Assembly (NCBI GenBank): GCA_029762535.1
Contig: JARVGK010000002.1
Span: forward strand, 73,603 to 137,602
DNA: 64,000 nt
Source of the DNA: Thermoplasmatota archaeon
GTDB lineage: Archaea; Thermoplasmatota; Penumbrarchaeia; Penumbrarchaeales; Penumbrarchaeaceae
Reading direction: 5' to 3'
Part shown: positions 1-64,000 of the stretch, piece after piece
Position numbering within the stretch: the stretch's first letter is position 1
Layout of the letters: each line of letters opens with the position of its first letter
Position numbers and translations under genes: made by a program
The notes under the pieces: generated by a model
Seen by the model: only the letters and a program-made list of their open reading frames with translations
What the model was told of the DNA's origin: nothing
The model's database searches: none

Positions 1-288
1 GTCATTTTTGGATCGTTCGATGGCCTGTAGGATCAGGGCCTTCCCGATCCCTCGGTTATGATGGTCCTCCTGGACCGAGACGTTGATGATCTCTCTTGTT
101 AGAGGTCTGGTATCGATCATAATTATTACCCCGAGGATCCTATCTTTCTCTTTATGGACATAGCATATGCTCCTGTCGAGATAGCTATCGATCATCTCCT
201 CCGAAGGGTCCGCCAGCATCAAGAGGTCTTTTGGTATTATGGATTTGTCGCACACTTCTTCGATCATTGGTATTACCTCGTTATTCAT
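1..288 (-). CDS. GNAT family N-acetyltransferase, N-terminal part; the gene continues past the window start
   Basis: Manual minus-strand translation from an ATG at 286-288: MNNEVIPMIEEVCDKSIIPKDLLMLADPSEEMIDSYLDRSICYVHKEKDRILGVIIMIDTRPLTREIINVSVQEDHHNRGIGKALILQAIERSKND. It has a GNAT acetyl-CoA-binding motif (RGIGKAL) and no stop before position 1. Confidence 0.5.
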   Translation of the reverse strand, partial: MNNEVIPMIEEVCDKSIIPKDLLMLADPSEEMIDSYLDRSICYVHKEKDRILGVIIMIDTRPLTREIINVSVQEDHHNRGIGKALILQAIERSKND

Positions 289-350
289 CTATTCCGAAAA
301 GAAGATTCGGTTTTGACCCGAATCTTCTTGAGTTCGATTTACCCCCTTGT

Positions 351-1115
351 TCAAGACGTGAGATCCTCCACGAACGAGGAGAATTTCTTCTCCGTCATCA
401 GTTCATGGGTCTTGAACTCGCCTTGGTAGTATATACCCAGTGTTCCGAAAGGACTACCCAAGTTCTGGGCTTCCTCATGATCTTGGAGTTTGATGGCCTG
501 ATATGGGATTCCTCTGTTCTTCAGTGTGTCCGATAGGAGGTTGACGTAGTCTTCCATGAACGGGCACTGGTTGGAGTAGATGAAGGTGAACCCCTTCTTG
601 TTGGAACAGGTGCCCGTTTTCGCGTTTTGGGTGAAACTGGGAGGTTCTCCCTTTTTTTTAAGGTTGAGGAACAACAGCTCGAAGTAAGGAGTGGCTTTGT
701 CGACCGTTCTGAAGCCGTGTTCGAGGTAGAATTTTTTATCCGTCAGGAAGGGTCTGACCTTGTCGCTGGAGACGACGACGATCCCATCCATACCCTTTGA
801 TTTCGAGTCTTGGATGCAGTCGTTCAAGAGTTGTGTGGAGAGGCCTTTTCCCTTGAACTTTCCCGAGACCCAGAGGCAGTTGATGACCATCATTTTCTTA
901 CCAACGATAGGTTTCCAGACCTTTTCAATTGGCATGTATTCGATGAAGAACTTCCCCCTCTCGTCGAACCTTCTGAAGACCAATCCGTCGCTGAAGCGAT
1001 CTTTCATCCACACTTTTTTTGTTTGGGCCCTTCTCTGATTGTCCTTGTCGTTTCCGATGCAGCAGCAGATATGTTCCGTGTCTATGTTGGTATCGTCTAT
1101 CGATATGATCTCCAT
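351..1115 (-). CDS. GNAT acetyltransferase with a YoaP-like C-terminal domain
   Basis: 254-aa ORF. GNAT motif VSGKFKGKGLSTQLL. The Cys-containing C-terminal half resembles the YoaP-like domain. Ends at TGA. Confidence 0.55.
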   Translation of the reverse strand: MEIISIDDTNIDTEHICCCIGNDKDNQRRAQTKKVWMKDRFSDGLVFRRFDERGKFFIEYMPIEKVWKPIVGKKMMVINCLWVSGKFKGKGLSTQLLNDCIQDSKSKGMDGIVVVSSDKVRPFLTDKKFYLEHGFRTVDKATPYFELLFLNLKKKGEPPSFTQNAKTGTCSNKKGFTFIYSNQCPFMEDYVNLLSDTLKNRGIPYQAIKLQDHEEAQNLGSPFGTLGIYYQGEFKTHELMTEKKFSSFVEDLTS

Positions 1116-1583
1116 TCATGATCCCTCCTTCAGGGTTTTTTCCACAAATCCTCTGGGAAGGGAGGTCATGGTCACGATGTCGTCAATTGACTTCCCCTGA
1201 CCGGACAGTCTCCTGCAGACATCTTCCATGGATTCCCCGATCTCTATGATGTTTCGGTCAGGATCGTAGAACCTCATGACCCTCTGCTGCCAGGGCTGGG
1301 TCCTGATATCGTGGACGAAGTCCACATTGAGGGTTTCTAGTTCGGACCGGATCCGATCCAGATCGTCGTGTTCGAAGTATAGCTCGAAGTTGTTGCCTCC
1401 GGTCGTGACAGGGTGATCCTCGATGAGGCTGGCATAGTGTTCCTTCAGGTGGATGGCGAAATCCCCGTTAAAGACAACGTTCTGGCCGTAATCTTCCTTG
1501 ATGGTTTGGCCGAGTACTTCCTGGTAGAACCTCTTGGACCTCTCCATATCCTCGACCACGATCAATGGACAGATGTATCTCAT
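1116..1583 (-). CDS. VOC / glyoxalase-bleomycin resistance family protein
   Basis: 155 aa. Starts MRYICPLIVVEDMERSKRFYQEVLG, a typical beta-alpha-beta-beta-beta glyoxalase-fold opening. Abuts the upstream gene with no gap. Confidence 0.6.
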   Translation of the reverse strand: MRYICPLIVVEDMERSKRFYQEVLGQTIKEDYGQNVVFNGDFAIHLKEHYASLIEDHPVTTGGNNFELYFEHDDLDRIRSELETLNVDFVHDIRTQPWQQRVMRFYDPDRNIIEIGESMEDVCRRLSGQGKSIDDIVTMTSLPRGFVEKTLKEGS

Positions 1584-1934
1584 CTACGATCCCCCCGTGA
1601 GCCTTTGGACTCTATCTTTTATGGACCGATCGTGTTGTTCGTCGGTGTAGATGGGATCCTTGAGGTCCCTCCAGAGGTCGCAGGGGATCTTTAGGCACGA
1701 TCCGCAGTTCTCAATTGATTTCTTGGTCACACAGTCATAGATGGGGCAGGCATCTGAGTTGACGTACTGTGCCCACCAGACCCTGCCTTTTATCTGGGAG
1801 CATCCCCGGCAGGAGGAATCTTTGTAGTGGGTGCAATCGGTGCCGCATACTGATATGGCATCTTCCATCTGTTCTATCCTCCACGGATGGTTAGTTATTG
1901 ATATCCTTCTATACTTCCTCAAGGGTCTTTCCAT
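1584..1934 (-). CDS. DUF3795-like Cys-rich protein
   Basis: 116 aa. Cys pattern C..C...C..GC...C.IYDC...C..C...PC, characteristic of DUF3795. The true start may be the internal Met (MEDAISV). Confidence 0.45.
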   Translation of the reverse strand: MERPLRKYRRISITNHPWRIEQMEDAISVCGTDCTHYKDSSCRGCSQIKGRVWWAQYVNSDACPIYDCVTKKSIENCGSCLKIPCDLWRDLKDPIYTDEQHDRSIKDRVQRLTGGS

Positions 1935-2035
1935 TTCCTATATTAACCTGATCCACGCCTTCTTCGATAATCTTCAGGATCTTTTCTGACAATCTCGTTT
2001 CTTTTGCCATAGACCATCCTCATGATGATATTGTT

Positions 2036-2302
2036 TTACTTGATACGATGAGGACATCCTGCCCAGCAGCAGGGTCGGCGCTTCCCTTCCAGGAGTTCTT
2101 CTTTCGTGCGCCGGATCCGCCGCGTCCTTGTCTGGGGTTTCTTCGCGTCCTCGATCCAGCAGATGAACTCGTTCCTTGCGATGGGAGTGAGGTCCTTCCA
2201 TAGAGCGAGGACCTCCTCGGAGGAGGTCAGAGCGATCCGTAGATCCTCCGGCAGTTCGTGGGCGATCCCTGCGGGGATCTCATTTTCGGACATATATCTC
2301 AC
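2036..2302 (-). CDS. YdeI/OmpD-associated family protein
   Basis: 88 aa. IALTSSEEVLALWKDLTPIARNEFICWIEDAKKPQTRTRRI matches the YdeI/DUF1905-type family. Confidence 0.5.
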   Translation of the reverse strand: MRYMSENEIPAGIAHELPEDLRIALTSSEEVLALWKDLTPIARNEFICWIEDAKKPQTRTRRIRRTKEELLEGKRRPCCWAGCPHRIK

Positions 2303-2412
2303 CTATCATACTTCCAAGCACCATAGCTTATAGTGGATCATCAAAAAGTGGTAATAAGGACCATAGTTTTTTAAAAAAAGTAGCTTTTCATTGATACTTA
2401 TTTCTTTATTTC

Positions 2413-2919
2413 TCATAATTTTTTTCGATAAACTTGATGGACCTGATCATGGAACAATGTTTCTTTTTCCAGTTTCAATCCATTCTTCTCAGATACTCGT
2501 ATGGATCGTATGTTTTGTTTAAGGATTATGCTTATGATTGATTTGAGTTTCAGTTCATTTTTGGCATACTTAATACATCCTTCAGCTGCTTCGGTCCCAT
2601 ATCCCTTACCCCAAAATTCGTCGGATATCCTGTAAGCGACCTCGATCTCGTCGATCTCATCGATGGTTTGTTTAAGCAATCCACATATCCCAAGAAACCT
2701 ATTATCATCCTTTAGAATAACTGCCCAAAAGGTGAATCCATCTTCATTTTGTCTTCTCTGAATCTCCTTGAGAAATTCCCGCGATTCTATCATGTTCAAT
2801 GTTTTTGGGAAGAACCTATGCACCTTTTCATTTGCCAATAATATCGCCAATTCTTCGAATCTGTCCTCTCCAAGCGTCTCGAGGATCAATCTATCGGTTT
2901 CAAATATTCTCAAGATCAT
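2413..2919 (-). CDS. GNAT family N-acetyltransferase (RimJ/RimL-like)
   Basis: The ORF runs 2413..3060. The internal Met (MILRIFETDRLILE..., about 2919) is the likely start and avoids overlap with the upstream gene. The motif is FWGKGYGTEAA. Confidence 0.6.
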   Translation of the reverse strand: MILRIFETDRLILETLGEDRFEELAILLANEKVHRFFPKTLNMIESREFLKEIQRRQNEDGFTFWAVILKDDNRFLGICGLLKQTIDEIDEIEVAYRISDEFWGKGYGTEAAEGCIKYAKNELKLKSIISIILKQNIRSIRVSEKNGLKLEKETLFHDQVHQVYRKKL

Positions 2920-3010
2920 CTCTCCGATAATGTAGATCGAGGTGTAATGAACGATCCGTACAGTCGAAAGTTGTGCACATGATTCCCGGCCGCTCTTGCT
3001 CTTCTTATTG

Positions 3011-3670
3011 CTACTTTGGTGGAGGATCTGAATAGTTAATTTTCCTGAACACATAGGCATATGCGGTCATGGTGTATGCCGGACCCTTCATTGTCTTTTC
3101 AATTGTTTCTTCATCTATCAGCTTCTTTCCCTTGGGGACGAAATAGGACTCAAGAGCAGTATCCGAATAGCCAAACCTATTCCCATTTCTCTTAACTACA
3201 CCGATGAACTCAAATCTTGTGTCCAGATATGCAAGCGGTGCATCACCATGGCTGTTGTTGGCCAGAAGGATCCCGCCCCTTCTCAAATAGTTCCCACAAT
3301 ACCGCGAAATGGATCCTGCATAGAGGGATATGAGAAGATCGAACGAGTCTTTCTTCTCTGGAAAGCCTTCTGAAAAGTCCGCTTTGTAAAATCTGTAAGA
3401 AGCTGACCGTTCATATTCTTTATTTTTGTTTACGAATAACAATGTCTCGTCTGATCCGAAGAAGGGCTCGCATCTTTTGTCCATATCCACATAAGCCATA
3501 TACGGGATCACAAGTGAGGGCGTAATGTGCACGAAACTGCCGGGATACAACCCGGACTCGATGTTGAACATCTCGGCCAATAAACTGAAAAGTCCGAGCC
3601 TTTCATCCCCCTTGTCGACTAAGTATTTTTTGTAGAGTTCGGGATAAATGGAATTCATTTTGAGTTTCAT
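3011..3670 (-). CDS. hypothetical protein (possibly methyltransferase-like)
   Basis: 219-aa ORF, co-oriented in the same cluster. No secure motif; the function is uncertain. Confidence 0.35.
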   Translation of the reverse strand: MKLKMNSIYPELYKKYLVDKGDERLGLFSLLAEMFNIESGLYPGSFVHITPSLVIPYMAYVDMDKRCEPFFGSDETLLFVNKNKEYERSASYRFYKADFSEGFPEKKDSFDLLISLYAGSISRYCGNYLRRGGILLANNSHGDAPLAYLDTRFEFIGVVKRNGNRFGYSDTALESYFVPKGKKLIDEETIEKTMKGPAYTMTAYAYVFRKINYSDPPPK

Positions 3671-3837
3671 CTTTTACCCCCCCTAAAGGATGAATTTGGG
3701 TCGAACGAAGTGCAACGAGTGGACCACATGGCCGAGATGTAATAGACACGATCGATGGCTGATATTATTCCCCGCCACACAGAAGGAATACACAGCATAG
3801 CGCGAATGATGTGAACGATCAATTATCAGAGACATGT

Positions 3838-4200
3838 TCATTCTGACCAAACTGAGTCTTCATTATCGTCGGGCCGATTAATCTTAAAAACCAGTAGGCG
3901 AAATGGCAGATCCGATCTATTCCAGAGATTATGCACCTCTCTGGGAGAGCACACGAACGCGTCACCTGGTTTCGCAAGGTATTGAGCCTCGTCGATAAAT
4001 ATGTGGCACTCTCCGGATAGGATGTAAAAGACCTCCGTCTGAATATTGTGATAGTGAGCACGCTGTTTGGTGTGGGGAGGGATCGTAACTTCCTGAAGCA
4101 TGTGGCCACCCGGTGGTAGATCCATCGTATCGAACAGTACTCGCTTGGAGTAGTCTTTGCGAACATCTGGTGTGACCGAAGACAGAGAGCTTTGTTTCAT
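3838..4200 (-). CDS. cupin domain protein
   Basis: 120 aa. The cupin motifs are HYHNIQTEVFYILSGE and PGDAFVCSPREVHNL. Confidence 0.6.
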   Translation of the reverse strand: MKQSSLSSVTPDVRKDYSKRVLFDTMDLPPGGHMLQEVTIPPHTKQRAHYHNIQTEVFYILSGECHIFIDEAQYLAKPGDAFVCSPREVHNLWNRSDLPFRLLVFKINRPDDNEDSVWSE

Positions 4201-4229
4201 ATGGGATCCAACCTATTATCAATTGATCT

Positions 4230-4500
4230 TAGAATATTTCCATCAACGGCCGCGAGTATGCGGAGTCCTGGGCGCAGTGATGGATTTGGGTGAGGGGCGA
4301 TCAGCGCCCCGAACTTTATACTCGCGAGTTAAAGGAAACGAACGTAGTTATCCCGCAGGATAACGTATTGAGAGCGGAGCATGGCACGGAGCGAAGCGAA
4401 GTGAGCTTTTCGTCTGCGAAGATCATACAGCTGACGTAGTTATTTCTTGCTCTATTTATCGTTCAGATCCTCCGTGAGGGGGTTCGATACACACTTTTGT
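4230..4500. repeat. structured repeat element, same family as the island repeats
   Basis: Outer stem GCGAGTATGCG / CGAATACTCGCG wait-free reading: 5' GCGAGTATGCG ... TATACTCGCG 3'. Apex is GGATTTGGGTGAGGGGCGATCAGCGCCCCGAAC. It also carries the palindrome GTTATCCCGCAGGATAAC and the tail CCGTAGTTATTTCTTGCTCTATTTATCGTTCA...CCGTGAGGGGGTTCG. Confidence 0.6.
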
Positions 4501-4635
4501 GTCATGGTATTATGGATGTCGGAGAACTCAGATAAAGGAATTGGAGATGGCATCAAATTACCTGACGATGTGCATCAGGCGTAAGCAACGAAAAGTATAT
4601 CTTCATGGCGTCCATGCGTAACACGAATTATAATA

Positions 4636-5271
4636 TTGTGCCACCTGGAGATGACACACATGACGAACCTTGAGAAAATGCTCATTGAGGCGGGCCGGTT
4701 CCACGGCCACATCTGCCCAGGACTGGCCATCGGAGTGGTGGCTTCTTACATTGCTCTTCGTGACGCGCGGCGTTCCGATGACGAGGAATTGGTGGCCATC
4801 GTGGAGAATGATGCTTGCGGTGTTGATGCCATTCAGCACCTCACCGGATGCACCTTCGGCAAGGGAAACCTTGTGTTTCGGGACCATGGCAAGTCCGTCT
4901 ATACATTCCTGAACCGAGCCACAGGCAAGGCCCTGCGCCTTTCTCTCGACCATTCCGCGATCGAAAGCAGCTTGCACGATCGTGAATTGTTCGAAAGCGT
5001 CCGCAATGGAACCGCAACTCCAGGGGAGATAGATGCGTTTCATGTTCGCTGGGAGGAGCGCGCCAGGGAGGTCCTTTACCGTGCTGGATCACTTTTCAAG
5101 GTCGATCAGGTGGACATTGCCTTCCCTGAGAAGGCCCGGATACATGACAATATTACTTGTGATAAGTGCAAAGAGCAAGTAATGGCCACCCGGATCGTGG
5201 AGACGGAACAGGGGCGCAAATTCTGCATACCATGCTCCGAAGAGAAAAAAGAAAAGGAGTATGGAAAATGA
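4636..5271 (+). CDS. FmdE family protein (formylmethanofuran dehydrogenase subunit E-like domain)
   Basis: The FHGHICPGLAIG motif and a C-terminal CxxC...CxxC Zn-ribbon. The start may be the Met at 4660. Its TGA overlaps the next ATG (ATGA at 5268). Confidence 0.65.
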   Translation: MCHLEMTHMTNLEKMLIEAGRFHGHICPGLAIGVVASYIALRDARRSDDEELVAIVENDACGVDAIQHLTGCTFGKGNLVFRDHGKSVYTFLNRATGKALRLSLDHSAIESSLHDRELFESVRNGTATPGEIDAFHVRWEERAREVLYRAGSLFKVDQVDIAFPEKARIHDNITCDKCKEQVMATRIVETEQGRKFCIPCSEEKKEKEYGK

Positions 5272-6362
5272 AAAGAGCAAATCCAAGCTTCGCCACGTTG
5301 GGGCTGCTGCTAACTGTGTCGATCCTCTCCGCAGGATGCTTGAACGTCGAAACGGAAAATGATGGCGAAATGAAGGAGATCACGGACCTGCTTGATCGAA
5401 AAGTTGACGTTCCTGTTGAAGTGGAGCGCGTTGTTGGGGTCGCTTCGGGGACGGTCAGAATGCTGACATACCTTGAAGCAACCGACATGATCGTGGGCGT
5501 GGAGGACGTTGAGACCACGCCTCCCATGACGCCCTACCAGTTCGCCCATCCGGACCTGAAGGACCTCCCCGTTATTGGACCACAGCACGGAGGCGATGCG
5601 GAACTCATAATGGTCCAGCAGCCAGATGTGATCTTCCACTCATGCTCGCAGTTCGAAACGGCCACCGGGGCGATGATGGACGATCTCCAGACGAAGACAG
5701 GCATACCCGTCGTGGCCATAGACCTTGGTGATCTTGGAGAAAGGCGGGCAGTTTTCGATCGATCCCTGCGCCTCATAGGGGATATTCTGGGAAAAGGCGA
5801 TAGGGCAGGGGCGGTCATCTCCTACATCGACAAAGTTCTTGAGGATCTTGAAGATCGGACCTTTGATATACCGGATGACATCAAACCTTCGGTCTACGTT
5901 GGTGGAGTTGCGCTTCGAGGCTCCCGGGACATTCTATCGACGCGGGCGGACTATCCTCCTTTCGAGTACACCAACGTGAACAACGTCGCCTCGTCGGTGG
6001 GCACCGGGCATATGTTCCTCGATAAGGAACAACTTTTGGCCTGGGATCCCGACATTCTGTTCGTCGACTCCATGAGTTACGACCTTGTTGTTGATAGAAT
6101 GACCAATGATACCGCCTATTCCCTGCTGTCGGCCGTTGTCGAAGGCGACATATACACCGTCATGCCATACAATTCATATAACAACAATTTCGCGACGGTG
6201 CTGGCCAACTGTTACTTCGTTGGGTCGGTAGTGTACCCGGATGGTTTTGCAGATGTGAACGTCACGGCCGAGGCAGATGAGATATACTCCGCCATGTTGG
6301 GAGCGCCCGTATATGAGCAGATGGCAAAGAAATACCATGGGTTTGAAAAGATCGACCTTTAA
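5268..6362 (+). CDS. ABC transporter substrate-binding lipoprotein (Fe3+-siderophore / cobalamin / heme class, FecB/BtuF-like)
   Basis: Signal peptide plus lipobox MKRANPSFATLGLLLTVSILSAGC. The body is a periplasmic-binding-protein fold, class III. Confidence 0.75.
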   Translation: MKRANPSFATLGLLLTVSILSAGCLNVETENDGEMKEITDLLDRKVDVPVEVERVVGVASGTVRMLTYLEATDMIVGVEDVETTPPMTPYQFAHPDLKDLPVIGPQHGGDAELIMVQQPDVIFHSCSQFETATGAMMDDLQTKTGIPVVAIDLGDLGERRAVFDRSLRLIGDILGKGDRAGAVISYIDKVLEDLEDRTFDIPDDIKPSVYVGGVALRGSRDILSTRADYPPFEYTNVNNVASSVGTGHMFLDKEQLLAWDPDILFVDSMSYDLVVDRMTNDTAYSLLSAVVEGDIYTVMPYNSYNNNFATVLANCYFVGSVVYPDGFADVNVTAEADEIYSAMLGAPVYEQMAKKYHGFEKIDL

Positions 6363-6389
6363 AATGACTGAAAACTCGGGAAGTTCCAT

Positions 6390-7469
6390 ATGACAGACCA
6401 TAACTCTTCACATAAGCCCCGAGACCCGATCGCACAGCACAGGAGGCAGAACCTCTTAAGGAGAATTTTGCTGCTGACAGGGGCCATCCTATTGGGGCTG
6501 GTGGCCATGTACGCCCTCACCCTGGGACCGTACCCGATGACCATGATCGATGTTTTCAATGCATTCATTGGTAATGGATCGGATGTCCATCGGACCGTGA
6601 TATGGAACATCCGTATGACGCGCATCGCCACCGCCATATTCGCAGGCGCCGCCCTGGCCGTTTCCGGGATGGTAATGCAGAACGTCCTTCGCAACCCCCT
6701 GGCATCACCATCGACACTGGGGGTCTCCCACGCCGCGTCCTTCGGGGCCGCCTTCGGAATCGTTGTCCTCGGCGCGGGCACCACACAGGCCCACTCAGTG
6801 TACTTCGACCACCCCTATTTATTGGCTTTATGCGCATTCGCCGCGGCCATGATTTCCACCGGAGTCATAATCCTGCTAGCGCGGATCAGGGATGCATCAC
6901 CCGAGACCATGATCCTGGCCGGCGTGGCCATGGCATCCCTGTTCACCGCAGGAACCACCTCACTTCGGTACTTCGCCAGTGATGAGGTGCAGCTATCATC
7001 CATCATATTCTGGACCTTTGGTGACCTGGGCCGGACCGATTGGACCTCTGTGTCCATCATTTCTGTGGGCACCGTAGCCACCCTCATCTACTTCTTCCTC
7101 AATCGCTGGCGATACAATGCGATCAACGGCGGAGAGGATGTAGCCCGCACCTTGGGGGTCAATACCAATCGAACCCGCATATTGGGTCTGCTTATCTCAT
7201 CCCTCCTGACCGCTCTGGTCGTCTCCTTCGTGGGCATTATCGGGTTCGTTGGTCTGGTTGTTCCTCACATCGTTCGGCGCGTGGTTGGAACAGACGCCCG
7301 CTTTCTCATCCCCGGGTGCTGTATCGCCGGTGCCCTCCTCCTTCTGGTATCCGACACCGTCGCCCGGACTATGCTCTCACCCGTCATCATGCCGGTTGGG
7401 ATCCTCACCTCATTCCTCGGGGCTCCACTTTTCATCTATCTCATCATCAGGGGGCGGAAGCATTGGTAG
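6390..7469 (+). CDS. FecCD-family ABC transporter permease (BtuC/FhuB-like)
   Basis: 359 aa, polytopic, with FecCD signature motifs. Ends at TAG. Confidence 0.8.
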   Translation: MTDHNSSHKPRDPIAQHRRQNLLRRILLLTGAILLGLVAMYALTLGPYPMTMIDVFNAFIGNGSDVHRTVIWNIRMTRIATAIFAGAALAVSGMVMQNVLRNPLASPSTLGVSHAASFGAAFGIVVLGAGTTQAHSVYFDHPYLLALCAFAAAMISTGVIILLARIRDASPETMILAGVAMASLFTAGTTSLRYFASDEVQLSSIIFWTFGDLGRTDWTSVSIISVGTVATLIYFFLNRWRYNAINGGEDVARTLGVNTNRTRILGLLISSLLTALVVSFVGIIGFVGLVVPHIVRRVVGTDARFLIPGCCIAGALLLLVSDTVARTMLSPVIMPVGILTSFLGAPLFIYLIIRGRKHW

Positions 7470-8260
7470 ATCTCGTCACCCTCGATGATGTCTCGTTCGC
7501 TTACGGGAAGATACAAGCACTGAGTGATATCACTCTTTCCTTTCGGACAGGTTCACTGGTAGGCATGATCGGTCCCAATGGATCGGGAAAGACAACCCTC
7601 ATAAGATGCGTTTGTAGGCTTGTCAGGCCCGAAAATGGAACCGTGACGATCAATGGCAGGGACCTCTCATCACTGAACAGTCTTGATCTGGCCCGCATGG
7701 TGGGGTATGTGCCCCAGATGCAGGAGAAGGCCTTTCCAGTGCCTATATTCGAAGCTGTTCTTGCGGGGCGCATACCTCATCTGGGATGGGCTCCTTCGGA
7801 CCATGATCTTGCCATAGTCAAAAACGTCCTGGAACTCATGGACCTGGAAGATATCTCCCAGAGGAACATCAACACACTCAGTGGGGGACAGATGCAGCGC
7901 GTACAAATCGCCCGCGCCCTGGCCCAGGAACCCCTGGTATTGTGCCTTGATGAGCCCACCAGCAATCTGGACATCAAGCATCAACTGGGGCTCATGCGCA
8001 TGGTACGAGATCTGACCCGGAAAAGAAAGATGCTGGCCCTCATGGCCATCCACGACCTAAACCTGGCATCTCAGTACTGTGACCGATTGGTCCTCCTCCA
8101 GAACGGTGAGGTCTTTTCCTCGGGAACACCACAGGAGGTCCTGACCCGGAAGAACGTCAGGAACGCATTCAATATCAACGTGGCCATTCACACCCACGGC
8201 GATCTGATACACATCGTGCCCGTGGAGAACACTGATCTCAGGAGGCTTGAACATACCTGA
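7463..8260 (+). CDS. ABC transporter ATP-binding protein (FecE/BtuD-like)
   Basis: Walker A GPNGSGKTTL, signature LSGGQMQRV, Walker B LVLCLDEPTS. The ORF track extends it 5' to 7040, but that part overlaps the permease in another frame. The start is probably TTG or GTG near 7463 and overlaps the permease stop. Confidence 0.75.
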   Translation: MVDLVTLDDVSFAYGKIQALSDITLSFRTGSLVGMIGPNGSGKTTLIRCVCRLVRPENGTVTINGRDLSSLNSLDLARMVGYVPQMQEKAFPVPIFEAVLAGRIPHLGWAPSDHDLAIVKNVLELMDLEDISQRNINTLSGGQMQRVQIARALAQEPLVLCLDEPTSNLDIKHQLGLMRMVRDLTRKRKMLALMAIHDLNLASQYCDRLVLLQNGEVFSSGTPQEVLTRKNVRNAFNINVAIHTHGDLIHIVPVENTDLRRLEHT

Positions 8261-8279
8261 ATCTTCTGGCAACCCGGTC

Positions 8280-8525
8280 CAAGGATGGAGTGGGTGCCAC
8301 CCTCGAAGATCCATGGCCGTGGGTTATCCGATCCGAACGGAGTGATCCATTAGGATAACGGGTGGGGACATGCGACGTTGCCGAAGGCAATGTCCCCCTG
8401 GGCGCAGCGGCCCGCAGGGGCGCGGAGGCGTGTCCGCAAGTTAGACAACCCGAGAGAAGCGAGAGCGCAGTGTGGTCGTGCACCGCATCCGAAGGCGAGG
8501 AGCGCAGAAGTTTCTAATTCTCCTG
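8280..8525. repeat. structured repeat element (island family)
   Basis: Carries GGTTATCCGATCCGAACGGAGTGATCCATTAGGATAACGG, the stem GGGGACAT...ATGTCCCC, and the conserved tail GCGAGAGCGCAGTGTGGTCG...GAAGTTT. Confidence 0.55.
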
Positions 8526-8559
8526 AACCACAGGGCTTGGCGTAGTTTTCAATAACCGG

Positions 8560-9942
8560 TTATGTTTCGTGAGGGGGAGTCTCATCCACCACTAACTCAT
8601 ACCAGACATTGTTCCCACCGCCCTTTTTCACAATCTTGCCTTCCCTGATAAGTTCATTCAGGTCACGGAGGGCGGTGCCTCTGTGAATAGAGAAATGATA
8701 TTCAATGTCTTCTGCCATTATTCTCTCTTTAGCTTCAATAAAGTCCATAATCCACTTCAATCGATTTCCTTTGCGTTTGTTCCGCATTTGTATCTGTTCT
8801 TTGTCCGTTCTGTGCCCGATTTCCTTCGGTTCAGCTTCGGATTTGCTTCGGATGTCACGATGGAAGACGGCACTGAAAAAAGAACCAATCTCAAAATCGA
8901 TTCCGAGATCGTACTCTTTCATCGATTTTCTCATCCTTTTAATGCCGGAGCCAGCTTTTTCCACCAGACCAAGTCTGTGAACCATGTCAGTTAAGAGAGG
9001 GTTTCTCTGAGCACTCCGTTTCCCCAGGTCTTCTTCCGGAAACAACAGCTTTCCCGGGTTCACTATTTCCACCCGCTCGGGGCTGATGTGTACCTGGATG
9101 TTCGAGGAATAGAGATAATCCCTGTGTATCATTGCGTTTATGATGGCCTCCCGCAGGGCATCTTTCGGAAGCTCCAGCTTCGCGGTATGTTTCAGGCCGT
9201 CGATGATTATGGCAGTGTTCAGCTTTGACAGAAGATAATTGTTGGCGTCGTTCAGATTGGTGGCGAAGTCTACAGAGAATTCCTTCGAGTCTATGATATC
9301 GATCTGCTCTTTATCGGCATACAGGAAGCAGGCCACCGTCGCATTGGGGAAATGTGATTTTACGTCCTTGGAAAAGAACAGAACGCCGCAGTTGTTCAGC
9401 TTTCCATTGGTCAGCAGGTTCAGGTTGCTCAGAATATGCTCTTTCGACAGGTCGCCGTCCAGCCCTGCTTCCTTCCGGAATCTGGCAAACGCGTCTTCTG
9501 AGAAATCCCGGTCTTTGAAATCAATGGTGTTTCTCTCGAAGGAGATGAGGTTCTCCTTCTGGAACAGTTCCCTAATCTCGTCCCTGTTCAGCTACTGGGA
9601 ATTGGCGCCGTACCTCAGATAGAAGTGGCCGTTCACGGTGTAGGGCTTGTCCTTCCCTTCCGAGACGTATATCACCACCATATCTCTAACCTGCTCGATC
9701 CGGGCATTGAAGGCGGGGTTCATGTTCCTGGCGATGTCTTGGATCTTCGACCTGTCGGAATTGGTCAGCTTGTAGCCTTTTATATCACCGGTCCTATCCT
9801 CAACACCGATTATTATCTTACCGCCGGAGGAGTTGGCAAAAGCACAGATGTCCTTTTCGATGGTACTGCTCAGCGACTCCTTCAGCTCGATGGTGTAGCC
9901 CTCACCGGTTTTCACGACATCAACAAGTTCTTCGTAGTTCAT
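8560..9942 (-). CDS. AlbA_2 (Schlafen-like DNA-binding) + HATPase_c_4 protein, interrupted by one in-frame TAG at 9592-9594
   Basis: ORFs 9592..9942 (AlbA_2-type N-terminus) and 8560..9336 (HATPase_c_4-type C-terminus) are in the same frame (9594-9336 = 258 = 86x3). Manual read-through gives ...GANSQ*LNRDEIRELFQKENLIS... with no other disruption. Confidence 0.6.
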
Positions 9943-10076
9943 ATCTCAACCCCGAGTTGTTCTTCCATCATGATCTCGAACTGCCTTGAGATTAGCAACC
10001 CCTTCTTCTTGCAATGCTCTTTGTATTTGTCGTATAGATCGGAATCCACGCTCAAAGTGACGTTTCTTGACGGCAT
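9939..10076 (-). CDS. ribbon-helix-helix (CopG/Arc-like) small regulator, 45 aa
   Basis: Manual translation: MPSRNVTLSVDSDLYDKYKEHCKKKGLLISRQFEIMMEEQLGVEI. Its TGA overlaps the ATG of the downstream AlbA gene (ATGA). It lies below the 60-aa ORF-track cutoff. Confidence 0.6.
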   Translation of the reverse strand: MPSRNVTLSVDSDLYDKYKEHCKKKGLLISRQFEIMMEEQLGVEI

Positions 10077-10107
10077 GTTATCACATTCACAGGTAAATGT
10101 CTGCATT

Positions 10108-10120
10108 GTTATTTAAATGT
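10108..10120 (-). promoter_or_regulatory. putative archaeal TATA box for the RHH-AlbA operon
   Basis: Minus-strand ATTTAAATA about 35-40 nt upstream of the RHH ATG. Confidence 0.3.
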
Positions 10121-10304
10121 GTATGATCCGTAACCCACCCTCACTCCGGTTATTGAAAATTTAAATCGAGAGTTAGCGAGCCATTTAATGTGTGTTATGC
10201 CTGGTTGCGTAGCAACCGAGTATCTGTTTCTTCTGGTGTTTCGTTAAACGAAGCCAAGCCCGTTTCTGGTGGTTCAGGTTCCACGATTAAAAGGAGGGGA
10301 AAAT

Positions 10305-10480
10305 TAGGATTTTCGGATAACGGACGCGGCTAACCGAAGTTCGTGGGGAGAAGGTGCTTTAGCACCCGAAGCCTTAAAATGAGGTCGAGGCTTCGGTTCC
10401 GAAAATCATCCTGCCGCCGTAGTTTTTTCTTGCTCTGTTTTTATTCATCTTTTCGTTATCCGTCGTGGGGGGTGTTCCGG
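10305..10480. repeat. structured repeat element (island family)
   Basis: Begins TTCGGATAACGGACGCGG. Hairpin GAAGGTGCTTTAGCACCC. Ends with the conserved tail CCGTAGTTTTTTCTTGCTCTGTTTTTATTCATC...GTGGGGGGTGTTCCGG. Confidence 0.5.
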
Positions 10481-10662
10481 TATTCTCTATTCTGCTTGTT
10501 TTTTTCCAAAATGCCTCAATACTCGTATGCTTCATATAATCTCCCAGCGTCCTTCCTTTCGACCGCCCGTGCGTCTGAGCAAACCATCGGATTGCAGTTT
10601 TTGGATGTTTCGTTCTATTGATCGTTCAGTAACTCCTATAAGAGAAGCCAGTTCAGGAATTG

Positions 10663-11940
10663 TTATTGTGTCGTTCTTTTCGATCTCCTGCAATATCTTT
10701 CCTGACGTTTTTCCAACGCTTTCCCGACGCTTTCTCTGGCGATTCCTGTATATAAAAGCGGAATCGCGGTAGTGAATACCGGTCCATCCATATACTTTGG
10801 AACGCCGTCGGGCGTGTAATGAGGTAGATACTTCCCGATATTCATCATCCCGGATCCAATTTCTTCCACCCAGCTCAGTTGTGCAAAGAACTTTGCAATA
10901 ACGGGATTCTTGGAGAAGGGCACCACTTTTTCGGGGTCAAGGACTCCCTCGACCCTGTAGTTGCTTGCGTTAGTGGTTTCTACACGATCTTTGTAAATTA
11001 TCAATCGGGCTGGATGGGCGTTCATGTATTCGCGATGCACCAGAAAATTAGCAATAACTTCCCGGAATATCTTATCGCGTAGACTTATCCTAGCGTCTCC
11101 TTCCAGGTAAAATGGGTCTGGAAGATGTTTGGCAATAAAGGCCATGAGCCGGTCGTATGCTTCAATGAGATTGCAATCTATACGGTCGCGGTCGTCATAA
11201 TGGTCCATCTGAACCCGGCGAACCATGGCATCGATCTTGTAATGAGGTAAAACACTCCGTATGGTCTCGTCTTTTCCCAGTAGCAGGATGGCAGCAAGGG
11301 TATAGCCCTCATTCCCGGTTTCCTGATCCTTTCTGAAAAGCCCGGCCTTGAGCAACAGCTGCTCATCGTCCAATTCTCTCCACGGATGATTCGGTCCACG
11401 GGTTAATATGAGATTACGAAGCCTGGGCAGCATGTCCAAACGCAAATCGTCAAGAGTTGTGGCAGAATAAATTATGTTCTCGGTGTATGTCGCCCGCTTC
11501 CGGTTACTAATCTCCGCGATCCGGTGGGGCTGGGTCACACGGAAATCGCCATCATTGCTTCGGTCGAAGACAACACCGTTGGTTTTATGCACCTAGGAAC
11601 TAGCAGGCACTGAAATATGCATGATCTTCTTTCCATCAAGAACATGTATAACGGGATGGAGGATGAACGGCGGATCCAGCTTTTGAGTATTATTGGAAAG
11701 ATTGACCATATCTGTTTTCATCTTATCGATGGATTGCGGATCGATTCCCAATACCCTTCCTTGATCATCAACTCCGAGAAGAATGTCTCCTCCGTCCCGG
11801 TTCAGCATTGCACATATTGTTTCGAATAAACTCGTGGGAAGAGATTTTCTTGCTTCCTTGTATTCTACCCGGATACCCTCGCCCATTGCAAGCAGATGTT
11901 TAAGGCGAATTTGCATCGGGTCACTTTGCATTTTTCTCAT
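10663..11940 (-). CDS. AlbA_2 + HATPase_c_4 protein (paralog), interrupted by an in-frame TAG at 11593-11595 that is immediately followed by GTG
   Basis: ORF 11593..11940 ends ...HISVPASS. It is followed by TAG, then in frame by GTG CAT AAA (VHKTNGVVFDRS...), which continues ORF 10663..11592. Confidence 0.6.
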
Positions 11941-12070
11941 CCTCTTTCATCTGTTCTTCCATCATGATCTCGAACTGTCTTGATATGAGCCAACCTTTCC
12001 TTTTACAGTAATCTCTGTATTTATTATAGAGATTTTCATCGAACCTTAAAGTAACGTTCTTTGAAGGCAT
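11921..12070 (-). CDS. ribbon-helix-helix small regulator, 49 aa (paralog)
   Basis: MPSKNVTLRFDENLYNKYRDYCKRKGWLISRQFEIMMEEQMKEDEKNAK. Overlaps the start of AlbA gene 2 by 20 nt. Confidence 0.55.
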   Translation of the reverse strand: MPSKNVTLRFDENLYNKYRDYCKRKGWLISRQFEIMMEEQMKEDEKNAK

Positions 12071-12101
12071 TTTAATCACTCACTGCACATACTTACAAAT
12101 G

Positions 12102-12112
12102 CATATAAATGC
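12102..12112 (-). promoter_or_regulatory. putative TATA box for the second RHH-AlbA operon
   Basis: Minus-strand TTTATAT about 30 nt upstream of the RHH ATG. Confidence 0.3.
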
Positions 12113-12139
12113 ATCATTTTTGTTATATGACACCCCCCC

Positions 12140-12445
12140 CACGCCCGTTGAGCAAGAAAAATTTGGGTGAGCGGAGCGAACCATTTAACCGGTGTTATAC
12201 TGGGTTGCGAAGCAATCTGGCACATGTCGTTATTCTCTTTTCGTGTGGGTTAAACGAAGGCGGCAGGAATAGATGATTTTCGCTTGTCTGGCCAATGCCG
12301 GGAGACGAAAAATTTCATTTAACGGACGCGACTATGCGAAGTTGCGTAGCGAAGCGGAGCAATTTGGGTCGAGCGAAGTGCAACGAGCGAGCCGTATAGT
12401 CGCGAGTTATCCGATCCGAGCTATGCGAGGATGAGCATCTTTGAT
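12140..12445. repeat. structured repeat elements (two units)
   Basis: 12150-12200 carries AAATTTGGGTGAGCGGAGCGAACC. 12290-12440 carries TTTAACGGACGCGACTATGCGAAGT...AATTTGGGTCGAGCGAAGTGCAACGAGCGAGCCGTATAGTCGCGAGTTATCCG. About 100 nt are near-identical to the 13185-13290 copy. Confidence 0.65.
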
Positions 12446-12458
12446 GCGAACGTCGGGT

Positions 12459-12881
12459 TCAGTGGTTTTTATTAGCTATATTAAAGAGTTCTTTCGTCGA
12501 GAATCTCTTTAATTTGTCCTGTCTATCAAAATCCTTATCTTCAGTCCATATCCCACTTGCCTTAACCGCCAAACCTAAAGCTAGAAAGGGCGTATCTTTA
12601 ATATCGATATCTTTCATGATTTCTTCAGCGAGTTCAAGATGATCTATGAATACATCCGATGGAATCAATTCGATTCTCTCGAGAATTGATAATAATATGA
12701 TGTCAAATTCTCTATCGGTTAACTTTGATTTTTCGATTAGGTAATGTCGATATTTTTCTATCTCTGTTATTACGTAATCTGGAGCAATAAAATTGAACTC
12801 CTCATTGAAGATGATCTTTCTTGTTTGTGAATCTTTGATCAATCCAGCCATGATTCTATTTGAATCTATGACCATCTTCAT
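12459..12881 (-). CDS. PIN-domain protein (VapC-like toxin)
   Basis: 140 aa. Begins MKMVIDSNRIMAG, with the first PIN Asp in the D-S-N context, plus later acidic residues. Overlaps the antitoxin gene by 4 nt. Confidence 0.6.
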   Translation of the reverse strand: MKMVIDSNRIMAGLIKDSQTRKIIFNEEFNFIAPDYVITEIEKYRHYLIEKSKLTDREFDIILLSILERIELIPSDVFIDHLELAEEIMKDIDIKDTPFLALGLAVKASGIWTEDKDFDRQDKLKRFSTKELFNIANKNH

Positions 12882-13111
12882 GCGGATTGCTTCCTTTTGT
12901 AATGTTTGTAGATGCCTTCTTTGACCTTTTCATCGAGAGCCATGACTTCTTCTTCAGTCAGTTCGCTCTCTTGAGTCAAAGAGTCAAGCAATGCCAACTT
13001 CTTTGCATAATCGGATATTGCCCTTCTAGCAATCTCGCTCCATCTGATCTCGCTGTGTTGTTTCATGATCACATGAATATCTGAAGGTACCGATAGGGTT
13101 ATGTTGGGCAT
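12878..13111 (-). CDS. antitoxin-like small protein (partner of PIN toxin)
   Basis: 77 aa, immediately upstream of and overlapping the PIN gene. The N-terminus MPNITLSVPSDIHVIMKQ is beta-strand like. Confidence 0.5.
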   Translation of the reverse strand: MPNITLSVPSDIHVIMKQHSEIRWSEIARRAISDYAKKLALLDSLTQESELTEEEVMALDEKVKEGIYKHYKRKQSA

Positions 13112-13184
13112 ATGATTACCACACAGGCATATGTGATATCACATATTTATTAATTGCCGTAACCACTGAACCCGATGTCGGATA

Positions 13185-13345
13185 ACGGACGCGACTATGC
13201 GAAGTTGCGTAGCGAAGCGGAGCAATTTGGGTCGAGCGAAGTGCAACGAGCGAGCCGTATGAGCGCGAGTTAAGTTCCCCGAGCCGAAGTTATCCGTAAG
13301 GATAACGTAGGCGAGAGCGCAGCGTGGTCCGGAGTTATCGAAGAT
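13185..13345. repeat. structured repeat element
   Basis: GGATAACGGACGCGACTATGCGAAGT...AATTTGGGTCGAGCG...CCGTATGAGCGCGAGTTAAGT. Followed by GAAGTTATCCGTAAGGATAACG and the tail GGCGAGAGCGCAGCGTGGTCCGGAGTTATCGAAGATAACG. Confidence 0.65.
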
Positions 13346-13370
13346 AACGACGGAAGTTGACCAGGATCAA

Positions 13371-13541
13371 TTAAGAAAACAATATCAAATATACAATGAA
13401 TATCAGTATTATACTAAGGAGAATATAAAAGGGAATACTCTTGCCTTTTTTTGCTAAATAGATTAATAACCCTATAATAGCAAGGATAAATGAAAGAAGA
13501 CAACATCCCGGAATTAATAAAAAATATGTTGGCATTCCCAT
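13371..13541 (-). CDS. small hydrophobic protein, 56 aa, two predicted TM segments
   Basis: Manual translation: MGMPTYFLLIPGCCLLSFILAIIGLLIYLAKKGKSIPFYILLSIILIFIVYLILFS. GGAG lies 8 nt upstream of the ATG. It sits in an AT-rich slot between two repeat elements. Confidence 0.35.
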   Translation of the reverse strand: MGMPTYFLLIPGCCLLSFILAIIGLLIYLAKKGKSIPFYILLSIILIFIVYLILFS

Positions 13542-13571
13542 TAATATTCTCCTGTAAAAATGCTGGTCAAT

Positions 13572-13740
13572 TGAACTTAACGGACGCGACTATGCGAAGT
13601 TTGCGAACGTAGTGAGCAAATTTGGGTGAGGGGCGGGCCGAGCCCCGAACCGCATAGTGGCGTGTTATTCGCCCCGAGCCGTAGGCGAGAGCGCAGCGTG
13701 GTCCGAAGTTATCCGAAGGATAACGAAGGAAGTTGAGGGG
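13572..13740. repeat. structured repeat element
   Basis: CTTAACGGACGCGACTATGCGAAGT...AAATTTGGGTGAGGGGCGGGCCGAGCCCCGAACCGCATAGTGGCGTGTTAT. The tail is GGCGAGAGCGCAGCGTGGTCCGAAGTTATCCGAAGGATAACGAAGGAAGTTGA. Confidence 0.65.
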
Positions 13741-13742
13741 GT

Positions 13743-14141
13743 CTAATGCCCGGATAAGAATTCGGAAGATTGAATGATCCTCACGCTATCATATTGCTTG
13801 ATCTTCAGTAAATGATTATCTCCCGAAATGATATATTCAGCCTTTCCTAAAATTGCTGTTTCCAAGACCATGTTATCCTTTGGATCATCTTCGATGACAT
13901 ATAGAGAATCTGTTATGAAAACGAGATCAGACATCAAGATCAAACTTTGAATGAAAGCATGGATCTTATCATCCGGGACATGGAACTTTTTTCGAAGAAC
14001 CATCTCAGTTTCTGAAAGAATCTGTTCGGAGGTGACAGATCTTATTTTTCCTGACTTGCATCTTGTCAATAATGACCTTTCATTCCCATTCCAGAAAAAG
14101 CCAGAGATGAGAATGTTCGAATCAAGGACTATCCGGACCAA
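13743..14141 (-). CDS. PIN-domain protein (VapC-like toxin)
   Basis: 132 aa. MVRIVLDSNILISG is a classic PIN N-terminus. Ends at TAG. Confidence 0.6.
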   Translation of the reverse strand: MVRIVLDSNILISGFFWNGNERSLLTRCKSGKIRSVTSEQILSETEMVLRKKFHVPDDKIHAFIQSLILMSDLVFITDSLYVIEDDPKDNMVLETAILGKAEYIISGDNHLLKIKQYDSVRIIQSSEFLSGH

Positions 14142-14144
14142 AGA

Positions 14145-14429
14145 TCAATTCTCCTTGGATCTGATTTCCTTTATTGCTTTAAGTACATCTGATTTCTTTA
14201 ACATCTTCTCCTTGGCGAAATCACTTCCCCAATGGAGAAGATTTTGGAAATCCTCATCGGTGGGGATGTCGATCTTTTTCAGGACTATCGTTTCGTTCTC
14301 TCCATACATGGCAAAGAACTCACCGGGTTTGAATCCGAGGAGTTCGCGAAGGTCTTTCGGTATCACGATCTGCCCTTTGGAGGAGAGCCTTGTGATGGTT
14401 ACTTCGGACATGGTAATAAGTAAGACCAT
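14145..14429 (-). CDS. AbrB/MazE/SpoVT-family antitoxin
   Basis: 94 aa. The swapped-hairpin motif is SSKGQIVIPKDLRELLGFKPGE. Directly upstream of the PIN gene. Confidence 0.6.
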   Translation of the reverse strand: MVLLITMSEVTITRLSSKGQIVIPKDLRELLGFKPGEFFAMYGENETIVLKKIDIPTDEDFQNLLHWGSDFAKEKMLKKSDVLKAIKEIRSKEN

Positions 14430-14469
14430 CTTACTATTTCATTTTTTCGGGTACTTGTAGACGATCACA

Positions 14470-14715
14470 TTAAACCCCCGAAATTGCGAATAACGTCCTG
14501 GGGATATGGGAAGTTGGCCGAAGGCCAATTTGGGTGAAGGGTCTGCAAGACCCGTAACCTCATATCCCCATGTTATCTTCCCCGAGCGATAGCGAGAGTG
14601 CAACGGGGTCGAGGCACGAAGTGCCGAAGAAGTTTGAAACCCTGCCGTAAATTCCGTTGTTGCCGTAGTTTTTTCTTACTCTATTCATCGTTCACGTTCT
14701 CCGTGGGGGTGTTCC
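14470..14715. repeat. structured repeat element
   Basis: Stem TCCTGGGGATATGGGAAGT...CCTCATATCCCCATGTTAT. Apex CCAATTTGGGTGAAGGGTCTGCAAGACCCGTAACC. Conserved tail ...CCGTAGTTTTTTCTTACTCTATTCATCGTTCACGTTCTCCGTGGGGGTGTTCCG. Confidence 0.6.
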
Positions 14716-14720
14716 GTTTA

Positions 14721-17318
14721 TCATGCTTTCAACTCTAATTTTTCATTAAATGCTCCAATGAAATTTGTTTTCAGATCTTCATTGTAGAATGGAAGCCCGA
14801 TAATTTTGTATTTCGTATTTTCTGCCAGTATCTCGATTTGATAATTTCCTTCAATGTTTGTTAGGAATTGCTGTTTCCAGTCATCTTTTTCAAGTAAGTG
14901 ACTTCCTTTCGGTTCGATGAAAACCTGGTAATAGAGAATTTGTTTGGTTTTTTTCTCTTTTAAGAATAGGACAAAATCTGGTTCAAGAGAATTTCCATCT
15001 GAAAAGCGATAAAGCTGGAAAATTTTCTGGTTTCTAAGTAGATATATATCTGAATATCTTTTTTGTAATTTATCAATTGCATCGTTTATGAATCTTACAA
15101 AGTATTTCTCTTCTGATGTTCCATAATTTTCTTCATATACATACCAGTCCTTGTTTTTTAGGTCTAATCGTAAATCTAGTTTTAGAGTTTCACTCATCCC
15201 AATACCGATTTCTTTGTCAGATGTGTCATTTACTGCGATATTGATTATTTTGTCTTCTACTAAATCTTTAATTTTGCTTGCTTTGAATAATATAGTCCCG
15301 ACATATTCAGTATAACCAGATTCGATATTGCTTTGAAGTTTCTTCAAAACCTCTGTACATATTTCCAGTTTATCATCACAATTGAGTGAATCTAATTTTG
15401 TAATTGAAGTCGTTACCTCTACCTGAACATCTTTTAAAGCTTCAATGAACTTGCTGATAGATTTTGATTTAGGGAAATATTTTTTCAGGTTATTAAATTT
15501 GTAAAAATCCAACCTGGTTAGAGATTTTCGCATAATTTGAATTCCGAAGTCGTTCAGTTTAAAAATCTTTGATCTTTTCTCTTCAACATCTTTCTTCTTT
15601 TCCCCGTTGAATATAGTAGAATCTCTAACATATCCTGTTCTGAGACCAATTTTATACAATTTATCGATGTCCAAATCTGATATATCCTTGATTTTAGTTC
15701 TATCTGATTTTTTCTTTTCGTTGATGAATATCAGGCCATTAGACCAAAAATCTGATTTCTTAAACCCATCTTTGACTTTCAAATGGATTTCTCGCTTTTC
15801 CGGTGGCATGATGCCAGATTCCACCAAAGCTGTAGTCAATTCTTGAATGTATCTTGGGTTATGGGCACTGTGGTAATAAAGCTCTTCAAGAATTTTCAAC
15901 TCGTTGTTTGGTTCCTCATCGTATTTTCTCTTGAATCGCTCCTGTTCATCTGTTATTGTGAAAGGAAAATATCTAGCGCCTCTCCCGATAAGTTGGGCTT
16001 CTGCGATGGTCGTTTTACCAGGCTTCCCTGCTTTTGCATCTCTAGTATCATAAAGTCTTACAATGTCAAATAGATTGAGAACATCCCAACCTTCGTTAAG
16101 CATACCGACTGCAAAAACAACCCGAATTTCGTTATCTTTATCCTCAAGCGAATTAACTAGTAACTGTTTCTTTTCACTCTCACTTTTAGAATTGACTGAT
16201 AAACACTTATTCTCATGAAATTCTTCTTTAATCTCTGATACCAAATTCTCCAATGTAATGTCATTTTCTTCAAAATAATTAAAAGCCGTATTAAGAATCG
16301 ATTTTTGTTCAACATTGTTTTTTATTTTTGATATGTCGCTAATTTTCAAGGATTTGATCTTTTTCTTAAATTCATCTTCAATAGTGGTAGATTCATCAAT
16401 GGTTCTGGATTTCAACAGGATTACTGGCTTAATAAATTTCTTATGCTTTTCTGCAATCTTTCGTCTATATTGACTTAGGATGACTGACTGTAATGTCCTT
16501 TCTATTGGCTTTAAATCTGCCTCCATCACTTTGACTTCCTTTGAATACCCGTCTAATCTAAACTGTTTTAATGAGTAATCATAGATTATTTTACTATCGT
16601 ATTTATCTCTAATTGCTGGATGACTCAAATCAACGGTGGCGGTATACTCCAGCATGATATTTCCCAGGTTTGAATTGAAGATATTATTTACGGTATGTTC
16701 CCAGGTAGTTTTGGCTAATTTTTCTTCCTTACCCAATTTATTCTTTGTCCAAGCATTGATATGGTGGGCTTCATCGGAAATGATTACGATTTTTTTATCC
16801 TTGAAGTCCTCGTAAGTCATGCTGTTCTCGCGCGGGGTATTCATGAAACAGTGAAGCCCCTGGATTGTGGTAAAATGGATATTGATCGCATCAGGGTTAG
16901 CACCCTCGAAATTTTCTACCGGACTAATGAAAACCTCTTTTTCTCCAAATTTTATGTGTTCGTTGAACAGATATTTTGATGAAAGTAGATTTAAGAAATT
17001 ATCTTTAGTCTTTTCTATGATGTTGGTACTATTCACAAAGAAAAGAAAATTCCGATAACCTTTCTCATAAAGATAGAGAATATTGGCGGCCATCAATAAT
17101 GTTTTTCCGCTTCCAGTGGCCATGTGAAACAGCAATTGCGTTGGTTTGATTCTCCTTTTATCTTTTTCATAATTATAAATGAATCTGCGTATAGCTTCCA
17201 GTTGATATTCTCTCAATTCAAACAAATGATTCAGATTATTTGTAATATTGTCTGGAATCTCAGTACCCAGCAAGCCCTGTTCTGAAAGAACATCATACGT
17301 TTCCTTCAAAGTGGGCAT
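14721..17318 (-). CDS. Type III restriction-modification system restriction subunit (Res; SF2 helicase-nuclease)
   Basis: 865 aa. Helicase motifs LREYQ..., MATGSGKT, VISDEAHH. Positioned immediately downstream of the mod gene, with only a 1-nt gap. Confidence 0.7.
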   Translation of the reverse strand: MPTLKETYDVLSEQGLLGTEIPDNITNNLNHLFELREYQLEAIRRFIYNYEKDKRRIKPTQLLFHMATGSGKTLLMAANILYLYEKGYRNFLFFVNSTNIIEKTKDNFLNLLSSKYLFNEHIKFGEKEVFISPVENFEGANPDAINIHFTTIQGLHCFMNTPRENSMTYEDFKDKKIVIISDEAHHINAWTKNKLGKEEKLAKTTWEHTVNNIFNSNLGNIMLEYTATVDLSHPAIRDKYDSKIIYDYSLKQFRLDGYSKEVKVMEADLKPIERTLQSVILSQYRRKIAEKHKKFIKPVILLKSRTIDESTTIEDEFKKKIKSLKISDISKIKNNVEQKSILNTAFNYFEENDITLENLVSEIKEEFHENKCLSVNSKSESEKKQLLVNSLEDKDNEIRVVFAVGMLNEGWDVLNLFDIVRLYDTRDAKAGKPGKTTIAEAQLIGRGARYFPFTITDEQERFKRKYDEEPNNELKILEELYYHSAHNPRYIQELTTALVESGIMPPEKREIHLKVKDGFKKSDFWSNGLIFINEKKKSDRTKIKDISDLDIDKLYKIGLRTGYVRDSTIFNGEKKKDVEEKRSKIFKLNDFGIQIMRKSLTRLDFYKFNNLKKYFPKSKSISKFIEALKDVQVEVTTSITKLDSLNCDDKLEICTEVLKKLQSNIESGYTEYVGTILFKASKIKDLVEDKIINIAVNDTSDKEIGIGMSETLKLDLRLDLKNKDWYVYEENYGTSEEKYFVRFINDAIDKLQKRYSDIYLLRNQKIFQLYRFSDGNSLEPDFVLFLKEKKTKQILYYQVFIEPKGSHLLEKDDWKQQFLTNIEGNYQIEILAENTKYKIIGLPFYNEDLKTNFIGAFNEKLELKA

Positions 17319-17319
17319 G

Positions 17320-19326
17320 TTATAACACTCCGTAGAAGCGTTTGTTTATTTCTTTGTCCTCGTCTGATACGCCATAATCCTCGTCATCAATTTCGTTGAA
17401 ATTAACATAAAGCTGATTTTTATCCAGACACTCAATTAGGAATGCCTTTTGGTTCTCCAAGTCCAAGTCCTTGAAATCTTGAGCATTTTCATCGAATTGC
17501 TTCGGATCTATTCTGTAACTAAGGAAAGCTTCTTTTTTCATCTTATCCCATATTGCCAATAAATCTTTTATTGTCTTTGCTTCTTGAATTTTATCCATAT
17601 AGGATTCATTCCATTTCATCAGTTCACAATAAATAAATTCACCACCACCTTCCCACTTTACATATTTTGAGATACCAGATTGATCATAATTTTCAATTTT
17701 CTCTATTAATTTACCCTTTGAGTTTGCATTTCCGATAACATTTTTTAATCTCATAAGCGAATCATTTTTACCATAATCCAATTGTTCTATGCCGAGATAT
17801 TTTCTACCCAACTTATGCGCAACTGCACATGTTGTACCACTACCTAAGAAGAAATCCAAAACAATATCTCCCTTATCAGTTCCCATTTCAATTATTCTCC
17901 TTAAAAGTTTTTCTGGTTTTTTACCACGTTTTAATTTAACATTACCTTCATTAGCAATTCCTTCCCAAGGTATATCCGTCCATATATTTGATAATAAATT
18001 TGTTGGAACGAGATTACCATCAATGTTTCTAACCTTGTTATTATAAAAAGTAATTTCTTTTCCATTTAAGATATATCTATCAGTTAAATTATCTCTTCGA
18101 TTAACAAATACTTTATCCAGATTCTTCAAAGATTCTTCCTTTATGTCTAATGTTTCCTTTCCAGCATCAATGTTTATTTCTGTAAATCGAAAGACTCTTT
18201 CCTTATTATTCAAGGCATAGTCCGCTAATTCAGATAAAGTACGATTTGTTCCTAATTCTTTTTTTAAATATCGACTATTTTTAACCTTAAACTTTTCCGC
18301 AATAATATCTTTAATATTTGAATAAGTCCAATTTGATGGGTTTTCTTCAATATTGTCTATCTGAAATGAATAATTTTCATCATAATTAGTTTCTTCGTAT
18401 TGAGTGATGTACTTCCACAACTTTTTAGACTTTGCATAAATTAATATATATTCGGCACTTTCAAAAACTCCCAAATTTACAGTTTTAAAACCAGACGGAG
18501 ATCGAGTTTTTATACTAATAAGATTAATGAAATTATTATCAAATATTTCATCTAGTAATATTCTTAATCTGGATACATGAATGTCGCTAATTTGAATGAA
18601 AATGGCCCCATCCTTACATAGTAATTCTCGTGCAATTTCTAATCTGTTTTTCATAAATGTAAGCCATGTTGAGTAGTTAAAACTATCATTATACTGAAAC
18701 TCATCATTCCCTGTATTGTAGGGAGGGTCAATGTAAATTAATTTAATTTTTCCAGCATATCTTTTTTTCAATGAATGCAAAGCAAGGAGATTATTACCTT
18801 TAATCATGATATTATCTGTTGTTTTAATTTCTTCTATGTTATGCTCTCCTTTTGCATCAATCCGTTTTAAACCAGTCAATACTTTAGGATCGAATAATCT
18901 GTCAATCTCATCAGGAGCAAGAATTTCATTCCAAAATATTTCTTTGCGATTTTTTTCTTCGGGATCTTCCATTCCGCCTTCCAAAACGCAATCTTTGTAT
19001 GGCCAGGATAGAACCACTTCACTACTTTTTGTTAGGTATTCGTTTTGTGTTGTAAGTCCAATCTTGTTTTTGAAAGTGGTGTACGAATCTGGTAAGAATT
19101 CTTTGTTATCAACGAATTTCATGAATTTTTCTTTGTCAAAAATGATTGCTTTATTTACAATTTTAAAGAAATGCACTTTTAATTTTTCGTTTTCAAGAAG
19201 GAGGGAAATCAGCTCATCATCGAGTTTAAGACCAAGTTCGATTATTTTATTTTTCAATAATTTATCATCTGAAACTAAACGTTCATCCTTTTTTAATGTG
19301 TCAATCATTTCATCAATTAACGTCAT
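17320..19326 (-). CDS. Type III R-M DNA methyltransferase (Mod; beta-class N6-adenine/N4-cytosine MTase)
   Basis: 668 aa. Catalytic motif IV IDPPYNTGND precedes motif I FFLGSGTT, the beta-class order typical of Type III Mod. Its start overlaps the upstream ATPase stop (ATGA). Confidence 0.7.
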   Translation of the reverse strand: MTLIDEMIDTLKKDERLVSDDKLLKNKIIELGLKLDDELISLLLENEKLKVHFFKIVNKAIIFDKEKFMKFVDNKEFLPDSYTTFKNKIGLTTQNEYLTKSSEVVLSWPYKDCVLEGGMEDPEEKNRKEIFWNEILAPDEIDRLFDPKVLTGLKRIDAKGEHNIEEIKTTDNIMIKGNNLLALHSLKKRYAGKIKLIYIDPPYNTGNDEFQYNDSFNYSTWLTFMKNRLEIARELLCKDGAIFIQISDIHVSRLRILLDEIFDNNFINLISIKTRSPSGFKTVNLGVFESAEYILIYAKSKKLWKYITQYEETNYDENYSFQIDNIEENPSNWTYSNIKDIIAEKFKVKNSRYLKKELGTNRTLSELADYALNNKERVFRFTEINIDAGKETLDIKEESLKNLDKVFVNRRDNLTDRYILNGKEITFYNNKVRNIDGNLVPTNLLSNIWTDIPWEGIANEGNVKLKRGKKPEKLLRRIIEMGTDKGDIVLDFFLGSGTTCAVAHKLGRKYLGIEQLDYGKNDSLMRLKNVIGNANSKGKLIEKIENYDQSGISKYVKWEGGGEFIYCELMKWNESYMDKIQEAKTIKDLLAIWDKMKKEAFLSYRIDPKQFDENAQDFKDLDLENQKAFLIECLDKNQLYVNFNEIDDEDYGVSDEDKEINKRFYGVL

Positions 19327-21803
19327 TTCTTTTCCTCCTTATTATTCGAAATTAAATTCCAGTTTACGCTTCCACAATTACATCTTACGCCACTTTGTTT
19401 CATTCCATCTGCTGTAATTTTCAATATACCACCACAACTATGACATGAAAAGAGATAATATAAATCTTGAAATGCCTCTTTTATAGGTCGAAAGTCTTTA
19501 TCACTAAAGTTTATCCAATTATTAAAATGAACGTTTGCATTAATTCCCCATTGTTCAGCATATGTGCGTTTATAAATGCTAGAACGCATTGAATCTAATT
19601 CTTCAAATTTTGCCGTCTTTTCTGATTTTTCCCAGGAAACTGATGATTTTTTAGCCTTTTTAATTAAGTCCTTATATCCATCCATTAATGGTATTGTAAA
19701 ATCACCAAGATCTAGCTGGCCGTTTAATTTGTATCGTACTCGTATCTGTAATGAATCACACACTAGCCCAAAATACTCTTCCAAACCGCGTCTTAATCTC
19801 GAAGCAGCAGAAGGAACATCGTTTCTTGTCAAATCTTCTTCAATTTTACTCCAGAGGTCTGCTTGAAGATTTACTTGAGGCCCTGTATCAACTTTCCAAT
19901 TATAGAATTCAACCATGCAACTCTTATTATCAACAACTCCTTCACTTCTCATTTGATTAGCCCATGTCTTATCATGGGTTGTGATTAAAAATTGTCTGTT
20001 TGGGAAATTTGATGCAAGCACGCGACAAATATCTCGCCTATGATTCGAATCCACAGACATTATTACATCATCTAAGATAATGAGGTCAATAAGACCTTCT
20101 GCCAAACGTTCAGATAGAGCCAAATATAAACAAAGCCCCATACTATCTTGATGACCTTCACTGTGGAGGGCTTGTGGAGAAAAAGCCCCTCGGCCATAAA
20201 AATCAACTTCAAATTTTAATGCCGCCCCATCTGGTGAAATAGTCGCGGAAAAATCTTTTTCGTCTGAACCATGTAATTCTTTATATAATTGCACAAAGCG
20301 ATCATTTACATCTTTGTAAAGATTTCCCAATATAGTATCTCTGGAATATTCAAATGTATTTAACAATATCTCTGCTTTTTTATATGAGATACTTGCGTTT
20401 TTAAAATCATTTTTTGCTTTTTCAAGACCTTTTAAATTTTCTTCAAGGCGTGTTAATGTATCCCACGCAGTTTGTTCAGGGGTTATCGGTGGCGCTTTGG
20501 TTTTAACAATTTCTATTAGAGTTTGAAGATTTTGTTTAATTTCCTCAGAAATAAGCATGTGTTTTACTCTGTCGCTATCAAATTCGATCAATGGATATTT
20601 TTCGAGTGGATTAGCTAATGCTATGGATAACTGATTCAAATCTGACGAACATGTTTTCAATTGGATGCTCCATTCCTTTTCCTCAATTTTATTTAATACC
20701 TCAATTATTTTATTTATGCTTCCTCTTGTATTGTTCACACGCTTTGATATGGAATCGGACAAAGATGTAATTCTGTTTCTTTGTTGTGATATTTCTTCAA
20801 TATCAGTCAATTTTGAGGTAAGATATTCATCTAATTTACCGCTTGGCCACTGTGTATCACACAATGGGCAGTTACCCGTGTCATCGATCATAGATTTTCC
20901 AAGTTCAATTAATTGAAATCGATTGTATGTTTTCAATAATTTCGGATTCGATTTTATAGAGTTTAGAAGATTTCTAAGTTCTTTATCAAATTCAATGATT
21001 CCTTTTTGATTCTTTTCGTCAAAGGAATTATGAATATTTTGAATATCTTTTTCAAATATAGTAAGATTGACATGATTGTCGTTGATAATACTGGTAGGTG
21101 GCGTAAGGGCCTTTTTTAACGTATCTGAAGAAACCGAATTCAATTCATTACTTTTTAATGTTTTACGTAATTGATTTACGTAATCCAGTAGCATCTTTTC
21201 ATTAAATGATGTTGTTTGAATTGTTGCGTTAACCTCACCTTTTTTCTCATCTATTGCTTCTTCTTTTGTCTGCTTTTCTCTTTTAAAAGTATTTTCAATA
21301 TTTACAAATGCTTTTCTTATTATTTCAATGTCTGATATATTTAATAATGCTTGAATCTCCTGGGCACGTGTACTACCATCAGAGGTAATATATTTTAAAA
21401 TTTCTCGTCTTGTTAATACATGTTCTCCCCTCGATGCAAGGGATAAAATGGGTTCAAGATTAGGTAAATATTTTTCATCAGATACAACTAACTTAGTGGG
21501 TTGTGCCATATCTCTTTTTATTTCAATAGGAACATTAATTTTTGGAAATTGAATAACTGCACGTACAATAGCATCTTTTGGCTTGTGATCAATATGTGGG
21601 CCACATTCTTTCAATTTGATATTGCGAGTTCCCTCTCCCTTTAAACGAGAAATTCGACCTGTTAAGAGGAAATCAATGGCATCAACAACAGCACTTTTCC
21701 CTGAACCATTTGGCCCCCATATTACTATATTTTTTCCTTGGGGCGTTAGTTTTATATGGGTTATACCCCGCACATTTTCAATTTCAAGCTCAATCAGTTT
21801 CAA
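19323..21803 (-). CDS. SMC/RecF-like ABC ATPase with long coiled-coil insert and C-terminal Zn-ribbon
   Basis: 826 aa. Walker A GPNGSGKSAVVDAI. Signature-like SEGHQDSMGL. Walker B LIILDDV. H-loop TTHD. C-terminal CHSCGG...RCNCG. Confidence 0.65.
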   Translation of the reverse strand: MKLIELEIENVRGITHIKLTPQGKNIVIWGPNGSGKSAVVDAIDFLLTGRISRLKGEGTRNIKLKECGPHIDHKPKDAIVRAVIQFPKINVPIEIKRDMAQPTKLVVSDEKYLPNLEPILSLASRGEHVLTRREILKYITSDGSTRAQEIQALLNISDIEIIRKAFVNIENTFKREKQTKEEAIDEKKGEVNATIQTTSFNEKMLLDYVNQLRKTLKSNELNSVSSDTLKKALTPPTSIINDNHVNLTIFEKDIQNIHNSFDEKNQKGIIEFDKELRNLLNSIKSNPKLLKTYNRFQLIELGKSMIDDTGNCPLCDTQWPSGKLDEYLTSKLTDIEEISQQRNRITSLSDSISKRVNNTRGSINKIIEVLNKIEEKEWSIQLKTCSSDLNQLSIALANPLEKYPLIEFDSDRVKHMLISEEIKQNLQTLIEIVKTKAPPITPEQTAWDTLTRLEENLKGLEKAKNDFKNASISYKKAEILLNTFEYSRDTILGNLYKDVNDRFVQLYKELHGSDEKDFSATISPDGAALKFEVDFYGRGAFSPQALHSEGHQDSMGLCLYLALSERLAEGLIDLIILDDVIMSVDSNHRRDICRVLASNFPNRQFLITTHDKTWANQMRSEGVVDNKSCMVEFYNWKVDTGPQVNLQADLWSKIEEDLTRNDVPSAASRLRRGLEEYFGLVCDSLQIRVRYKLNGQLDLGDFTIPLMDGYKDLIKKAKKSSVSWEKSEKTAKFEELDSMRSSIYKRTYAEQWGINANVHFNNWINFSDKDFRPIKEAFQDLYYLFSCHSCGGILKITADGMKQSGVRCNCGSVNWNLISNNKEEKK

Positions 21804-21993
21804 GTTCTTCCCTCGAAGTAGTTTTTAATACGCTGATAATTTTTTTAGTATCAGCTAATTGTCCTGTTGAATTAAGTTCACGAAGCTTATTGATGGTCAC
21901 CACATTAAATTCATCTTTATCATTGAGGTCTGAAAACATTTTATCAAGTATGTGGTCAATCAATGAAGATGTTTGTATTGTTTCGGGAGTCAT
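21790..21993 (-). CDS. small 67-aa protein, function unknown (operon partner)
   Basis: ORF MTPETIQTSSLIDHILDKMF.... Its ATG overlaps the RHH TGA (ATGA), and its 3' end overlaps the ATPase start by 14 nt. Confidence 0.45.
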   Translation of the reverse strand: MTPETIQTSSLIDHILDKMFSDLNDKDEFNVVTINKLRELNSTGQLADTKKIISVLKTTSREELETD

Positions 21994-22130
21994 TTATTTA
22001 CCTCCTTCATCTGTTCTTCCATCATAATTTCAAATTGTCGGGATATGAGCCACCCCTTCTTCTTACAGAATCCTTTGTATCGTTCGTAAAGGTCTTCATC
22101 AACACTGAGGGTTACGTTCTTTGAAGGCAT
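21990..22130 (-). CDS. ribbon-helix-helix small regulator, 46 aa (third paralog)
   Basis: MPSKNVTLSVDEDLYERYKGFCKKKGWLISRQFEIMMEEQMKEVNK. Confidence 0.55.
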   Translation of the reverse strand: MPSKNVTLSVDEDLYERYKGFCKKKGWLISRQFEIMMEEQMKEVNK

Positions 22131-22161
22131 GATAATCACATTCATCTCCAAATGTCAGCAA

Positions 22162-22174
22162 ATGTATATAAGTA
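22162..22174 (-). promoter_or_regulatory. putative TATA box for the RHH-ATPase-Mod-Res operon
   Basis: Minus-strand CTTATATAC about 35 nt upstream of the RHH ATG. Confidence 0.3.
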
Positions 22175-22189
22175 TTCGCTTTTTCCGTT

Positions 22190-22620
22190 TCTATTCGTTG
22201 TTCGGAACACCCCCCACGTCCATAGAGTAAGAAAAAATTTGGGTATTCGCTTTGCGAATCCGTTTAACATCCGTTAGCCGAGAGTCTGGACTTGTCCAGA
22301 TTTTGGTGGTTCTTTCCGTCTTGTTTCCGTTAAACGAAGGCAACAACGTCATGAATTTACGGTCTCCTTTTCATAGGCATGGTTTCAAATTGAAGATAAC
22401 GGAACGCGGGTATGCGAAGTGAATATGTTTCCAGTGCGGTTCCTCAGCAGAGTATTCATTTGGGAGAGCGAGTGCAACGAAGCGAACCGCATACCCGCGT
22501 GTTAAGTCCTCCGAATGAAGTTATCCTACGGATAACGAAATGAGAATGCAATGAGATCGAGCACCGCAGACCGTTAGGTTGAGGAGCGGAGAAGTTGGCC
22601 AGCCAAGAACGTTGTTCGGG
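22190..22620. repeat. structured repeat elements (two units)
   Basis: 22200-22330: AAAATTTGGGTATTCGCTTTGCGAATCCGTTTAACA. 22390-22620: GATAACGGAACGCGGGTATGCGAAGT...CATTTGGGAGAGCGAGTGCAACGAAGCGAACCGCATACCCGCGTGTTAAGT. Followed by GAAGTTATCCTACGGATAACGAAATG and the tail ...GAGCGGAGAAGTTGG. Confidence 0.6.
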
Positions 22621-22832
22621 ACACGGTGGATTTTTTACTACCAATCTACCCCACAAGGGTTATAGGTCGAGGGTGTCTTGCTTGTAAGTCGAGGGGTTTG
22701 AAATACTTGTCAAACCAAGATTTGACCATGGCGAGGTTTACTATCTTTTGGGTTATCGTTCTGACCATTATTATTTTAGAGTTGCAATATGATTTGTTCA
22801 AATTTTCTGATGAATTCGTAAGTAAAAGAGAT

Positions 22833-25800
22833 TCAATCCTCCTCCTTTATTGGTTTGATGGTTCGAAGGTTCAAAGAAAAAGATCGCCCCTCGATATTTT
22901 CTTCTGGGATATCATCATATCTCGTTATAATAACCTTATCATCAACTTTATCACTGAGGTTTTCCACATTCCATAACTCCCATCGATCCCCACCTTCTTC
23001 CTGACTTAAAAGGAATTCCACATATTCCCTAGAGGTTATGTTTACAATTTTGGAAGAACCTAAATGTGCCTTGACTTCGATCTTAATTTGTTCTCTATCA
23101 CGAATAGCAATGATATCATAGCCTGGATTCTGTTTGGGCATTTGTTCAACTTCGAATCCTTTTAATTCTAACTCTCTTTGAGCAAATGATCTTCCTTTAG
23201 TTTCTATCATCTCATTGTCCTCATATGATGTTCTGTTCCCAGATTTGCCACCACCACCGCCACCAGATGAACCCTTAGTTTCCTCATCAACTCTCTCCTC
23301 TGTATTAACTTCATATTCAGAGTCGTCATCCTTTAATTGAATACCTTCATCTTCCTCTGAATCTGGAGTTCTTTCTTCTCTATTTTGCTCATCAAGTAAT
23401 TTTTCCTTATTGTCTTCTTCACTTTTTGTCGGTTGTTTCGGCTTTTTAGGAAGCATACCAGGAAATGGCTTCTTCGATGGTGGAGTTGACTTTTGTTGAT
23501 CAGAGTCTTTGTGTTTTACATAGTCGTTATTGAATTCTAAAAAAGAGATATCGATCTGTTCATCTGATATTCCGCTGGAAGTCAATTTTTCTCGTCTTTC
23601 GTAATCATTATTACACCTTAAAAGATTTTCATAAGTGTCGGCTTCTCCTGGCACTCCTAAATAAAACGATATTGATCGAGATATTGTAGTTACACTTTGT
23701 TTATCTTCACTTATGAATATTGTTGAACCAACAATGTAAAAATCTCCGGATATTTCGGTTTCATACTTATCAAGTAGTATCAATTTTTTTCGAATTTCCT
23801 TTTTTACTTTAACTTTGATATTTTTAATTCTTTGAATCAATTTCTGATGATCTGATAGTTTATCCGATCTTATCACATATATGTATGAAAGACTGTCAAT
23901 TAGATTTTTCGCCAATTCCGGTTTCAATTGTTTCTCATCATCATTTGTCTCAATTATTTCTTCCTTCAATATATTCTTATCACTAATTTGACGTTTTCCA
24001 AAATACTTACTTACAAACTGGTGATATCTTCTAGATATATTGAAAAAATAAACATCATTATTAAAAGCATTTTTAATCTCCACATCATCATTAATGAATA
24101 TCTCTTTGCTACTTATAATTTGAAATATATTGCTTCTTTCACATAAAAGGGGACAATCATGAAGCAATAATTCAGGAAGTGCTACCATCAAACTATTTGT
24201 TGTATCTAAACATCTTTCGTAGATTTTCATTATTTTGAATCTTAATTCTCGATTATCATTTATATCTTCATCTGAAATGAATTTTATTAATAGGTTGGAT
24301 AATATTTCTTTCCATTCTTCAGGTTTTAATTCATCAATATTTGTTCTAATAATTTTCACTTTATTCTTTAACCAATGAAAAATATTATCCTTTGAACTCT
24401 CAAAAAGATTTAAATTGATAACTGGTAATAAATACCCTATTTCAAAATTATCTTTTTCATTTAATATCCAACATTCTTCCAATGGTTTAGGATCTAGATA
24501 ATGTGTAAGAGGAGGTATGAACTTTGTTTTTAAATCAAACCACCATGATGCATCTGAGTTTCCATAATATAATGCTCTGTTGTATGGTCGATAGTGTACT
24601 CGAATATTCATATATTCTTCATAGTATTCCCAATTGTTTGCTATTAACTTTAATAAGGATATTTTAGATTTTTCAGGCAATTCGTCTAAATTTATTTTAT
24701 CAAATCTTTTATTATAACTGATTTTTTCAACATTATTATAATCTTCATTCACATGTATCGGAATTTCTTCTGTAGAAATTAATCGGGGAAATGTTTTACA
24801 CCCTAACCATCTTAAGATATCTTGATCAATTATTTTCTCTAAGCTATTGTTTTCTTTTTGTACCCATTGTATATCGTAATGATTGCGAAATAATGAGTTC
24901 AAATCACTATTGCCCCATTCTTTTCCCATATATCCAAATTTGGCTTTTATCCATATAACATCTTTTTTCCCCTTCCTTCTAGATGGAATTGGACAATTTC
25001 TAATTCCTACGGGTGCATTTTCTTCTTTCATCAACCATTTATTTTTATAGATATATCGATAATATATTGAGGGATTATCTTTTTGATTCTTGTTCCTACT
25101 ATCCCAATAATTCTCAATAGCTTTAATTAAAGCTTTTTCTGTAACATTTTCAATTCTCTCTACACCCAATGTTGCTAGGATTTTGTTGACTGAATGATGG
25201 TTTTCCAATAACTTATCCCCAAACCATTCATCAACAAACACTATCGGCATCCATTTAGGTACGAGATTTTTCTTGTCTTGATCAGATTTCCAAGTGATGA
25301 TTTGACCCTTTGAATTGGCAATTGATATCAGATGATTACCAACAGGAAGTATTGGTAGACTTTTTATAATCTCAATTTTCTCCTCTTCATTGATTTCATC
25401 TGAATCATGATTAGCCCAATTAGAGAGCCATTTCCAACAAGTCCAAATCCAATCAATATTTCCTGTATTTTTAGATGACTCTTCATTGATTACACTTAGT
25501 AACGTATTATCATCAATCAAACTGCAGTTCATGGATTTTAAAACGTTATATGAAACTTCATTCTCCTCATAACTGAAATGTAACAAGTTGTCACTAATAT
25601 TTGATGTATTTAAAATTTTACGGGCGTTTGTCAAATCACATGTTGTTGATATAAGCTTTATATCAGAGAAATTTAATAATTTTTCTCCATTAATATTGCC
25701 GAATTTTAAAGTGTTCTTTGAATAATCAACAATCACATCCCAAAATAATTTGGTGATTTCATGACTGTTTCTCTCCTCAAATGGTGATAACAATGTAATA

Positions 25801-26930
25801 TTATTTGCTGGATCACCTTTTAAATATTGCTCATCCACAAATTCAACTAATGTATGAACGAGATTATCCATTATCCATTTATTTAGATTATTATTCTCTA
25901 TCGGAAGAATTTCCGTTCTATCACTTTTTACAAAAAAATCCGCATGAAGAAGTATTGGAACTGGGGAGTAGTGTTTTGTCGGATAATACACATGGATTTT
26001 TGGGTAATCGGTCATAGATCTGATTTTACCATCAATGACATATGTACCAACCAGGAAATTAATTCCATCTTCGATAATTCTCGCATTATCTTCTTTATCA
26101 AGGTTAGATAAGAAATAAGGTGGAATCATATCACCCGACATCGTTTTTCGTTTGATTTTCCATTTCGTTACATCTTCAACGCCATCAATGGTATCATTGA
26201 TTACATTTTCCTTATCTATTGTTATTTTCCTTAAGGTTTTACTTGAACCAACAGCATCAATTATCTCCAACATTCTAATATGATGAAATGTTAGGAGAGT
26301 ATAATTTTTCAATGAAATTTTATCAAATAATACTTCGTTATCAATTTCCTCAAGATAATTCAATTTAACTACAGTTGACCAATCCGATTGAGAGGTTAGA
26401 TATTGATCATTCAAAGAAATATCATCCCAGGATATCGAAAAAGGGATCCATTGATATGGTACATCATCATCTGGAAAACCATTATTTTGTAACCATTGTT
26501 TCGCCTTTTCAAATGAGAATTCTACTCCCTCTCCTCCTATGCTAAATATTTGTGGATTATTTGAAATCTCATAAACAGCTTTGAATCCTAATCCCTTTCT
26601 TCCGATGGTCCCAGATTTTTTAATTGAATAATCCGTTCCACACAAAGATTCAATAGCATCTGGCTGTAATCCTACTCCCTTATCCAAGATATAGACCGAT
26701 TTATCGGTCAACAAAACCTTTACCTCTTTAGATTCTGCATCATCACAATTTTGGAATAATTCGTAAAACCATCGTCCAGTGTGGTCAGAAGTTACTCTTT
26801 CTGCACTTCTTGTGTCTCTGATGATTCGTTTGGGATCTCCTTTATATGTCCCTTGTAATTTTTGGTTGAATAAATCAATTGCCTTTTTAATAGGTTTCAA
26901 TATACTATCACCATCGACATACACAATCAT
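22833..26930 (-). CDS. 1,365-aa protein: N-terminal sacsin/Hsp90-like GHKL ATPase domain, long middle region, Gly-rich linker, C-terminal DUF3883-like (PD-(D/E)xK-fold) domain
   Basis: N-terminus FYELFQNCDDAESKEVKVLL and GRKGLGFKAVYEISNNPQIFS match the sacsin-repeat ATP-binding signature. C-terminus is GSSGGGGGGKSGN followed by NPGYDIIAIRDREQIKIEVKAH (the EVK motif of DUF3883). Very AT-rich. Confidence 0.6.
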   Translation of the reverse strand: MIVYVDGDSILKPIKKAIDLFNQKLQGTYKGDPKRIIRDTRSAERVTSDHTGRWFYELFQNCDDAESKEVKVLLTDKSVYILDKGVGLQPDAIESLCGTDYSIKKSGTIGRKGLGFKAVYEISNNPQIFSIGGEGVEFSFEKAKQWLQNNGFPDDDVPYQWIPFSISWDDISLNDQYLTSQSDWSTVVKLNYLEEIDNEVLFDKISLKNYTLLTFHHIRMLEIIDAVGSSKTLRKITIDKENVINDTIDGVEDVTKWKIKRKTMSGDMIPPYFLSNLDKEDNARIIEDGINFLVGTYVIDGKIRSMTDYPKIHVYYPTKHYSPVPILLHADFFVKSDRTEILPIENNNLNKWIMDNLVHTLVEFVDEQYLKGDPANNITLLSPFEERNSHEITKLFWDVIVDYSKNTLKFGNINGEKLLNFSDIKLISTTCDLTNARKILNTSNISDNLLHFSYEENEVSYNVLKSMNCSLIDDNTLLSVINEESSKNTGNIDWIWTCWKWLSNWANHDSDEINEEEKIEIIKSLPILPVGNHLISIANSKGQIITWKSDQDKKNLVPKWMPIVFVDEWFGDKLLENHHSVNKILATLGVERIENVTEKALIKAIENYWDSRNKNQKDNPSIYYRYIYKNKWLMKEENAPVGIRNCPIPSRRKGKKDVIWIKAKFGYMGKEWGNSDLNSLFRNHYDIQWVQKENNSLEKIIDQDILRWLGCKTFPRLISTEEIPIHVNEDYNNVEKISYNKRFDKINLDELPEKSKISLLKLIANNWEYYEEYMNIRVHYRPYNRALYYGNSDASWWFDLKTKFIPPLTHYLDPKPLEECWILNEKDNFEIGYLLPVINLNLFESSKDNIFHWLKNKVKIIRTNIDELKPEEWKEILSNLLIKFISDEDINDNRELRFKIMKIYERCLDTTNSLMVALPELLLHDCPLLCERSNIFQIISSKEIFINDDVEIKNAFNNDVYFFNISRRYHQFVSKYFGKRQISDKNILKEEIIETNDDEKQLKPELAKNLIDSLSYIYVIRSDKLSDHQKLIQRIKNIKVKVKKEIRKKLILLDKYETEISGDFYIVGSTIFISEDKQSVTTISRSISFYLGVPGEADTYENLLRCNNDYERREKLTSSGISDEQIDISFLEFNNDYVKHKDSDQQKSTPPSKKPFPGMLPKKPKQPTKSEEDNKEKLLDEQNREERTPDSEEDEGIQLKDDDSEYEVNTEERVDEETKGSSGGGGGGKSGNRTSYEDNEMIETKGRSFAQRELELKGFEVEQMPKQNPGYDIIAIRDREQIKIEVKAHLGSSKIVNITSREYVEFLLSQEEGGDRWELWNVENLSDKVDDKVIITRYDDIPEENIEGRSFSLNLRTIKPIKEED

Positions 26931-27252
26931 ACTTTAATCGTGGACCTTTGTTTATTTTTGCGGTCATAAACATCATTTTCCGAACTTGTTCTATGCTTTT
27001 ACCATATTTATAAGCTTCTTTGCTTTCACCCAAGCTCCATGTTATTACACCCTCAACCTATTCTTTCCAAAAAATCCACCGTGTCTTTTTACCCCGAAGT
27101 CTGGCTGGCCAATTGGACTTAACTCCTATCATGCGATGTGTTGGATCGGATACTTTCACTTTCACATGGTTATTGCGAAGATTTATTAACCCGGGATCCT
27201 CCTTTGGTTTCATGGGATCATACCCGGACATGGATAAGGAGATGGTGAATAT

Positions 27253-28053
27253 ATGAATGTTTCCGAAAAGGGCAGGGAGAGAATGCTGGCTCGGCTGGAT
27301 GAGGAGATGAGGCTTCGGAAGTATTCGCCTGCGACAATGAAGCAGTATCTCGGATTCATCAAGAGGTTCCTTGATTCCGGATCCGATCCCCGGAGCTTCA
27401 TGCTGGGTCTCTCCGACAGATGCTCACGATCCACGGTCCGATCCGCTTACTTCTCCCTGACGTTCTTCTATCGATATGTCCTTCATCAACCCTTCGACGA
27501 GGGGATCCCCCTCGCAAAGCGCGGTGGGAGGCTTCCAACGGTACTCAATCGCGAAGAGGTCCATTCCATGATCGATAGCGCCGTGAACGTTAAGCACAAG
27601 GTCCTGCTGATGCTTCTGTATTATGGTGGCCTAAGGCTCAGCGAGGCTCGATCCCTGCGCTGGGAGGGTCTCGATTTCGAACGGGGGATCATCCATATAA
27701 AGCACGGGAAGGGGGATCGGGATCGGGTCGTCTTTCTCCATTCCAGGCTTGCAGAGGCGCTTTCCGTATTGGGGGTTAAAAGCGAAGGTTGCGTATTGAT
27801 CTCTTCGGTCTCCAAAGGAGCCTATACACCAAGGGGTATCCAGTTGACTGTCGCGGATATCGCTAAACGGGCGGGGATAAAAAAGAGGGTCAGTCCCCAT
27901 ACGCTTCGGCACAGCTTCGCGACCCATCTCCTTGAGGCCGGGGCTGACGTCAGGCACATACAGAAGCTTCTGGGGCACAGGAACCTGTCGACAACACAAG
28001 TATACACCCACATCGCCGACCGGGAAATGATCAGGATAGTTTCCCTGCTCTGA
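27253..28053 (+). CDS. tyrosine-type site-specific recombinase (Xer/XerA-like)
   Basis: 266 aa. R..., HTLRHSFATHLLEAGADVRHIQKLLGH, and the catalytic Y in STTQVYTHI. No IntI-type extra domain. GC is like the host. Confidence 0.75.
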   Translation: MNVSEKGRERMLARLDEEMRLRKYSPATMKQYLGFIKRFLDSGSDPRSFMLGLSDRCSRSTVRSAYFSLTFFYRYVLHQPFDEGIPLAKRGGRLPTVLNREEVHSMIDSAVNVKHKVLLMLLYYGGLRLSEARSLRWEGLDFERGIIHIKHGKGDRDRVVFLHSRLAEALSVLGVKSEGCVLISSVSKGAYTPRGIQLTVADIAKRAGIKKRVSPHTLRHSFATHLLEAGADVRHIQKLLGHRNLSTTQVYTHIADREMIRIVSLL

Positions 28054-28200
28054 CATGCTAAAACAATGACCAGCTCCAATACGGTACATAGCCTTAGCTA
28101 GGACGCGGGTCCTTTCTTCACCGCCCCTTTCACAGGGCTCCGTTCAGATGCCGCTCCGGGTCGCATAGATGAGTGTTATTTGTTATCCAGTTGTACCTCC

Positions 28201-29298
28201 TCAGCCGTCCTTGAGATCTTTGTCCATCGACTTCTTCTTTTTCTTCTTCGGCGGTGGATGAGCGATCCCTGGCAGTTTCGAGCCGCTCTTTGGGCCCGAG
28301 GGTTTCGCGCTCGCGTTCGAGCGCTTCACGGCCCAGACTATCAAGGCTATGATGATGATCACGGCCATCATGGGAAAGATCATCAATACCAATAGCGGTA
28401 GCAAAGTGAAGAGCATCATGAACACGAATAATGCCAACATCGCCTCTTCATCCATAGGATCAAATTCCTGCGATGGAACTATGAACATGGTCAGGTTGTA
28501 TCCGCCTCTGCCCCTGACCGATACGGTTACTGAGGTATCATAATAGTAGCTACCCTCCAACACGTCGGAATCGTTCTCGTCGGGTCCGCTGACGCCGAGA
28601 GATATGTCCCAGCTAGAGGGGACCTCCACACTTCTGGAATATGTCTGAAGATATACCGTGCCCGTTTCGTTATCCGTCTTCTCGAGCGTGATCTCAAGGG
28701 CCTCCCCGGCCGGCACCATGATCCTGTAGTAATGTGACTCGGCAATATTTGGATCCGCATCGTGGACGTATCCCGAATAGGATCCCTCGTCCACGTACTG
28801 GGCCTGCTCCCAACTATCGTGCCTCTGCGGCGGGGGCGGGACCTCCTTTATGGGGGTCAAATTGACATTCAGATGGTAAGTGCCGTTCCCCTCGACGACC
28901 AGATGGACCCTCGATCTGGAATTCTGAGAATTCTCCCACCTGCCGATAAATACCTCCCCTGGAACGCTGAGGACCATGTCCAGAGGGGAATGGAGCCTCA
29001 TTTTTTCCTCATCGTATGTCCTGATGCTGATCGCGTGAGGGCCCAGATCCGTCTTCTTGAAAGATAGTTCAAGAACGTGCTTCATCTCGACATCGACGGC
29101 GAAGATATCCCTGTCTATCTGTATCGGTCCGGTCGCGTCGAACGATGAACTAACTTCTCCCTCCAATTCGCCAACGGTCAAAACCTGTGGCGAGTCGAGC
29201 GAATCGTTGGGCTCCAACTCCGCTTGCGCCCCGCATGATAAGGGCAAGGCCAGGAACAGAAGGACCAGGCCTATCAACCATCTCCTTCCCGGGAACAT
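28201..29298 (-). CDS. secreted type-I membrane protein with a Lys-rich cytoplasmic tail
   Basis: N-terminal signal MFPGRRWLIGLVLLFLALPLSCGAQA. C-terminal TM region followed by PPPKKKKKKS. Confidence 0.5.
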   Translation of the reverse strand: MFPGRRWLIGLVLLFLALPLSCGAQAELEPNDSLDSPQVLTVGELEGEVSSSFDATGPIQIDRDIFAVDVEMKHVLELSFKKTDLGPHAISIRTYDEEKMRLHSPLDMVLSVPGEVFIGRWENSQNSRSRVHLVVEGNGTYHLNVNLTPIKEVPPPPQRHDSWEQAQYVDEGSYSGYVHDADPNIAESHYYRIMVPAGEALEITLEKTDNETGTVYLQTYSRSVEVPSSWDISLGVSGPDENDSDVLEGSYYYDTSVTVSVRGRGGYNLTMFIVPSQEFDPMDEEAMLALFVFMMLFTLLPLLVLMIFPMMAVIIIIALIVWAVKRSNASAKPSGPKSGSKLPGIAHPPPKKKKKKSMDKDLKDG

Positions 29299-29343
29299 GT
29301 ATATTGCAACGTTTCTTCGATATTTAATCGTTCCCCGAAGCGG

Positions 29344-30846
29344 TCAGGGAATGATCGAGATCTCATCAAGCATATCCGTGGCACACATGGAATAACCCCT
29401 TCTCTCGAACGCCGCCTCTCCCGCCTTCCCGTTGAGATAAGCCCCCAGGCACGCGGAGTCGAATGTGGACATGCCCCGCGCCATCAGACCTGCACAGAGG
29501 CCTGCGAGTACGTCCCCCGTTCCTCCCTTGCTCATCGCAGGATGCCCCGAAGTGTTCCTCCTGACGAGGAGCGGCTCATCATTGAAGGGTGTCTGTATAT
29601 GCTTTCCAAGACCGTGAGGTCCGTGCCCGATGATGAGATCCACTTGACCCTTGCACAGAAGAACGTAGCCGGACCGCGAAGCGAAGTACATGGTTGCTTC
29701 CTCGAGGTCCTCCACTCCTTTGGACTTTGCACCAAGCAAGGCCTTGAGCTCACCCGCATGGGGAGTTATCAAGACATCCCCAATTATGGCAAGAGGGTCC
29801 GCGGCCATCGCATGTATGCCATCGGCATCTACAACGATCCTCTTTCCCTTTCCGGATGCCTCCCTCATGGCAAGCAAGAGCAGCTCAACGGTACCGTGAT
29901 CCCTGCCCGCACCCGGACCGATCAGGACCGTATCGGACCATTCTATCAACTGTACTATTTGGGCCATGTCCCTCTCCACAAGGCGGATCGATCCTTCCTT
30001 CCCGACGCCCTCGACTATGATGTCGGGGCTGTATCCGGCAAGGACGTTCCTAATCCCGGTGGGAACCGCTGCCCTAACCAGGTCCGCCCCCGCTCTGAGA
30101 GCGCCCATGGAAGAGAGCAGTGGGGCTCCCGTGTAAGGGCCGCCCCCGATCACCAGCACCTTGCCCATGTCCCCTTTTTTGGAGCTTTTTACCGGTATTG
30201 GATAGCGTAGGAGGTCCCCTGGACCGACGACCGTTGCGGCCTCTTCGGGGATCCCTATGTCCGAGACCGAGATCCTGCCGCATTCCGGCAGGGGATCTTC
30301 TCCCCGGTACATATTGGACTTGACGTCATGGAAGGTCACGGTCACTGCAGCCTTGATGCAGGGATCGTATCCGATTCCCGAGGGTATGTCTATTGATACG
30401 ATATCCCTTCCCGACGAGTTCATGGCCTTGATAAGAGATGCAGATATACCTTCCGGGGCACCTCTTGCGCCCGCCCCCAGGAGCCCGTCGACGATGAGAT
30501 CACAACTCCCCATCAAACCTTCGATCTCCTTTTGGGACATGCCTTTGGCTTTGAGAGGGACGATGCCAGACCACACAGCTGCCGTCCTGGCCAGGTCAGT
30601 TCCCGGATCGCCCGCGGAGAGTACCGCCACATCGTATTCGGATTCCTTGAGATATCTTGCGGCTACGTAGCCGTCGCCGCCGTTGTTGCCCTTGCCGCAG
30701 ACGAAGAGAACGCCTGCGGGGGCTTTAATCATCCTCATTATCTCATCTGCGAGGGATCTGCCAGCATTGTCCATGAGCGTGGAAGTTTCCATCCCCAAGG
30801 CCATCGCGTTCCTGTCGAGGATCTTGACCTCCCGCGGATCGATCAT
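29344..30846 (-). CDS. nnr: bifunctional NAD(P)H-hydrate epimerase / ADP-dependent dehydratase
   Basis: YjeF N-terminal domain (GNNGGDG) plus the carbohydrate-kinase-like C-terminal domain (GPG.G....G.GDVLAG). The ORF extends to 30930, but the internal Met (MIDPREV) is the likely start. Confidence 0.7.
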   Translation of the reverse strand: MIDPREVKILDRNAMALGMETSTLMDNAGRSLADEIMRMIKAPAGVLFVCGKGNNGGDGYVAARYLKESEYDVAVLSAGDPGTDLARTAAVWSGIVPLKAKGMSQKEIEGLMGSCDLIVDGLLGAGARGAPEGISASLIKAMNSSGRDIVSIDIPSGIGYDPCIKAAVTVTFHDVKSNMYRGEDPLPECGRISVSDIGIPEEAATVVGPGDLLRYPIPVKSSKKGDMGKVLVIGGGPYTGAPLLSSMGALRAGADLVRAAVPTGIRNVLAGYSPDIIVEGVGKEGSIRLVERDMAQIVQLIEWSDTVLIGPGAGRDHGTVELLLLAMREASGKGKRIVVDADGIHAMAADPLAIIGDVLITPHAGELKALLGAKSKGVEDLEEATMYFASRSGYVLLCKGQVDLIIGHGPHGLGKHIQTPFNDEPLLVRRNTSGHPAMSKGGTGDVLAGLCAGLMARGMSTFDSACLGAYLNGKAGEAAFERRGYSMCATDMLDEISIIP

Positions 30847-30850
30847 GGGA

Positions 30851-33421
30851 TCACTCCAGTATCTCGGCCTCCACCGGCTCTTCGCCCAGGGCCTGCCTCG
30901 AGAGCATATCGGCCCTCCTGACCGACTCATCGTCTGGCGGAGGGCTCAGAGGTCTTGTGCTCCCGCTCGAGGGCCTCTCCTTAACCTCGGGGCTGGCTTG
31001 GGGCTTCTGCTGGACGGATTGTTTCTTTCCGAGCCTGAAGTATGCGAACGCCCCGACCATCGCCAGAAGGACGATGAACACCGATATCGAAATGATCATT
31101 ATCAAGTCCGTGTCGAGCTTTTGCTTCTCGCCTTTGGAATGGATCTCGAGAGGGAGGGACGATGTATTCCCTCCGGCTGTGGCCTTCACGGTTAGTTCGT
31201 AGTTCTCGTCCTTTTCCGAAGCTGGGAGTGATATCTTCACCATCACATCGCCGGAGTCACCCGGTGCGAGCTTTAGCGATGTGGGAGTGATGACGCCTAT
31301 AATATCTTCCGGCGTCTCAAGGGAGAGGGATACGTCCTCGTTATAATTCCCATGGTTCATGACCGTAATGTTGTCCACCGCCTCCGAACCAGCCTTACCC
31401 TCGATGGGCATGATCCTATCGATGGTCATTTTGATGTCGGTCACCCTCGGTATTTTGACCTCGAGGTCCAAACTGGAATCGTCTCCTATGCCTTCCATGG
31501 AGACGGTCACGGTCTTCCCCGCTGAGGGGGTATGTTCCTCACCCCTTGCGGGAGTTACCGAAAGGTTGTAGGCGGCGTTCTCCCCGGGCGCAAGCTCCAT
31601 GCTGGAGAAGTCACCGGACACGTCCCAACCTTCCGGCCCCGTGGATGTGACGTATACCAAAGCCGAGGCGAGTGTGGGGTTGTAGAGGTCCAGTACGAAC
31701 GACAGTTGCCTGTAGGCGACGGGGTAAGTGTTCCCGGACCTCGAAGCGGTATGAGAGACGGTCCCACCCCTCGCAGAGATGGTCGCTTTTTGATCGTCCA
31801 CCACTGTCAGTGTAAGGTAGGCGTAGCGTTTTTCCGTCTCCCCCCTCTGGCGGGCGAAAGCCCTCAGATCGTGCCGGCCTTCGTCCGATCCTGTGCCGGC
31901 AGTGACGTTCAATGCCAGGTCCAGGATCTCCCCCGGCCCCACGTTCACGCTCCAGTAAACGGCGCCTTGTGTGACGCCTTTACCCGAGAAGGTCGAAGTC
32001 ACCCCACGGGGCGGATCCTCGAGTGAGAGCTCGTAGCTGTTCGAGGAGTTCTCGATATTGCGCAGCTTCAGCCCATATGACGCCGTTGTGCCCTTGAGAA
32101 CGGCGGCTTGGTTCTGGCCAATGACCTCAAGGGAAAAGGTCGCGGCCTTGGCCACTATCGCCGATCCGGTTGACTCGTACTCCTTGCCGGAATTTCGCGA
32201 ACCGGCCTTGAACGTCAATTCGTCCTCGGTGCCCACCGGGGCATCTATGGGAACGCTGACCCTGAACGAGACGATGATCTCCTCGCCGCCTGCGATCTCG
32301 CTCTCGGGGGGAAACTGTATCGCCCAACCCCTCTCGCTGGTCCCGGAGAAGGTCACCCTGTCGCTCGAGGTCCCGCCGTTGATGACGCTCGCTTCGAACT
32401 CTGTCACATCGCCTGCGTCAACGTTCCTGGGCGAGGGATCGATCAGGCTGAATATCAAGCCGGAGGTGACCTTGAGGGTCATCTCACCCAGAGCCTCCTG
32501 TCCCGTCCAGGACCTTCCGGTCGCCCTGAGGTTGTAATCGCCTTCCGGCAGGTTCTCGGGTACTGTATACGTATGGTTGAAATAAGCCCACTCCTGTCCG
32601 CCCGATGGCTGGGGATCGTCCGTGGTTACGTCCAATATCACGTCCCCCGCACTGTTCGTGAGGTTGATCTCGATGCTTTCCAGGTCATAGGCCCCGAAGG
32701 CGTCTCGGACCCCGGCGGAAAATATGACCGTCCTGGCGTTCGCCGGACCGTTGGGCATCACCTCGTCCACTTCCTGGCCGTCCCTGAAGACCCCTACTTT
32801 CACACCATCTGCATGGATCGGGTCCGCCAGCATCTCGACGAAGGAGTGCTCGCCTCCGCTCGAATAGAGGAACTGGAACGTCGGGAGAAGCCCGCTGCCC
32901 TTGGTGATTGTGATGCGCAGCCTGAGATAGGATCCCTTGGCAGCGGCCTCGGAGCTGCCGATCATGGCCATCTCATAGTCCGAAGATGTCATTGAGGACT
33001 GTTCTATCTCGGCCGAGGCGAGCGTCCTCTCTCCATCGCTCTGATCGACCTCGAGAAGCTCCATGGTCATCTCCATGCCGCTTGTCCCAGGAGTAATGGT
33101 GGGAGACTCCAGATGGAGTTTTATCATATTGGCCCCGCCCTTGAGCTCTCCGGAGATCTCAAGTTCGGTCGTGAGAGGGTAAGGTGTGTCGTAGCTCACG
33201 CTCCCCCCTACCGCGATAGTCTCCAGGGGGGATGTCAGGCCCGCTTCCGGGATCTCGGTCGTCAGGATGCGCGGCGACCTGACCAGATATAGTTTGGTCT
33301 GGTTCAGGGGTATTCCATCGGCATCCTGCGAACCGAGTATGAACACGAAGGCTCCGATAATTAGCATGAACATGATCATCGCTTGAACGAATGAGCGTTT
33401 CATTTCTACCGCCTTCTCCAT
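30851..33421 (-). CDS. large secreted surface (S-layer-like) protein with C-terminal TM anchor
   Basis: 856 aa. N-terminal signal, Thr/Ser/Gly-rich beta-rich body, C-terminal LIMIISISVFIVLLAMVGAFAYF followed by a cytoplasmic tail. Confidence 0.55.
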   Translation of the reverse strand: MEKAVEMKRSFVQAMIMFMLIIGAFVFILGSQDADGIPLNQTKLYLVRSPRILTTEIPEAGLTSPLETIAVGGSVSYDTPYPLTTELEISGELKGGANMIKLHLESPTITPGTSGMEMTMELLEVDQSDGERTLASAEIEQSSMTSSDYEMAMIGSSEAAAKGSYLRLRITITKGSGLLPTFQFLYSSGGEHSFVEMLADPIHADGVKVGVFRDGQEVDEVMPNGPANARTVIFSAGVRDAFGAYDLESIEINLTNSAGDVILDVTTDDPQPSGGQEWAYFNHTYTVPENLPEGDYNLRATGRSWTGQEALGEMTLKVTSGLIFSLIDPSPRNVDAGDVTEFEASVINGGTSSDRVTFSGTSERGWAIQFPPESEIAGGEEIIVSFRVSVPIDAPVGTEDELTFKAGSRNSGKEYESTGSAIVAKAATFSLEVIGQNQAAVLKGTTASYGLKLRNIENSSNSYELSLEDPPRGVTSTFSGKGVTQGAVYWSVNVGPGEILDLALNVTAGTGSDEGRHDLRAFARQRGETEKRYAYLTLTVVDDQKATISARGGTVSHTASRSGNTYPVAYRQLSFVLDLYNPTLASALVYVTSTGPEGWDVSGDFSSMELAPGENAAYNLSVTPARGEEHTPSAGKTVTVSMEGIGDDSSLDLEVKIPRVTDIKMTIDRIMPIEGKAGSEAVDNITVMNHGNYNEDVSLSLETPEDIIGVITPTSLKLAPGDSGDVMVKISLPASEKDENYELTVKATAGGNTSSLPLEIHSKGEKQKLDTDLIMIISISVFIVLLAMVGAFAYFRLGKKQSVQQKPQASPEVKERPSSGSTRPLSPPPDDESVRRADMLSRQALGEEPVEAEILE

Positions 33422-33546
33422 ATGTGGGCCGCCCTTAAATAATTGGCCCGTATCCTCATTGCCTTAACTTGCGTATAAAGTTTTTTTTCCGCAATAGATA
33501 TGTAAATGGATTCGGATACGCCGCAAACCCCGGAAGTGAGCCTACC

Positions 33547-35631
33547 ATGGTCCAGAAACGCATCGACGATCATCCGATCCTTTCGCCAAAAGACGAAAGG
33601 GAAGTGCGCTTCAGTTGGAACGGAAAGGAGATGACAGGCCTCGATGGCGAGATGATCTCCTCCGCATTGATAGCGAACGATATCCACGTTTTCGGCCATC
33701 ACGAGAAGGACAATAGCCCTCAGGGAATATTCTGTGCCAACGGTCAATGCTCCCAGTGCCTGGTCCTCGTCAACGGCAGGCCCCTCAAGGCATGCATGAC
33801 TCCTCTGTGCGGGGGCATGGACGTCCGATCCGTCGATGGACTGCCATCCATACCCGAGGATACGGACAAGGCGAAACCCCTCGACACCCCGCTCAATGAG
33901 GTCGATGTGCTGATAATCGGCGGAGGCCCCGCGGGATTGTCGGCATCGATAGAGCTGGGCGAACGCGGGGTCGATGTCCTGCTCATAGACGATAAGGATC
34001 GTCTAGGTGGCAAGCTTGTACTCCAGACCCACAAGTTCTTCGGTTCTGTGGAGGACTCCTACGCCGGCACCAGAGGATACGAGATCGGGAAAATACTCTC
34101 CGAAAAGGTAAGGGCGCTTGAAAGCGTCGAGGTCTGGCTCGAGACAACGGCCGTTGGCGTGTTCTCCGACGGGATCGTCGGGGCCGTCAAGGGGAGCGAA
34201 TACAGGCTGATAAGGCCGAAGAAGCTTCTGGTGGCGACCGGTGCAAGGGAGAAGATGCTCTCGTTCCCCGGCAACACGCTGCCGGGCGTTTACGGAGCTG
34301 GGGCTTTCCAGACCCTTGTGAACCGGGACCTCGTCAAATGCTCCGAGAGGGTCCTTATAGTGGGCGGGGGCAACGTCGGACTGATAGCTGGATACCACGC
34401 CATTCAGGCCGGGATCGGGGTTGTGGCGCTCGTGGAGGCACTGCCCCAGGTCGGAGGGTACAAGGTACACGCCGACAAGCTCAGAAGGCTCGGCGTTCCG
34501 ATACTGACAAGGCACACCGTTTTGGCCGCCCACGGGTCGGACAAAGTCGGATCCGTGACGATAGCGGGGCTGGACGATAGCTGGAAGGTCGTACCGGGCA
34601 CGGAGAGGACGTTCGAGGTTGACACCATATTGATCGCCGTGGGGCTCTCCGAGGTGAACGAGTTCTACCTCAAGGCGAATGAATGGGGCATAGACGTCTA
34701 TTCGGCAGGGGACGCCCAGGAGATAGCCGAGGCCTCGGCCGCTATGTTCACGGGGAAGATAGAGGGCATGAGGATATGCAGTGCGCTGGGGCTCGATGTG
34801 GGGGAGATCCCCGCCGAATGGGAGGAGAAAGCGATCATACTCAAGTCGAAACCCGGACCCGTCAGGGAGTGGATACCTCCGGAGAGGGAGGAAGGCGTTT
34901 TCCCTATCTTCCACTGCACCCAGGAGGTGCCGTGCAATCCCTGCACCTCCGTTTGCCCGGTCGGGGCGATCCGGACCGAGAACGATTCCATAACCGGGCT
35001 GCCTTACATGCCCGACCTCTCAAAATGCATTGGATGCTTAAGCTGCGTCGCCATATGCCCGGGCCTCGCGGCGACCGTTGTTGATTACCGGAAGGACGCA
35101 AAGAACCCCACCGTCACCCTGCCCTACGAGATCTGGAGGAAGGAAGTCGAACCGGGGACAAAAGTGCCCGTATCGGACAGGGACGGGGCAGTTCTAGGAC
35201 GTTTCCCGGTGGAGAAGGTCATAGCGAACCCCAAGTATCCCGGGACGCTCATGGTGCAGGTGAAGCTTCCACGGGATGCGGCCAAGAGGGCCGTGGGCAT
35301 CTGGGTGCAGGAGGAGAACCGCGAGCCCTCCGAGCTCTACGAGAAGGAGCCGCTTCCCGATTCCGCCGTGATCTGCAGGTGCGAGAGGGTCACTGCCGGG
35401 GAGATAAGATCCGCGATACGCTCCGGGGTGAGGGATATGAACCAGCTCAAGGCCCTGACCCGCGCGGGGATGGGCGCCTGCGGCAGCAAGACCTGCAGGG
35501 TGATGATACACCGTATCTTCAGGGAGGAGGGAATAGATGTCTCGGAGGTCACGGACAGGACCGACAGGCCCCTGTTCGTGGAGGTGCCGATGGGAGCCCT
35601 TGCCGGTGAGAGGAGGGATGGAATTGAGTAG
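33547..35631 (+). CDS. FAD/NAD(P)-binding oxidoreductase, alpha-type subunit (sarcosine oxidase / proline dehydrogenase-alpha like) with [2Fe-2S] and 4Fe-4S ferredoxin motifs
   Basis: GGGPAG dinucleotide motifs. CxxC....CNPCTSVCP and CIGCLSCVAICP clusters. C-terminal BFD-like CRCERVT...C..C. The ORF runs from 33469; the start is likely the Met at 33547. Ends at TAG. Confidence 0.65.
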   Translation: MVQKRIDDHPILSPKDEREVRFSWNGKEMTGLDGEMISSALIANDIHVFGHHEKDNSPQGIFCANGQCSQCLVLVNGRPLKACMTPLCGGMDVRSVDGLPSIPEDTDKAKPLDTPLNEVDVLIIGGGPAGLSASIELGERGVDVLLIDDKDRLGGKLVLQTHKFFGSVEDSYAGTRGYEIGKILSEKVRALESVEVWLETTAVGVFSDGIVGAVKGSEYRLIRPKKLLVATGAREKMLSFPGNTLPGVYGAGAFQTLVNRDLVKCSERVLIVGGGNVGLIAGYHAIQAGIGVVALVEALPQVGGYKVHADKLRRLGVPILTRHTVLAAHGSDKVGSVTIAGLDDSWKVVPGTERTFEVDTILIAVGLSEVNEFYLKANEWGIDVYSAGDAQEIAEASAAMFTGKIEGMRICSALGLDVGEIPAEWEEKAIILKSKPGPVREWIPPEREEGVFPIFHCTQEVPCNPCTSVCPVGAIRTENDSITGLPYMPDLSKCIGCLSCVAICPGLAATVVDYRKDAKNPTVTLPYEIWRKEVEPGTKVPVSDRDGAVLGRFPVEKVIANPKYPGTLMVQVKLPRDAAKRAVGIWVQEENREPSELYEKEPLPDSAVICRCERVTAGEIRSAIRSGVRDMNQLKALTRAGMGACGSKTCRVMIHRIFREEGIDVSEVTDRTDRPLFVEVPMGALAGERRDGIE

Positions 35632-36775
35632 GTACGACGTCATCGTGGTGGGGGCGGGGTCCGTCGGAGTGCCGACGGCCCTGGCGATGGCAGAGGCGGG
35701 ACTGAAGGTAGCGGTGATCGACAAGTACCCCTCTCCCGGACAGGGCGAGAACAAGCACGCCATAGGCGGGATCCGCGCTACGCACTCCGACGCGGCAAAG
35801 ATCCTAACGTGCGTGAGGTCCCTTGAGATCTTCTCCACATGGGAGAACAAAAGAGGGGACGACATTGAATGGATCCGGGGAGGCTACTGCTTCCCCGTTT
35901 ACAGGGATATCGAGGAAAATGCCCTCAAGTCTTTACTGCCCATACAGAAGGAGCATGGTCTGGACATCGACTTCGTCGGACCTGACAGGATCCAGGAGCT
36001 GATCCCGGGGATCGAGAAAGAGGGCTTGATCGGAGGGACCTTCTCCCCCGGGGACGGGTCCGCCTCCCCTCTGCTTTCGGTGAACGCGATGTACAGGGCG
36101 GCCGTATCCGCCGGGGCGGAGTTCCTGTTCAAGCATGAAGTGAAGAGGATACACCTCAGCGGAGGCAAGGTGAATGGTGTCGACACCCCCGCCGGACGCA
36201 TGGAGGCAGATGTCGTTGTGGACGCGGCCGGGCCGTATTCACCGGAGCTATGCCGCAGCGTCGGGGTCGATCTCCCGGTCGTTCCGGATTCGCACGAGGG
36301 GGCGATTACCGAGCCGGTTAAAAGGTTCTTCGAGCCGATGGTCGTCGATCTCAGGCCCGCGCCGGGGTCGAAGAACTACTACTTCTATCAGAACAAGCAC
36401 GGGCAGGTCGTGTTCTGCATCACCCCGGACCCCCCTATAGTTGGAACGGACCACAGGGAGACGTCCGTTTTCCTCCCTCAGGTGGCAAGGAGGATGCTAT
36501 TTATTCTCCCCCGGTTGAGGCATATACGGGTCAGGCGGGTATGGAGAGGGTTGTATCCTATGACCCCTGACGGATCGCCGTTGGTGGGATGGAACAGGAA
36601 GGTCGAAGGACTGCTCCATGCCACGGGGATGTGCGGGCAGGGCTACATGATCGGCCCCGGAATAGGCGAGGTGATAGCAAGGCTCGTTACAGGGTCATCG
36701 ACACATGAAGACGGACCTATACTGGCCGGATTCGACCCCTACAGGCAGTTTTTGGGGGCGGAGGCCCTCAAATGA
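35618..36775 (+). CDS. FAD-dependent oxidoreductase, beta-type subunit (sarcosine oxidase-beta / DadA-like)
   Basis: MELSRYDVIVVGAGSVGVPTALAMA is a Rossmann GxGxxG. Its start overlaps the alpha gene's 3' end. Confidence 0.7.
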   Translation: MELSRYDVIVVGAGSVGVPTALAMAEAGLKVAVIDKYPSPGQGENKHAIGGIRATHSDAAKILTCVRSLEIFSTWENKRGDDIEWIRGGYCFPVYRDIEENALKSLLPIQKEHGLDIDFVGPDRIQELIPGIEKEGLIGGTFSPGDGSASPLLSVNAMYRAAVSAGAEFLFKHEVKRIHLSGGKVNGVDTPAGRMEADVVVDAAGPYSPELCRSVGVDLPVVPDSHEGAITEPVKRFFEPMVVDLRPAPGSKNYYFYQNKHGQVVFCITPDPPIVGTDHRETSVFLPQVARRMLFILPRLRHIRVRRVWRGLYPMTPDGSPLVGWNRKVEGLLHATGMCGQGYMIGPGIGEVIARLVTGSSTHEDGPILAGFDPYRQFLGAEALK

Positions 36776-36797
36776 TCCGAGTTCCGGCCCCGCCTTA

Positions 36798-38102
36798 CTA
36801 TGCCTCGGAACCCTTTGCGAACAGGAACACATGGACCGGGACCACGTTCTCCTGGAACGTGTCTTTGGACAGTACTACGAATCTCTTGAAATGAGCCCTG
36901 TTGTATTGGTCTTTTGATGTGATCCGGGTTTGGTACTTCACCTCGATCCCGAGGTCCTCTTCGATGACGAAATCCGTCTCCTTCTTGATCTTCGTATAGT
37001 GAATGGTCTTCATGGGATCAGCAGATTTGATATTGGATGCCACGATCCCTTCGATGACCTTTTCCTTATCTACCTGGATGTTCAGCTTCTCGGAGAGGAC
37101 TCGAAGTATGAAAGGGTCGTAAAAGTATAGTTTCTTGTTCTTCACGTGATCGGTTTTCTTGGATCCGATATCGAAGAAATAACAATCGATTATGACGAAG
37201 ATATGTGTCAGCACCTCTATGTAGGAAGCGATCGTGACATGACTCCTCACGGACGATCTCTTGGCCAATGAGTCCCAGGAGATGGGAGTGCTGTAGGTTT
37301 GAAGGATCCCCTTCATCACCTCTTTTAGCGTTTGCTCGTTCTTGCCTTCCTTTATCACATCGCCAACGATCCAGGAGTAGTAGAGATCGTAGATGAAAGG
37401 GGGGAACTCTCCATTATCCGAGTATTCGTTTATGGCCAGAGGTATTCCACCGGTATTGAGGTATCTCTCGAACAATACCTTGAGCTCGGAACTTTGATAT
37501 CTCAGCTCTGCCGGGCCTTTCTTCTCGTTTCGGGCATAGAATTTCGGATCGGTCAGTCGGACGTATTCCCTGAAGGTCAGTGGAAGCAGGAAAAGGTCCT
37601 TACCATGCTTTCCTCTCCTTCCGGGAAGCCTCTCCGATCCCTTCTTGAGGTCCATCGAGTTCGATCCAGTGAGGATGAAACAGGCATCAGGGGCTAGATC
37701 AATGTCAATGAGGAACTTTATGGATCTCTGCCAGTCACCGATACCGGTGATCTCGTCAAGGATGATGAACTTCGGTTCGGATCCCATCACCTTGCTGAAC
37801 TCGACGTAGTCCTCGATCAATCTCTGGAGATCCTCCCTGTTGGTTAGATTGTCACAGGTCCAATAGAAGATGCCCTCCTTGGGGATCCCGTTCTTGAGGA
37901 GCTTTCTGATCAGCATCTTGAGGAACGTTGTCTTTCCGATCTGGCGGGGACCTCGGATGATGTAGGTGTTTCCTCCGAGGAAATCCACGTCCAGCAGAGA
38001 GGGGATGTGGACATACTTTGACCTTTCGAGCTCCATAAGATGCTTGTCCCTCTCGATCGCGTTCTCGTGATCCCACCAGGGGTTCAATGTCTTGATATTC
38101 AT
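36798..38102 (-). CDS. AAA+ ATPase with DUF4143 (COG1373-type)
   Basis: Walker A RGPRQIGKTT. Overall architecture matches this widespread archaeal/bacterial family. Confidence 0.65.
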   Translation of the reverse strand: MNIKTLNPWWDHENAIERDKHLMELERSKYVHIPSLLDVDFLGGNTYIIRGPRQIGKTTFLKMLIRKLLKNGIPKEGIFYWTCDNLTNREDLQRLIEDYVEFSKVMGSEPKFIILDEITGIGDWQRSIKFLIDIDLAPDACFILTGSNSMDLKKGSERLPGRRGKHGKDLFLLPLTFREYVRLTDPKFYARNEKKGPAELRYQSSELKVLFERYLNTGGIPLAINEYSDNGEFPPFIYDLYYSWIVGDVIKEGKNEQTLKEVMKGILQTYSTPISWDSLAKRSSVRSHVTIASYIEVLTHIFVIIDCYFFDIGSKKTDHVKNKKLYFYDPFILRVLSEKLNIQVDKEKVIEGIVASNIKSADPMKTIHYTKIKKETDFVIEEDLGIEVKYQTRITSKDQYNRAHFKRFVVLSKDTFQENVVPVHVFLFAKGSEA

Positions 38103-38446
38103 TGTTAATGATAATAACAGTCTCTTTATATAAGGATTGTTAATGTCAATAACAACCTCGTCTTGATCATCTCATCTCCATCAACCTTCCCATGGGCCGG
38201 ATCTGACCAGTCTCGCTTTCTTGTACCTTGGGAAAAAGAACGATGGAAATCGATCTCGAGGCCTAGAAATAGCATTGGTCGAAGGACCGATGAGGGATAA
38301 TGGTATAGAACGGCCTGCATGGTTATAGCAGGGTCTTTGATGACAGGGATGTCAGGAAAGTGTTTTCCGACCAGTCGGATCCGATCCGGTCAGAAATAAT
38401 GGACCTCAGACACAATGTGGCATCGAGCCGATATCCTTCAGGACGA

Positions 38447-39388
38447 TCAGATCATGCTCGTCCCGGCCCTGCCCTCCAAGGCCTCGAAGCCGTCCTTGAT
38501 GGAGGATATTATCACTTTTTTCCCCCCTCCCTCGAGGAACTGTATTGCCGACTCGATCTTTGGACCCATGGACCCCTTCGGGAACTGCCCCTGCTCGAGA
38601 TAGGCCTTTGCTTCCTCCAGTGTTGCGTTGCGGAGCTTTCTCTGGTCCGGAGTGCCGTAGTCGAGGTACACTCCGTCCGCCTCCGTGAGGATCAGAAGGA
38701 TCTGCGCCCCGATGTTGAGACCGAGGACGGCGGAGGCACGGTCCTTGTCTATCACGGCATCGACGCCCTCCCAGCGGCCGTCGTTCTCCCTATACACCGG
38801 GATCCCGCCGCCTCCGGCGGCGATGACGATCTTACCGGAGTGGACCAGATCCCTTATCGTTTGGCCGTTGATTATCTGAAGGGGTATCGGCGAGGGTACG
38901 ACCCGCCTCCATCCCCGACCCTTGTCCTCCTTTACCGTCCATCCGAGCCTGTCTCTCAGTTTCAGGGCCTCCTCCTCCGTGTAGAACTGGCCCACGAACT
39001 TGTTCGGGTCCTTTATCGATGGATCATCGCGGTCCACCTCCACCTGGGTTGCTATCGTTACCACGTCCCTTTCAACGCCTTTTAGGATCAGCCCGTTCTG
39101 CAGAGACTGCTCTATCATGTAACCGATCCCGCCCTGTGTGTCGGCGACGAGTACGCCCAGGGGCAGGTCCGGGGCGACGCTTCTGGCCATCTCGACCCTC
39201 AACAGTGCGTTCCCCACCTGCGGCCCGTTCCCGTGTGTGATCGCCATCCTGTAGCCCTCCTCTATCATTTTGAGGATGGGGGGCAGGCTCTCCCTTGTGT
39301 GCCTGAACTGGTTCTGTATGGTGTCGGGGATCCCTTTCCTGGTTATCGCATTGCCGCCGAGGGCAACGACAACGGTCTTCCTCTTCAT
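38447..39388 (-). CDS. arcC: carbamate kinase
   Basis: 313 aa. MKRKTVVVALGGNAI...THGNGPQVG and the C-terminal AAGGGGIPV are carbamate kinase signatures. Confidence 0.75.
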   Translation of the reverse strand: MKRKTVVVALGGNAITRKGIPDTIQNQFRHTRESLPPILKMIEEGYRMAITHGNGPQVGNALLRVEMARSVAPDLPLGVLVADTQGGIGYMIEQSLQNGLILKGVERDVVTIATQVEVDRDDPSIKDPNKFVGQFYTEEEALKLRDRLGWTVKEDKGRGWRRVVPSPIPLQIINGQTIRDLVHSGKIVIAAGGGGIPVYRENDGRWEGVDAVIDKDRASAVLGLNIGAQILLILTEADGVYLDYGTPDQRKLRNATLEEAKAYLEQGQFPKGSMGPKIESAIQFLEGGGKKVIISSIKDGFEALEGRAGTSMI

Positions 39389-39467
39389 GTATTTCCTCCC
39401 TTTTAGGCGGAGTTGGGTGTTAGGTAGAACGTATTATTTATAATGGATTGAGCCGTTTTGTCAAGAT

Positions 39468-39818
39468 ATGACGAGAAAGGTGGCGTTGTTCGCTTTCAAC
39501 GGGGACCAAATGTGCTTCGTTCATGTCCTCCTCAACAGCCTGGACATGGCAGATAGGGGATACGATGTCAAGCTGGTCATCGAGGGATCGGCAACGGGAT
39601 TGATCCCCCGCTTCTCGGACCCTGCCGAGCCTTTCAAAGCCCTCTATTCCAGGGTCCTCTCCGAAGGATTGATAGACAGCGCCTGCAAGGCGTGCTGTAG
39701 CAAGATGGGGACATTGGGTTCCGCTCGGGAACAGGGGATCCGCCTCTCCTTTGATATGTCGGGCCATCCCTCTATAGCGAGGTACATCGAAGATGGATAC
39801 GAGATAATGACCTTCTGA
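39468..39818 (+). CDS. DsrE/DsrF/TusD-like sulfur-relay family protein
   Basis: 116 aa. The fold-typical N-terminus is KVALFAFNGDQ, and there is a conserved Cys. Confidence 0.4.
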   Translation: MTRKVALFAFNGDQMCFVHVLLNSLDMADRGYDVKLVIEGSATGLIPRFSDPAEPFKALYSRVLSEGLIDSACKACCSKMGTLGSAREQGIRLSFDMSGHPSIARYIEDGYEIMTF

Positions 39819-39871
39819 GAGGGGTCAGCTATATCTCCATCCAGTGCGATACCTCTTATGGAGGGACCTCC

Positions 39872-40297
39872 ATGGACGATGATAAAGAGCTCGAGATGAT
39901 ACGAAAAAGGAAGATGGAATCGCTCATGAGGGAGATGGAGGAAGCGTCCCACAAGGCGCCCTTCCCCGACCGTCCAATCGACGCGACGGACCTGGACTTC
40001 AAGGATGTGATATCCAGATACGAATTGGTACTGGTGGATTTCTGGGCCCCGTGGTGCGCACCGTGCAAGATGGTCGCCCCTGTCATCGAGAAGCTGTCCT
40101 CCGAGTTGAAGGGAAAGGTCGCTTTCGTCAAGGTCAATGTCGATGAGAACCCCCTCACCGCAAGGTCCGATCAGGTCATGAGCATACCTACAATGGTGAT
40201 CTACTCAAAGGGAAGAATGGTGGACCGCTTCGTCGGAGCTCAGAGCAAGGCGGCCATCGAGGAGAGGCTTCGAAGGCACATGCCCAAAAGTGAGTGA
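39872..40297 (+). CDS. trxA: thioredoxin
   Basis: WAPWCAPCK active site and the thioredoxin fold. It has an N-terminal approximately 35-aa charged extension. Confidence 0.75.
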   Translation: MDDDKELEMIRKRKMESLMREMEEASHKAPFPDRPIDATDLDFKDVISRYELVLVDFWAPWCAPCKMVAPVIEKLSSELKGKVAFVKVNVDENPLTARSDQVMSIPTMVIYSKGRMVDRFVGAQSKAAIEERLRRHMPKSE

Positions 40298-40956
40298 TCA
40301 CATCCCTTATCACCCTTAAATACACCTTCACCCTTGGATGTGGTGTGGTCCGGATGATCCGCTACCCCGAGCACGGACTTACGCCTCGAGAGATCGAGGA
40401 TATGGAGCCGAGGCGCAACATCATCAAGGCCGCCGTCATGCTGATGCTCATTTTCATATTGTCCCTGGTCCTGAGCTATCTGTTCAAAGGTGAGCTCGAA
40501 GCGGCTGGTCTATGGCTCGTTGAGAGGCTGGGCTTCTTCGGGATGTTCCTGACGGTCCTCATCATGGACACGTTCATAATGCCCGTCTCTCCGGACATCG
40601 TGATATTCGTCTCTATAGCTGGCGACATGAACCCGCTCCTCGCGCTGATTGCTATGATATCCGGATCTATCTTAGGCGGGAACCTCGGATATCTCATCGG
40701 GAGATACATCGGCAAGACCAGATCGGTCCGGGTCATGATGGGGCGCAACTACAACAAGGGGGTGTACCTGGCCTCGAGATACGGCATGAGGGCCGTTGTG
40801 CTCGGGGCGTTCACGCCGGTGCCTTTTTCAACGACATGCTGGCTGGCAGGGATGTTCCAGTTAAGGTATGTCGAGTTCCTCATAGCGACGACCTATCGGA
40901 TGCCCAGGTTCCTTCTTTGGTACCTGATAATAGGGACGGGCTTCAATTTCATCTGA
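40294..40956 (+). CDS. DedA/VTT-domain (YqaA-like) membrane protein
   Basis: Polytopic. The motif is GGNLGYLIGRYIG. Overlaps the trx stop (ATGA). Confidence 0.45.
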   Translation: MITSLITLKYTFTLGCGVVRMIRYPEHGLTPREIEDMEPRRNIIKAAVMLMLIFILSLVLSYLFKGELEAAGLWLVERLGFFGMFLTVLIMDTFIMPVSPDIVIFVSIAGDMNPLLALIAMISGSILGGNLGYLIGRYIGKTRSVRVMMGRNYNKGVYLASRYGMRAVVLGAFTPVPFSTTCWLAGMFQLRYVEFLIATTYRMPRFLLWYLIIGTGFNFI

Positions 40957-40957
40957 A

Positions 40958-42040
40958 TCACGGGATGATCTCGCAGCCGTCGTTTATCCTGGGATGGTCA
41001 AAGCTGTCAGCGGGCAGTATCCCTTCATCCAGCAGGTGCCTGACCTCGGGAAGGGCCTCGCGGAGGAGGTCTATCATCCTCCCGGTCGATACGCATACCC
41101 TGTCGAACAGTTCCCGGCCCCAAGACATCGTCATATTGGAATACAGGCAGCGTCCCCCGCATATGTCCAATATGTCGCACTCCGTGCATGGCGAGCCAAC
41201 CGGACGGGACCCGGCGATGTCAGAAGGGCGGGATGAACAGATGTGTCCTACGAGCGAATAGGGCAGCTCCGGGGCGATGGGGCACGCGTGTATCTCTCCC
41301 GAGGTCATTATCGAGAACGAGTCGATCCCCGAACCGCATCTGAGGGACGAGGGGATCCCGGTCAGAAGCGTACTCATCAACGGGATGAAAGGCACGATCC
41401 TGGGCCGCCCCCCCTTGCGGAGGTGATGCAGGAAATGATCGACAAGCCGGGATATGCCATCGTCGTAACGATCGAGGAATCCTGTTATGTCCTCCCTATT
41501 CTCTATCTCCGACCAGAAAACATCGAGCTGCCAGTGGACATGGTCGAATATTTCGTTCCCGGCATCGAGAAGATGCGTCACGTCCCGAAGTATATCTCCC
41601 CCGTCCGAGAACGCCATCCTTGCAACGAGATCCCCCGTAAAACCCCTATCCCTCATATCCATGACGTTATTCATGACCCTGTCGTACGTCCCCGCACCCC
41701 TGTTGTGATCCGTTATCTCCCGGGATCCGTCTATGGAGACCAGGATCGAATGGAGACGCTTGAGATAGGCATCGGGCAGGCTCTTGAGCAGGGTCCCGTT
41801 CGTCTGCAGCGTGAAGGCCCTTGCAGGGATACGGTCCATTATCTCGACCATCCGATCCACGGCCAGGAGGGGTTCGCCCCCGTAGAAGCCTATCACTGGA
41901 CCGTCGTCGAGGGATAGGAACCGGCCAAGCTCCCCGATGTCGTAGGATATGTTCAGGGGCAGGTCCGGTATGTTCCTGGTGCCTCCGCAGTAGCGGCAGG
42001 AGAGATTGCACCTCTCGGTCGTTATGACATGATACTGCAT
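40958..42040 (-). CDS. radical SAM protein with C-terminal SPASM-type Cys-rich domain
   Basis: CNLSCRYCGG (CxxxCxxC). C-terminal cluster C...C....CxxC..C..C. Confidence 0.65.
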   Translation of the reverse strand: MQYHVITTERCNLSCRYCGGTRNIPDLPLNISYDIGELGRFLSLDDGPVIGFYGGEPLLAVDRMVEIMDRIPARAFTLQTNGTLLKSLPDAYLKRLHSILVSIDGSREITDHNRGAGTYDRVMNNVMDMRDRGFTGDLVARMAFSDGGDILRDVTHLLDAGNEIFDHVHWQLDVFWSEIENREDITGFLDRYDDGISRLVDHFLHHLRKGGRPRIVPFIPLMSTLLTGIPSSLRCGSGIDSFSIMTSGEIHACPIAPELPYSLVGHICSSRPSDIAGSRPVGSPCTECDILDICGGRCLYSNMTMSWGRELFDRVCVSTGRMIDLLREALPEVRHLLDEGILPADSFDHPRINDGCEIIP

Positions 42041-42100
42041 CGGCCCACCTCATACCGATCCGGATAATATCGGTTGCGGAATCTTCGAGGGCCTTTTCGA

Positions 42101-42583
42101 TCATACCGTCGATCCTATCTCCTCCAGACGGTCCATTACGTCCTCCTCAAGGGCCCTGTCCTTCAGATAATCCATATCCAACCGGTCCAAGTATATGCCG
42201 TAGAGGTATCTGGCCTGCTCGCAGTCGGTGTTCGATCTCCACCATTTACAAGCGCACAACCTGTCCACAAGAAGGTCCTCGACCGATATGACCCTTATCA
42301 CATGGTCCGTCCCCTTGATGGCGATCTCATTGTATCTTCCGTACAATCTGGATCCCACTATATCGATGAAGATCTTGTCCTTTATGAAGTACCTGCCCTC
42401 CTTTGAAAAACCCAAAGTGAGCAGGATCGGGGCGATCTCCTTGGAATTTCCGACGATGTCAACGTCTCCGGTCGTGTACATGCCTCCAGTGTAGAACTCG
42501 ACCGCGCTGCCCCCTACCATCACCGGACTTCTCCTTGCGGCATTGGATATCTCCGACAGGAGTTCGATAAGTCCGCTATCCAT
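42101..42583 (-). CDS. minimal nucleotidyltransferase-like protein
   Basis: GGSAVEFYTGG...TGDVDIVG resembles the hG[GS]...DxD Pol-beta NTase motif. Confidence 0.35.
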   Translation of the reverse strand: MDSGLIELLSEISNAARRSPVMVGGSAVEFYTGGMYTTGDVDIVGNSKEIAPILLTLGFSKEGRYFIKDKIFIDIVGSRLYGRYNEIAIKGTDHVIRVISVEDLLVDRLCACKWWRSNTDCEQARYLYGIYLDRLDMDYLKDRALEEDVMDRLEEIGSTV

Positions 42584-42836
42584 TCAGGTCGACCTCCACG
42601 ATCATCCCGTTTTCCCAGACCACGTTCTTCCTGGCCCAATCCCTGGAGGCTTTGATCATGGCTTTAAGCTTTTTTGGATCCCTTCTCTTTTTTTCCCCAT
42701 CCCTCTCAAGCCTCTCGGCGATGTCGATGAGCTCCCCCAGGTATTCGTCATATGTCTTCCTGAACTTCAACCTGTAGAGGCGATCCCTTGTCGAGGACCG
42801 TATCTGTATCGTCGTCATCCTGTCATTATTTTCCAT
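42576..42836 (-). CDS. small basic protein (possible DNA-binding partner/antitoxin)
   Basis: 86 aa. Overlaps the downstream NTase-like gene by 8 nt. Confidence 0.3.
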   Translation of the reverse strand: MENNDRMTTIQIRSSTRDRLYRLKFRKTYDEYLGELIDIAERLERDGEKKRRDPKKLKAMIKASRDWARKNVVWENGMIVEVDLNG

Positions 42837-43018
42837 AAGATTATATAACTTATATATTATATAAATAATTTTTCTATCATATAGGAGATCTCAAAGTCTC
42901 GCCTTCCACCCCTGAATCTCCACTTCCAGATCGAGATCCGCCCCAATCCGCCAGCGGAGGGAAGGAGAGGGCCCCTGCATGTTACTATCAGAAGATCGTT
43001 CCTCCCCATCGAAAAACA

Positions 43019-45037
43019 TCATGTAACTACCTCCTCGACCTTCCCCTCGAGGGAGGCGAGGATCCCCTTCTTGATCCTCTTCACCGCCTCACCTTCCTTA
43101 GGAAGGGCGGACATGTCCATGCCCATCTTCTCGGACATGATCATGAACATCAACGATTCGAAGGCGGAATACGATCCCTCCCCCTGGCCGATGACCATTT
43201 TTGGAACCACATCCACTTTGGACTCCTCTATGGCCCTTGAAAACCTGTCCACGCTCTGCTGGAGGACCTGATATCTAGGCCCGCCGTAGGCGCGGACCTT
43301 CTCCTGTATCGCCAAAGCCTGGGCTATGCCAACTCTGGCCTGACGTTCGGCGCTCGCCTCGGCCAGTGTCCGGATCCTCATAGCCTCCTGGACGGACCTC
43401 TCGTACTCGGCCCTTCCCTGGTTCTTCTGGATATCTATGCCGATCTCGGACTCCGTCAGGAACTCCTGCTGTTTGGCCCTGGCCCTGGCCTCGTTGAGCT
43501 CCCTTTCCTTCACCGAGGCCTCCTGCTGCCTCTGGAAGGTCTCGAGCTTCTCCCTGGCGATCTGCCTGTCCCTGAGCTGGACCAGGATCTGCTCGATCCT
43601 ACCGTCATTGGTGGAGGAAGCAGGCGTGCCTATGAGCACCTCCTCAAGCTCCAGATCATAGTGGGCGAACTTCTCCTTCATATCGCTGGAAGCTGTAGCC
43701 TGGATAGCGGAGCGCTCCTGGATCAGTTCTATCAGTGTCCTGGTCTGCCCTATGTTCTTGAAGTAGGCGGCAACCATCGGGTCGAGTGTCTGGTCCACCA
43801 GCTTCTTCACGTCCCCGAAACGCTGGATCACAAGCGGGGCCCTCCTGTAATCGATGTGTATTACGACAGATAACGGCAGTTCCGGCTCGAAAGCGTCCTT
43901 AGTGATCAGGTCGATGGCGGAGAGGTTCTCGTCCAATTTATGAGATCCTATCACATTCTTGATCCACTTGAGCACGATGTTAGTGGTTGGAACAAGGATC
44001 ACCATACCAGCGTAGATGTTGAACGGGTACTTTCCTGGCATCAGGGAGTCCTTCCATACGCCTTTCTTCCCCACTTCGACCAGTTCCCCGTGTTTGTAAT
44101 CTATGCCGGATTCATCGATGCCCTTGGACCCGACATATGATACGACGACACCAACATATCCTACGGGGACTATGGTCTTGGGAACTATCTCGACCGTTGC
44201 GAACAGCCTGTTGATGAAATAGGTCCCGTCCACCAGCACCTGGTATTGCTTACCGCGGCGTCCCCCGCTCTCAAGGAAGGTCTCGGGGTCCTGGAAATGG
44301 TTATGGTTCGCCTTGGATCCTGGCACTTCGGCCCCGACCAGCGGGGCTATTATCTCCCCCGGGCTGAGAGGCGGTCCGTCGTGGACGGTGACGATCCCTA
44401 TGTTGTCCTCACTGCCCTGGATCGTGATCGGTCTGAAACCCTTCTCCCTGCGGATCTGCTCGGACATCCATTCGAAGGTCTTGCTATCATCGTGCCCGAT
44501 CTGCCAGTAGTATATCCTGTTCTCGAGGATCACGACGAACTGGGAGAGGTTGATTGCGTAGGTCCCCTCCCTCAATATCCCTCTTTGGGGGCCTCTTTGG
44601 CCGTTGTTCTCCAAGAATCCCCTTACCGATTGAAAATCATGGGACTCCTCAACGATCCTTCCAAGTGTTTGGGATGGTTTCAGAGGGACCCCGTCCCTGG
44701 CGAAGACGTAACCTATCTGGCCCCTGGGTATGGTCACCAAGGGGATCTTATGGATGCTGAAAATGTATCTGGGTTTGATATGCAATCCGCCCCTGAGGAT
44801 CTCCGGCTGATAGCCTGCCTCTTTGTTCAGGGCGATTATCCTATCCTTCAGCGAGCCCCTCGAGGACATCCTCTTCTCGACGATAGCGCAGAAATTGTTC
44901 GGAATTATCCTTATCCCGGCCATCCAGAAGAAGAATATCAGGATGGCGCCCATAAATAGAAAGACGATCTCCCACATTTTGCATTTCCTGGGGGACGATA
45001 TCGCCCCTTGGAACGATGATATTGGGATCTTTTCCAT
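43019..45037 (-). CDS. SPFH/band-7 (flotillin-like) membrane protein
   Basis: 672 aa. N-terminal TM, SPFH core, long C-terminal coiled-coil (EA repeats). Confidence 0.65.
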   Translation of the reverse strand: MEKIPISSFQGAISSPRKCKMWEIVFLFMGAILIFFFWMAGIRIIPNNFCAIVEKRMSSRGSLKDRIIALNKEAGYQPEILRGGLHIKPRYIFSIHKIPLVTIPRGQIGYVFARDGVPLKPSQTLGRIVEESHDFQSVRGFLENNGQRGPQRGILREGTYAINLSQFVVILENRIYYWQIGHDDSKTFEWMSEQIRREKGFRPITIQGSEDNIGIVTVHDGPPLSPGEIIAPLVGAEVPGSKANHNHFQDPETFLESGGRRGKQYQVLVDGTYFINRLFATVEIVPKTIVPVGYVGVVVSYVGSKGIDESGIDYKHGELVEVGKKGVWKDSLMPGKYPFNIYAGMVILVPTTNIVLKWIKNVIGSHKLDENLSAIDLITKDAFEPELPLSVVIHIDYRRAPLVIQRFGDVKKLVDQTLDPMVAAYFKNIGQTRTLIELIQERSAIQATASSDMKEKFAHYDLELEEVLIGTPASSTNDGRIEQILVQLRDRQIAREKLETFQRQQEASVKERELNEARARAKQQEFLTESEIGIDIQKNQGRAEYERSVQEAMRIRTLAEASAERQARVGIAQALAIQEKVRAYGGPRYQVLQQSVDRFSRAIEESKVDVVPKMVIGQGEGSYSAFESLMFMIMSEKMGMDMSALPKEGEAVKRIKKGILASLEGKVEEVVT

Positions 45038-45122
45038 TATACCATTTTCATTTCGAGAGGGGATTTTTATTCATAAATTCACGTAAATTCCATACTGTTT
45101 AATATCAGAAGGATCTTCCATC

Positions 45123-46334
45123 ATGGGAAGCAGCATGAAGAAGCGGCGGGGAAAGCAGCCGGCCAAGCCCGATATGGGAGAGGCCATGAAGGAGAGGTCG
45201 ATATCCCTCAAGGGAAGGCAGAACTCGACCATGAACATCCCGATGATATACAGAAGGACGTTCGAATGGACCGAGGAGAACGTGATGTTCAGGCCCGTGA
45301 ACAAGAGGAGCTTCATAGTGAGCCGGCCCGATATACCGGATGAGGAGTTCAGGGCCGAGAACCACCTAAAGAGGGACCTGGACCTGTCCGATCTACCATG
45401 GTATCATAAGGAGAGGGCCCGATCCGAAACGGACGATCCCTCCGACATGGAAGAGCTCAAAGAGATGCTTCTTTCCATGTCGCTCAAGGACAGATATGTG
45501 GACATCAACATCAATAGGCCCGCGGACAGCGGGCTCAACAGGAAGCTCAGGAGCGATCTCGAGAGGCTCTCGAGGGATCTGGGCTTCAAACTGCATTTCA
45601 AGGACCCCGTATACACATGCTCCTTCCTCTATCCGAAGCACAGCATGGTACAGATGGAGGCGATGTGCTCCGAACTACTTCTGAGATCCATCGATGCGGC
45701 ATCGTCCTTCGCCGATTCGGTGTACGAACTGGATATAGAGGGATCGGGATCCGCCCTCTCGGACCTTCTGTACTCGATACAGACCGTTGAGAGCTCGATA
45801 GACGCAGTTTTCACCGATTCGCTGAACCTGCTCTGGGATCCGCCCCCGCTCGAGCCGCCGGGCCATTTCCTGCTGATACAGGCTCACGAGGCGGTGAACG
45901 ATGAGATAGAGAATATGGCCAAGGACTCTTTGAGGTTCCTGACTCTGCTCCCGCGCAATGACAGGGACATATGCGATCTGATATGGGACGAGTTCCTGCA
46001 GGTATGGAGGACATCCGTTCTTCCCTCGTTCGGCCTGTACAGGCGGCTGATCGCCGGAGAGGGGGATCCGGAACAGAGGGCCCTTGAGAGGATACGCACG
46101 CATCGCATATGGAAGGAGAGAGAACCTTCCCCGCATACGGATTACATATCGAACATGGCTCAAAGGGTGGAGTCCACCGCAGCCAGCAGATCGGGGAAGG
46201 AGAGGATACTCGCCACCTCAGACTGCATTAAGGCGATGCAGTGCCTGTTCTCGATTAACGATTCCGCCTCCCGGATAGAGAGCATATCGCAGGTTGCAGC
46301 GACGATAATGCTATACCTTTCGAGATCGGCATAG
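45123..46334 (+). CDS. hypothetical protein
   Basis: 403-aa ORF with host-like composition and no recognised motif. Confidence 0.4.
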
Positions 46335-47120
46335 CTTCTTCGTTATCAATACTGCAATGACGGAGGCCGAGACCAGGGCCGTTGGGAACGGAAGGGTTCT
46401 GGCCTCTCCCTTTTCGACGGGCTCATCCTCCGTTTTATTGTCCCATTCGCCCTCGATGATGTAGACCTTCGTCATAACGATATCATCTACGGGATGGTCC
46501 TTAAGCAGAGGGCGCCTGTTACCATATGTTTCGGTGGCGGCGATCCTTTTGGCAACGTCCAATCCCTCTATCACCACGCCGAAGACAGCATATCCATGCC
46601 CATTTCCAGCATCCATCCGGGGCTTGTCATCTAGACCATGCTGCGGCCCGTCGCATATGTAGAACTGCGAGGACGCGCTGTCCGGCTCCGAGGAGCGGGC
46701 CATGCCCAATGCCCCGTCGATATGGGTCGCGTCGTGGTTGATCTCGAGGGGGATGGTCTTTCCGGAACCGCCCATGCCGTCATCGTATGGATTTAGGTTC
46801 CTGGTGTTCGGATCCCCCGTCTGGGCTACGAAATCGTCTATGCATCTGTGGAACTTGATCCCGTCATAGAAGCCCGACTGGGCGAGATCAATGAAGTTCT
46901 GTGTCGTGATAGGGGTCATGTTCTCGTATAGCTCGAACTTGATGATGCCGTGGTCCTTGACCTCTATCACGGCGATCCTGTTAGGGCGGCCAATATCTTG
47001 GGCCTCGGTATATATCACACCATCCTCATAAGGTGCGGCCGAGGCGGATCGGACCATGGCGAGGGCCAACAGTGCCAGGACCAATACCGCATATGCCGCT
47101 TTCCTCAAAGGGGGTGCCAT
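46311..47120 (-). CDS. cyclophilin-type peptidyl-prolyl isomerase, secreted, C-terminal TM anchor
   Basis: Cyclophilin core [15 protein letters not shown]...GGSG. Likely signal-peptide start at [21 protein letters not shown]. The ORF extends to 47279. Confidence 0.65.
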
Positions 47121-47221
47121 ATGGCCTCTTACATGGTCGGTAATCGTCATAAAGATTTCCGAAGCCTCCACAGAAGGATTAATTCCCTTTGACCGCATGA
47201 GGATGGCTGCGAGGCATATAT

Positions 47222-48328
47222 ATGACGTCAAAGGTATTCTTCGCCGATCTAAAGAGCAGGTCCGAGGAGGGAAATACACAGAACAAGCTCGTCAGGCTTT
47301 TCGATATGGCCGGAATGGACGGGATCATCGAAAAGGGAGACCTGGTAGCGTTGAAGCTGCATTTCGGCGAGAGCGGATGCGATGCACACATAAGGCCCTC
47401 GCACGTCGGGAGGATCGCCCGGAGGGTAAAGGAACTCGGGGGATCCCCCTTTGCCACGGATACGAACACTTTATACAAGGGTTCGAGGCATAACTCGGTG
47501 GACCATCTGAGGACCGCCGTGGAGAACGGGTTCGATGCTGCCGTATTGGGATGCCCCGTGATCATAGCGGATGGGTTGACGGGCAAGAATGCTGTAAGCG
47601 TGAAGGTTGACCTCAAGAGGATAAAGAGCGCAAGGATCGCAGGAGACATATTCCACGCCGATTCGATGATAGTGATGACGCATTTCAAGGCCCATATGGT
47701 GGCGGGATTCGGAGGAGCGATAAAGAACGTGGCGATGGGATGCGCCACCGCGTACGGAAAGATGGACCAGCATTTCGCGAGGCCCAATGTGGACCCCGAC
47801 GTCTGCATCGGTTGCGGCCTCTGCACCGAGGTGTGCCCCGTATCAGCCCTCAAGGTTATCCAGGGTAAGGCCAGGATCGACAAGGCGACTTGCATAGGCT
47901 GCGGCGAGTGCATGACGGTCTGCGAGAACGACGCCATAGGTCTCGATTGGGGATCGGAGATCCCCCCCTTCAACGAGAGGATGGTTGAATATGCCTTCGC
48001 CGCCGTCAAGGACAAGAAGGGCAAGGTGGGCTACATCAATTTCCTCATGCAGATCTCCCCCGACTGCGACTGCGTTCCCTGGAGCGACAGTCCGATCGTC
48101 CCCGATATTGGTATTTTGGCATCGATGGACCCTGTCGCCCTGGACCGTGCATGCTTCGACCTTGTCAACGCCCAGGAGGGGATCAAGGGATCCCATCTTA
48201 AGCGAAACCTCGCCCGGGGAGAGGACAAGTTCAAGGGGCTGAGGCCGAATACGGACGGTTACCATCAGATAAGATACGCTGCCGGGATCGGCCTTGGATC
48301 CGAGGATTACGAACTGGTCCCGTTATAA
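47222..48328 (+). CDS. DUF362 domain protein with 2x[4Fe-4S] ferredoxin domain
   Basis: [12 protein letters not shown] and [12 protein letters not shown]. Confidence 0.65.
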
Positions 48329-48368
48329 CGCATCACATATGAATCCCGGGATGCCGAGTGGATGATCA

Positions 48369-49197
48369 ATGGGATCCAAATCCCTATCGTCAATTTCTAG
48401 TGTTACATCAATGAGTGTTACTTTGATGAGAAGATGTTGGTGCTCCCGACGGAACCTTTGGATCGTCCTCACATTGACGGGAAATCAGATCCAAAGGTTC
48501 AGGAAAATGCCCAACGGGCATTTTTCGTATAAAAGCAATGTTAAGCATCCATTTCCGGGAACTTTACTATTTGACGGAAGGAAATGGATGAGAGAAGGGA
48601 GCACACTTGTAAGCAATGAAGATGTTGGTGCTCCCGACGGAATTTGATGCTTGGAAAGTCACCTGTGACTTTCCGCATCTCGCGAGATGCTGATCGTCAA
48701 ATAGAGATACGCATCTCACGAGAACCCGGACTGGTCAGTGATCAATTGGTGGGATTCAAATCCCTACCGTCAAATCCTAGCGTTACATCAAGGGGTATTA
48801 CATCTATGATAAGATGTTGGTGCTCCCGACGGAACCTTTGGACTGTCCATAATATGACGATAATTCAAGTCCAAAGGTCCAGGAAAATGCCCAACGGGCA
48901 TTTTTCGTATAGAGGCAATGTAAAGCATCCATTTCCGGGAACGGTAATATTTGACGGAAGGAAATGGATGCGAGAAGGGAGCACACATCTAAGCAATGAA
49001 AAATTTGGTGCTCCCGACGGAATTTGATGCTTGGAAAGTCACCTGTGACTTTCCGCATCTCGCGAGATGCTGATCGTCAAATAGAGATACGCATCTCACG
49101 AGAACCCTGACTGGTCAGTGATCAATTGGTGGGATTCAAATCCCTACCGTCAAATCCTAGCGTTACATCAAGGGGTATTACATCTATGATAAGATGT
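48369..49197. repeat. tandem repeat array (A 188 bp + B 192 bp) x2 in front of tRNA-Glu; each unit begins with the tRNA 3' end (TGGTGCTCCCGACGGAA)
   Basis: Unit starts at 48438, 48626, 48818 and 49006, then the tRNA at 49198. Unit B holds perfect palindromes GCATCTCGCGAGATGC and GGAAAGTCAC-CTG-TGACTTTCC, plus a T-arm-like GGGATTCAAATCCC. Unit A holds the hairpin AAAATGCCCAACGGGCATTTT. Confidence 0.8.
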
Positions 49198-49273
49198 TGG
49201 TGCTCCCGACGGAATTTGAATCCGTGTCGCTGGCTCGAGAGGCCAGCATGATTGGCCACTACACTACGGGAGC
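49198..49273 (-). tRNA. tRNA-Glu (anticodon CUC), CCA encoded
   Basis: Minus strand: GCTCCCGTAGTGTAGTGGCCAATCATGCTGGCCTCTCGAGCCAGCGACACGGATTCAAATCCGTCGGGAGCACCA. Anticodon stem CTGGC/GCCAG, loop CTCTCGA, T-arm ACGGA-TTCAAAT-CCGT. Confidence 0.75.
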
Positions 49274-49333
49274 AACCCTTTGTCGTGGTAGAAGCGCCCA
49301 ATGAAGAGGTCCTTTATAAATCTTATCGGAACA

Positions 49334-50998
49334 TCACTTGCCTTTGACCTTGGCCCAGGTGTCCCTCAGCGTTATGGTCCTGTTGATCACGAGCCTGTCG
49401 GGATCGCTGTCCGGATCGATGCAGAAGTAACCTAACCTCTCGAACTGGAAACGTGAGAGATGTGGAAGCTTCCCGACGATCTGCTCCACCTTGCACCCCT
49501 TGAGGACCTTCAGCGAATCATGGTCGATATACTCTGTGAAGTCCCCGGGCATCGAGAGGGGATCCTCAACCGTGAATAACTTGTCATACTGCCTCACCTC
49601 GGCATCGATCGCATGTTTGGCCGACACCCAGTGCAGGGTGGACCTCACCTTCCTGCCGTCAGGGGCATCCCCTCCCCTGGAGGCGGGATCCACCTTGCAC
49701 ACTATCTCTTTCACCTCGCTCCCGTCCTTGACCACATTCGTGCAGGTGACGAGATACGCGTTCCTCAGCCGGACCTCCCTTCCTGGAGCCAGCCTGTAGA
49801 ACTTCGGGGGTGGGTCCTCCATGAAATCCTCCCTTTCGACATACACCTCGCCTGAAAAAGGGACCTTCCTCCTGCCAGCGGATGGGTCCTCGGGATTGTT
49901 GATGACATCCATCTCGTCCTCCCCTTCGTAGTTCTCGATCCTCATCAGCAGGGGGTCAAGTACGCCCATGTAGCGGGGAGACGTCCTGTTCAGGTCCTCC
50001 CTGACGGCGTGCTCCAGCGTCTCTATGGCGATCGTGGAGTTAATCTTCGCGACGCCTATCCGGGAGCAGAAATCCCTGATGGACGCGGGAGAGTAACCTC
50101 TTCTTCTCATACCGCTTATCGTGGGCATCCTGGGGTCGTCCCAGCCGGATACCAGCTTCTTCCGGACCAGTTCCAGGAGCTTCCTCTTGGACATGACGGT
50201 GTATGTCAGGTTAAGCCTTGCGAACTCTATCTGCTGGGGATGATATATCTCAAGTTCGTCCAGGAACCAGTCGTAGAGCGGCCTGTGGTTCTCGAACTCC
50301 AGAGTGCATATCGAATGGGTGATACCTTCTATCGAATCCTCCAACCCATGAGCCCAATCGTACATGGGATAGATGCACCATTCGTCCCCGGTGTTGTGAT
50401 GCGTCGAGTGCAGGATGCGGTACATGACCGGATCCCTCATGTTCATGTTGGGATGCGACATGTCGATCCTGGCCCTCAGGACCTTCTCTGCGTCCCTGAA
50501 CTCCCCTTTTCTCATCCTCTCGAACAGCTCTAAGTTCTCCTCAGTGCTCCTGTTCCTGTACTCGCTCTCTATTCCAGGGGCTGTCAGCGAACCTCTCATT
50601 CTGGATATCTCATCGGCGGTATGGTCATCGACGTAGGCCTTGCCCTTCTTGATCAGGTCCACTGCCCATTTATACATCTGCTCGAAGTAATCCGAGGCGA
50701 AGTACAGCCTTTCCTCCCAGTCGAAACCCAGCCATCTCACGTTATCCTTGATCGAACTGACGTATTCCTCCTCCTCCTTGGCGGGGTTGGTGTCGTCGAA
50801 GCGCAGGTTGCATTTTCCCCCATATTCCCCTGCGATCCCGAAGTTCAGGCAGATCGACTTCGCATGCCCTATGTGCAGGTATCCGTTGGGTTCGGGCGGG
50901 AACCTGGTATGTATCCTCCCATCGAACCTGCCCGAGGCGTTGTCCTCGTCTATGATCTCCCTTATGAAGTCCTTCGGGACCATTTTTTCCTCGACCAT
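49334..50998 (-). CDS. glnS: glutamine--tRNA ligase (GlnRS), bacterial/eukaryotic type
   Basis: Signatures: [23 protein letters not shown] (HIGH), [42 protein letters not shown] (KMSKS), [17 protein letters not shown], and the C-terminal anticodon-binding RLGYFCID. Collinear with E. coli GlnRS as recalled from memory. Confidence 0.8.
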
Positions 50999-51135
50999 TA
51001 CGGGTCACCAGTACAGCTAATGCCATGGTACTAATTATATCTGTCAATCGTCGAGTGGGGATTTTGAATAAAGGTCCGAACAATAACCCTGCCGCACAGC
51101 CAAGTATTTATCCCTTGATGTTCGCTCCGGGTCCG

Positions 51136-51975
51136 ATGAAAAGGCTTCGTGGCATGCTCTCCATAATCAGGCCCGAGGACTGTGCCATAAGCTCGATCGC
51201 GGTGTGGGTTGGCCTCGCTGTGTCCTCGAGGAGATTGGTCCCTTCAAGACCCCTGCCGCTATTGATGTGGGGCTTGTCCACGTTCTTCCTTGTGGCGGCC
51301 CTGAACATACTTAACGACATGGGGGATCTCGAGATCGATCGGATGATACACGAGAAGAGGGCACTTGCTTCAGGGAGGATCTCTCTGAGGCTGACCGAGA
51401 GATACCTCCTGGGAGTGATATTGGCCTCGCTCTTATTCGCTTTTATCGGAGCGATGGTCGGAAAGAGCGCTCTGCCCATGCTCATATACATCATCGGTTT
51501 GGGACTGGGATTGTTATACGAGATCAAACTCAAGCGGTTGGGGTTCCTGGGCAACATCGCCATTGCGGTGCTTTTCGCTTTCCCCCTCCTTCTGGGAGGA
51601 TCCCTCGAGAGGATCACACTGCTTCTCGTCATACTATGCTCCATGGCGGTCGTCAACGGGCTTGCAAAAGAGGTGATCAACGACGTCAAGGACCTCGAGG
51701 GGGATAGGGGAAAGAGGCCCACTCTACCGCAGTGGATCGGGGTGAAGCCATCGTTGTCCATCGCAGGGACCCTGATCATGGCGACTGTGGGTATGAGCAT
51801 ACTGCCTTTGACATTCGTTGGATGGAGCATATCCTACATCATCCTGATCTCCATCTGCGATGCGATCCTGCTATCGGTCATCGTACTTTCCTTCAGGAGG
51901 CCGATGCTGGCGCATAACGTTCACAGCCTGGGGATGCTCGCATCACTTCCAGCCTTCCTCTCGCTTTCGATCTGA
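51136..51975 (+). CDS. UbiA-family prenyltransferase (possibly a DGGGP-synthase-like archaeal lipid enzyme)
   Basis: Asp-rich NDMGDLEIDR and a second DVKDLEGDR, with 8-9 TM helices. The ORF runs from 51025. Confidence 0.6.
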   Translation: MKRLRGMLSIIRPEDCAISSIAVWVGLAVSSRRLVPSRPLPLLMWGLSTFFLVAALNILNDMGDLEIDRMIHEKRALASGRISLRLTERYLLGVILASLLFAFIGAMVGKSALPMLIYIIGLGLGLLYEIKLKRLGFLGNIAIAVLFAFPLLLGGSLERITLLLVILCSMAVVNGLAKEVINDVKDLEGDRGKRPTLPQWIGVKPSLSIAGTLIMATVGMSILPLTFVGWSISYIILISICDAILLSVIVLSFRRPMLAHNVHSLGMLASLPAFLSLSI

Positions 51976-52027
51976 GTAGGATTTGATCTTCCTCCAGTTC
52001 GAACTGGTCGGTTTAATTATAATGTAA

Positions 52028-52399
52028 TGGTAGCCCCGCTAAAATTTCCCCGAAATTTTAGAACACAAGAAAACGGATCCCCACCCCGAAAGAGGCTATG
52101 ATTGTGCAGCCACTATTCCATATAGCCTTCACATTAATAGAGATGGAATAGTGGTAGCCCCGCTAAAATTTCCCCGAAATTTTAGAACACAAGAAAACGG
52201 ATCCCCACCCCGAACATGGCTATGATTGTGCAGCCACTATTCCATATAGCCTTCACATTAATAGAGATGGAATAGTGGTAGCCCCGCTAAAATTTCCCCG
52301 AAATTTTAGAACACAAGAAAACGGATCCCCACCCCGAAAGAGGCTATGATTGTGCAGCCACTATTCCATATAGCCTTCACATTAATAGAGATGGAATAG
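52028..52399. repeat. 3 x 124-bp tandem repeats in front of tRNA-Gln, each starting with the tRNA 3'-terminal 11-mer (TGGTAGCCCCG)
   Basis: Copies start at 52028, 52152 and 52276, then the tRNA at 52400. Copy 2 differs by GAACATGG versus GAAAGAGG. A T-arm-like CCAGTTCGAACTGGTCGG sits in the opposite orientation at about 51997. Confidence 0.8.
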
Positions 52400-52475
52400 T
52401 GGTAGCCCCGACCAGATTCGAACTGGTGACAAGAGATCCAGAGTCTCCTATGCTAGACCGCTACACTACGGGGCT
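52400..52475 (-). tRNA. tRNA-Gln (anticodon CUG), CCA encoded
   Basis: Minus strand: AGCCCCGTAGTGTAGCGGTCTAGCATAGGAGACTCTGGATCTCTTGTCACCAGTTCGAATCTGGTCGGGGCTACCA. Anticodon stem GGAGA/TCTCT, loop CTCTGGA, T-arm ACCAG-TTCGAAT-CTGGT. Confidence 0.75.
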
Positions 52476-52596
52476 ATGCTGTCGGGGCGAGGGATTATTC
52501 AAAATATATATTACCCTTGCGGTCGGGGTAGATCCCTTCAGGATAACATCTCCTGCGATAATGTTAATAAGAAGCAGCATGTTCGCCTCCCCGATA

Positions 52597-52827
52597 TCAA
52601 TGGCCGAGGAAAAAGAGATCAAACTGCCAGACAACATAATAAAAGGGCTTTTCTTCCTTCTGATGCTCGCCGGGATCCTCCTGCTGGTCATCTGGACCGC
52701 CGTGGCCCTCATCCCCCAGGGGATATTCTTCGACCTGGGTCTCTACTCCATAAGCTCGGTCATGATCCTAGGCGGCCTAACAGGATGGCTCCTCTACTCC
52801 CACAGGGAGAAGCTCCAGTCCTCCTGA
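52597..52827 (+). CDS. small membrane protein (2 TM), hypothetical
   Basis: C-terminal part of ORF 52399..52827. The 5' portion of that ORF overlaps the tRNA and is discounted. Confidence 0.25.
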   Translation, partial: SMAEEKEIKLPDNIIKGLFFLLMLAGILLLVIWTAVALIPQGIFFDLGLYSISSVMILGGLTGWLLYSHREKLQSS

Positions 52828-52876
52828 TCCATCTCCGTTACTTACGATCCATTCCACATTCGCGGCGGGATCGCAA

Positions 52877-53482
52877 ATGGGATCGGAACATGTTAACGGT
52901 TCGTTCGACAGTATCGCTTCCGCGGCCGGATGGCTGCACCTATCCGAATTGGACCCGTCCAATTTCGGCAACATCTCGGTCCTGCATCGTAAGTCCTCAT
53001 GTACCGCTCCAGCCCTTGAGCGCTTCGATGTTCCTGGAGACCAAACAGAGCTCATCGATTCATTACTGTTCATCACGCGGGCGGGGTCCACGATGAAGGA
53101 GGTCATGGAACGCCCGTTGTTGAACATCGGTGCATATCGTATCGAACAAGGTTCCTCGATGTCCCTCATCTATGGCGTCGGACCGCCATCCTCCGAGATC
53201 GCCGCCCATCTGGAGATCTACAAGGCTCTCCTCTTGGACGAAATCTCGATCCTGCACTTCCACGATGATCCCCTCCTTGAGAGGATCTCCTCCATTTCGG
53301 ATCCTCCGGACTGGATACGTATGATACCAGAGCTATTGCCGGGATCCCTCGAGCTCGCCAAGACGTCCGCGGAGGAGGCCTCGTCATCCCGCCTGCTTGT
53401 CTGGAGGGGGCATGGATTGACCGTGATATCCGAAAGCATCGAGGACGCAATCATAATGGTGGAAAGGGCAATGGCCATCTAG
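52877..53482 (+). CDS. class II aldolase/adducin-family protein
   Basis: GNISVL and HGLTVISESIEDAIIMVE resemble the class II aldolase signatures. Confidence 0.4.
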   Translation: MGSEHVNGSFDSIASAAGWLHLSELDPSNFGNISVLHRKSSCTAPALERFDVPGDQTELIDSLLFITRAGSTMKEVMERPLLNIGAYRIEQGSSMSLIYGVGPPSSEIAAHLEIYKALLLDEISILHFHDDPLLERISSISDPPDWIRMIPELLPGSLELAKTSAEEASSSRLLVWRGHGLTVISESIEDAIIMVERAMAI

Positions 53483-55858
53483 GCAGTGAGCCTGTTCCTG
53501 ATGTGCAGGGCTATCTGGAGTTTTCCGATATGCCATGCAGAAATGAAGGCAGTGGTCAAGCCCGTCAACAGGGCGATAGCCGCCGTCGCGAAATAGACCA
53601 AAACAGGGACCTCGAGCACGAAATACATGATGTCCCGGGCAATGTAGGCAAAGGACCATACGGTGGCGTAATAAGCGAGCGGGAAACCGATAATGAAGGA
53701 TGCCAGGATCAAGCCTGCGGTCTCGAGGACCAGCATCCTCCGAATGCTCATGGGGCGGACTCCCATCGCTCTCAGGTTCACGAGATCGTCCTGGCGATCG
53801 AGGATCCCGAGGGTGACCGTTGTCCCAATGAAAAGGACCTCGGCCAGGACCCCGAAGAGGATGAATATGTAGAGTATGGCGGTGATCCCCTGCATCATCG
53901 CCTCCATCCCATGGAGGACATCGGATGAATATACGATATTGGTAACGTTGAGACCGCTCCTCAGCGCCTCCTCGAACAGGGGTTTGTCCCCCTCGTCCAA
54001 ACCTCCAACGACGAACGTATCGATCCGTTCCCCATCGCCTCTAAGGGAGATGACATTCTCGAGTTCCATCATTATCGAATCGTCCATGAGCTCTCCCGTG
54101 ATCCCGACGATCATCAGACTGGCATTTGAGCTCCCCAGTCCTATTATGACCTCGTCCCCCACCCCTAAAGAGAGGTCCCTGGCCAATTTGGACCCCATCA
54201 ACGCCCCTCTTTCGTGGTCCTGTGACCCTTCGATGACGTTGTATCTCCTCAATTTCGTATCCCTGGTGTATGCCTGCAGCCTGACGAAATGCATGCCATC
54301 GGAGTCATACAGCGGAACGAACTCCTCCAATGCTGGCTCGTAGATGAGGTCCAGTTCGCTCGCGTTAATGGCTTCGCGTATGGATGAACGGTCCACTCCC
54401 TCGGACAGGACCACTCTGGCATCGAACATCTCGTATTCCTCGTAATTCCTCTCAAGAGGCCTGGTGAACCCCACTACCATGCTGATGCTCGCAAAGACCA
54501 GTACGAGGGATACGGACAGAGCGCACACTGTCATAAGGGTCCGTACCCTGTGACGGGAGATGTCGCGAACGATCATCCTGGGAAGGACCCTGTTCCCTAT
54601 GAACGGCTGTAAGAATCGCTCCATGAAGGGTTTCTTGTTGAAATCCACGGTGCGATAGCTGGAATACAGGGCCTCCCTCGGTCCTATCCGGAGTATCCTG
54701 AACGCGCTCAGGGCCGCCGCTGCCGTCGAAATGGCCACTCCAAGTATGACGAATATCAGAGGGTATGCCGGATTCAGATCTGTCACGGGGTCCACCAACC
54801 CGATGACGTCGGCGTACGCGAGGACGGTGACGTAGGAGAGGATGTATCCGAACAGGATCCCGGGCACAGCCCCGGCCAGCCCCAGGAAGGACCCGAACAA
54901 TGTGTAATGTGACACTATGTATCCCTTGTTCCCGCCCATGGCCATCATCACTCCGATATAGGTCCTCTGTGAATGGATCAGCTTGGTCAGCGAATTGTAT
55001 ATGACCACGCCCGTGACGATCATGATGATGATCCCGAAAGCCCAACCGGTCTGCCCCATCGCCTCGGCATCGGTCCTCGAGAACGCGTAATCGGGGCTCT
55101 CCGATCCCGGAACTGCTGAGCGGACGGTGATCCCTTCAGCTATGAGCGTCTCCAGTATGGCCCCGGTAGCTTCCTCGTCCATATCCTTTTCAAGATCGAT
55201 CACGATCTGGTTGTATGTGCCGTTCTCAAGGCCGAAAGAAGCCCATGCCACCTGGTCGGAAACGAAGACAGGGGCCAGTAATGATGGCTGTGGCCAGCCG
55301 GCCTCGTCGATGACATAGAGATACTCCGGAGATGCCGCGATGCCCACTATGATCAAATCCACGGGGTCCGAGTCCGAGAAGAACGATATTCGATCCCCCA
55401 AACCCACCCCTCTCTCCCTGGCGAACTGGTTGCCTATGATGCATTCCCTCGCATCCGGGGTTGAAAAATACTTGCCCTTGACGAGCTGAATGCCGTTCAC
55501 CGAAGCATAAGGCGGTTCCGGATCGAAAGCCGATGAGATGATATGGGCCTTGTAAGTCGAACCGGAGTATGCAGCCCTGGTCAAGATGAAGTTCCTGGGC
55601 AGGGAATGCTCGACCGATGGCAAATTATCGATCTCGGATACATCGATCGCGGACCGGTCGAAGTTTATCGACAGGTCCATGTAGTTGGTGGCATCCAGAC
55701 GCTCATCGAAGGACCTTATAGCGCCGTACGTGGCGTTCACCAGGCCTATTCCCAGTGCTACCGAGAGCATGATCGCAAGGACGATCGAGATCGACCTCAG
55801 TTTGGACCGCAGCATGTCCCTAAGGGTCTTTCTCACGAGCAGCCTCACATCCCTCACC
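53479..55858 (-). CDS. ABC transporter permease, FtsX/MacB-like (two FtsX 4-TM bundles with large extracytoplasmic domains)
   Basis: About 790 aa. The start is probably the GTG overlapping the ATPase TGA (GTGA at about 55855). Confidence 0.65.
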
Positions 55859-56534
55859 CCTCGTAGGTCTTGCCGTCCCTGATCCTGATGACGACATCCG
55901 CAAGACTGGATATCTTCGGGTCGTGGGAGACGACGATGAAAGTCTTCTTCTCCCTGGAGCATATATCCCTCATGAGAGAGGCTATGGTCATACCGGTCTC
56001 CTGGTCGAGGTTACCCGTCGGCTCGTCCGCCAGGACTATCCTGGGCCTTTTGACGAGCGCTCTGGCTATGGCGACCCTCTGCTGCTCCCCGCCGGAGAGC
56101 TGGGACGGAAAGCTGTCGACCCGGTCCTTCAACCCGACATGTTCCAGATACTCCCTCGCCCTCTCCATCATATCTTTTCGATCCCCGGCCATGTCCAGGG
56201 AGAGAGCGACGTTCTCCAGAGCGGTCAGGGACGGGATCAGGTTGAAGAACTGGAATATCCATCCGACGGAATCCCTTCTGTACGCGGACAGCCTGGATTC
56301 AGGGTATGCCGCTATATCCTCACCGTCGATGATCACCGATCCGGAATCAGGTGTATCTATGCCGCCTATGACGTTCAAAAGCGTGGTCTTTCCCGATCCG
56401 GAGGGGCCCAGGACCACGACGAATTTCCCCCTGTCTATGACAAGGTCCACGCCGTCAAGTGCCTTGATATCCACCTCTCCCATCTTGAACGTCTTTTTAA
56501 CGTCCTTCAATACTATTCGCTCAGCCATTTCCAC
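55854..56534 (-). CDS. ABC transporter ATP-binding protein (MacB/LolD-like)
   Basis: Walker A GPSGSGKTTLL. Signature LSGGEQQRVAIARAL. Walker B IVLADEPTGNLD. Confidence 0.8.
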   Translation of the reverse strand: MEMAERIVLKDVKKTFKMGEVDIKALDGVDLVIDRGKFVVVLGPSGSGKTTLLNVIGGIDTPDSGSVIIDGEDIAAYPESRLSAYRRDSVGWIFQFFNLIPSLTALENVALSLDMAGDRKDMMERAREYLEHVGLKDRVDSFPSQLSGGEQQRVAIARALVKRPRIVLADEPTGNLDQETGMTIASLMRDICSREKKTFIVVSHDPKISSLADVVIRIRDGKTYEG

Positions 56535-57243
56535 CCCTCAGATCGTATAGTATGTCCCTCATCACCTTTTCCCTGCAGGAGCTTGTGAAGAAGGCATGCC
56601 CTCCTTCGAATTCGCTCTTCCGGCATGGGGATCCCTCAATGAGGGAAGTATCGATGATGTTATCGGACCTTGAATAGTATATGGTGTCTTCGGTATGCGG
56701 AGGCGGCATGCCCACCTGAGCCTTACGGAACTGGTATATGGTCCTGAGGGATATCCTCCTCGGGATCGCCTCCATATCCTTCTCCGTTGTGATATCCCCT
56801 ATCTGGGGCCTCTCATAGCCTCTGTAGAAGAGAGGGATGCCAGAGAACCTGAATGTGGAGAGGATAGGCCCCATGAGAGGTATTCGCCTGTGCTCCGGGA
56901 TCCCCCAGAAGGGACTGAGGAATATCCTCTTTTTGGCCCATTCCATATATCTCCCGGCGATGCACCCCATGCTGTGGGCTACAAGTATCGGGGGATCGCC
57001 CTCGGAGGTTAACTCCCAGACAGGATCTATGACCTCCCTCTTGAAGTCCCGGATAACGACGGGGATCCTTACGGCTGTGACGGAGTAGTTCATTTCCTTC
57101 AGGCGTTTCAGGAACCAGAGTATCCCGGGTTGATCGAAGTCGTTCCCCCACCCCATGACGAAGAGGACGTGTTCGATCCCGGCTTCGTACCGTCTTACTT
57201 CATACCCTGAATGCCCCATGGATACCGTATGATCTCTCCCCAT
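56521..57243 (-). CDS. alpha/beta-hydrolase fold protein (paralog 1)
   Basis: Nucleophile elbow AHSMG. Paralogous to 59270..59962. Confidence 0.5.
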   Translation of the reverse strand: MGRDHTVSMGHSGYEVRRYEAGIEHVLFVMGWGNDFDQPGILWFLKRLKEMNYSVTAVRIPVVIRDFKREVIDPVWELTSEGDPPILVAHSMGCIAGRYMEWAKKRIFLSPFWGIPEHRRIPLMGPILSTFRFSGIPLFYRGYERPQIGDITTEKDMEAIPRRISLRTIYQFRKAQVGMPPPHTEDTIYYSRSDNIIDTSLIEGSPCRKSEFEGGHAFFTSSCREKVMRDILYDLRGGNG

Positions 57244-57430
57244 ATTTACATACCCTCCTTCCTCTTAGGGATCGCCCTTACCGGGACATTATACTGTGTA
57301 GAAAGAGCAGGATGGGGGCATGTAGGGGGCCACTGAAGATATGGAGGGTACAACGATCGTAAATCTATCCATGCCTCTTCATGACACTGCGGACTTTATG
57401 ATCGCCGATGTAGAAAAGTGAGAAAAAGTA

Positions 57431-57889
57431 TCAGGCGAGGATCATGGCCAAGCCTTCGGCTGGCCTGATACATTCCACTTTGCATCTGTCGGATCTGTCG
57501 ATCTCGCTCTTCAAGGGTCCATCCTGGGAAACGATCGGTCTGTCGAAGAACCTTGCTATCGGAAGAAGGAACCGATCCTTTTGGTTGATATCTAAGAAAT
57601 CCAGATGATGTTCCGATCCTTCGCCGCAAACATCCTCGGGACAATATTCAATTCTATCGGAATCGATCAGGACCCTCTTTATCACTTTGAAGAAGTTGAT
57701 CTGGGAATAATCTTTACCCAGTTCCTCCAAATGACCCCAATACCTCCTGTACAGTTTCTCATTCAAACAGAATATCGATCTCGACATGATGAATTCTTTC
57801 ATGAAAGGCGATGAATCCCCTTCGTCCTTGACGAAGAATATGATCACGTTCTCGTCGATGACAAATTGACATTTTGCCAAATCGATCAC
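57431..57889 (-). CDS. small partner protein of the AAA ATPase (TOPRIM-like / DUF4276- or RloB-like?)
   Basis: 152 aa. Acidic IIFFVKDEGDS near the N-terminus. Its start overlaps the ATPase stop (ATGA). AT-rich. Confidence 0.4.
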   Translation of the reverse strand: MIDLAKCQFVIDENVIIFFVKDEGDSSPFMKEFIMSRSIFCLNEKLYRRYWGHLEELGKDYSQINFFKVIKRVLIDSDRIEYCPEDVCGEGSEHHLDFLDINQKDRFLLPIARFFDRPIVSQDGPLKSEIDRSDRCKVECIRPAEGLAMILA

Positions 57890-59202
57890 TGGTCCCCGAA
57901 GAAATCCTTCATCTCCAAAAGATCGGCTTCGAAGAAACCGGGAAGGCCTCCCTTGACCATACCCCGATCGTTTATCTCCACATTTGAGGTTCTAACAGCG
58001 CCGTCTTTCATTTCAAAATAGATGATGGCCACATCCTCTTTCTTAAGTTCTCCACGGGAGATGGATGAAAGTATCGGATAGATCATGTGTTCGGAATGCG
58101 TCGAGAAAATGATCTGCTTGTTCTCATCCTTCCAGACTTTGATGAACAATTTCATCAGGTCCGATTGTGTCCTCGGATGAAGATGGATCTCCGGCTCCTC
58201 GATCAATATCGTATCCAACTCATCGGACAAGGCGATGGGGATGAGCATATGCAGCATCTGCTGGGATCCCAGCCCTTCGTTTATCAGCAAATTGTTCTTA
58301 TCTGATCTGATCTTCAAAATCGACCTCTTGTCACCGACCAGTTCCGCATATACATCGATCTCCAGTAGCTCCTTGAACCATCTGGATATCTTGTCAGCGA
58401 CATCCTTATTCGAAAGCATCATGGCGGATATTATCTTTGATCTGATATCGAGTTCCAGGTATTCCGTTCTTTCCTTGCTCCACCCGTTTATCAATTCCTG
58501 CGTATGTGTCTCGAAACCTCTGATCCCATAAATGAACGTCCATGAACGAACAAGATTTTCAAACAATCCAAGCATCTGTTTTGCCATGTGAGAATATCGC
58601 TTTTCATCATTTCTATCCGGAACCTTAACATTATAATGGTTGGTCGGCCTCAGGAAATTTGGAGAATAGAATAAGACAATATCAACGTCACTATTTTGGA
58701 CGGTTATATTCATGTTAGGGTCGTTCAAAGCATCCTTGTTTCTTATGTCAATGATATATTCATTGTCCATTTTTCCGTAGTAATCACATTTTGTTATCTT
58801 CAATTCTTCATCGAACTCATAAAATACCTCTGAATAACCTTCTTTGAACCCTATTCTCTTGCTGATGGTGTCTTTGATCAAAGCATTACCCTTGATTTCG
58901 ATCGAGATCCCTCTCAGAATATCATTTATCATATCCTGCGGTTTTGAACCAAGGTCGACCAGCCTTGACAAACTATCATTCGTATTCTCACTGAATGATC
59001 CTTGGTCCATTGAATACAACACTTCTTTGTTCAAGTACAATTTTTCCTTGAACAGGAGAAGTAACTGAAAAATAGTGGATTTCCCCGAATTGTTCGGCCC
59101 TATGAAAACGGTGATCGGTTTGAGATCGAGATCCGTATCCGCATGTGCCTTGAAGTTCTTTACCGCGAGTTTTGTCAGCACACCGATCACCAGTTCAGGC
59201 AT
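57886..59202 (-). CDS. AAA_21/OLD-type ABC ATPase (defence-associated)
   Basis: Walker A GPNNSGKSTIF. Walker B and H region LIEEPEIHLHP and FSTHSEHM. AT-rich. Confidence 0.6.
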   Translation of the reverse strand: MPELVIGVLTKLAVKNFKAHADTDLDLKPITVFIGPNNSGKSTIFQLLLLFKEKLYLNKEVLYSMDQGSFSENTNDSLSRLVDLGSKPQDMINDILRGISIEIKGNALIKDTISKRIGFKEGYSEVFYEFDEELKITKCDYYGKMDNEYIIDIRNKDALNDPNMNITVQNSDVDIVLFYSPNFLRPTNHYNVKVPDRNDEKRYSHMAKQMLGLFENLVRSWTFIYGIRGFETHTQELINGWSKERTEYLELDIRSKIISAMMLSNKDVADKISRWFKELLEIDVYAELVGDKRSILKIRSDKNNLLINEGLGSQQMLHMLIPIALSDELDTILIEEPEIHLHPRTQSDLMKLFIKVWKDENKQIIFSTHSEHMIYPILSSISRGELKKEDVAIIYFEMKDGAVRTSNVEINDRGMVKGGLPGFFEADLLEMKDFFGDQ

Positions 59203-59269
59203 TCAGGCATCAACTGCTATTTATACCTTTTTTAAGCCTGGTAATGTCAAATTTTGGTGACTTGGGCCA

Positions 59270-59962
59270 TTAGAGGGTAAACTCCAGGATCGATAGGATC
59301 TCATTAAAGATCGCGTCCCTTTCCTTTACTAGGTGGACGAGATGGCCCCCCGAGTATTCTCTTAGGTCCCCGCCCCTTGCATCTATCGCATCGTGGCAGA
59401 TTATCCTGTCATCCTGGAATCGATACACAACATCATTCTCCCTCGGCGGCGGGATCGCTTTCTGCATGCTCACCATCTGGTAGAGGGTCGAGAACGAGAG
59501 AAAGGCGGGGATCCCGACGATATCCTCGTGAACGGCATGGTATCCGGCGTCCTTCCTCGTGAACGTGCGCGGCAGGAACCTGAACCGGACCTTTTTTAGC
59601 TTCTGCAGCGCAAGGTCATAACCCATGTAATGGAGGGATCTACTGACGCCCCAGAAAGGGCTCAGGAACACCCTCCGCCTCGGCCTGTCCATGTATGCTC
59701 CGACAAGACCTCCCATCGAAAGACCTACCAGCGCATGTTCTCCCAGCTCATCCTCGATCTTGAGGCAGGGCTCGAACAGGTCCGTCCGGTGATCTTTCAG
59801 GTCCGTGGGCAGTCTCACGAATGTGGTCCTGAGCCCACGCTCGGAAAAAAGGTCCATTAGCCATTTCGTCCCCGGCTGCTCGAACGTTATGCCATAACCC
59901 AAAAGGAAGAGCACGTCCATGCCCTCTCCTACGGTCTTGACCTCGATGGGCATCGATCTCAC
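59270..59962 (-). CDS. alpha/beta-hydrolase fold protein (paralog 2)
   Basis: Nucleophile elbow GLSMGG. Shares FLSPFWG with paralog 1. Confidence 0.5.
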   Translation of the reverse strand: MRSMPIEVKTVGEGMDVLFLLGYGITFEQPGTKWLMDLFSERGLRTTFVRLPTDLKDHRTDLFEPCLKIEDELGEHALVGLSMGGLVGAYMDRPRRRVFLSPFWGVSRSLHYMGYDLALQKLKKVRFRFLPRTFTRKDAGYHAVHEDIVGIPAFLSFSTLYQMVSMQKAIPPPRENDVVYRFQDDRIICHDAIDARGGDLREYSGGHLVHLVKERDAIFNEILSILEFTL

Positions 59963-60942
59963 CTCGGATCATTCCATGGCAGTTTCGAGAGGTCCACGTT
60001 TCCACCCGAAAGTATGATCCCTATCCTCTTTCCAAGGAGATCTTCCTGGCCTTCCAAAAGGGCGCCGAGCGTGACGCAGGCCGAGGGCTCAACGACGATC
60101 TTAAGCCTCTCCATGATGAGCCTCATAGCCTTTATCGTGGAGGCGTCCTCCACCCTCACAATCCTGCTCACCGATCTGGATATGATATCGAAATTCAATT
60201 TCCCCAATGATGTGAGCAAACCGTCGCATATCGTATTAGGATCCTCTGAGGGCACTATACGGCCCCGTGCAAGGGATCTGTAGGCGTCGTCCGCGCCTGA
60301 AGGCTCGGCAGCGATGACCGCAACTCTCTTCGATGTATACTTCGCAGCCAGGCAGGTGCCGGAAAGTAGCCCCCCGCCTCCTACGGGCGTCATCACCGCA
60401 TCGAGGTCCTGCACATCCTCGAAGAGTTCGATCGCCGCCGTAGCCTGTCCAGCGACGATCCTCGGATCGTCGTACGGAGGGATGAAGGCGGCTTTGGTCC
60501 TACTTACCACCTCCTCCAGAGCTTCCTCCCTGGCCGCGAGCGTAGGCTCGCAGAACACTATTCTAGCCCCATAACCCCTGACCGCTTCCACTTTCACCAG
60601 GGGGGCGTTCCTGGGCATGACGATGTGGCAGGGGATCCCCCTCAGTGATGCGGCATAGGCGAGGGCCTGGGCGTGGTTGCCCGATGAATGGGTTGCGACA
60701 CCTTTTTTCGCCCCATTTTCATTCAGTGACATGACCGCGTTGACGGCCCCTCTGGCCTTGAACGCCCCGACCTTCTGCAGGTTCTCGCATTTGAAGAAGA
60801 TGGAGGATCCGGAAATGGAATCGATCGATCCGGAGGTCATCACCGGGGTCCTGTGAACGTGCGGCCTGATCCTATCGTGGGCCGCCCTTATATGTTCAAG
60901 AGTGGGATGAACAATGTCTCCGCTCATGAGGATGGATCGCAT
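59959..60942 (-). CDS. PLP-dependent threonine/serine dehydratase (threonine ammonia-lyase-like)
   Basis: PLP lysine motif CENLQKVGAFKARGA. Motifs HSSGNHAQ and GGGGL. Confidence 0.75.
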   Translation of the reverse strand: MRSILMSGDIVHPTLEHIRAAHDRIRPHVHRTPVMTSGSIDSISGSSIFFKCENLQKVGAFKARGAVNAVMSLNENGAKKGVATHSSGNHAQALAYAASLRGIPCHIVMPRNAPLVKVEAVRGYGARIVFCEPTLAAREEALEEVVSRTKAAFIPPYDDPRIVAGQATAAIELFEDVQDLDAVMTPVGGGGLLSGTCLAAKYTSKRVAVIAAEPSGADDAYRSLARGRIVPSEDPNTICDGLLTSLGKLNFDIISRSVSRIVRVEDASTIKAMRLIMERLKIVVEPSACVTLGALLEGQEDLLGKRIGIILSGGNVDLSKLPWNDPR

Positions 60943-61205
60943 ATACGCTAATTAAACCCTTTACATGGCCAATACGGGATGGTCCGATCATTCGACATTG
61001 GAGGTGCGGTTGGGGTACCTTGTGGCCTTCAAGGAGATCCGCGTGTCGCAGAAGGGGCAGGCTTTTGTGGTCGCCTCCTCCACCTTCTCCTCTTTCTTCC
61101 TCATCCCGGCGAAGGCCTTGATGACAAGGAAATGGAAGAACGCTACGATCTCAAGATCGACCCCTCCGCTTTTCCCATGCCATTCTCCATCCATGATCAT
61201 CGTTA

Positions 61206-61586
61206 TTGGAGATGGACCATGCTCTGCCCGAGAGCTATTCATCATCTAACCTTGAAGGGATATCACTCTGCCCCAATCGAAAACGACAAAAAGGAAAATG
61301 TCCTTCATGGTCCGTAAAGGGCATTGTTTCAAAGGTTTCCAGCCCCCCAATCCAGGAAACCCTCCGGGGGCCTGATGCCTTGGAACTGCTGCGGAACAAA
61401 TGGTTCTACGTCGCGACATTTTCGCTGATATTCATACTATCGATAGATCTATGGACTTGGGGATCCACCTCCCCTGCGTTTTTCGGACTGCCCCATGTGA
61501 TCATCTACACGATGGCCCTCGAGGGAGTGCTGTTCATTTCTTTCATCCTTTTCGCAAGGTACTTCTGGACAACGGAGGGGAAATGA
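61206..61586 (+). CDS. small membrane protein coupled to the SSS transporter (DUF4212/YhdT-like?)
   Basis: The C-terminal approximately 70 aa form two TM helices (WFYVATFSLIFILSIDLW, VLFISFILFARYFW). Its stop overlaps the transporter start (ATGATG). The true start is uncertain. Confidence 0.35.
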   Translation: MEMDHALPESYSSSNLEGISLCPNRKRQKGKCPSWSVKGIVSKVSSPPIQETLRGPDALELLRNKWFYVATFSLIFILSIDLWTWGSTSPAFFGLPHVIIYTMALEGVLFISFILFARYFWTTEGK

Positions 61587-63019
61587 TGGACATCGCCCTG
61601 GTGATATTCTGCTCCTATCTCCTCCTTCTTCTTGCCATCGGGGTCTACTCCCACATCAAGTCCAAAAGGACCACGGAGGATTATTTCCTGGCCTCAAGAA
61701 GCATTGGGCCTCTCGTCCTCTTCTTCTCCCTTGCCGCCACCAATTTCTCGGCGTTCACGTTCTTCGGATTCGCAGGGGCATCCTACAAGATAGGATTCGC
61801 CTACTATGGAATAATGGCCTTCGGGACCGGGTTCATGGCCGTATCCTTCTACTTCATAGGAAGGAAGCTCTGGAAGCTCGGAAAGCAGAAAGGCTACATA
61901 ACTCCGCCTGAGCTGATAGGAGACCGAATGGGTTCAACCACTCTTCGCCTGATGTTCATGGCAGTGATGGTGGTCTTCACCATCCCCTATCTTGCGACAC
62001 AGGCGGTCGGGGGGGGTATCGCCCTGACTCAGCTTACGAACGGTCTAGTAAGCTACGAGGGAGGGGCGGCGATCATAACCCTGGTCATTCTGGTGTATGT
62101 CCTGTTCGGGGGTATGAGAGGGGATGCCTATACCGATGTATTGCAGGGGATCGTGATGTTGGTAACCATCATATCGGCGGTTGGGATAGTCTCCTGGGGA
62201 CTGGGCGGTTTCACATTCGCGAACACCCAGATCGCCGAAAGGTTCCCCGATCTGATGACAAGGCCAGGCGGTGGGGGTTTTTTCACCGTTAAGGTCTGGA
62301 TCTCCTACATGCTGCTGTGGACGCTCGCGGACCCCATGTTCCCGCAGCTCTGGACCAGGTTCTACGCCGCCAGGGACGAGAAGGCGATAAGGACTTCAAT
62401 GGTGCTCTACCCGATCGTTACGATGGCATTGTTCCTGGGACCCGTTCTCATCGGGGTCTGGGGAAACCTGACGTTCCCAGGACTTATCGGCTCGGGGCCG
62501 GACTCGATCCTCCCCATGATGGTCGCCGAGTACGCCCCCGCTTGGGCGGCCGGGGCGATCATGGCCGGGGCCTTCGCTGCGCTCATGTCCACGGCCGATT
62601 CACAGCTTCTTGTCTTGAGCTCCATGCTCACGAGGGACGTATACGGGGTGTGGTTAAGGAAGGGATCGAGCGATAGGGAACAATACATAGCAGGGAAGGT
62701 CTTCGTTGTGGGGCTCGCCCTTTCAGGGCTCGCCATCGCCCTCTTCAGGGTGGAGGCGATATTCGACATTCTGACCAGGACCACGTTCACGGGGCTCGCG
62801 GTGCTCTTTCCTACCACGATCGCCGCCCTCTACTGGAAAAGGGCTACGAAATGGGGCTGCATATCGTCGATCGCCATAGGGGAGCTGACCTATGCCGGAT
62901 TCTATTTCGGATGGATACCCGATGCCTTCTCCTTTGGATTCCTGCCTGTGGTCCCTGTTTCAGTGGTCGCTGCCGGAGTACTGATCATCGCCTCGCTGCT
63001 GACAAAACGCCGGGATTGA
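61583..63019 (+). CDS. sodium:solute symporter family transporter (PutP/PanF-like)
   Basis: About 478 aa with 13 TM segments and SSS family motifs (GGMRG, FGGAG). Confidence 0.75.
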   Translation: MMDIALVIFCSYLLLLLAIGVYSHIKSKRTTEDYFLASRSIGPLVLFFSLAATNFSAFTFFGFAGASYKIGFAYYGIMAFGTGFMAVSFYFIGRKLWKLGKQKGYITPPELIGDRMGSTTLRLMFMAVMVVFTIPYLATQAVGGGIALTQLTNGLVSYEGGAAIITLVILVYVLFGGMRGDAYTDVLQGIVMLVTIISAVGIVSWGLGGFTFANTQIAERFPDLMTRPGGGGFFTVKVWISYMLLWTLADPMFPQLWTRFYAARDEKAIRTSMVLYPIVTMALFLGPVLIGVWGNLTFPGLIGSGPDSILPMMVAEYAPAWAAGAIMAGAFAALMSTADSQLLVLSSMLTRDVYGVWLRKGSSDREQYIAGKVFVVGLALSGLAIALFRVEAIFDILTRTTFTGLAVLFPTTIAALYWKRATKWGCISSIAIGELTYAGFYFGWIPDAFSFGFLPVVPVSVVAAGVLIIASLLTKRRD

Positions 63020-63079
63020 GTTTCGTTCATCCCCCACTCGATGCTTTATATGCGACGACCGTATTGGAGGGGAGATAAT

Positions 63080-64000
63080 ATGCTAATGGTCACAACATGG
63101 TACGGCACCTTCCTGTTAGAAGGGGATGCACGTTCGGTGGTATCGTTCTCGGGCGCGGGAAAGGAACCGTCATCCATCGCCGAGGACCTGTCAGTGATCT
63201 CATCCGGCGGGATCCTCCCCAGGGAGAGGGAGCTTGCTCTAACGAACGAACTAACCCTCGTCGCCGAGGAGAGGCTAAGGGCGCTATCCCCCTCGGCGCT
63301 GTTGTTCAACGTCTCGAACCTGGACATACCCGGCCCCCTGGAGAAGGGTTACGGGTTCGATCTCCTGACCGGGGCGAACCTCATTCTCGCCGGAAGACGA
63401 AATGACATGATCGACGATCAGAGAGTTCTGTCTCTGGTGGGGGCGCTAACGGACATCGACACCTCCTCGAACCTCCTGGAGGAGAGGATAACCGAGTGGC
63501 TGTCCAAGACCTGGGAGGCCCCGGCCTCCCATCTCAGCGATGGCGGAGTGATGGCATCCCTATCCGGTTCCGGGACCTTCGGCGAGTTCCTCACCGCTTT
63601 GAAGGAAGTGAACGCGGACCTGTACCGGCCCCTATCCGTAGCCTGCCCCGATCCCGAAATATCCCTAGAGGGGATCGGCGCTTTAGCCTCCTCCCTGTTG
63701 GAGCTGAGCTCTGCAAGGGAGCGCATACAGGGGCTCATCGACGATGAGATGGGATCGATTGCCCCCAACCTCAAGGCGGTAGTGGGTCCCATCATCGGAG
63801 CGAGGCTCATACACAGTGCGGCAGGTATCAAGAGGCTGGCGATGCTGCCCTCATCGACGGTGCAGGTGCTCGGGGCCGAGAAGGCATTCTTCAGGTTCCT
63901 CAAGGAGGGCGGTAGGCCTCCCAAGCACGGGATACTGTTCCAGCACCCTGCAATCCATTCCGCCAGGAAGGACCTGCGAGGCAAGATCGCCCGCACCATG
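63080..64000 (+). CDS. Nop5/Nop56-family box C/D snoRNP protein, 3'-truncated by the window end
   Basis: Manual translation from the ATG at 63080 (GGAGGGGAG RBS-like upstream): MLMVTTWYGTFLLEGDARSV...LGAEKAFFRFLKEGGRPPKHGILFQHPAIHSARKDLRGKIARTM. This is the NOP-domain signature. No stop occurs before position 64000. Confidence 0.7.
   Translation, partial: MLMVTTWYGTFLLEGDARSVVSFSGAGKEPSSIAEDLSVISSGGILPRERELALTNELTLVAEERLRALSPSALLFNVSNLDIPGPLEKGYGFDLLTGANLILAGRRNDMIDDQRVLSLVGALTDIDTSSNLLEERITEWLSKTWEAPASHLSDGGVMASLSGSGTFGEFLTALKEVNADLYRPLSVACPDPEISLEGIGALASSLLELSSARERIQGLIDDEMGSIAPNLKAVVGPIIGARLIHSAAGIKRLAMLPSSTVQVLGAEKAFFRFLKEGGRPPKHGILFQHPAIHSARKDLRGKIARTM

Follow-up and report, generated by a model that had tools for sequence, protein, structure and literature searches.

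The window analysed here is a 64,000-nucleotide stretch of a contig from a Thermoplasmatota archaeon. A large minus-strand gene within it encodes a predicted ATPase-nuclease resembling TmtA, and a gene for a Xer-like tyrosine recombinase lies beside it (Table 1). The gene occupies its cassette (22511-27119) alone, and no obligatory partner is evident. The next cassette carries a type III R-M system and an LmuB/PtuA-like ABC ATPase. PIN/MazE toxin-antitoxin pairs are encoded in other cassettes of the window. An identical protein has been deposited at NCBI as 'ATP-binding protein [Candidatus Thermoplasmatota archaeon]', and an independently assembled Logan contig has the same gene order.

Table 1. 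Features of the TmtA-like gene, its product and the adjoining recombination sites, in window coordinates.
Feature	Coordinates	Strand	Details
TmtA-like ORF, Tiamat-family ATPase-nuclease (predicted)	22833..26930	minus	1365 aa + stop, ATG start; ORF listing, PADLOC, NCBI
GHKL (Bergerat) ATPase + transducer-like beta-rich domain	25896..26798	minus	aa ~45-345
Conserved alpha/beta scaffold	23526..25895	minus	aa ~346-1135; no family recognised, no relative of solved structure
Disordered net-acidic linker	23217..23525	minus	aa ~1136-1238; conserved LKD..(D/E)Y.V strand + Gly run
PD-(D/E)xK nuclease domain, NOV_C/DUF3883	22836..23216	minus	aa ~1239-1365; E1243, D1272, E1285-V-K1287, H1289
TATA-like box AAAAATAAA	26951..26959	minus	centred ~25 nt upstream of ATG; read off sequence
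attC-like hairpin closing TmtA cassette	22392..22510	plus	TAAC-GGA-ACGCGGGTATGCG ... CGCATACCCGCGT-GTTA
attI-like site	27117..27185	plus	TAAC junction 27120-27123, then boxes TAACTCCTATCATGCGA, GGTTATTGCGAAG; 133 nt upstream of recombinase ATG
Xer-like tyrosine recombinase, 266 aa	27253..28053	plus	divergent from cassette array; Pfam Phage_integrase 1.6e-40
Inverted repeat, left arm	22594..22636		17-nt perfect core GACACGGTGGATTTTTT at 22620-22636; flanks TmtA gene
Inverted repeat, right arm	27069..27111		AAAAAATCCACCGTGTC at 27069-27085 ... GGCTGGCCAA

The sequence elements on which the original prediction was based are all present in the reading frame: FYELFQNCDDA (residues 55-65), GRKGLGFKAVYE (residues 110-121), the charged segment PPSKKPFPGMLPKKPKQPTKSEEDNKEKLLDEQNREERTPDSEEDEG (residues ~1150-1196), a GGGGGG run (residues ~1219-1224) and GYDIIAIRD...IEVKAH (residues 1270-1289). 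The gene has a GC content of 0.315, compared with ~0.55 for the host. At this composition, random sequence carries ~0.077 stops per codon, and thus by our own calculation a 1365-codon open frame would arise by chance with a probability of ~1e-48. It had been called the window's most AT-rich gene, but the adjacent type III Mod gene is lower still (GC 0.303). The TATA-like box is a possible cassette-borne archaeal promoter that would give rise to a leaderless mRNA.

Eight attC-like sites, all on the plus strand, lie between positions 3631 and 22510, and four of these are outside the seed of the covariance model. In an alignment fitted to this model, 93.5% of cells are paired and 13 of 25 pairs show compensatory changes, a result equalled by none of 500 shuffles and compared with at most 46% in slid controls. 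The hairpin that closes the TmtA cassette has a DNA fold z of -3.2, scores 79.9 bits with the covariance model and carries compensatory changes relative to its sister sites. Extrahelical bases are not evident in the attC-like stems. On the other side of the gene, the window and a sister locus (L088) differ at two positions to the right of the TAAC at 27120 and are unrelated to the left of it, three further contigs (L091, L092 and L094) start exactly at the junction TAAC, and the attI-like boxes are kept upstream of a 59%-identical recombinase at a further locus (L089). These hairpins, together with the exact TAAC junction with sister genomes, confirm the predicted position of the gene as the first cassette next to the recombinase. 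The TmtA gene is a recombinase-proximal, site-specifically inserted cassette of an integron-like array, and it is variable between strains. An alternative candidate, a tRNA-targeting integrative element, was rejected because no tRNA or Rfam family lies within or near the island.

We compared the array with bacterial mobile and chromosomal integrons and with the archaeal integrons of Ghaly et al. 2022. It resembles integrons in that covarying TAAC...GTTA hairpins of one orientation separate genes that are themselves co-oriented, that a divergently transcribed tyrosine recombinase adjoins a fixed junction, and that the cassettes carry toxin-antitoxin, R-M and defence genes (PMC9668308; 10.1101/2024.07.02.601719). 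It differs in cassette size, with 4.7 kb for the TmtA cassette and 7.8 kb for the next one, versus the 4-kb attC spacing of integron surveys (PMC9668308), and in its recombinase. The latter is collinear with P. abyssi XerA (4a8e) and scores under the cutoffs of both the NCBIfam integron integrase model TIGR02249 (187 bits, cutoff 265) and XerA_Arch (185 bits, cutoff 220). It does not have the IntI-specific extra domain: the corresponding region spans residues 167-195 (29 amino acids), as opposed to residues 174-246 (73 amino acids) in VchIntIA (2a3v), and is thus ~44 amino acids short. Smyshlyaev et al. report that the IntI insertion is not fully conserved within an 'integron-like' subgroup (PMC8138268).

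Searches with PADLOC place the large protein in a known defence family. The protein matches eight TmtA profiles, the best being PDLC03964 (5.8e-66 over residues 15-1134; 221 bits over 1100 residues), and is matched almost end to end by PDLC03972 (5.5e-37, residues 53-1325 against profile positions 43-1271 of 1302); these matches are given as E-values and bits, as PADLOC's own cut-offs are not displayed. TmtA models match 19 of 19 aligned family members, that is, the query and its 18 full-length homologs, whereas its identity to public proteins is at most 36%. From these profile matches, the 1365-residue protein is assigned to TmtA, the sole protein of the known Tiamat anti-phage system, as a new and divergent member. 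Tiamat, a single-gene anti-phage system, is reportedly among the defence systems found in 2022 by Millman and colleagues. It is listed among single-gene systems with a PD-(D/E)xK domain (10.1101/2024.10.26.620412), and some archaea carry it (PMC13321033). The shared traits are one large protein with a GHKL-type ATPase at its N-terminus and a PD-(D/E)xK domain at its C-terminus, and occurrence in defence islands, in a comparison made through PADLOC profiles rather than through an experimentally validated protein. The present protein differs as a divergent subfamily, known from sequence alone, in an archaeal host and an attC-bounded cassette. The Tiamat family itself is already described, and what is new is a divergent, cassette-borne member in an archaeal host.

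The N-terminal head carries motif I (ExxxNxxD; E57/N61/D64), motif II (DxGxG; D83xGxG87) and a Gly-rich lid as motif III (G110RKGxGFK117) in a predicted Bergerat fold, followed by a sacsin/NOV-type H329-x2-F332...S336-D337-R338 motif. The ATP-binding motifs are all invariant across the family, and the invariant SDR338 is possibly a gamma-phosphate sensor. Domain, profile and fold searches back the predicted sacsin/Hsp90-like GHKL head of sacsin/Hsp90/MORC type. The sacsin-type ATP-binding model NF047352 scores 61.1 bits (cutoff 50), Pfam SACS (29.5 bits, gathering score 32.8) and HATPase_c_3 (23, cutoff 25) fall slightly under their thresholds, and the best PDB matches are human sacsin SR1 structures (5v44-5v47). 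Fold matches include the protein-handling GHKL proteins full-length Hsp90, GRP94 and sacsin and, equally strong, the DNA-handling proteins MutL on DNA, MORC2 with DNA, ParE/topo II and SMCHD1. Sacsin itself is a 4,579-residue eukaryotic chaperone-like protein with three SRRs, DnaJ and HEPN (PMC3710099), whereas the TmtA-like protein has one SRR-like head, another scaffold and a nuclease. It has no Pfam match to DnaJ or HEPN and is not an ortholog of sacsin.

The original prediction also proposed a 'MORC/Paris-like logic'. Likeness to MORC is found at the fold level only, as MORC and MutL sequence matches are marginal (E 0.06-0.26); no Pfam MutL or MORC domain and no CW, S5-specific or hinge domain was detected, which places the protein outside these families by sequence. 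PARIS consists of two proteins, the ABC ATPase AriA and the Toprim nuclease AriB, in contrast to a single GHKL and PD-(D/E)xK polypeptide. The AriA/AriB models do not match the TmtA-like protein, and the adjacent 826-residue ABC ATPase matches weakly; PARIS is similar only in its broad logic, in which an ATPase serves as the sensor and governs a nuclease as the effector. The broader proposal of a sensor/effector defence protein, with ATPase and PD-(D/E)xK domain in one polypeptide, is supported by the TmtA match, the domains and the fold.

The head is followed by ~1000 residues that had been described as unrecognised and of low complexity. The first description stands for ~800 residues, which have no known family or solved relative. 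The second does not, as this region is collinear with 18 homologs, retains many invariant Trp, Pro and Cys residues and is predicted to fold confidently into a conserved scaffold (mean pLDDT 84.9). Its richness in Asn, Lys and Ile is composition driven by AT content. The linker that follows is 90-129 residues long and net acidic in 19 of 19 homologs, with a variable sequence and the lowest conservation in the protein (0.28). Its Gly run is modelled with pLDDT <50, whereas the LKD..(D/E)Y.V strand is modelled confidently.

The predicted DUF3883-like nuclease-fold tail with its EVK motif is likewise borne out. Pfam NOV_C scores 28 bits, above its gathering threshold of 22.1, and the modelled fold (pLDDT 88.6) is of the Hjc/restriction-enzyme type, with an archaeal Hjc as best structural match. 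Residues E1243, D1272, E1285 and K1287 are invariant in the family, leaving the E...D...ExK site of the predicted nuclease intact. DUF3883 was earlier called an REase domain (PMC3710099). Identity to Hjc and type II restriction endonucleases is only 13-17%, and Hjc is a free dimeric resolvase, whereas the domain here is tethered within a 1365-residue ATPase. The PD-(D/E)xK fold is also unlike the C-terminal endonuclease of MutL. The Pfam NOV_C model that matches this tail derives from the plant protein NO VEIN (NOV), which also pairs a sacsin-like N-terminal ATPase with such a tail and thus has the same head-plus-tail combination. However, NOV is far larger than the present protein, and it is a nuclear protein of eukaryotes that functions in development. 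The tail appears to be modular, as one relative has a helicase where the nuclease would be.

In our judgement, these data are probably best explained by a divergent TmtA that provides Tiamat anti-virus defence as a horizontally acquired, recombinase-proximal cassette encoding an ATP-gated nuclease. Most likely, the protein would act as a clamp that dimerises under the control of ATP and thereby licenses the nuclease tethered to it to attack invading DNA. It would form a homodimer, as do MutL, MORC and Hsp90, in which the large scaffold senses a trigger (foreign DNA or a viral protein) and ATP binding closes the GHKL heads. Hjc-type nucleases work as dimers, and closed heads would join both tethered nuclease domains into an active dimer that cuts DNA and halts replication of the virus or plasmid. 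The acidic tether may hold the nuclease away from DNA while the protein is at rest. Transcription of the gene probably starts from a TATA-like promoter of its own within the cassette. Because no Tiamat mechanism was found in the literature searched (PMC12926258), we infer the dimerisation, trigger and nuclease target from GHKL and Hjc precedents.

Alternatively, the chaperone-type head and scaffold might bind a viral protein as 'client', and the freed nuclease would degrade host and viral DNA such that the cell is killed or arrested, instead of cutting the invader selectively. The protein-handling Hsp90, GRP94 and sacsin among the closest structural relatives favour such abortive infection, as does the result that domain and fold searches recognised no DNA-binding or modification-reading domain in the 800-residue scaffold. 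Moreover, Hjc-like nucleases recognise the structure of DNA and not its sequence. We nonetheless consider this mode of action unlikely, given that the matches to DNA-handling GHKL proteins are equally strong and that there is neither an immunity or antitoxin partner nor a sign of toxicity, although the observations fit either mode.

The genomic settings and distribution of homologs are in keeping with a role in anti-virus defence. Their neighbourhoods are mostly defence islands, with MTases, DCD, UvrD, AAA_15/21 plus DUF4276, ImmA/IrrE, a DEAD-MZB helicase and a WYL regulator; two Opitutae homologs sit among housekeeping genes. No conserved partner gene was found across the neighbourhoods surveyed, except a LOG-like gene in these two Opitutae. 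The family is very rare, as a single-sequence query (residues 1-1140) matched 95 clusters at E<=1e-30 in a library of 1.84 billion representatives, and its members are patchily distributed across distant phyla. A plasmid collection yielded matches to the N-terminal module only, on haloarchaeal plasmids. The GC content and the bacterial nearest full-length relatives indicate that the gene was acquired horizontally. A viral origin was rejected because neither PHROGs nor a phage genome collection gave a match.

A role outside defence, in which a MutL-like ATPase joined to an Hjc-like resolvase serves repair or recombination of host or cassette intermediates, would accord with Hjc as the closest structural counterpart of the tail, the MutL-like head, the adjoining site-specific recombinase and the housekeeping neighbours in Opitutae. 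We judge it very improbable. The gene is accessory and foreign in composition, is absent at the corresponding site in sister genomes and belongs to a rare, patchy family whose members all match TmtA defence models and mostly occupy defence islands. In addition, the attC model found no match near other TmtA homologs or related recombinases; this model is specific to the site type of the present genome, and thus other attC types remain compatible with the null result. Least probable of all is a decaying or non-functional passenger (a chance frame, or a recent acquisition silent in this archaeon), which the extreme composition mismatch with the host would suit but which is opposed by the intact frame, the retention of all catalytic and structural invariants of the family and the plausible TATA-like box at -25.

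These findings provide a concrete predicted anatomy for one Tiamat subfamily, in which GHKL residues E57/N61/D83 and SDR338 are combined with an E1243/D1272/E1285/K1287 nuclease on an acidic tether. The 800-residue scaffold is the part most readily proposed as sensor and would be well suited to cryo-EM. Because a head and tail of this kind also occur together in NO VEIN, and such a head in sacsin, TmtA may illuminate eukaryotic proteins of obscure biochemistry. An archaeon that keeps a bacterial-type defence gene as a site-specific cassette varying between strains also widens the idea of 'integrons as defence biobanks' to include Archaea and cassettes of unusually large size.

A related recombinase elsewhere is accompanied by TIR/ThsB genes and an SNF2-NOV_C fusion, which may likewise be cassettes. 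We tentatively suggest, with somewhat less than even confidence, that a very large family of ~265-residue Xer-like archaeal recombinases without the IntI extra domain runs an integron-like platform that stockpiles multi-kilobase defence cassettes. This platform would use an attI-like site that is conserved (TAACTCCTAT...GTTATYGCGAAG), together with attC-like hairpins that covary. The carrier of the gene may then outdo the gene in novelty. If so, standard finders that rely on the IntI-specific domain and an attC spacing of <=4 kb would miss such arrays, and TmtA would be an immune cassette that is mobile, can be exchanged and has passed from Bacteria into Archaea.

The TmtA gene is also flanked by an inverted repeat, whose inverted-flank score is 34 versus 19.1 +/- 2.2 for shuffled sequences. 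An invertible switch acting through its 17-nt core is not favoured, because the segment between the two arms includes the TATA-like box, so that inversion would leave the promoter coupled to the gene.

Every peptide string quoted in the original prediction, as well as the open reading frame (ORF) of the TmtA-like gene itself, was found in the window by ORF listing. Around the gene, at ~15-27 kb, GC is low (~0.30) against ~0.55 in the surrounding DNA, and the chance that 1365 codons stay open at the GC of 0.315 is ~1e-48, as calculated from GC. An identical protein, named 'ATP-binding protein', is on deposit from a Candidatus Thermoplasmatota MAG, and the gene order of the window recurs in an independently assembled Logan contig. 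The gene is not the most AT-rich in the window, as had been stated, because the type III Mod gene is lower in GC (0.303 vs 0.315).

The combination of a GHKL/sacsin-type head and a DUF3883-like tail originally proposed for this protein is backed by profile searches. NOV_C/DUF3883 is matched above the Pfam threshold at aa 1256-1328, and the NCBIfam sacsin N-terminal ATP-binding domain scores 61 bits against a cutoff of 50; the Pfam models SACS, HATPase_c_3 and HATPase_c fall slightly under threshold at aa 53-130. In addition, eight PADLOC profiles for TmtA, the single protein of the Tiamat anti-phage system, match the protein, with the best (5.8e-66) covering aa 15-1134 and another, of 1302 positions, spanning aa 53-1325. 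We regard the PADLOC match as decisive: this archaeal protein is a new and divergent member of the known Tiamat/TmtA family. Tiamat has been catalogued as a PD-(D/E)xK single-gene system (10.1101/2024.10.26.620412), and of 382 complete archaeal genomes, 20 carry it (PMC13321033); reviews still list it as being without a known mechanism (PMC12926258).

A search of 5.8 billion proteins yielded only 22 relatives of the full-length type, with identities of 26-33%. Exhaustive phmmer searching of 1.84 billion cluster representatives yielded 95 relatives at E<=1e-30, ~45 of them collinear and full-length (1330-1430 aa; best identity 35-36%), and in the wider set (1233 at E<=1e-3) similarity is confined to the first ~370 residues. 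Among GTDB species representatives, full-length relatives occur in only a few bacteria (Lacunisphaera, Micavibrio, Planctomycetota, Verrucomicrobiales), and the head module by itself is widespread among Bacteria, with occurrences in some Archaea as well. TmtA models match all 19 aligned family members. Four of six wider relatives sampled keep the SACS head and NOV_C tail, and one carries a helicase module in place of the nuclease, which points to the effector position being modular.

Invariance was judged in an alignment of 19 family sequences, and AlphaFold2 models were made with the family alignment. Invariant residues comprise E57, N61 and D64 of the GHKL N-box, D83, G85 and G87 of the G1 box, the G2 box G110-R-K-G-x-G-F-K117, the sacsin/NOV-type motif H329-x2-F332...S336-D337-R338, and the nuclease residues E1243, D1272, E1285, K1287 and H1289. 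The central ~1000 aa, previously described as low-complexity sequence, proved to be both conserved in the alignment and folded in the model. Numerous invariant Trp, Pro and Cys residues occur at aa 350-1120, and both the core (aa 1-1140, mean pLDDT 84.9) and the tail (aa 1195-1365, 88.6) are modelled confidently. Structure comparison found no credible match for aa ~350-1140. The closest solved relative by sequence is the sacsin SRR (E 2e-6), and PMS1, MutL, MLH1 and MORC3 give marginal sequence matches. The segment at aa ~1136-1238 is variable, 90-129 aa long in every homolog and net acidic throughout, and it holds a Gly run as well as a short LKD..(D/E)Y.V strand, which is conserved and, in the model, packs against the nuclease. 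In the protein, the GHKL ATP site and the Hjc-like nuclease site are both intact, and between them come a transducer-like domain, a large conserved scaffold and a tether that is flexible and acidic; all five parts are under purifying selection across homologs of 26-36% identity.

GHKL behaviour is established for MutL, MORC, Hsp90 and topo II, and Hjc-type nucleases are dimeric. From these precedents we infer that the TmtA-like protein would form a homodimer whose heads close upon ATP binding, with the scaffold as a putative sensor of a viral protein or foreign DNA. Head closure would allow the two tethered nuclease domains to meet and cut DNA. More speculatively, the invariant R338 may sense the gamma-phosphate, and the acidic tether may be auto-inhibitory. 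The outcome might be either selective destruction of the invader or abortive infection. The protein would resemble MORC and MutL in its working but is not a member of either family. Similarly, it has its head in common with sacsin but is not a sacsin ortholog, and its likeness to PARIS is one of logic only.

The neighbourhoods of six homologs were examined, and these are not consistently of the housekeeping type: four of the six, plus the window, are defence-rich. Homolog P0019 is accompanied by an AAA_15/21 ATPase, an ImmA/IrrE-type regulator, a 1719-aa DEAD/MZB/DUF559 helicase, a methyltransferase and a transposase fragment; P0014 by a methyltransferase, a 1105-aa AlbA_2/HATPase_c_4 protein, a dCTP deaminase and a UvrD helicase; P0013 by RelB and AAA_15/21+DUF4276; and P0012 by ARPP-1 and a WYL regulator. 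The two Opitutae homologs have a 635-aa LOG-like gene on one side, purD on the other, and housekeeping flanks. Overall, the original observation is confirmed and its interpretation supported. In both Opitutae loci (L004 8093-9997, L006 7922-9832), a ~635-aa LOG/Lysine_decarbox (SLOG-like) protein is encoded directly before the TmtA homolog, and the gap of only 3 nt in L004 suggests that the system has a variant made of two genes.

A repeat search revealed imperfect palindromes of ~100 nt (TAAC-GGA-stem...stem-GTTA), folding as hairpins, that are repeated between genes. A covariance model seeded with four of these attC-like sites recovered four more, for a total of eight in one orientation (see the table). 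Covariation is exemplified by the stems CGCGACTAT/ATAGTCGCG, CGCGGGTAT/ATACCCGCG, CGCGAGTAT/ATACTCGCG and TGGGGATAT/ATATCCCCA. In the alignment fitted to the covariance model, 93.5% of cells are paired, and compensatory changes occur in 13 of 25 pairs; 500 shuffles gave nothing as good, and slid controls reached <=46%. Flanking genes all read leftwards, each towards its own hairpin, and the recombinase is divergent, which is the classical integrase/attI/cassette layout. Together with the recombinase, the array makes up an integron-like platform on the chromosome of a Thermoplasmatota archaeon.

Features of the cassette array and its surroundings (window positions)
Feature	Position	Strand	Remarks
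attC-like sites	3631, 4238, 8350, 12314, 13177, 13572, 14485, 22392	+	covariance model; array 3631-22510
Degenerate attC-like copy	near 10313-10405
139-nt direct repeat	9947-10085, 11941-12079, 22001-22139		69-77% identity
Schlafen AlbA_2 + HATPase_c_4 ORFs	10663-11940	-	single frame, one in-frame TAG
PIN_2 toxin; MazE-like antitoxin + PIN_3 toxin	12459-12881 and 13743-14460		attC-like sites bound each cassette
GAAGTTATCC-N4-GGATAACGAA palindrome	13705-13727, 22517-22539
Cassette 2	14582-22391		7.8 kb; small RHH gene, 67-aa ORF, ABC ATPase, type III Mod + Res
Inverted repeats, cassette 2	14645-14684 / 22203-22362
Type III Res	14721-17318
Type III Mod	17320-19326
826-aa LmuB/PtuA/SMC-like ABC ATPase	19323-21803		4-nt overlap with Mod gene
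67-aa ORF	21790-21993		upstream of ABC ATPase
RHH-like ORF	~21993-22133		~46 aa; upstream of ABC ATPase
Cassette 1	~22398-27119		4.7 kb; TmtA-like gene
Inverted repeats, cassette 1	22594-22636 / 27069-27111
TmtA-like ORF	22833-26930	-	1365 aa, ATG start
Insertion point (TAAC)	27120
Tyrosine recombinase	27253-28053	+	266 aa
Half attC-like arm	28157-28178		host side

The insertion point was fixed to the base by comparison with a sister genome (L088), whose recombinase is 94% identical and whose host-side synteny is as in the window. Between TAAC and the recombinase start the two have just 2 differing positions; left of TAAC they are unrelated. Three more independent contigs (L091, L092, L094) start precisely at TAAC, 133 nt upstream of the recombinase start codon, as expected if different first cassettes exist in the population. 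Together, the hairpin array and the base-exact junction place the TmtA-like gene in cassette 1, and thus as the first module beside the divergent recombinase, as originally proposed. The attI-like boxes TAACTCCTAT..GCGA and GTTATYGCGAAG are kept as well in another archaeon (L089), upstream of a recombinase with 59% identity. In L089 1-9630, three TIR/ThsB-like genes and a 1172-aa SNF2-helicase-NOV_C/DUF3883 fusion lie divergent to that recombinase, in a cluster with a 1391-aa protein without assignment. This cluster is a further defence load carried at such a site.

The recombinase of the window is collinear with P. abyssi XerA, has ~44 residues fewer than VchIntIA at the IntI-specific domain, and falls under the NCBIfam cutoffs for IntI and XerA alike. 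Judged by these comparisons, it is Xer-like and not a canonical IntI. Its family is archaeal, very large and ~260-270 aa in length, with thousands of homologs at >=50% identity in Thermoplasmatota, Woesearchaeota, Nanoarchaeota and Altiarchaeales. The IntI-specific insertion is absent from some recombinases of an 'integron-like' subgroup (PMC8138268). Archaeal integrons whose integrase is a true IntI have been described, with R-M functions among their cassettes (PMC9668308), and defence systems are known from bacterial integron cassettes (10.1101/2024.07.02.601719). More unusual than the TmtA-like protein is its carrier, an integron-like array of multi-kb defence cassettes that may be run by an Xer-like recombinase lacking the IntI domain.

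Cassette 2 may be a composite defence operon that joins R-M with an ATPase. Further cassettes carry MazE/PIN_3, PIN_2 and a Schlafen-AlbA_2/HATPase_c_4 gene; toxin-antitoxin cassettes typically stabilise cassette arrays. The in-frame TAG of the AlbA_2/HATPase_c_4 frame (..SVPASS*VHKTNG..) means either that the gene is a pseudogene or that the stop is read through or recoded, and UAG is read as pyrrolysine in some Thermoplasmatota. The 139-nt direct repeat spans the small RHH-like gene (MPSKNVTLSVDEDLYERYKGF...), so that three different cassettes begin with a related regulator/antitoxin-like gene.

Inverted repeats lie just within the boundaries of both large defence cassettes, with perfect cores of 17 nt and 16 nt and flank scores of 33-34 vs ~19 +/- 2 for shuffles; the smaller cassettes have no clear flanks of this kind. 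Once a cassette is circularised, its attC-like site would lie between the two arms. The small, conserved GAAGTTATCC-N4-GGATAACGAA palindrome, which is close to two attC-like sites (a few nt away at 22517, ~35 nt away at 13705), may be a second recombinase-binding element. The half attC-like arm CGGGTCGCATAGATGAGTGTTA, ~100 nt past the recombinase stop, may be a relic, or it may mark the platform's outer edge.

What the first reader, a model, noticed from the sequence alone, without database searches (positions are those of the whole stretch)
48369..49273. tRNA-Glu(CUC) preceded by a duplicated A+B repeat array that carries four extra copies of the tRNA 3' end and several perfect palindromes
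On the tRNA's strand, the 3' 17-mer (TTCCGTCGGGAGCACCA) of the tRNA recurs four more times downstream, at 188/192-bp spacing with alternating unit types. The structure is (A-B)x2. Unit B carries two perfect palindromes (GCATCTCGCGAGATGC, GGAAAGTCAC CTG TGACTTTCC) and a T-arm-like GGGATTCAAATCCC in the opposite orientation. Unit A carries a terminator-like hairpin (GCCC-GTT-GGGC followed by a T-run on the tRNA strand). Repeated tRNA 3' ends are the footprint of site-specific integration into a tRNA gene, where the att core equals the tRNA 3' end. Here the intervening units are only about 190 bp, so they are either remnants of serial integration and excision events, very small mobile units, or an unusual att-site or terminator array. 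The two ORFs called inside it (48369..48647, 48644..49027) are likely artefacts of the repeat.
Basis: seen in the sequence. Interest (0 to 1): 0.6.

Follow-up and report, generated by a model that had tools for sequence, protein, structure and literature searches.

The report
Hairpin cassette arrays behind tRNA genes
Behind two tRNA genes of an uncultured archaeon lie stacks of short non-coding, hairpin-rich DNA units, each ending in a copy of that tRNA's last 11-24 bases; close relatives carry different stacks, so the units look like tiny gene-less cassettes swapped in and out at the tRNA end, a form of mobile DNA I could not find described.

Summary
tRNA-Glu(CUC) (49198-49273, minus strand) is followed by units B-A-B-A plus a truncated B. 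Each unit ends in the tRNA's 3' 17-mer (five copies; 0.01 expected by chance).

- tRNA-Gln(CUG), 3 kb away, has its own array: three 124-bp units, each ending in CGGGGCTACCA.
- Relatives (Thermoplasmatota MAGs and metagenome contigs, GlnRS 77-97% identical) carry homologous but different arrays: B-A-A-B0, B-A, or A alone at tRNA-Glu; D-D-C-C at tRNA-Gln. Where the tRNA differs, the repeated core matches that genome's own tRNA.
- Hairpin stems keep position and length while their sequence changes by compensatory substitution. Loops keep a CGTCAA motif, in either orientation.

Unit genealogy disagrees with host genealogy. B is 97% identical between genomes whose GlnRS third codon positions are 67% identical, yet 71% identical between genomes at 88.5%. 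The tRNA-distal units are orthologous and the proximal ones are new.

Best reading (about 0.42): gene-less att cassettes gained, lost and duplicated by recombination at the tRNA 3'-end copies. No cognate recombinase or autonomous parent element was found. A structured-RNA role is not excluded. The internal ORFs are artefacts.

The parts
49198..49273 (-). tRNA-Glu(CUC) gene with genomically encoded CCA. Its last 17 nt (49198-49214) are core copy 5.
   Evidence: ARAGORN; Rfam tRNA, 62 bits; core position.
49023..49197 (-). Unit B2 (alpha type), nearest the tRNA. Contains a T-arm-like hairpin (49131-49144), a 12-bp stem with a 20-nt loop carrying TTGACG (49059-49102), and a 9-bp hairpin (49033-49054).
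   Evidence: (99.5% identical to B1).
49006..49022 (-). Core copy 4. Identity to the tRNA extends to 22 nt (TCAAATTCCGTCGGGAGCACCA).
48835..49005 (-). Unit A2. Contains the anti-core GTGCTCCC (48977-48984, plus strand GGGAGCAC); hp1 (48925-48971, 12-bp stem, 23-nt loop with CCGTCAA); hp2, the A-run/hairpin/T-run element (48884-48904); and hp3 (48834-48878), which abuts the next core.
48818..48834 (-). Core copy 3 (17 nt).
48643..48817 (-). Unit B1 (alpha type). Hairpins at 48751-48764, 48679-48722 and 48653-48674.
   Evidence: 97% identical to the B unit of L089.
48626..48642 (-). Core copy 2 (22-nt identity to the tRNA).
48455..48625 (-). Unit A1. Contains the anti-core (48597-48604), hp1 (48546-48590), hp2 (48504-48524) and hp3 (48452-48500). 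Orthologous to the A unit of L005 (98.5% over its first 133 nt; hp3 replaced).
48438..48454 (-). Core copy 1 (17 nt).
48330..48437 (-). B0p: a truncated beta-type B unit abutting the DUF362 stop codon. Orthologous to the terminal partial unit of L005 (90.7% identical). Probably the oldest unit or the ancestral trailer.
48369..49027 (+). Two antisense ORFs (48369-48647 and 48644-49027) made by the repeat. Not genes.
52400..52475 (-). tRNA-Gln(CUG) with encoded CCA. Its last 11 nt (52400-52410) form the core of the second array.
52039..52399 (-). Three C units (bodies 52287-52399, 52163-52275, 52039-52151) separated by cores CGGGGCTACCA at 52276-52286 and 52152-52162. Each unit has a 12-bp stem with a 21-nt loop, and a 10-bp hairpin directly 5' of the core.
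   Evidence: (period 124, 3.1 copies, 97%).
52028..52038 (-). Last tRNA-Gln core copy.
51990..52027 (-). Old tRNA-Gln trailer (D0p): an AT-rich stretch followed by an inverted copy of the tRNA T-arm and 3' region (AAACCGACCAGTTCGAACTGG). Shared with L006, L095 and L009, and with the start of unit D.
27253..28053 (+). The only recombinase found in the window, a Xer-type tyrosine recombinase. It lies 20 kb from the arrays and is not shown to act on them.
   Evidence: Pfam Phage_integrase, 1.6e-40. NCBIfam XerA_Arch 184.7 bits, below the 220 cutoff. Closest PDB entries: 4a8e XerA, 2a3v IntI4, 5hxy XerA.

Best explanation
The arrays are stacks of gene-less att cassettes. Each cassette is a 90-190-bp non-coding, hairpin-rich body plus its own copy of the 3' end of the adjacent tRNA gene.

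Shown:
- Cassettes sit between the intact tRNA and its old trailer.
- The length of identity to the tRNA is specific to the cassette type.
- Arrays differ between close relatives by whole cassettes, with breaks at the cores.
- Cassettes near the tRNA are younger than distal ones.
- Cassette genealogy conflicts with host genealogy.

Inferred:
- Cassettes enter and leave by recombination within the tRNA 3'-end copy. This is the logic of tRNA-targeting integrative elements and of CIME accretion, and it regenerates the tRNA each time.
- Copy number then drifts by unequal crossing-over or slippage between cores or whole units.
- The hairpin next to each core, and the CGTCAA-bearing loops in either orientation, are the determinants read by a recombinase supplied in trans and not yet identified. 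They may be read as extruded or single-stranded hairpins, with the tRNA's own T arm plus acceptor strand as the natural equivalent site.
- One hairpin (hp2: A-run, stem, T-run) may also stop convergent transcription.
For: - Five exact cores at tRNA-Glu and four at tRNA-Gln.
- Type-specific identity lengths: A 17, B 22, C 11, D 24, E 15 nt.
- Array composition varies: B-A-B-A-B0p in the window, B-A-A-B0p in L005, B-A in L090, A alone in L096; at tRNA-Gln, C-C-C in the window and D-D-C-C in L006.
- Both arrays end in the same partial unit or trailer in several genomes, so A and C are insertions upstream of the old trailer.
- Cores match each genome's own tRNA. L090 has TCCCGACGGGAGCAC. In L096 the core includes 3 trailer nucleotides, so it is a copy of genomic DNA and not of mature tRNA.
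- Incongruent genealogy: GlnRS third codon positions are 66.7% identical between window and L089 while B-alpha is 97% identical; they are 88.5% identical between window and L005 while B-alpha versus B-beta is 71%.
- The CGTCA-loop hairpin module occurs 4 times in the window, all in the array, against 6 in 751 kb of bacterial control DNA. It occurs in both orientations and also behind tRNA-Gln in L091 and L009.
- 14 of the window's 24 perfect hairpins lie in the 1.2 kb of arrays.
- T5-T7 runs directly after the tRNA in L009, L091 and L096 precede the modules, which argues against obligatory co-transcription.
- Known precedents: CIME accretion at tRNA 3' ends (PMC5704250) and tandem integration in archaea (PMC8371274).
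Against: - No integrase lies next to either array. The only recombinase in 64 kb is a Xer-type enzyme 20 kb away.
- No autonomous element, virus or plasmid with the same arms was found. The one metagenome hit was a chance match.
- No cassette copy occurs at any other locus in 199 kb of related DNA.
- The order tRNA-B-A is kept across about 80% GlnRS identity. This looks more like vertical inheritance under constraint than ongoing mobility.
- Covarying hairpin stems are not a known feature of tyrosine-integrase att arms. They could instead reflect RNA structure or palindrome-templated mutation.
- Exchange between lineages could be ordinary homologous recombination through the conserved tRNA flank.
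Confidence: 0.42

Rival explanations
1. The units are structured RNAs. The tRNA is transcribed with a long trailer made of hairpin domains. Each domain ends in the tRNA's acceptor 3' strand (and CCA), so that tRNA 3'-end enzymes trim or tag it. Anti-core and loop-loop pairings organise the fold. Array changes would then be by-products of unequal recombination.
For: - Hairpins are kept by compensatory change: 96-99% of cells paired, 10 pairs with double changes in each of A and B, 0 of 500 shuffles reaching that, and slid controls at 31-57%.
- The anti-core GTGCTCCC is invariant and complementary to the core.
- The B loop and the A hp1 loop are 10-nt complementary in the window and 9 of 10 in L090, with covarying flanks.
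- A T.G pair lies on the tRNA strand in the B-alpha stem.
- Array-bearing genomes have no T-run directly after the tRNA.
- Non-hairpin motifs such as ATACGAWAAAA are kept down to a 77% relative.
Against: - No Rfam family matches, even with relaxed thresholds.
- Folding energies and z-scores are similar on both strands.
- A C.A mismatch in L096 hp1 would be a G.U pair on the other strand.
- The loop motif occurs in both orientations.
- T5-T7 terminator-like runs precede the modules in L009, L091 and L096.
- Units do not form a tRNA-like minihelix. C has no 5' partner for its acceptor strand, and the anti-cores pair with different parts of the core.
- This reading does not explain the incongruent unit genealogy.
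Confidence: 0.22
2. The units are inert scars. Ordinary large integrative elements (viruses or plasmids) integrated serially into the tRNA, lost their interiors by deletion, and the leftovers were then duplicated locally. The units would have no present activity or function.
For: - Repeated tRNA 3' ends are the classic footprint of integration (PMC4383910; PMC5704250).
- Tandem integration is known in archaea (PMC8371274).
- Distal units diverge at about the neutral rate: B0p 90.7% and A1 89.5%, against third codon positions at 88.5%.
- Perfect palindromes can persist without selection through template-switch correction (my own knowledge; not tested here).
Against: - Unit lengths are fixed and recur across genomes: A bodies are 171, 171, 171 and 188 nt; B bodies are 175, 175, 172 and 178 nt.
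- Homologous A units persist in 77-80% relatives with all three hairpins perfectly paired and several motifs intact, while the overall sequence is only about 50-65% identical.
- No remnant of any coding sequence is present.
- The same architecture appears at two tRNAs with unrelated unit sequences.
Confidence: 0.15
3. Plain tandem duplication. Slippage duplicated a segment running from inside the tRNA into its trailer. No integration was ever involved.
For: - L005 has two identical A copies, and the window has near-identical B and C copies.
- Unit D begins like the native trailer.
Against: - C and A bodies are unrelated to the distal trailer they precede, so they were inserted and not copied from it.
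- Four or five unit types would each need a separate left breakpoint inside the tRNA 3' region.
- B2 is nearly identical to B1 while A2 is only about 85-87% identical to A1, which a single block duplication cannot give.
- B-alpha is shared with a more distant genome.
Confidence: 0.08
4. The units are miniature transposon or casposon remnants (solo terminal repeats), with the tRNA 3' end as a target-site duplication.
For: Casposons target tRNA 3' ends, integrate in tandem while sharing a target duplication, and leave solo-TIR remnants (PMC4779613). Casposons are known from a Thermoplasmatota member (same paper).
Against: - The duplicated length varies from 11 to 24 nt by unit type, rather than a fixed 14-15.
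- Units have no terminal inverted repeats matching each other.
- The proteins scanned in the window include no Cas1, PolB, TnpA or TnpB, though not every ORF was scanned.
Confidence: 0.04

Closest known systems
CIMEs and tandem accretion at tRNA 3' ends (ICE/IME systems of streptococci; PMC5704250)
   Same: The elements lack integration genes but keep both att sites. They are stacked in tandem at the 3' end of a tRNA gene, each junction is a copy of the tRNA end, and composition varies between strains.
   Different: CIMEs are kilobase-sized decayed ICEs or IMEs with recognisable parents and a known integrase. Here the units are 90-190 bp with no coding remnant at all, no parent element was found, they are built of covarying hairpins, and the host is an archaeon.
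Neisserial intergenic mosaic elements (NIME: dRS3 repeats flanking RS units; PMC1797815)
   Same: Both are non-coding arrays in which a short constant repeat separates diverse 50-150-bp units. In both, arrays vary in unit number between strains. In Neisseria the constant repeat is the integration site of a prophage recombinase.
   Different: dRS3 is a free-standing 20-bp inverted repeat present hundreds of times genome-wide. Here the constant repeat is the 3' end of the neighbouring tRNA, it differs from tRNA to tRNA, and the arrays were seen only behind tRNA genes.
tRNA/tmRNA-targeting genomic islands and integrated archaeal elements (Islander, PMC4383910; archaeal tyrosine recombinases, PMC8371274)
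   Same: An intact tRNA is regenerated, followed by a displaced direct repeat of its 3' end. Tandem occupancy of one tRNA is known.
   Different: Those islands carry an integrase and cargo and are kilobases long. None of that is present here.
Integron cassette arrays, including ORF-less cassettes, with attC hairpin sites
   Same: Both are arrays of short units each ending in a recombination site whose secondary structure is conserved rather than its sequence. In both, the newest cassettes sit next to the fixed attachment point. This comparison rests on general knowledge of integrons.
   Different: There are no R/L boxes and no GTTRRRY at the junctions, and no adjacent intI, attI or Pc. The junction sequence is a tRNA 3' end, and each unit has several hairpins.
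Casposon tandem insertions and solo-TIRs at tRNA genes (PMC4779613)
   Same: The target is a tRNA 3' end, insertions are tandem and share the duplicated target, and short non-coding remnants are left.
   Different: Casposons have a fixed 14-15-bp duplication and terminal inverted repeats. Neither is seen here.

Membership tests
tRNA-targeting integrative element (tyrosine-integrase island) | Intact tRNA gene followed by an element and a displaced direct repeat of the tRNA 3' end | tested here: met
   the tRNAs are intact, with 4 extra copies of the tRNA-Glu end and 3 of the tRNA-Gln end.
tRNA-targeting integrative element (tyrosine-integrase island) | Integrase gene inside the element, next to an att site | tested here: not met
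   No conserved ORF in the units. The nearest recombinase is Xer-type and 20 kb away.
tRNA-targeting integrative element (tyrosine-integrase island) | Presence/absence polymorphism with boundaries at the repeats | tested here: met
   Arrays differ by whole units among the window, L005, L006, L089, L090 and L096.
CIME (cis-mobilizable element) | No integration or transfer genes, but attL and attR retained | tested here: met
   Every unit is flanked by cores and is non-coding.
CIME (cis-mobilizable element) | Derived from a recognisable autonomous ICE, IME or virus | tested here: not met
   No related sequence in IMG/VR, phage or plasmid collections. The metagenome scan gave one chance hit. These databases may simply lack this lineage's elements.
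CIME (cis-mobilizable element) | Excision or mobilisation by an integrase supplied in trans or in cis | not testable with these tools
   Needs reads spanning circle or empty-site junctions, or experiments.
NIME-type repeat array | A short constant repeat separating diverse 50-150-bp units, with arrays dynamic between strains | tested here: met
NIME-type repeat array | The constant repeat is a free-standing inverted repeat dispersed genome-wide | tested here: not met
   The cores occur only at the two tRNA loci in the window and are the tRNAs' own ends.
Integron cassette / attC | attC with paired R and L boxes and a GTTRRRY junction, and an adjacent intI/attI | tested here: not met
   The junctions read ...GG|TTCCGTC...CA|TCAAAT and ...AG|CGGGGC. 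No intI is adjacent.
Casposon or DNA-transposon remnant (MITE, solo-TIR) | Fixed-length target duplication and terminal inverted repeats | tested here: not met
   The duplication is 11-24 nt depending on unit type, and no TIRs are present.
Known RNA family (Rfam 15) | A match reaching the family's gathering score | tested here: not met
   Only the two tRNAs reach threshold. The relaxed search gives sub-threshold miRNA and snoRNA noise.
Protein-coding gene (the two ORFs called in the array) | Conserved reading frame and homologues | tested here: not met

The most novel reading that the evidence does not exclude
These are cassettes of a tRNA-anchored, structure-reading recombination system in Archaea. 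A recombinase would recognise 'a hairpin followed by the tRNA acceptor 3' strand'. The natural site is the T arm plus acceptor of the tRNA gene itself. In the cassettes the equivalent site is any stable hairpin, with or without a CGTCAA loop. This would be functionally analogous to integron attC recombination or to Xer-exploiting elements, but with gene-less ~100-200-bp cassettes and with the core swapped to match different tRNAs.
Probability: 0.15. Interest if true: 0.85.

Novelty: new variant of a known kind. Interest (0 to 1): 0.6.

Why it matters
If the cassette reading is right, this is the smallest form of tRNA-targeted integrative DNA I know of: an att site with nothing attached. It persists and turns over in an uncultured archaeal lineage. 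It would also point to a recombinase that reads hairpin structure next to a tRNA end. That is of interest both for archaeal mobile-element biology, which is poorly known outside a few cultured groups, and as a possible programmable integration tool.

If the RNA reading is right, it is a new class of tRNA-linked structured RNAs.

There is a practical consequence either way. The arrays break short-read assemblies at tRNA genes: the Logan contigs and several relatives' metagenome contigs or scaffolds end, or carry N gaps, exactly there. They also spawn spurious ORF calls.

Tried and rejected
- Exact-pattern scans of IMG/VR for unit A, unit B, a gapped A motif and the 17-mer. None or only chance hits in high-GC coding DNA.
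- The single metagenome scan with a gapped A motif gave one chance hit in a glycosyltransferase gene. That collection evidently lacks these contigs.
Only L009 was useful. In hindsight a DNA pattern would have been a better use of it.
- blastn of an A+B unit against plasmids and phages: no match.
- Using the antisense ORFs as a proxy to find more arrays: not in the collection and no homologues.
- Extending the contig beyond both window ends: no further tRNA.
- Strand test by folding energy and by G.U versus A.C pairs: inconclusive.
- Ideas considered and dropped:
  - Copies made from mature tRNA or by tRNA-primed reverse transcription. The L096 core includes trailer bases, and identity lengths do not stop at position 58.
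  - Permuted or split tRNA genes. Only 6 nt of the tRNA 5' end are present, and no D or anticodon arm.
  - C/D or H/ACA guide RNAs. No boxes are conserved.
  - IS200/IS605 PATE or TnpB guide-RNA scaffolds. There is no common target motif, and insertion would leave no duplication.
  - IS110 bridge RNA. The loop motif does not covary with the core in L090.
  - DGR. Substitutions are not adenine-specific.
  - CRISPR. The 'spacers' are homologous to each other.
  - A decayed tandem array of tRNA genes. The sequence upstream of the cores has no similarity to the tRNA body.
- Bacterial promoter and terminator scan: uninformative for an archaeon.
Full report
**1. The observation**

The window comes from a Thermoplasmatota MAG. 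Its GlnRS is 100% identical to an NCBI protein annotated 'MAG: Candidatus Thermoplasmatota archaeon', and the contig is 137,602 bp long.

ARAGORN and Rfam place tRNA-Glu(CUC) at 49198-49273 on the minus strand, with CCA encoded. The plus-strand 17-mer TGGTGCTCCCGACGGAA is the complement of the tRNA's last 17 nt. It occurs exactly five times, at 48438, 48626, 48818, 49006 and 49198. Chance expectation is 0.01. TRF reports a 380-bp period.

Read on the tRNA strand, the order is tRNA - B2 - A2 - B1 - A1 - B0p, with a core at each joint.
- After B units the identity to the tRNA is 22 nt. After A units it is 17 nt.
- B0p is a truncated third B that runs to the DUF362 stop codon at about 48330.
- Divergence is uneven: B2/B1 99.5%, A2/A1 about 85-87%, B0p/B1 about 73-77% depending on the span compared.

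**2. A second array**

tRNA-Gln(CUG) (52400-52475, minus strand) is followed by three 124-bp units (C). Each ends in the tRNA's last 11 nt, CGGGGCTACCA. After them comes a trailer that begins with an inverted copy of the tRNA's T-arm region.

Of the 24 perfect hairpins in the 64-kb window (stem at least 9 bp, loop 3-30 nt), 14 lie in the 1.2 kb of the two arrays.

**3. Relatives**

I retrieved the same loci through GlnRS homologues.

| Locus | GlnRS aa identity to window | tRNA-Glu locus | tRNA-Gln locus |
|---|---|---|---|
| L005 / L006 / L007 | 97% | tRNA-B-A-A-B0p | tRNA-D-D-C-C, where D is a new ~112-nt unit ending in a 24-nt core |
| L089 | 88% | tRNA-B-A..., then contig end | Contig starts inside a C unit |
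| L095 | 82% | Not covered | Contig starts inside a D-like unit with a compensated hairpin |
| L090 | 80% | tRNA-B-A-flank | No tRNA-Gln in the fetched locus |
| L096 | 77% | A single A-type unit | No tRNA-Gln in the fetched locus |
| L091 | 79% | Only the 5' part of an A-like unit | One ~180-nt unit ending in a 15-nt core |
| L009 | 68% | Not covered | No repeat, but the trailer has an exact 15-nt inverted copy of the tRNA 3' region and a CGTCAA-loop hairpin |

Two details matter.
- In L090 the tRNA-Glu has a different T stem, and the cores match that tRNA (TCAAATCCCGACGGGAGCAC and TCCCGACGGGAGCACC).
- In L096 the core (TTCCGTCGGGAGCACTT) includes three trailer bases. The copy was therefore made from genomic DNA, not from mature tRNA.

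Logan contigs of the window's own sample stop at both arrays. Several relatives' contigs also begin or end inside an array, or carry N gaps there. The arrays are thus independently supported, but exact copy numbers of near-identical units are uncertain.

**4. Anatomy**

Unit A, reading from the preceding core:
- a 21-24-nt spacer;
- an invariant anti-core GTGCTCCC, complementary to the GGGAGCAC of the core;
- hp1: a 12-bp stem and a 23-24-nt loop with CCGTCAA;
- the motif ATACGAWAAAA;
- hp2: an A-run, a stem and a T-run;
- hp3: an 8-13-bp stem and a 23-29-nt loop beginning TGAT, abutting the next core.

Unit B contains:
- a short hairpin;
- TTGACGG followed by a T-arm-like hairpin, which is an inverted partial copy of the tRNA T arm;
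- a 12-13-bp stem whose 20-24-nt loop carries the same CGTCAA motif in reverse;
- a 9-10-bp hairpin;
- then the core.

Across genomes the stems keep their place and length but change sequence. For hp3 the stem arms are:
- CCTTTGGATC/GATCCAAAGG (A1)
- CCTTTGGACT/AGTCCAAAGG (A2)
- CCTTTTTTCC/GGAAAAAAGG (L005)
- CTTTTTCCC/GGGAAAAAG (L090)

Pair counts confirm this. In A units 96.4% of cells are paired, 10 pairs have changes on both sides, and 0 of 500 shuffles reach that. In B units the figures are 99.3%, 10 pairs and 0 of 500. Slid controls give 31-57% paired.

The module 'perfect stem of at least 8 bp plus a 16-28-nt loop containing CGTCA' occurs four times in the window, all in the tRNA-Glu array. 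It occurs 6 times in 751 kb of bacterial control loci. The tRNA-Gln unit of L091 has the same kind of hairpin directly 5' of its core (loop TTGATCTTCCGTCATC..., compared with A1's TGATTTCCCGTCAATG...). The module is therefore shared between cassettes attached to different tRNAs.

**5. Dynamics**

| Comparison | GlnRS nt identity (third positions) | Unit identity |
|---|---|---|
| Window vs L005 | 95.0% (88.5%) | B-alpha vs proximal B-beta 71%; B0p 90.7%; A1 98.5% over its first 133 nt |
| Window vs L089 | 84.6% (66.7%) | B-alpha 96.6-97.1% |

- B-alpha in the window and in L089 is far more similar than neutral sites allow. B-alpha versus the proximal B-beta of L005 is far less similar.
- The distal units B0p and A1 behave as orthologues.
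- The old units are therefore distal, and the new or exchanged ones sit next to the tRNA. That is the order expected if additions occur at the tRNA's own core.
- C and A bodies are unrelated to the trailer they precede, so they are insertions and not copies of the trailer.
- A single block duplication cannot give B2 nearly identical to B1 alongside an A2 only about 85-87% identical to A1.

**6. What the units are not**

- Not coding. There are no Pfam hits, the ORFs are not in the 15-billion-protein collection, there are no homologues, and the frame is not conserved in L090 or L096.
- Not a known RNA family.
- Not found in IMG/VR, phage or plasmid collections.
- Not found elsewhere in 199 kb of related loci.
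- Not a transposon or casposon. The duplicated length varies from 11 to 24 nt by unit type, and there are no terminal inverted repeats (compare PMC4779613).
- No integrase is adjacent. The only recombinase in the proteins scanned is a Xer-type enzyme at 27253-28053, beside a defence island.

**7. Interpretation**

The features that are directly shown are:
- intact tRNA genes, with cassettes lying between each tRNA and its old trailer;
- type-specific core lengths;
- cores that track the host tRNA;
- variation by whole units between close relatives;
- proximal-new and distal-old order;
- incongruent genealogy.

These are the features of recombination at a tRNA-end att core, as in integrative elements and CIME accretion (PMC5704250, PMC4383910, PMC8371274). 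Here it has been reduced to cassettes of about the size of a bare attP.

I therefore favour gene-less att cassettes gained and lost by site-specific recombination, with copy number further changed by unequal crossing-over. Confidence is about 0.42.

The role of the hairpins is inferred, not shown. One always abuts the core, where the T arm abuts the acceptor strand in the tRNA itself. The loop motif occurs in both orientations. The stems are free to vary. This suggests structure-plus-loop recognition by a trans-acting protein, possibly on extruded or single-stranded DNA.

Points against this reading:
- No recombinase and no parent element were found.
- The B-then-A order is kept down to 80% GlnRS identity.
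- Covarying hairpins are not typical of integrase arms.
- Homologous recombination through the conserved flank could also move units between lineages.

The main rival (0.22) is that the units are structured RNAs of the tRNA trailer.
- In its favour: the covariation, the anti-core, and the 10-nt complementarity between the B loop and the A loop, which covaries in L090.
- Against it: the similar folding energies on both strands, mixed G.U evidence, and T5-T7 runs between the tRNA and the modules in three relatives.

Inert scars (0.15), plain duplication (0.08) and transposon remnants (0.04) fit worse.

**8. Novelty**

By architecture the closest things are CIME accretion arrays and neisserial NIME arrays (PMC1797815). 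By logic, integron cassette arrays are close. The arrays here fail defining features of each: an integrase or parent element, a dispersed free-standing repeat, and attC/intI respectively.

My limited literature searches found no description of tRNA-end-delimited, gene-less hairpin cassettes in archaea. I rate it a new variant of a known kind, interest 0.6.

The most novel reading still open is a tRNA-anchored, hairpin-reading cassette recombination system. I give that a probability of about 0.15.

Noticed in passing
window 52028-52475: A second array of the same kind, not in the finding. tRNA-Gln(CUG) is followed by three 124-bp units, each ending in CGGGGCTACCA. Relatives carry a different mix (D-D-C-C).
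   Followed up: yes
window 49334-50998 (minus strand): A bacterial-type glutamine-tRNA ligase in an archaeon, lying between tRNA-Glu(CUC) and tRNA-Gln(CUG). Its relatives at 60-70% identity are spread over many bacterial phyla, while 72-100% relatives are Thermoplasmatota MAGs. This suggests an old transfer into this archaeal group.
   Followed up: partly
tRNA 3' ends: window 49198-49200 and 52400-52402; L091 7863 and 5725; L096 7211; L009 4811: The array-bearing clade (window, L005, L089, L090, L095) encodes CCA in both tRNA genes. Relatives with one unit or none (L091, L096, L009) do not. The encoded CCA may have been brought in by the cassettes' own core copies.
   Followed up: partly
window 12459-28053: A defence-island-like stretch. 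It holds a PIN-domain gene (12459-12881), type III restriction res (14721-17318) and mod (17320-19326) genes, an SMC/AAA ATPase (19323-21803), a 1365-aa HATPase/NOV_C protein (22833-26930), and then a Xer-type tyrosine recombinase (27253-28053) that scores below the XerA and integron-integrase cutoffs.
   Followed up: partly
L001 end, L002 end, L101 end (Logan SRR24067139 contigs): The short-read assembly of the window's own sample breaks at the tRNA-distal edge of the tRNA-Glu array and at the proximal edge of the tRNA-Gln array. It also breaks at tRNA-Glu position 30, which implies a second tRNA-Glu gene (probably UUC) sharing the first ~33 nt. That paralogue, if it has the same 3' end, could carry cassettes too.
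   Followed up: no
L009 4790-4840 (minus strand); window 51990-52027; L095 85-125: Directly after tRNA-Gln there is an inverted copy of the tRNA's own T-arm and acceptor region. It covaries with the tRNA: TGACCAG where the tRNA has CTGGTCA, and CCGACCAG where it has CTGGTCGG. This holds even in a genome without any array.
   Followed up: partly
window 48504-48524 and 48884-48904; L090 ~8040-8095; L096 ~7316-7356: Hairpin hp2 of unit A is always flanked by an A-run on one side and a T-run on the other. In all three contexts the next gene is convergent. It may act as a two-way transcription stop that shields the tRNA from antisense read-through.
   Followed up: no
window 52476-53096 (plus strand) and 45123-46334 (plus strand): ORFs of 206 and 403 aa with no Pfam or NCBIfam family. 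The first overlaps the tRNA-Gln promoter region, where the relative L006 has only an 82-aa gene on the other strand, so it may be spurious.
   Followed up: no
L091 8006-8434: In the 79% relative the A-like unit behind tRNA-Glu is cut short. It is followed by a gene with an HTH_29 domain, a fold I know from IS630-type transposases. An insertion may have destroyed the cassette there.
   Followed up: no

Follow-up and report, generated by a model that had tools for sequence, protein, structure and literature searches.

A bacterial-type glutaminyl-tRNA synthetase gene beside archaeal-type tRNA genes in a Thermoplasmatota genome

Reviews published up to 2022 describe all or almost all archaea as being without a glutaminyl-tRNA synthetase (GlnRS), a situation treated as an anomaly and explained by an inability of GlnRS to read archaeal tRNA-Gln, a state locked in by co-evolution with GatDE (PMC9499178, PMC8762117, PMC5388404). 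A gene resembling bacterial glnS, close to a tRNA-Gln gene in a 64,000-nucleotide stretch of Thermoplasmatota DNA (the window), raises the question of whether an archaeon can nevertheless carry a working GlnRS and, if so, how it came by it. In the reading that we favour, to which we give a probability of roughly 85%, the gene would encode a functional GlnRS that directly charges the tRNA-Gln of its host, having been gained from a bacterium by an ancestor of a large uncultured Thermoplasmatota group and vertically inherited thereafter. The features of the locus are collected in Table 1.

Table 1. Features of the glnS locus, with positions given in the window
Feature	Position	Strand	Details and evidence
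Tandem array at tRNA-Glu	48370..49214	-	period 380 nt, made of alternating 188- and 192-nt units
tRNA-Glu(CUC)	49198..49273	-	60 nt downstream of glnS stop; CCA encoded; ARAGORN, Rfam
glnS, bacterial-type glutaminyl-tRNA synthetase	49334..50998	-	554 aa; ORF call, profiles, PDB alignment
UbiA-family prenyltransferase	51025..51975	+	nearest to archaeal DGGGP-synthase models, below their cut-offs
Tandem array at tRNA-Gln	52028..52410	-	period 124 nt, 3.1 copies, 97% match
tRNA-Gln(CUG), archaeal type	52400..52475	-	ARAGORN; Rfam 59.5 bits; CCA encoded
Nop5 (partial, runs past window end)	63080..64000	+	Pfam Nop 121 bits; archaeal domain marker

The glnS product and its conservation

The original prediction described a GlnRS carrying the family motifs and resembling the Escherichia coli enzyme along its length, and the open reading frame, the motifs and the likeness were all confirmed. 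The protein has a class I Rossmann catalytic domain (tRNA-synt_1c, PF00749) with the HIGH motif at residues 42-45 and the KMSKS-type motif MSK at 269-271, together with both beta-barrel anticodon-binding domains (PF03950, PF20974). Structures of E. coli GlnRS match residues 3-551 at 690 bits, with approximately 56-60% identity over the full length, against 412-471 bits for eukaryotic GlnRS structures. The curated equivalog profile for glnS (TIGR00440) scores 716.3 bits, well above its cut-off of 425.8, whereas the archaeal GluRS profiles TIGR00463 (349.5 bits, cut-off 401.75) and NF003169 (312.6, cut-off 516) both fall short. On these scores the protein is confirmed as a bacterial-type GlnRS of class Ib and not an archaeal GluRS. 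It also exceeds the cut-off of NF011291, the model of the GlnRS/YqeY fusion (840 bits, cut-off 681), but the alignment covers only positions 8-559 of the 769 in the profile and the protein ends at residue 554, so that the YqeY/GatB-like C-terminal domain is absent by this comparison. In the NCBI annotation (PGAP) these proteins already appear as glutamine-tRNA ligases, named after NF011291; because the YqeY domain is missing, the fusion name is misleading for the window GlnRS.

The window GlnRS and the best 119 relatives listed form a single clade, nested in bacterial GlnRS beside Planctomycetota. The active site is intact: the glutamine pocket is kept (R32, Y213, C231 and Q256, corresponding to E. 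coli R30, Y211, C229 and Q255), as are the anticodon readers R342, R402, R410 and Q518 (E. coli R341, R402, R410 and Q517), among which those that read U35 and G36 (R342, Q518 and R402; E. coli R341, Q517 and R402) are invariant. Catalytic, pocket and anticodon-reading residues are the same in all 118 clade members aligned. A dN/dS of 0.07, measured against a relative of 97% identity, indicates strong purifying selection, and the GlnRS proteins remain 71-75% identical between genomes in which the syntenic neighbour proteins are only 33-64% identical, making glnS the best-conserved gene of the locus. Together, the low dN/dS and this conservation suggest that the gene is essential.

The linked tRNA genes and the charging of tRNA-Gln

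The tRNA-Gln(CUG) gene that had been predicted near glnS was recovered by both ARAGORN and Rfam. Its identity elements are A1:U72, G2:C71, C3:G70, G10 and A73, and it thus has both the A1:U72 first pair and the A73 discriminator given for archaeal tRNA-Gln by Marck and Grosjean, as cited in PMC9499178. A tRNA-Glu(CUC) gene on the other side of glnS had been overlooked in the first reading; a TTTATAAA box lying approximately 40 nt upstream of it would be its own promoter. A tRNA-Gln gene adjoins glnS, usually with tRNA-Glu, in eight of the nine archaeal lineages sampled, compared with 3 of 79 bacterial loci. The linkage is real and conserved, an archaeal tRNA cluster in which a gene of foreign origin settled long ago. 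Every lineage has CUG as its linked isoacceptor, with a UUG tRNA-Gln linked as well in the lineage designated L092. Every glnS-linked archaeal tRNA-Gln has an archaeal acceptor end (A1:U72, G2:C71, C3:G70 and mostly A73). A1:U72 was found in 10/10 genes examined and A73 in the window gene and seven others; both L092 genes have G73, and from its gene sequences this lineage has switched the discriminator. Bacterial glnS-linked tRNA-Gln genes have a U1:A72 first pair, and at one Bacteroidales locus the bacterial tRNA-Gln has A73 and A3:U70, which implies that a bacterial GlnRS can do without G73 and G3:C70.

Recognition of such a tRNA by the window enzyme can be pictured from what is known of E. 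coli GlnRS. C/U34-U35-G36 of the archaeal tRNA would be read by the conserved residues that correspond to E. coli R341, R402, R410 and Q517, the Leu136 wedge would open the weak A1:U72 pair as it does U1:A72 in E. coli, and G2:C71 is common to archaeal and bacterial tRNA-Gln. The acceptor-stem residue Asp235, which in E. coli reads G3:C70, is replaced by N237; an asparagine at this place, shared with the relaxed-specificity D235N mutant and the Planctomycetota enzymes, should tolerate C3:G70. Charging of the A73 tRNA-Gln by this enzyme, and a role for N237 in accepting it, are thus predicted from the residues. Of the 118 clade members, 105 have asparagine at this position, as do 17 of the 65 bacterial GlnRS and every sampled Planctomycetota sequence, and aspartate is found in one archaeal subclade. 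The notion that Asn237 is an archaea-specific adaptation was rejected, given its presence in about one quarter of bacterial sequences and all sampled Planctomycetota and the aspartate of that subclade, and the same observation counts against the favoured explanation. Position 235 may instead have been pre-adapted in the donor lineage. Also to be set against such charging are the report by Tumbula (2000), cited in PMC9499178 and PMC8762117, that E. coli and yeast GlnRS refuse archaeal tRNA-Gln, and the large kcat factors that discriminator and 3:70 changes may cost E. coli GlnRS (PMC9976931).

The GlnRS could be redundant with ND-GluRS and GatDE, and this too is counted against the favoured explanation. 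In such a case the amidotransferase route would have been kept and GlnRS would work alongside it, perhaps serving chiefly the CUG isoacceptor encoded beside it or acting in certain conditions. This alternative, which we consider rather doubtful but which has the strongest case of the four weighed here, shares with the favoured reading a GlnRS that still works; the one point of difference is whether Gln-tRNA-Gln is made by that route alone. The A1:U72 pair retained in all ten linked genes is also the GatDE identity pair, the constant linkage to CUG would fit a specialised role, both routes are described as retained in some bacteria (PMC4206432), and an ND-AspRS gene adjoining glnS in L091 implies that amidotransferase-based charging persists at least for Asn. 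However, A1:U72 suits GlnRS equally well since that enzyme needs a weak first pair, the linked UUG gene of L092 does not fit a restriction to CUG, the G73 switch suggests a tRNA evolving towards GlnRS, and the selection and conservation described above point to an essential gene. The genes gatD, gatE and gltX were not among the approximately 260 kb of archaeal sequence examined, a partial sample that is uninformative on their presence genome-wide. A more far-reaching version of the favoured reading, which we put forward tentatively and at somewhat less than even odds, is that a major radiation of uncultured Thermoplasmatota replaced GatDE, supposedly universal in archaea, with an imported GlnRS that accepts A1:U72, C3:G70 and A73. 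The conserved tRNA-Gln/glnS/tRNA-Glu cluster would then be a co-inherited unit in which the mutual adaptation of tRNA and enzyme is still under way, a process suggested by the change to G73 in L092.

Bacterial ancestry, archaeal host and long residence

In a distance-based (neighbour-joining) tree the clade groups with a Planctomycetes sequence (P0078) at 89% bootstrap, and the contig carrying that sequence is bacterial (MlaDE, SecG, RpoZ). The bacterial ancestry of glnS is evident from its position in the tree. The core archaeal clade, excluding two basal sequences, has a bootstrap of only 30%, which with the distance-based method leaves the number and direction of transfers uncertain. Nine clade members carry organism names, and eight of these belong to Thermoplasmatota, Thermoplasmata or Methanomassiliicoccales; among the eight is CP070739.1, a complete genome of 3.2 Mb. 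A single ancestral transfer into archaea would account for this pattern: a Thermoplasmatota ancestor would have acquired glnS from a bacterium, the nearest bacterial sequences being those of Planctomycetota, after which the gene came to sit within a tRNA-Gln/tRNA-Glu cluster and was inherited vertically.

The original prediction had placed the tRNA-Gln gene in a repeat and att-like region and proposed that enzyme and tRNA were acquired together by horizontal transfer. The repeated tRNA 3' ends are real. Each 124-nt unit opens with the 11-nt 3' end of tRNA-Gln, CGGGGCTACCA (4 exact copies), and the 17-nt 3' end of tRNA-Glu, TTCCGTCGGGAGCACCA, recurs in 5 exact copies at a spacing of 188/192 nt, with none expected by chance in either case. 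Each tRNA has them on its downstream side, as tandem units of 124 to 190 nt, and they do not bracket glnS; there is no integrase adjacent. Dispersed MITEs and known RNAs were considered for the units and rejected, as the units occur nowhere else in the window and match nothing in Rfam, even with the threshold relaxed to E = 1. Of the proposed transfer, the ultimately bacterial origin of glnS stands, but the co-import of the tRNA does not, since the tRNA is archaeal (A1:U72, C3:G70, A73) and not bacterial (U1:A72, G3:C70, G73).

Recent acquisition of glnS and tRNA-Gln as a mobile module marked by these repeats is very unlikely, even though the repeats flank both tRNAs and differ between 97%-identical strains, the gene is of bacterial ancestry and the tRNA linkage is conserved. 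The repeat units are too small to be elements, and the GC3 of glnS (0.77) is host-like, as is its codon usage (r = 0.84 against host genes, compared with r of approximately 0 for the genuinely foreign island between 14 and 27 kb). There are no integrase or mobility genes within 20 kb of glnS; the nearest integrase is found at a distance of 21 kb, next to another island. Gene order at the locus is shared with deeply diverged relatives whose flanking proteins are just 33-64% identical, and no close GlnRS relative was found among 2.9 million viral contigs, which yielded one unrelated match (50% identity) on a 353-kb contig. The gene is therefore not a recent island but a long-resident gene.

The host is archaeal, as had been predicted from Nop5, a call that proved correct. 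The 137.6-kb contig, from a Thermoplasmatota MAG, is of uniform composition and carries archaeal-type tRNAs and a Hel308-type helicase, with presenilin also part of the archaeal context; an independent Logan contig (L089), which extends approximately 4 kb further rightward, contains the full Nop5 gene followed by the archaeal Hel308-type helicase. Archaeal markers also occur in relatives (class I LysRS, PurP and DTD2 in L090; the archaeal ND-AspRS in L091). The UbiA gene sits between tRNA-Gln and glnS in the window sub-lineage only, being absent from that position in L085 and L091. Since its product is given as 285 aa in other assemblies, the gene probably begins near 51118. An assembly or binning artefact, in which a bacterial fragment was joined to or binned with archaeal DNA, could draw on the identity of up to 70% with bacterial GlnRS and on the Planctomycetes label of one close relative. 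It is hardly credible given that glnS lies between archaeal tRNAs on this contig, that the UbiA-glnS junction recurs in three other assemblies, that two Logan contigs and two ENA scaffolds have the same junctions as the NCBI contig, and that comparable archaeal contexts occur in six further contigs, including the closed genome CP070739.1. Equally improbable is a paralogue repurposed outside translation, for instance in tRNA modification or regulation as with GluQRS: offshoots of this kind exist in the family and weak GluQRS matches were seen, but nothing specific favours it, the three-domain architecture is complete, the pocket, ATP-motif and anticodon-reading residues are all invariant, and GluQRS models reach at most 67 bits against cut-offs of at least 250.

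Significance and comparison with known systems

The locus is a concrete counter-example to the view that archaea lack GlnRS: a resident, constrained enzyme beside an archaeal-type tRNA-Gln in a large Thermoplasmatota clade. As a natural archaeal GlnRS-tRNA-Gln pair it makes the orthogonality argument directly testable, and if the replacement of GatDE is true, tRNA-Gln orthogonality no longer explains the absence of GlnRS from Archaea. Further questions are whether GatDE, an archaeal signature enzyme, is dispensable, whether archaeal GluRS has turned discriminating in glnS-bearing lineages, and whether a GlnRS-tRNA pair with an unusual identity set would be useful for genetic-code engineering. 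The claim to discovery is limited by the names already given by the NCBI pipeline and by a 2024 preprint that mentions an Asgard GlnRS. What is real and new is the GlnRS clade, whose named members are nearly all Thermoplasmatota, its conserved tRNA linkage and the G73 switch in one lineage. Our literature search found no paper on GlnRS in Thermoplasmatota and nothing on CP070739. The KO and EC numbers given for a 'GlnRS' in a paper on Pyrodictiaceae are wrong for this enzyme, and the entry is no GlnRS.

The window GlnRS shares with E. coli GlnS (PDB 1GTS, 1QTQ, 1O0B) the three Pfam domains, HIGH/MSK, the glutamine pocket, the Leu136 wedge and the anticodon readers. It differs in its archaeal host, in a partner tRNA with A1:U72, C3:G70 and A73 in place of U1:A72, G3:C70 and G73, and in having Asn for Asp235, the residue altered in the D235N mutant crystallised as 1QRS. 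The nearest bacterial enzymes, those of Planctomycetota (P0078, GCA_016930595.1; L002, Anaerohalosphaeraceae; L015, Planctomycetaceae), are 62-71% identical, share N235 and branch either basal to the archaeal clade or next to it, but have a bacterial gene neighbourhood, and no tRNA genes flank glnS in L002, L015 or L088. The Deinococcus-type GlnRS/YqeY fusion (NF011291; PDB 2HZ7) has the same catalytic and anticodon-binding core, scoring over the cut-off, and differs by its additional C-terminal domain. Another archaeal-MAG GlnRS gene, from Heimdallarchaeia (Asgard), received passing mention in the 2024 preprint (bioRxiv 10.1101/2024.07.04.601786); it belongs to a different phylum and lies beside coxABC. 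The canonical archaeal route of ND-GluRS and GatDE leads to the same end product from the same type of tRNA (A1:U72, A73), and archaeal GluRS is a distant homologue (3AII, 185 bits) whose family cut-off the window protein fails; the window GlnRS, by contrast, is predicted to charge glutamine directly in one step with no amidotransferase.

Family and ancestry of the synthetase

The 554-aa open reading frame of the original prediction is present on the minus strand as described, and by every sequence criterion tested its product is assigned to the bacterial-type GlnRS family. Against the NCBIfam profiles it scored 716 bits for TIGR00440 (glnS; cut-off 426) and 840 bits for NF011291 (GlnRS/YqeY fusion; cut-off 681), while the 349.5 bits for TIGR00463 (archaeal GluRS) fell under the cut-off of 401.75. 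This is in agreement with the claimed closer resemblance to GlnRS, and an archaeal GluRS, lying below the curated cut-offs, was ruled out. Pfam recognised the catalytic domain and both anticodon-binding domains. The claimed full-length alignment with E. coli GlnRS was recovered in the structure matches (residues 3-551, approximately 690 bits), against 412-471 bits for eukaryotic GlnRS and at most 272 bits for GluRS. The NCBI product name of this protein and its relatives is 'glutamine--tRNA ligase/YqeY domain fusion protein' despite the missing YqeY domain. The alignment to NF011291 runs from profile position 8 to 559 out of 769 and no further, so the window GlnRS lacks the YqeY tail and a fusion was ruled out; the cut-off of this profile is exceeded by a GlnRS core without YqeY.

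The window lies on a 137,602-bp contig that belongs to a MAG named 'Candidatus Thermoplasmatota archaeon' (proteins MDG6224079 to MDG6224125). Nop5 was confirmed at its right end (Pfam Nop, 121 bits), and an independent Logan assembly (L089) runs on past Nop5 into a helicase with archaeal Hel308 domain 4 and a presenilin-type protease, all of which upholds the archaeal assignment. The best models for the UbiA prenyltransferase adjoining glnS are archaeal DGGGP-synthases, but its scores are below their cut-offs. The UbiA-glnS junction is also found in two ENA scaffolds of a 97%-identical strain and in one Logan contig, which makes a chimeric assembly very unlikely.

A protein search gave 8000 scored relatives, with organism names on nine of the best 120. 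Eight of these nine are labelled Thermoplasmatota, Thermoplasmata or Methanomassiliicoccales, including a closed 3.2-Mb genome (CP070739.1), and the ninth is labelled Planctomycetes. Archaeal context was also seen on the relatives' contigs L085 (Nop5 and Hel308), L090 (class I LysRS above cut-off, PurP and a DTD2-type deacylase) and L091 (archaeal non-discriminating AspRS, 547 bits with the cut-off at 353, two genes from glnS). A distance-based neighbour-joining tree built from 185 sequences places the window protein, L001 and the 119 closest relatives (among the best 120 of 8000) in a single clade within bacterial GlnRS, with Planctomycetota sequences as the nearest outgroup. Bootstrapping (200 replicates, 96 taxa) gave 89% to the clade including the relatives P0078 and P0040 and only 30% to the archaeal core without them. 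The contig of P0078, a Planctomycetes sequence, is bacterial (MlaD/E, SecG, YicC, RpoZ). This, together with the nearest outgroup, makes a Planctomycetota-like donor of glnS the best guess. No close relative of the window GlnRS was found in a collection of 2.9 million viral contigs.

Age and conservation of the locus

glnS (GC 0.556, GC3 0.77; codon usage correlated with pooled host genes at r = 0.84) cannot be told apart from the genes around it; the foreign block at 14.7-26.9 kb has, by comparison, a GC of about 0.32 and r of about 0. The order Nop5/Hel308, hydrolase, ABC-MacB/FtsX, class II aldolase, tRNA-Gln, glnS, tRNA-Glu is common to the window, L085 (353-kb contig) and L091 (73-kb contig), the sole difference being that UbiA is missing at the locus in L085 and L091. 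Identities between the window and L085 are 33% for the aldolase, 41-43% for MacB/FtsX, 44% for Nop5, 64% for the ABC ATPase and 71% for GlnRS. Since order has been kept while the neighbouring proteins diverged so far, glnS is placed at this locus before the three lineages split. It is also the most constrained gene of the locus. Its dN/dS against the 97% strain is 0.07.

Features of the window and of related contigs
Contig	Feature	Position	Strand	Details
Window	glnS	49334-50998	-	554 aa
Window	tRNA-Gln(CUG)	52400-52475	-
Window	tRNA-Glu(CUC)	49198-49273	-	60 nt past glnS stop codon
Window	UbiA gene	51025-51975	+
Window	Array downstream of tRNA-Gln	52028-52410		3.1 units of 124 nt
Window	Array downstream of tRNA-Glu	48370-49214		alternating 188- and 192-nt units
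Window	Low-GC block	14721-26930 (with 27253-28053)		GC 0.29-0.38
Window	Two-gene cassette	57431-59202		GC 0.42
L001	5S rRNA gene	7806-7927		about 600 nt downstream of glnS
L077	tRNA-Gln(CUG)	7727-7800		adjoins glnS
L090	Two tRNA-Gln(CUG)	9987-10057, 11797-11869		either side of glnS
L091	Non-discriminating AspRS gene	7164-8510
L092	tRNA-Gln (CUG, UUG)	9893-9966, 11761-11832		flank glnS

The att-like repeats of the original prediction stood in part: repeats of tRNA 3' ends are present, but they do not bracket glnS and no integrase lies nearby. Each unit opens with the last 11 nt of tRNA-Gln (four exact copies) or the last 17 nt of tRNA-Glu (five exact copies), and hairpins are abundant in both. 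No further copies occur elsewhere in the window and the units have no Rfam match. The 97% strain has a different unit number and arrangement, and L085 and L091 have single extra tRNA 3'-end copies. The repeats may have arisen by unequal crossing-over or be left over from tRNA-targeted integration, and have no bearing on how old glnS is.

Elsewhere in the window, the low-GC block (surroundings about 0.55) has codon usage uncorrelated with the host and a XerA-type tyrosine recombinase at its right border. Its genes include those for a type III restriction enzyme and methylase, an LmuB-like SMC ATPase and a 1365-aa TmtA-like protein, which makes it a defence island. The cassette encodes an AriA/NsnB/OLD-like AAA_15 ATPase and a 152-aa partner; the two hydrolase genes on either side of it lie next to each other in the 97%-identical strain (L087), which marks it as a strain-specific defence insertion.

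Linkage to tRNA genes

ARAGORN and Rfam agree on the predicted tRNA-Gln and on an additional tRNA-Glu, absent from the original prediction. The noted 1.4-kb gap between tRNA-Gln and glnS was seen in the window strain, where UbiA intervenes; the distance is no more than about 300 nt in L001, L082, L085, L090 (each side), L091 and L092. A tRNA-Gln lies beside glnS in 8/9 archaeal lineages as against 3/79 bacterial loci, and tRNA-Glu follows glnS in five archaeal lineages.

Co-acquisition of tRNA and enzyme had been proposed. The archaeal glnS-linked tRNA-Gln genes have A1:U72, G2:C71 and C3:G70 (10/10) and A73 (8/10), while the bacterial ones have U1:A72 (3/3) and G3:C70 with G73 (2/3). The former set agrees with archaeal tRNA-Gln identity as given in PMC9499178. 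The linked tRNA is thus archaeal in its identity elements and did not arrive along with the enzyme. On the simplest reading, glnS landed or was retained in a pre-existing tRNA-Gln/tRNA-Glu cluster.

Both tRNA-Gln genes of L092 have G73, the archaeal norm being A73, and retain A1:U72 and C3:G70; in this single lineage G73 may mean that the tRNA is still adapting to the bacterial-type enzyme. The two tRNA-Gln genes of L090 differ from each other, and as the upstream one overlaps the called start of glnS (590 aa), that start is probably mis-called. In L001 (Thermoplasmatota) tRNA-Gln lies upstream of glnS on the opposite strand.

Probable charging route and tRNA recognition

GlnRS has been said to be encoded in no archaeal genome (PMC5388404, 2016; PMC9499178, 2022) or to be missing from 'almost all' archaea (PMC8762117), and a Heimdallarchaeia GlnRS next to coxABC is mentioned in passing in a 2024 preprint (bioRxiv 10.1101/2024.07.04.601786). 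No paper on a Thermoplasmatota GlnRS was found in the searchable literature, which leaves subscription journals outside its coverage; the PGAP naming of these proteins as glutamine--tRNA ligases predates this report. The protein is a bacterial-type GlnRS from a domain where none was expected. The tRNA-gene context of glnS is conserved and the tRNA identity set departs from the canonical one, and the long-standing explanation for the absence of GlnRS from archaea becomes directly testable. Replacement of GatDE and a non-discriminating GluRS, and their coexistence with GlnRS, have roughly comparable odds. We lean towards GlnRS as the main route to Gln-tRNA because constraint on glnS is strong. 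The L091 relative probably still makes Asn-tRNA via an amidotransferase alongside direct Gln charging, since an archaeal non-discriminating AspRS is encoded near glnS.

All residues that serve E. coli GlnRS for ATP, Gln and anticodon recognition (E. coli numbering) are invariant in 118/118 clade members: R30, E34, the HIGH motif, D66, Y211, C229, Q255, S269-K270, R341, R402, R410 and Q517. Leu136, important for GlnRS specificity (PMC9976931), is kept in 106/118. Gln identity in E. coli comprises the anticodon, pairs 1-72, 3-70 and 10-25, and the discriminator (PMC9976931). The archaeal partner shares with E. coli tRNA-Gln a weak first pair, G2:C71, G10 and the anticodon, but differs at 3:70 and position 73. 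Asn237 of the window GlnRS aligns with E. coli Asp235, which we take to be the reader of G3:C70. The D235N form of the E. coli enzyme is a mischarging variant, and PDB 1QRS, among the structure matches, is the D235N protein, in keeping with this role. Asn at this position is found in 105 of the 118 clade members, in all sampled Planctomycetota and in 17/65 bacterial sequences overall, and Asp occurs in one archaeal subclade, that of L090. Given this distribution, Asn235 may be a pre-adaptation in the donor lineage rather than an archaeal innovation. In L077 (Bacteroidales) the tRNA-Gln has A3:U70 and A73 and the GlnRS has Val235. The bacterial GlnRS family is thus not bound to G3:C70 and G73, and the E. 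coli identity set does not hold for bacteria in general.
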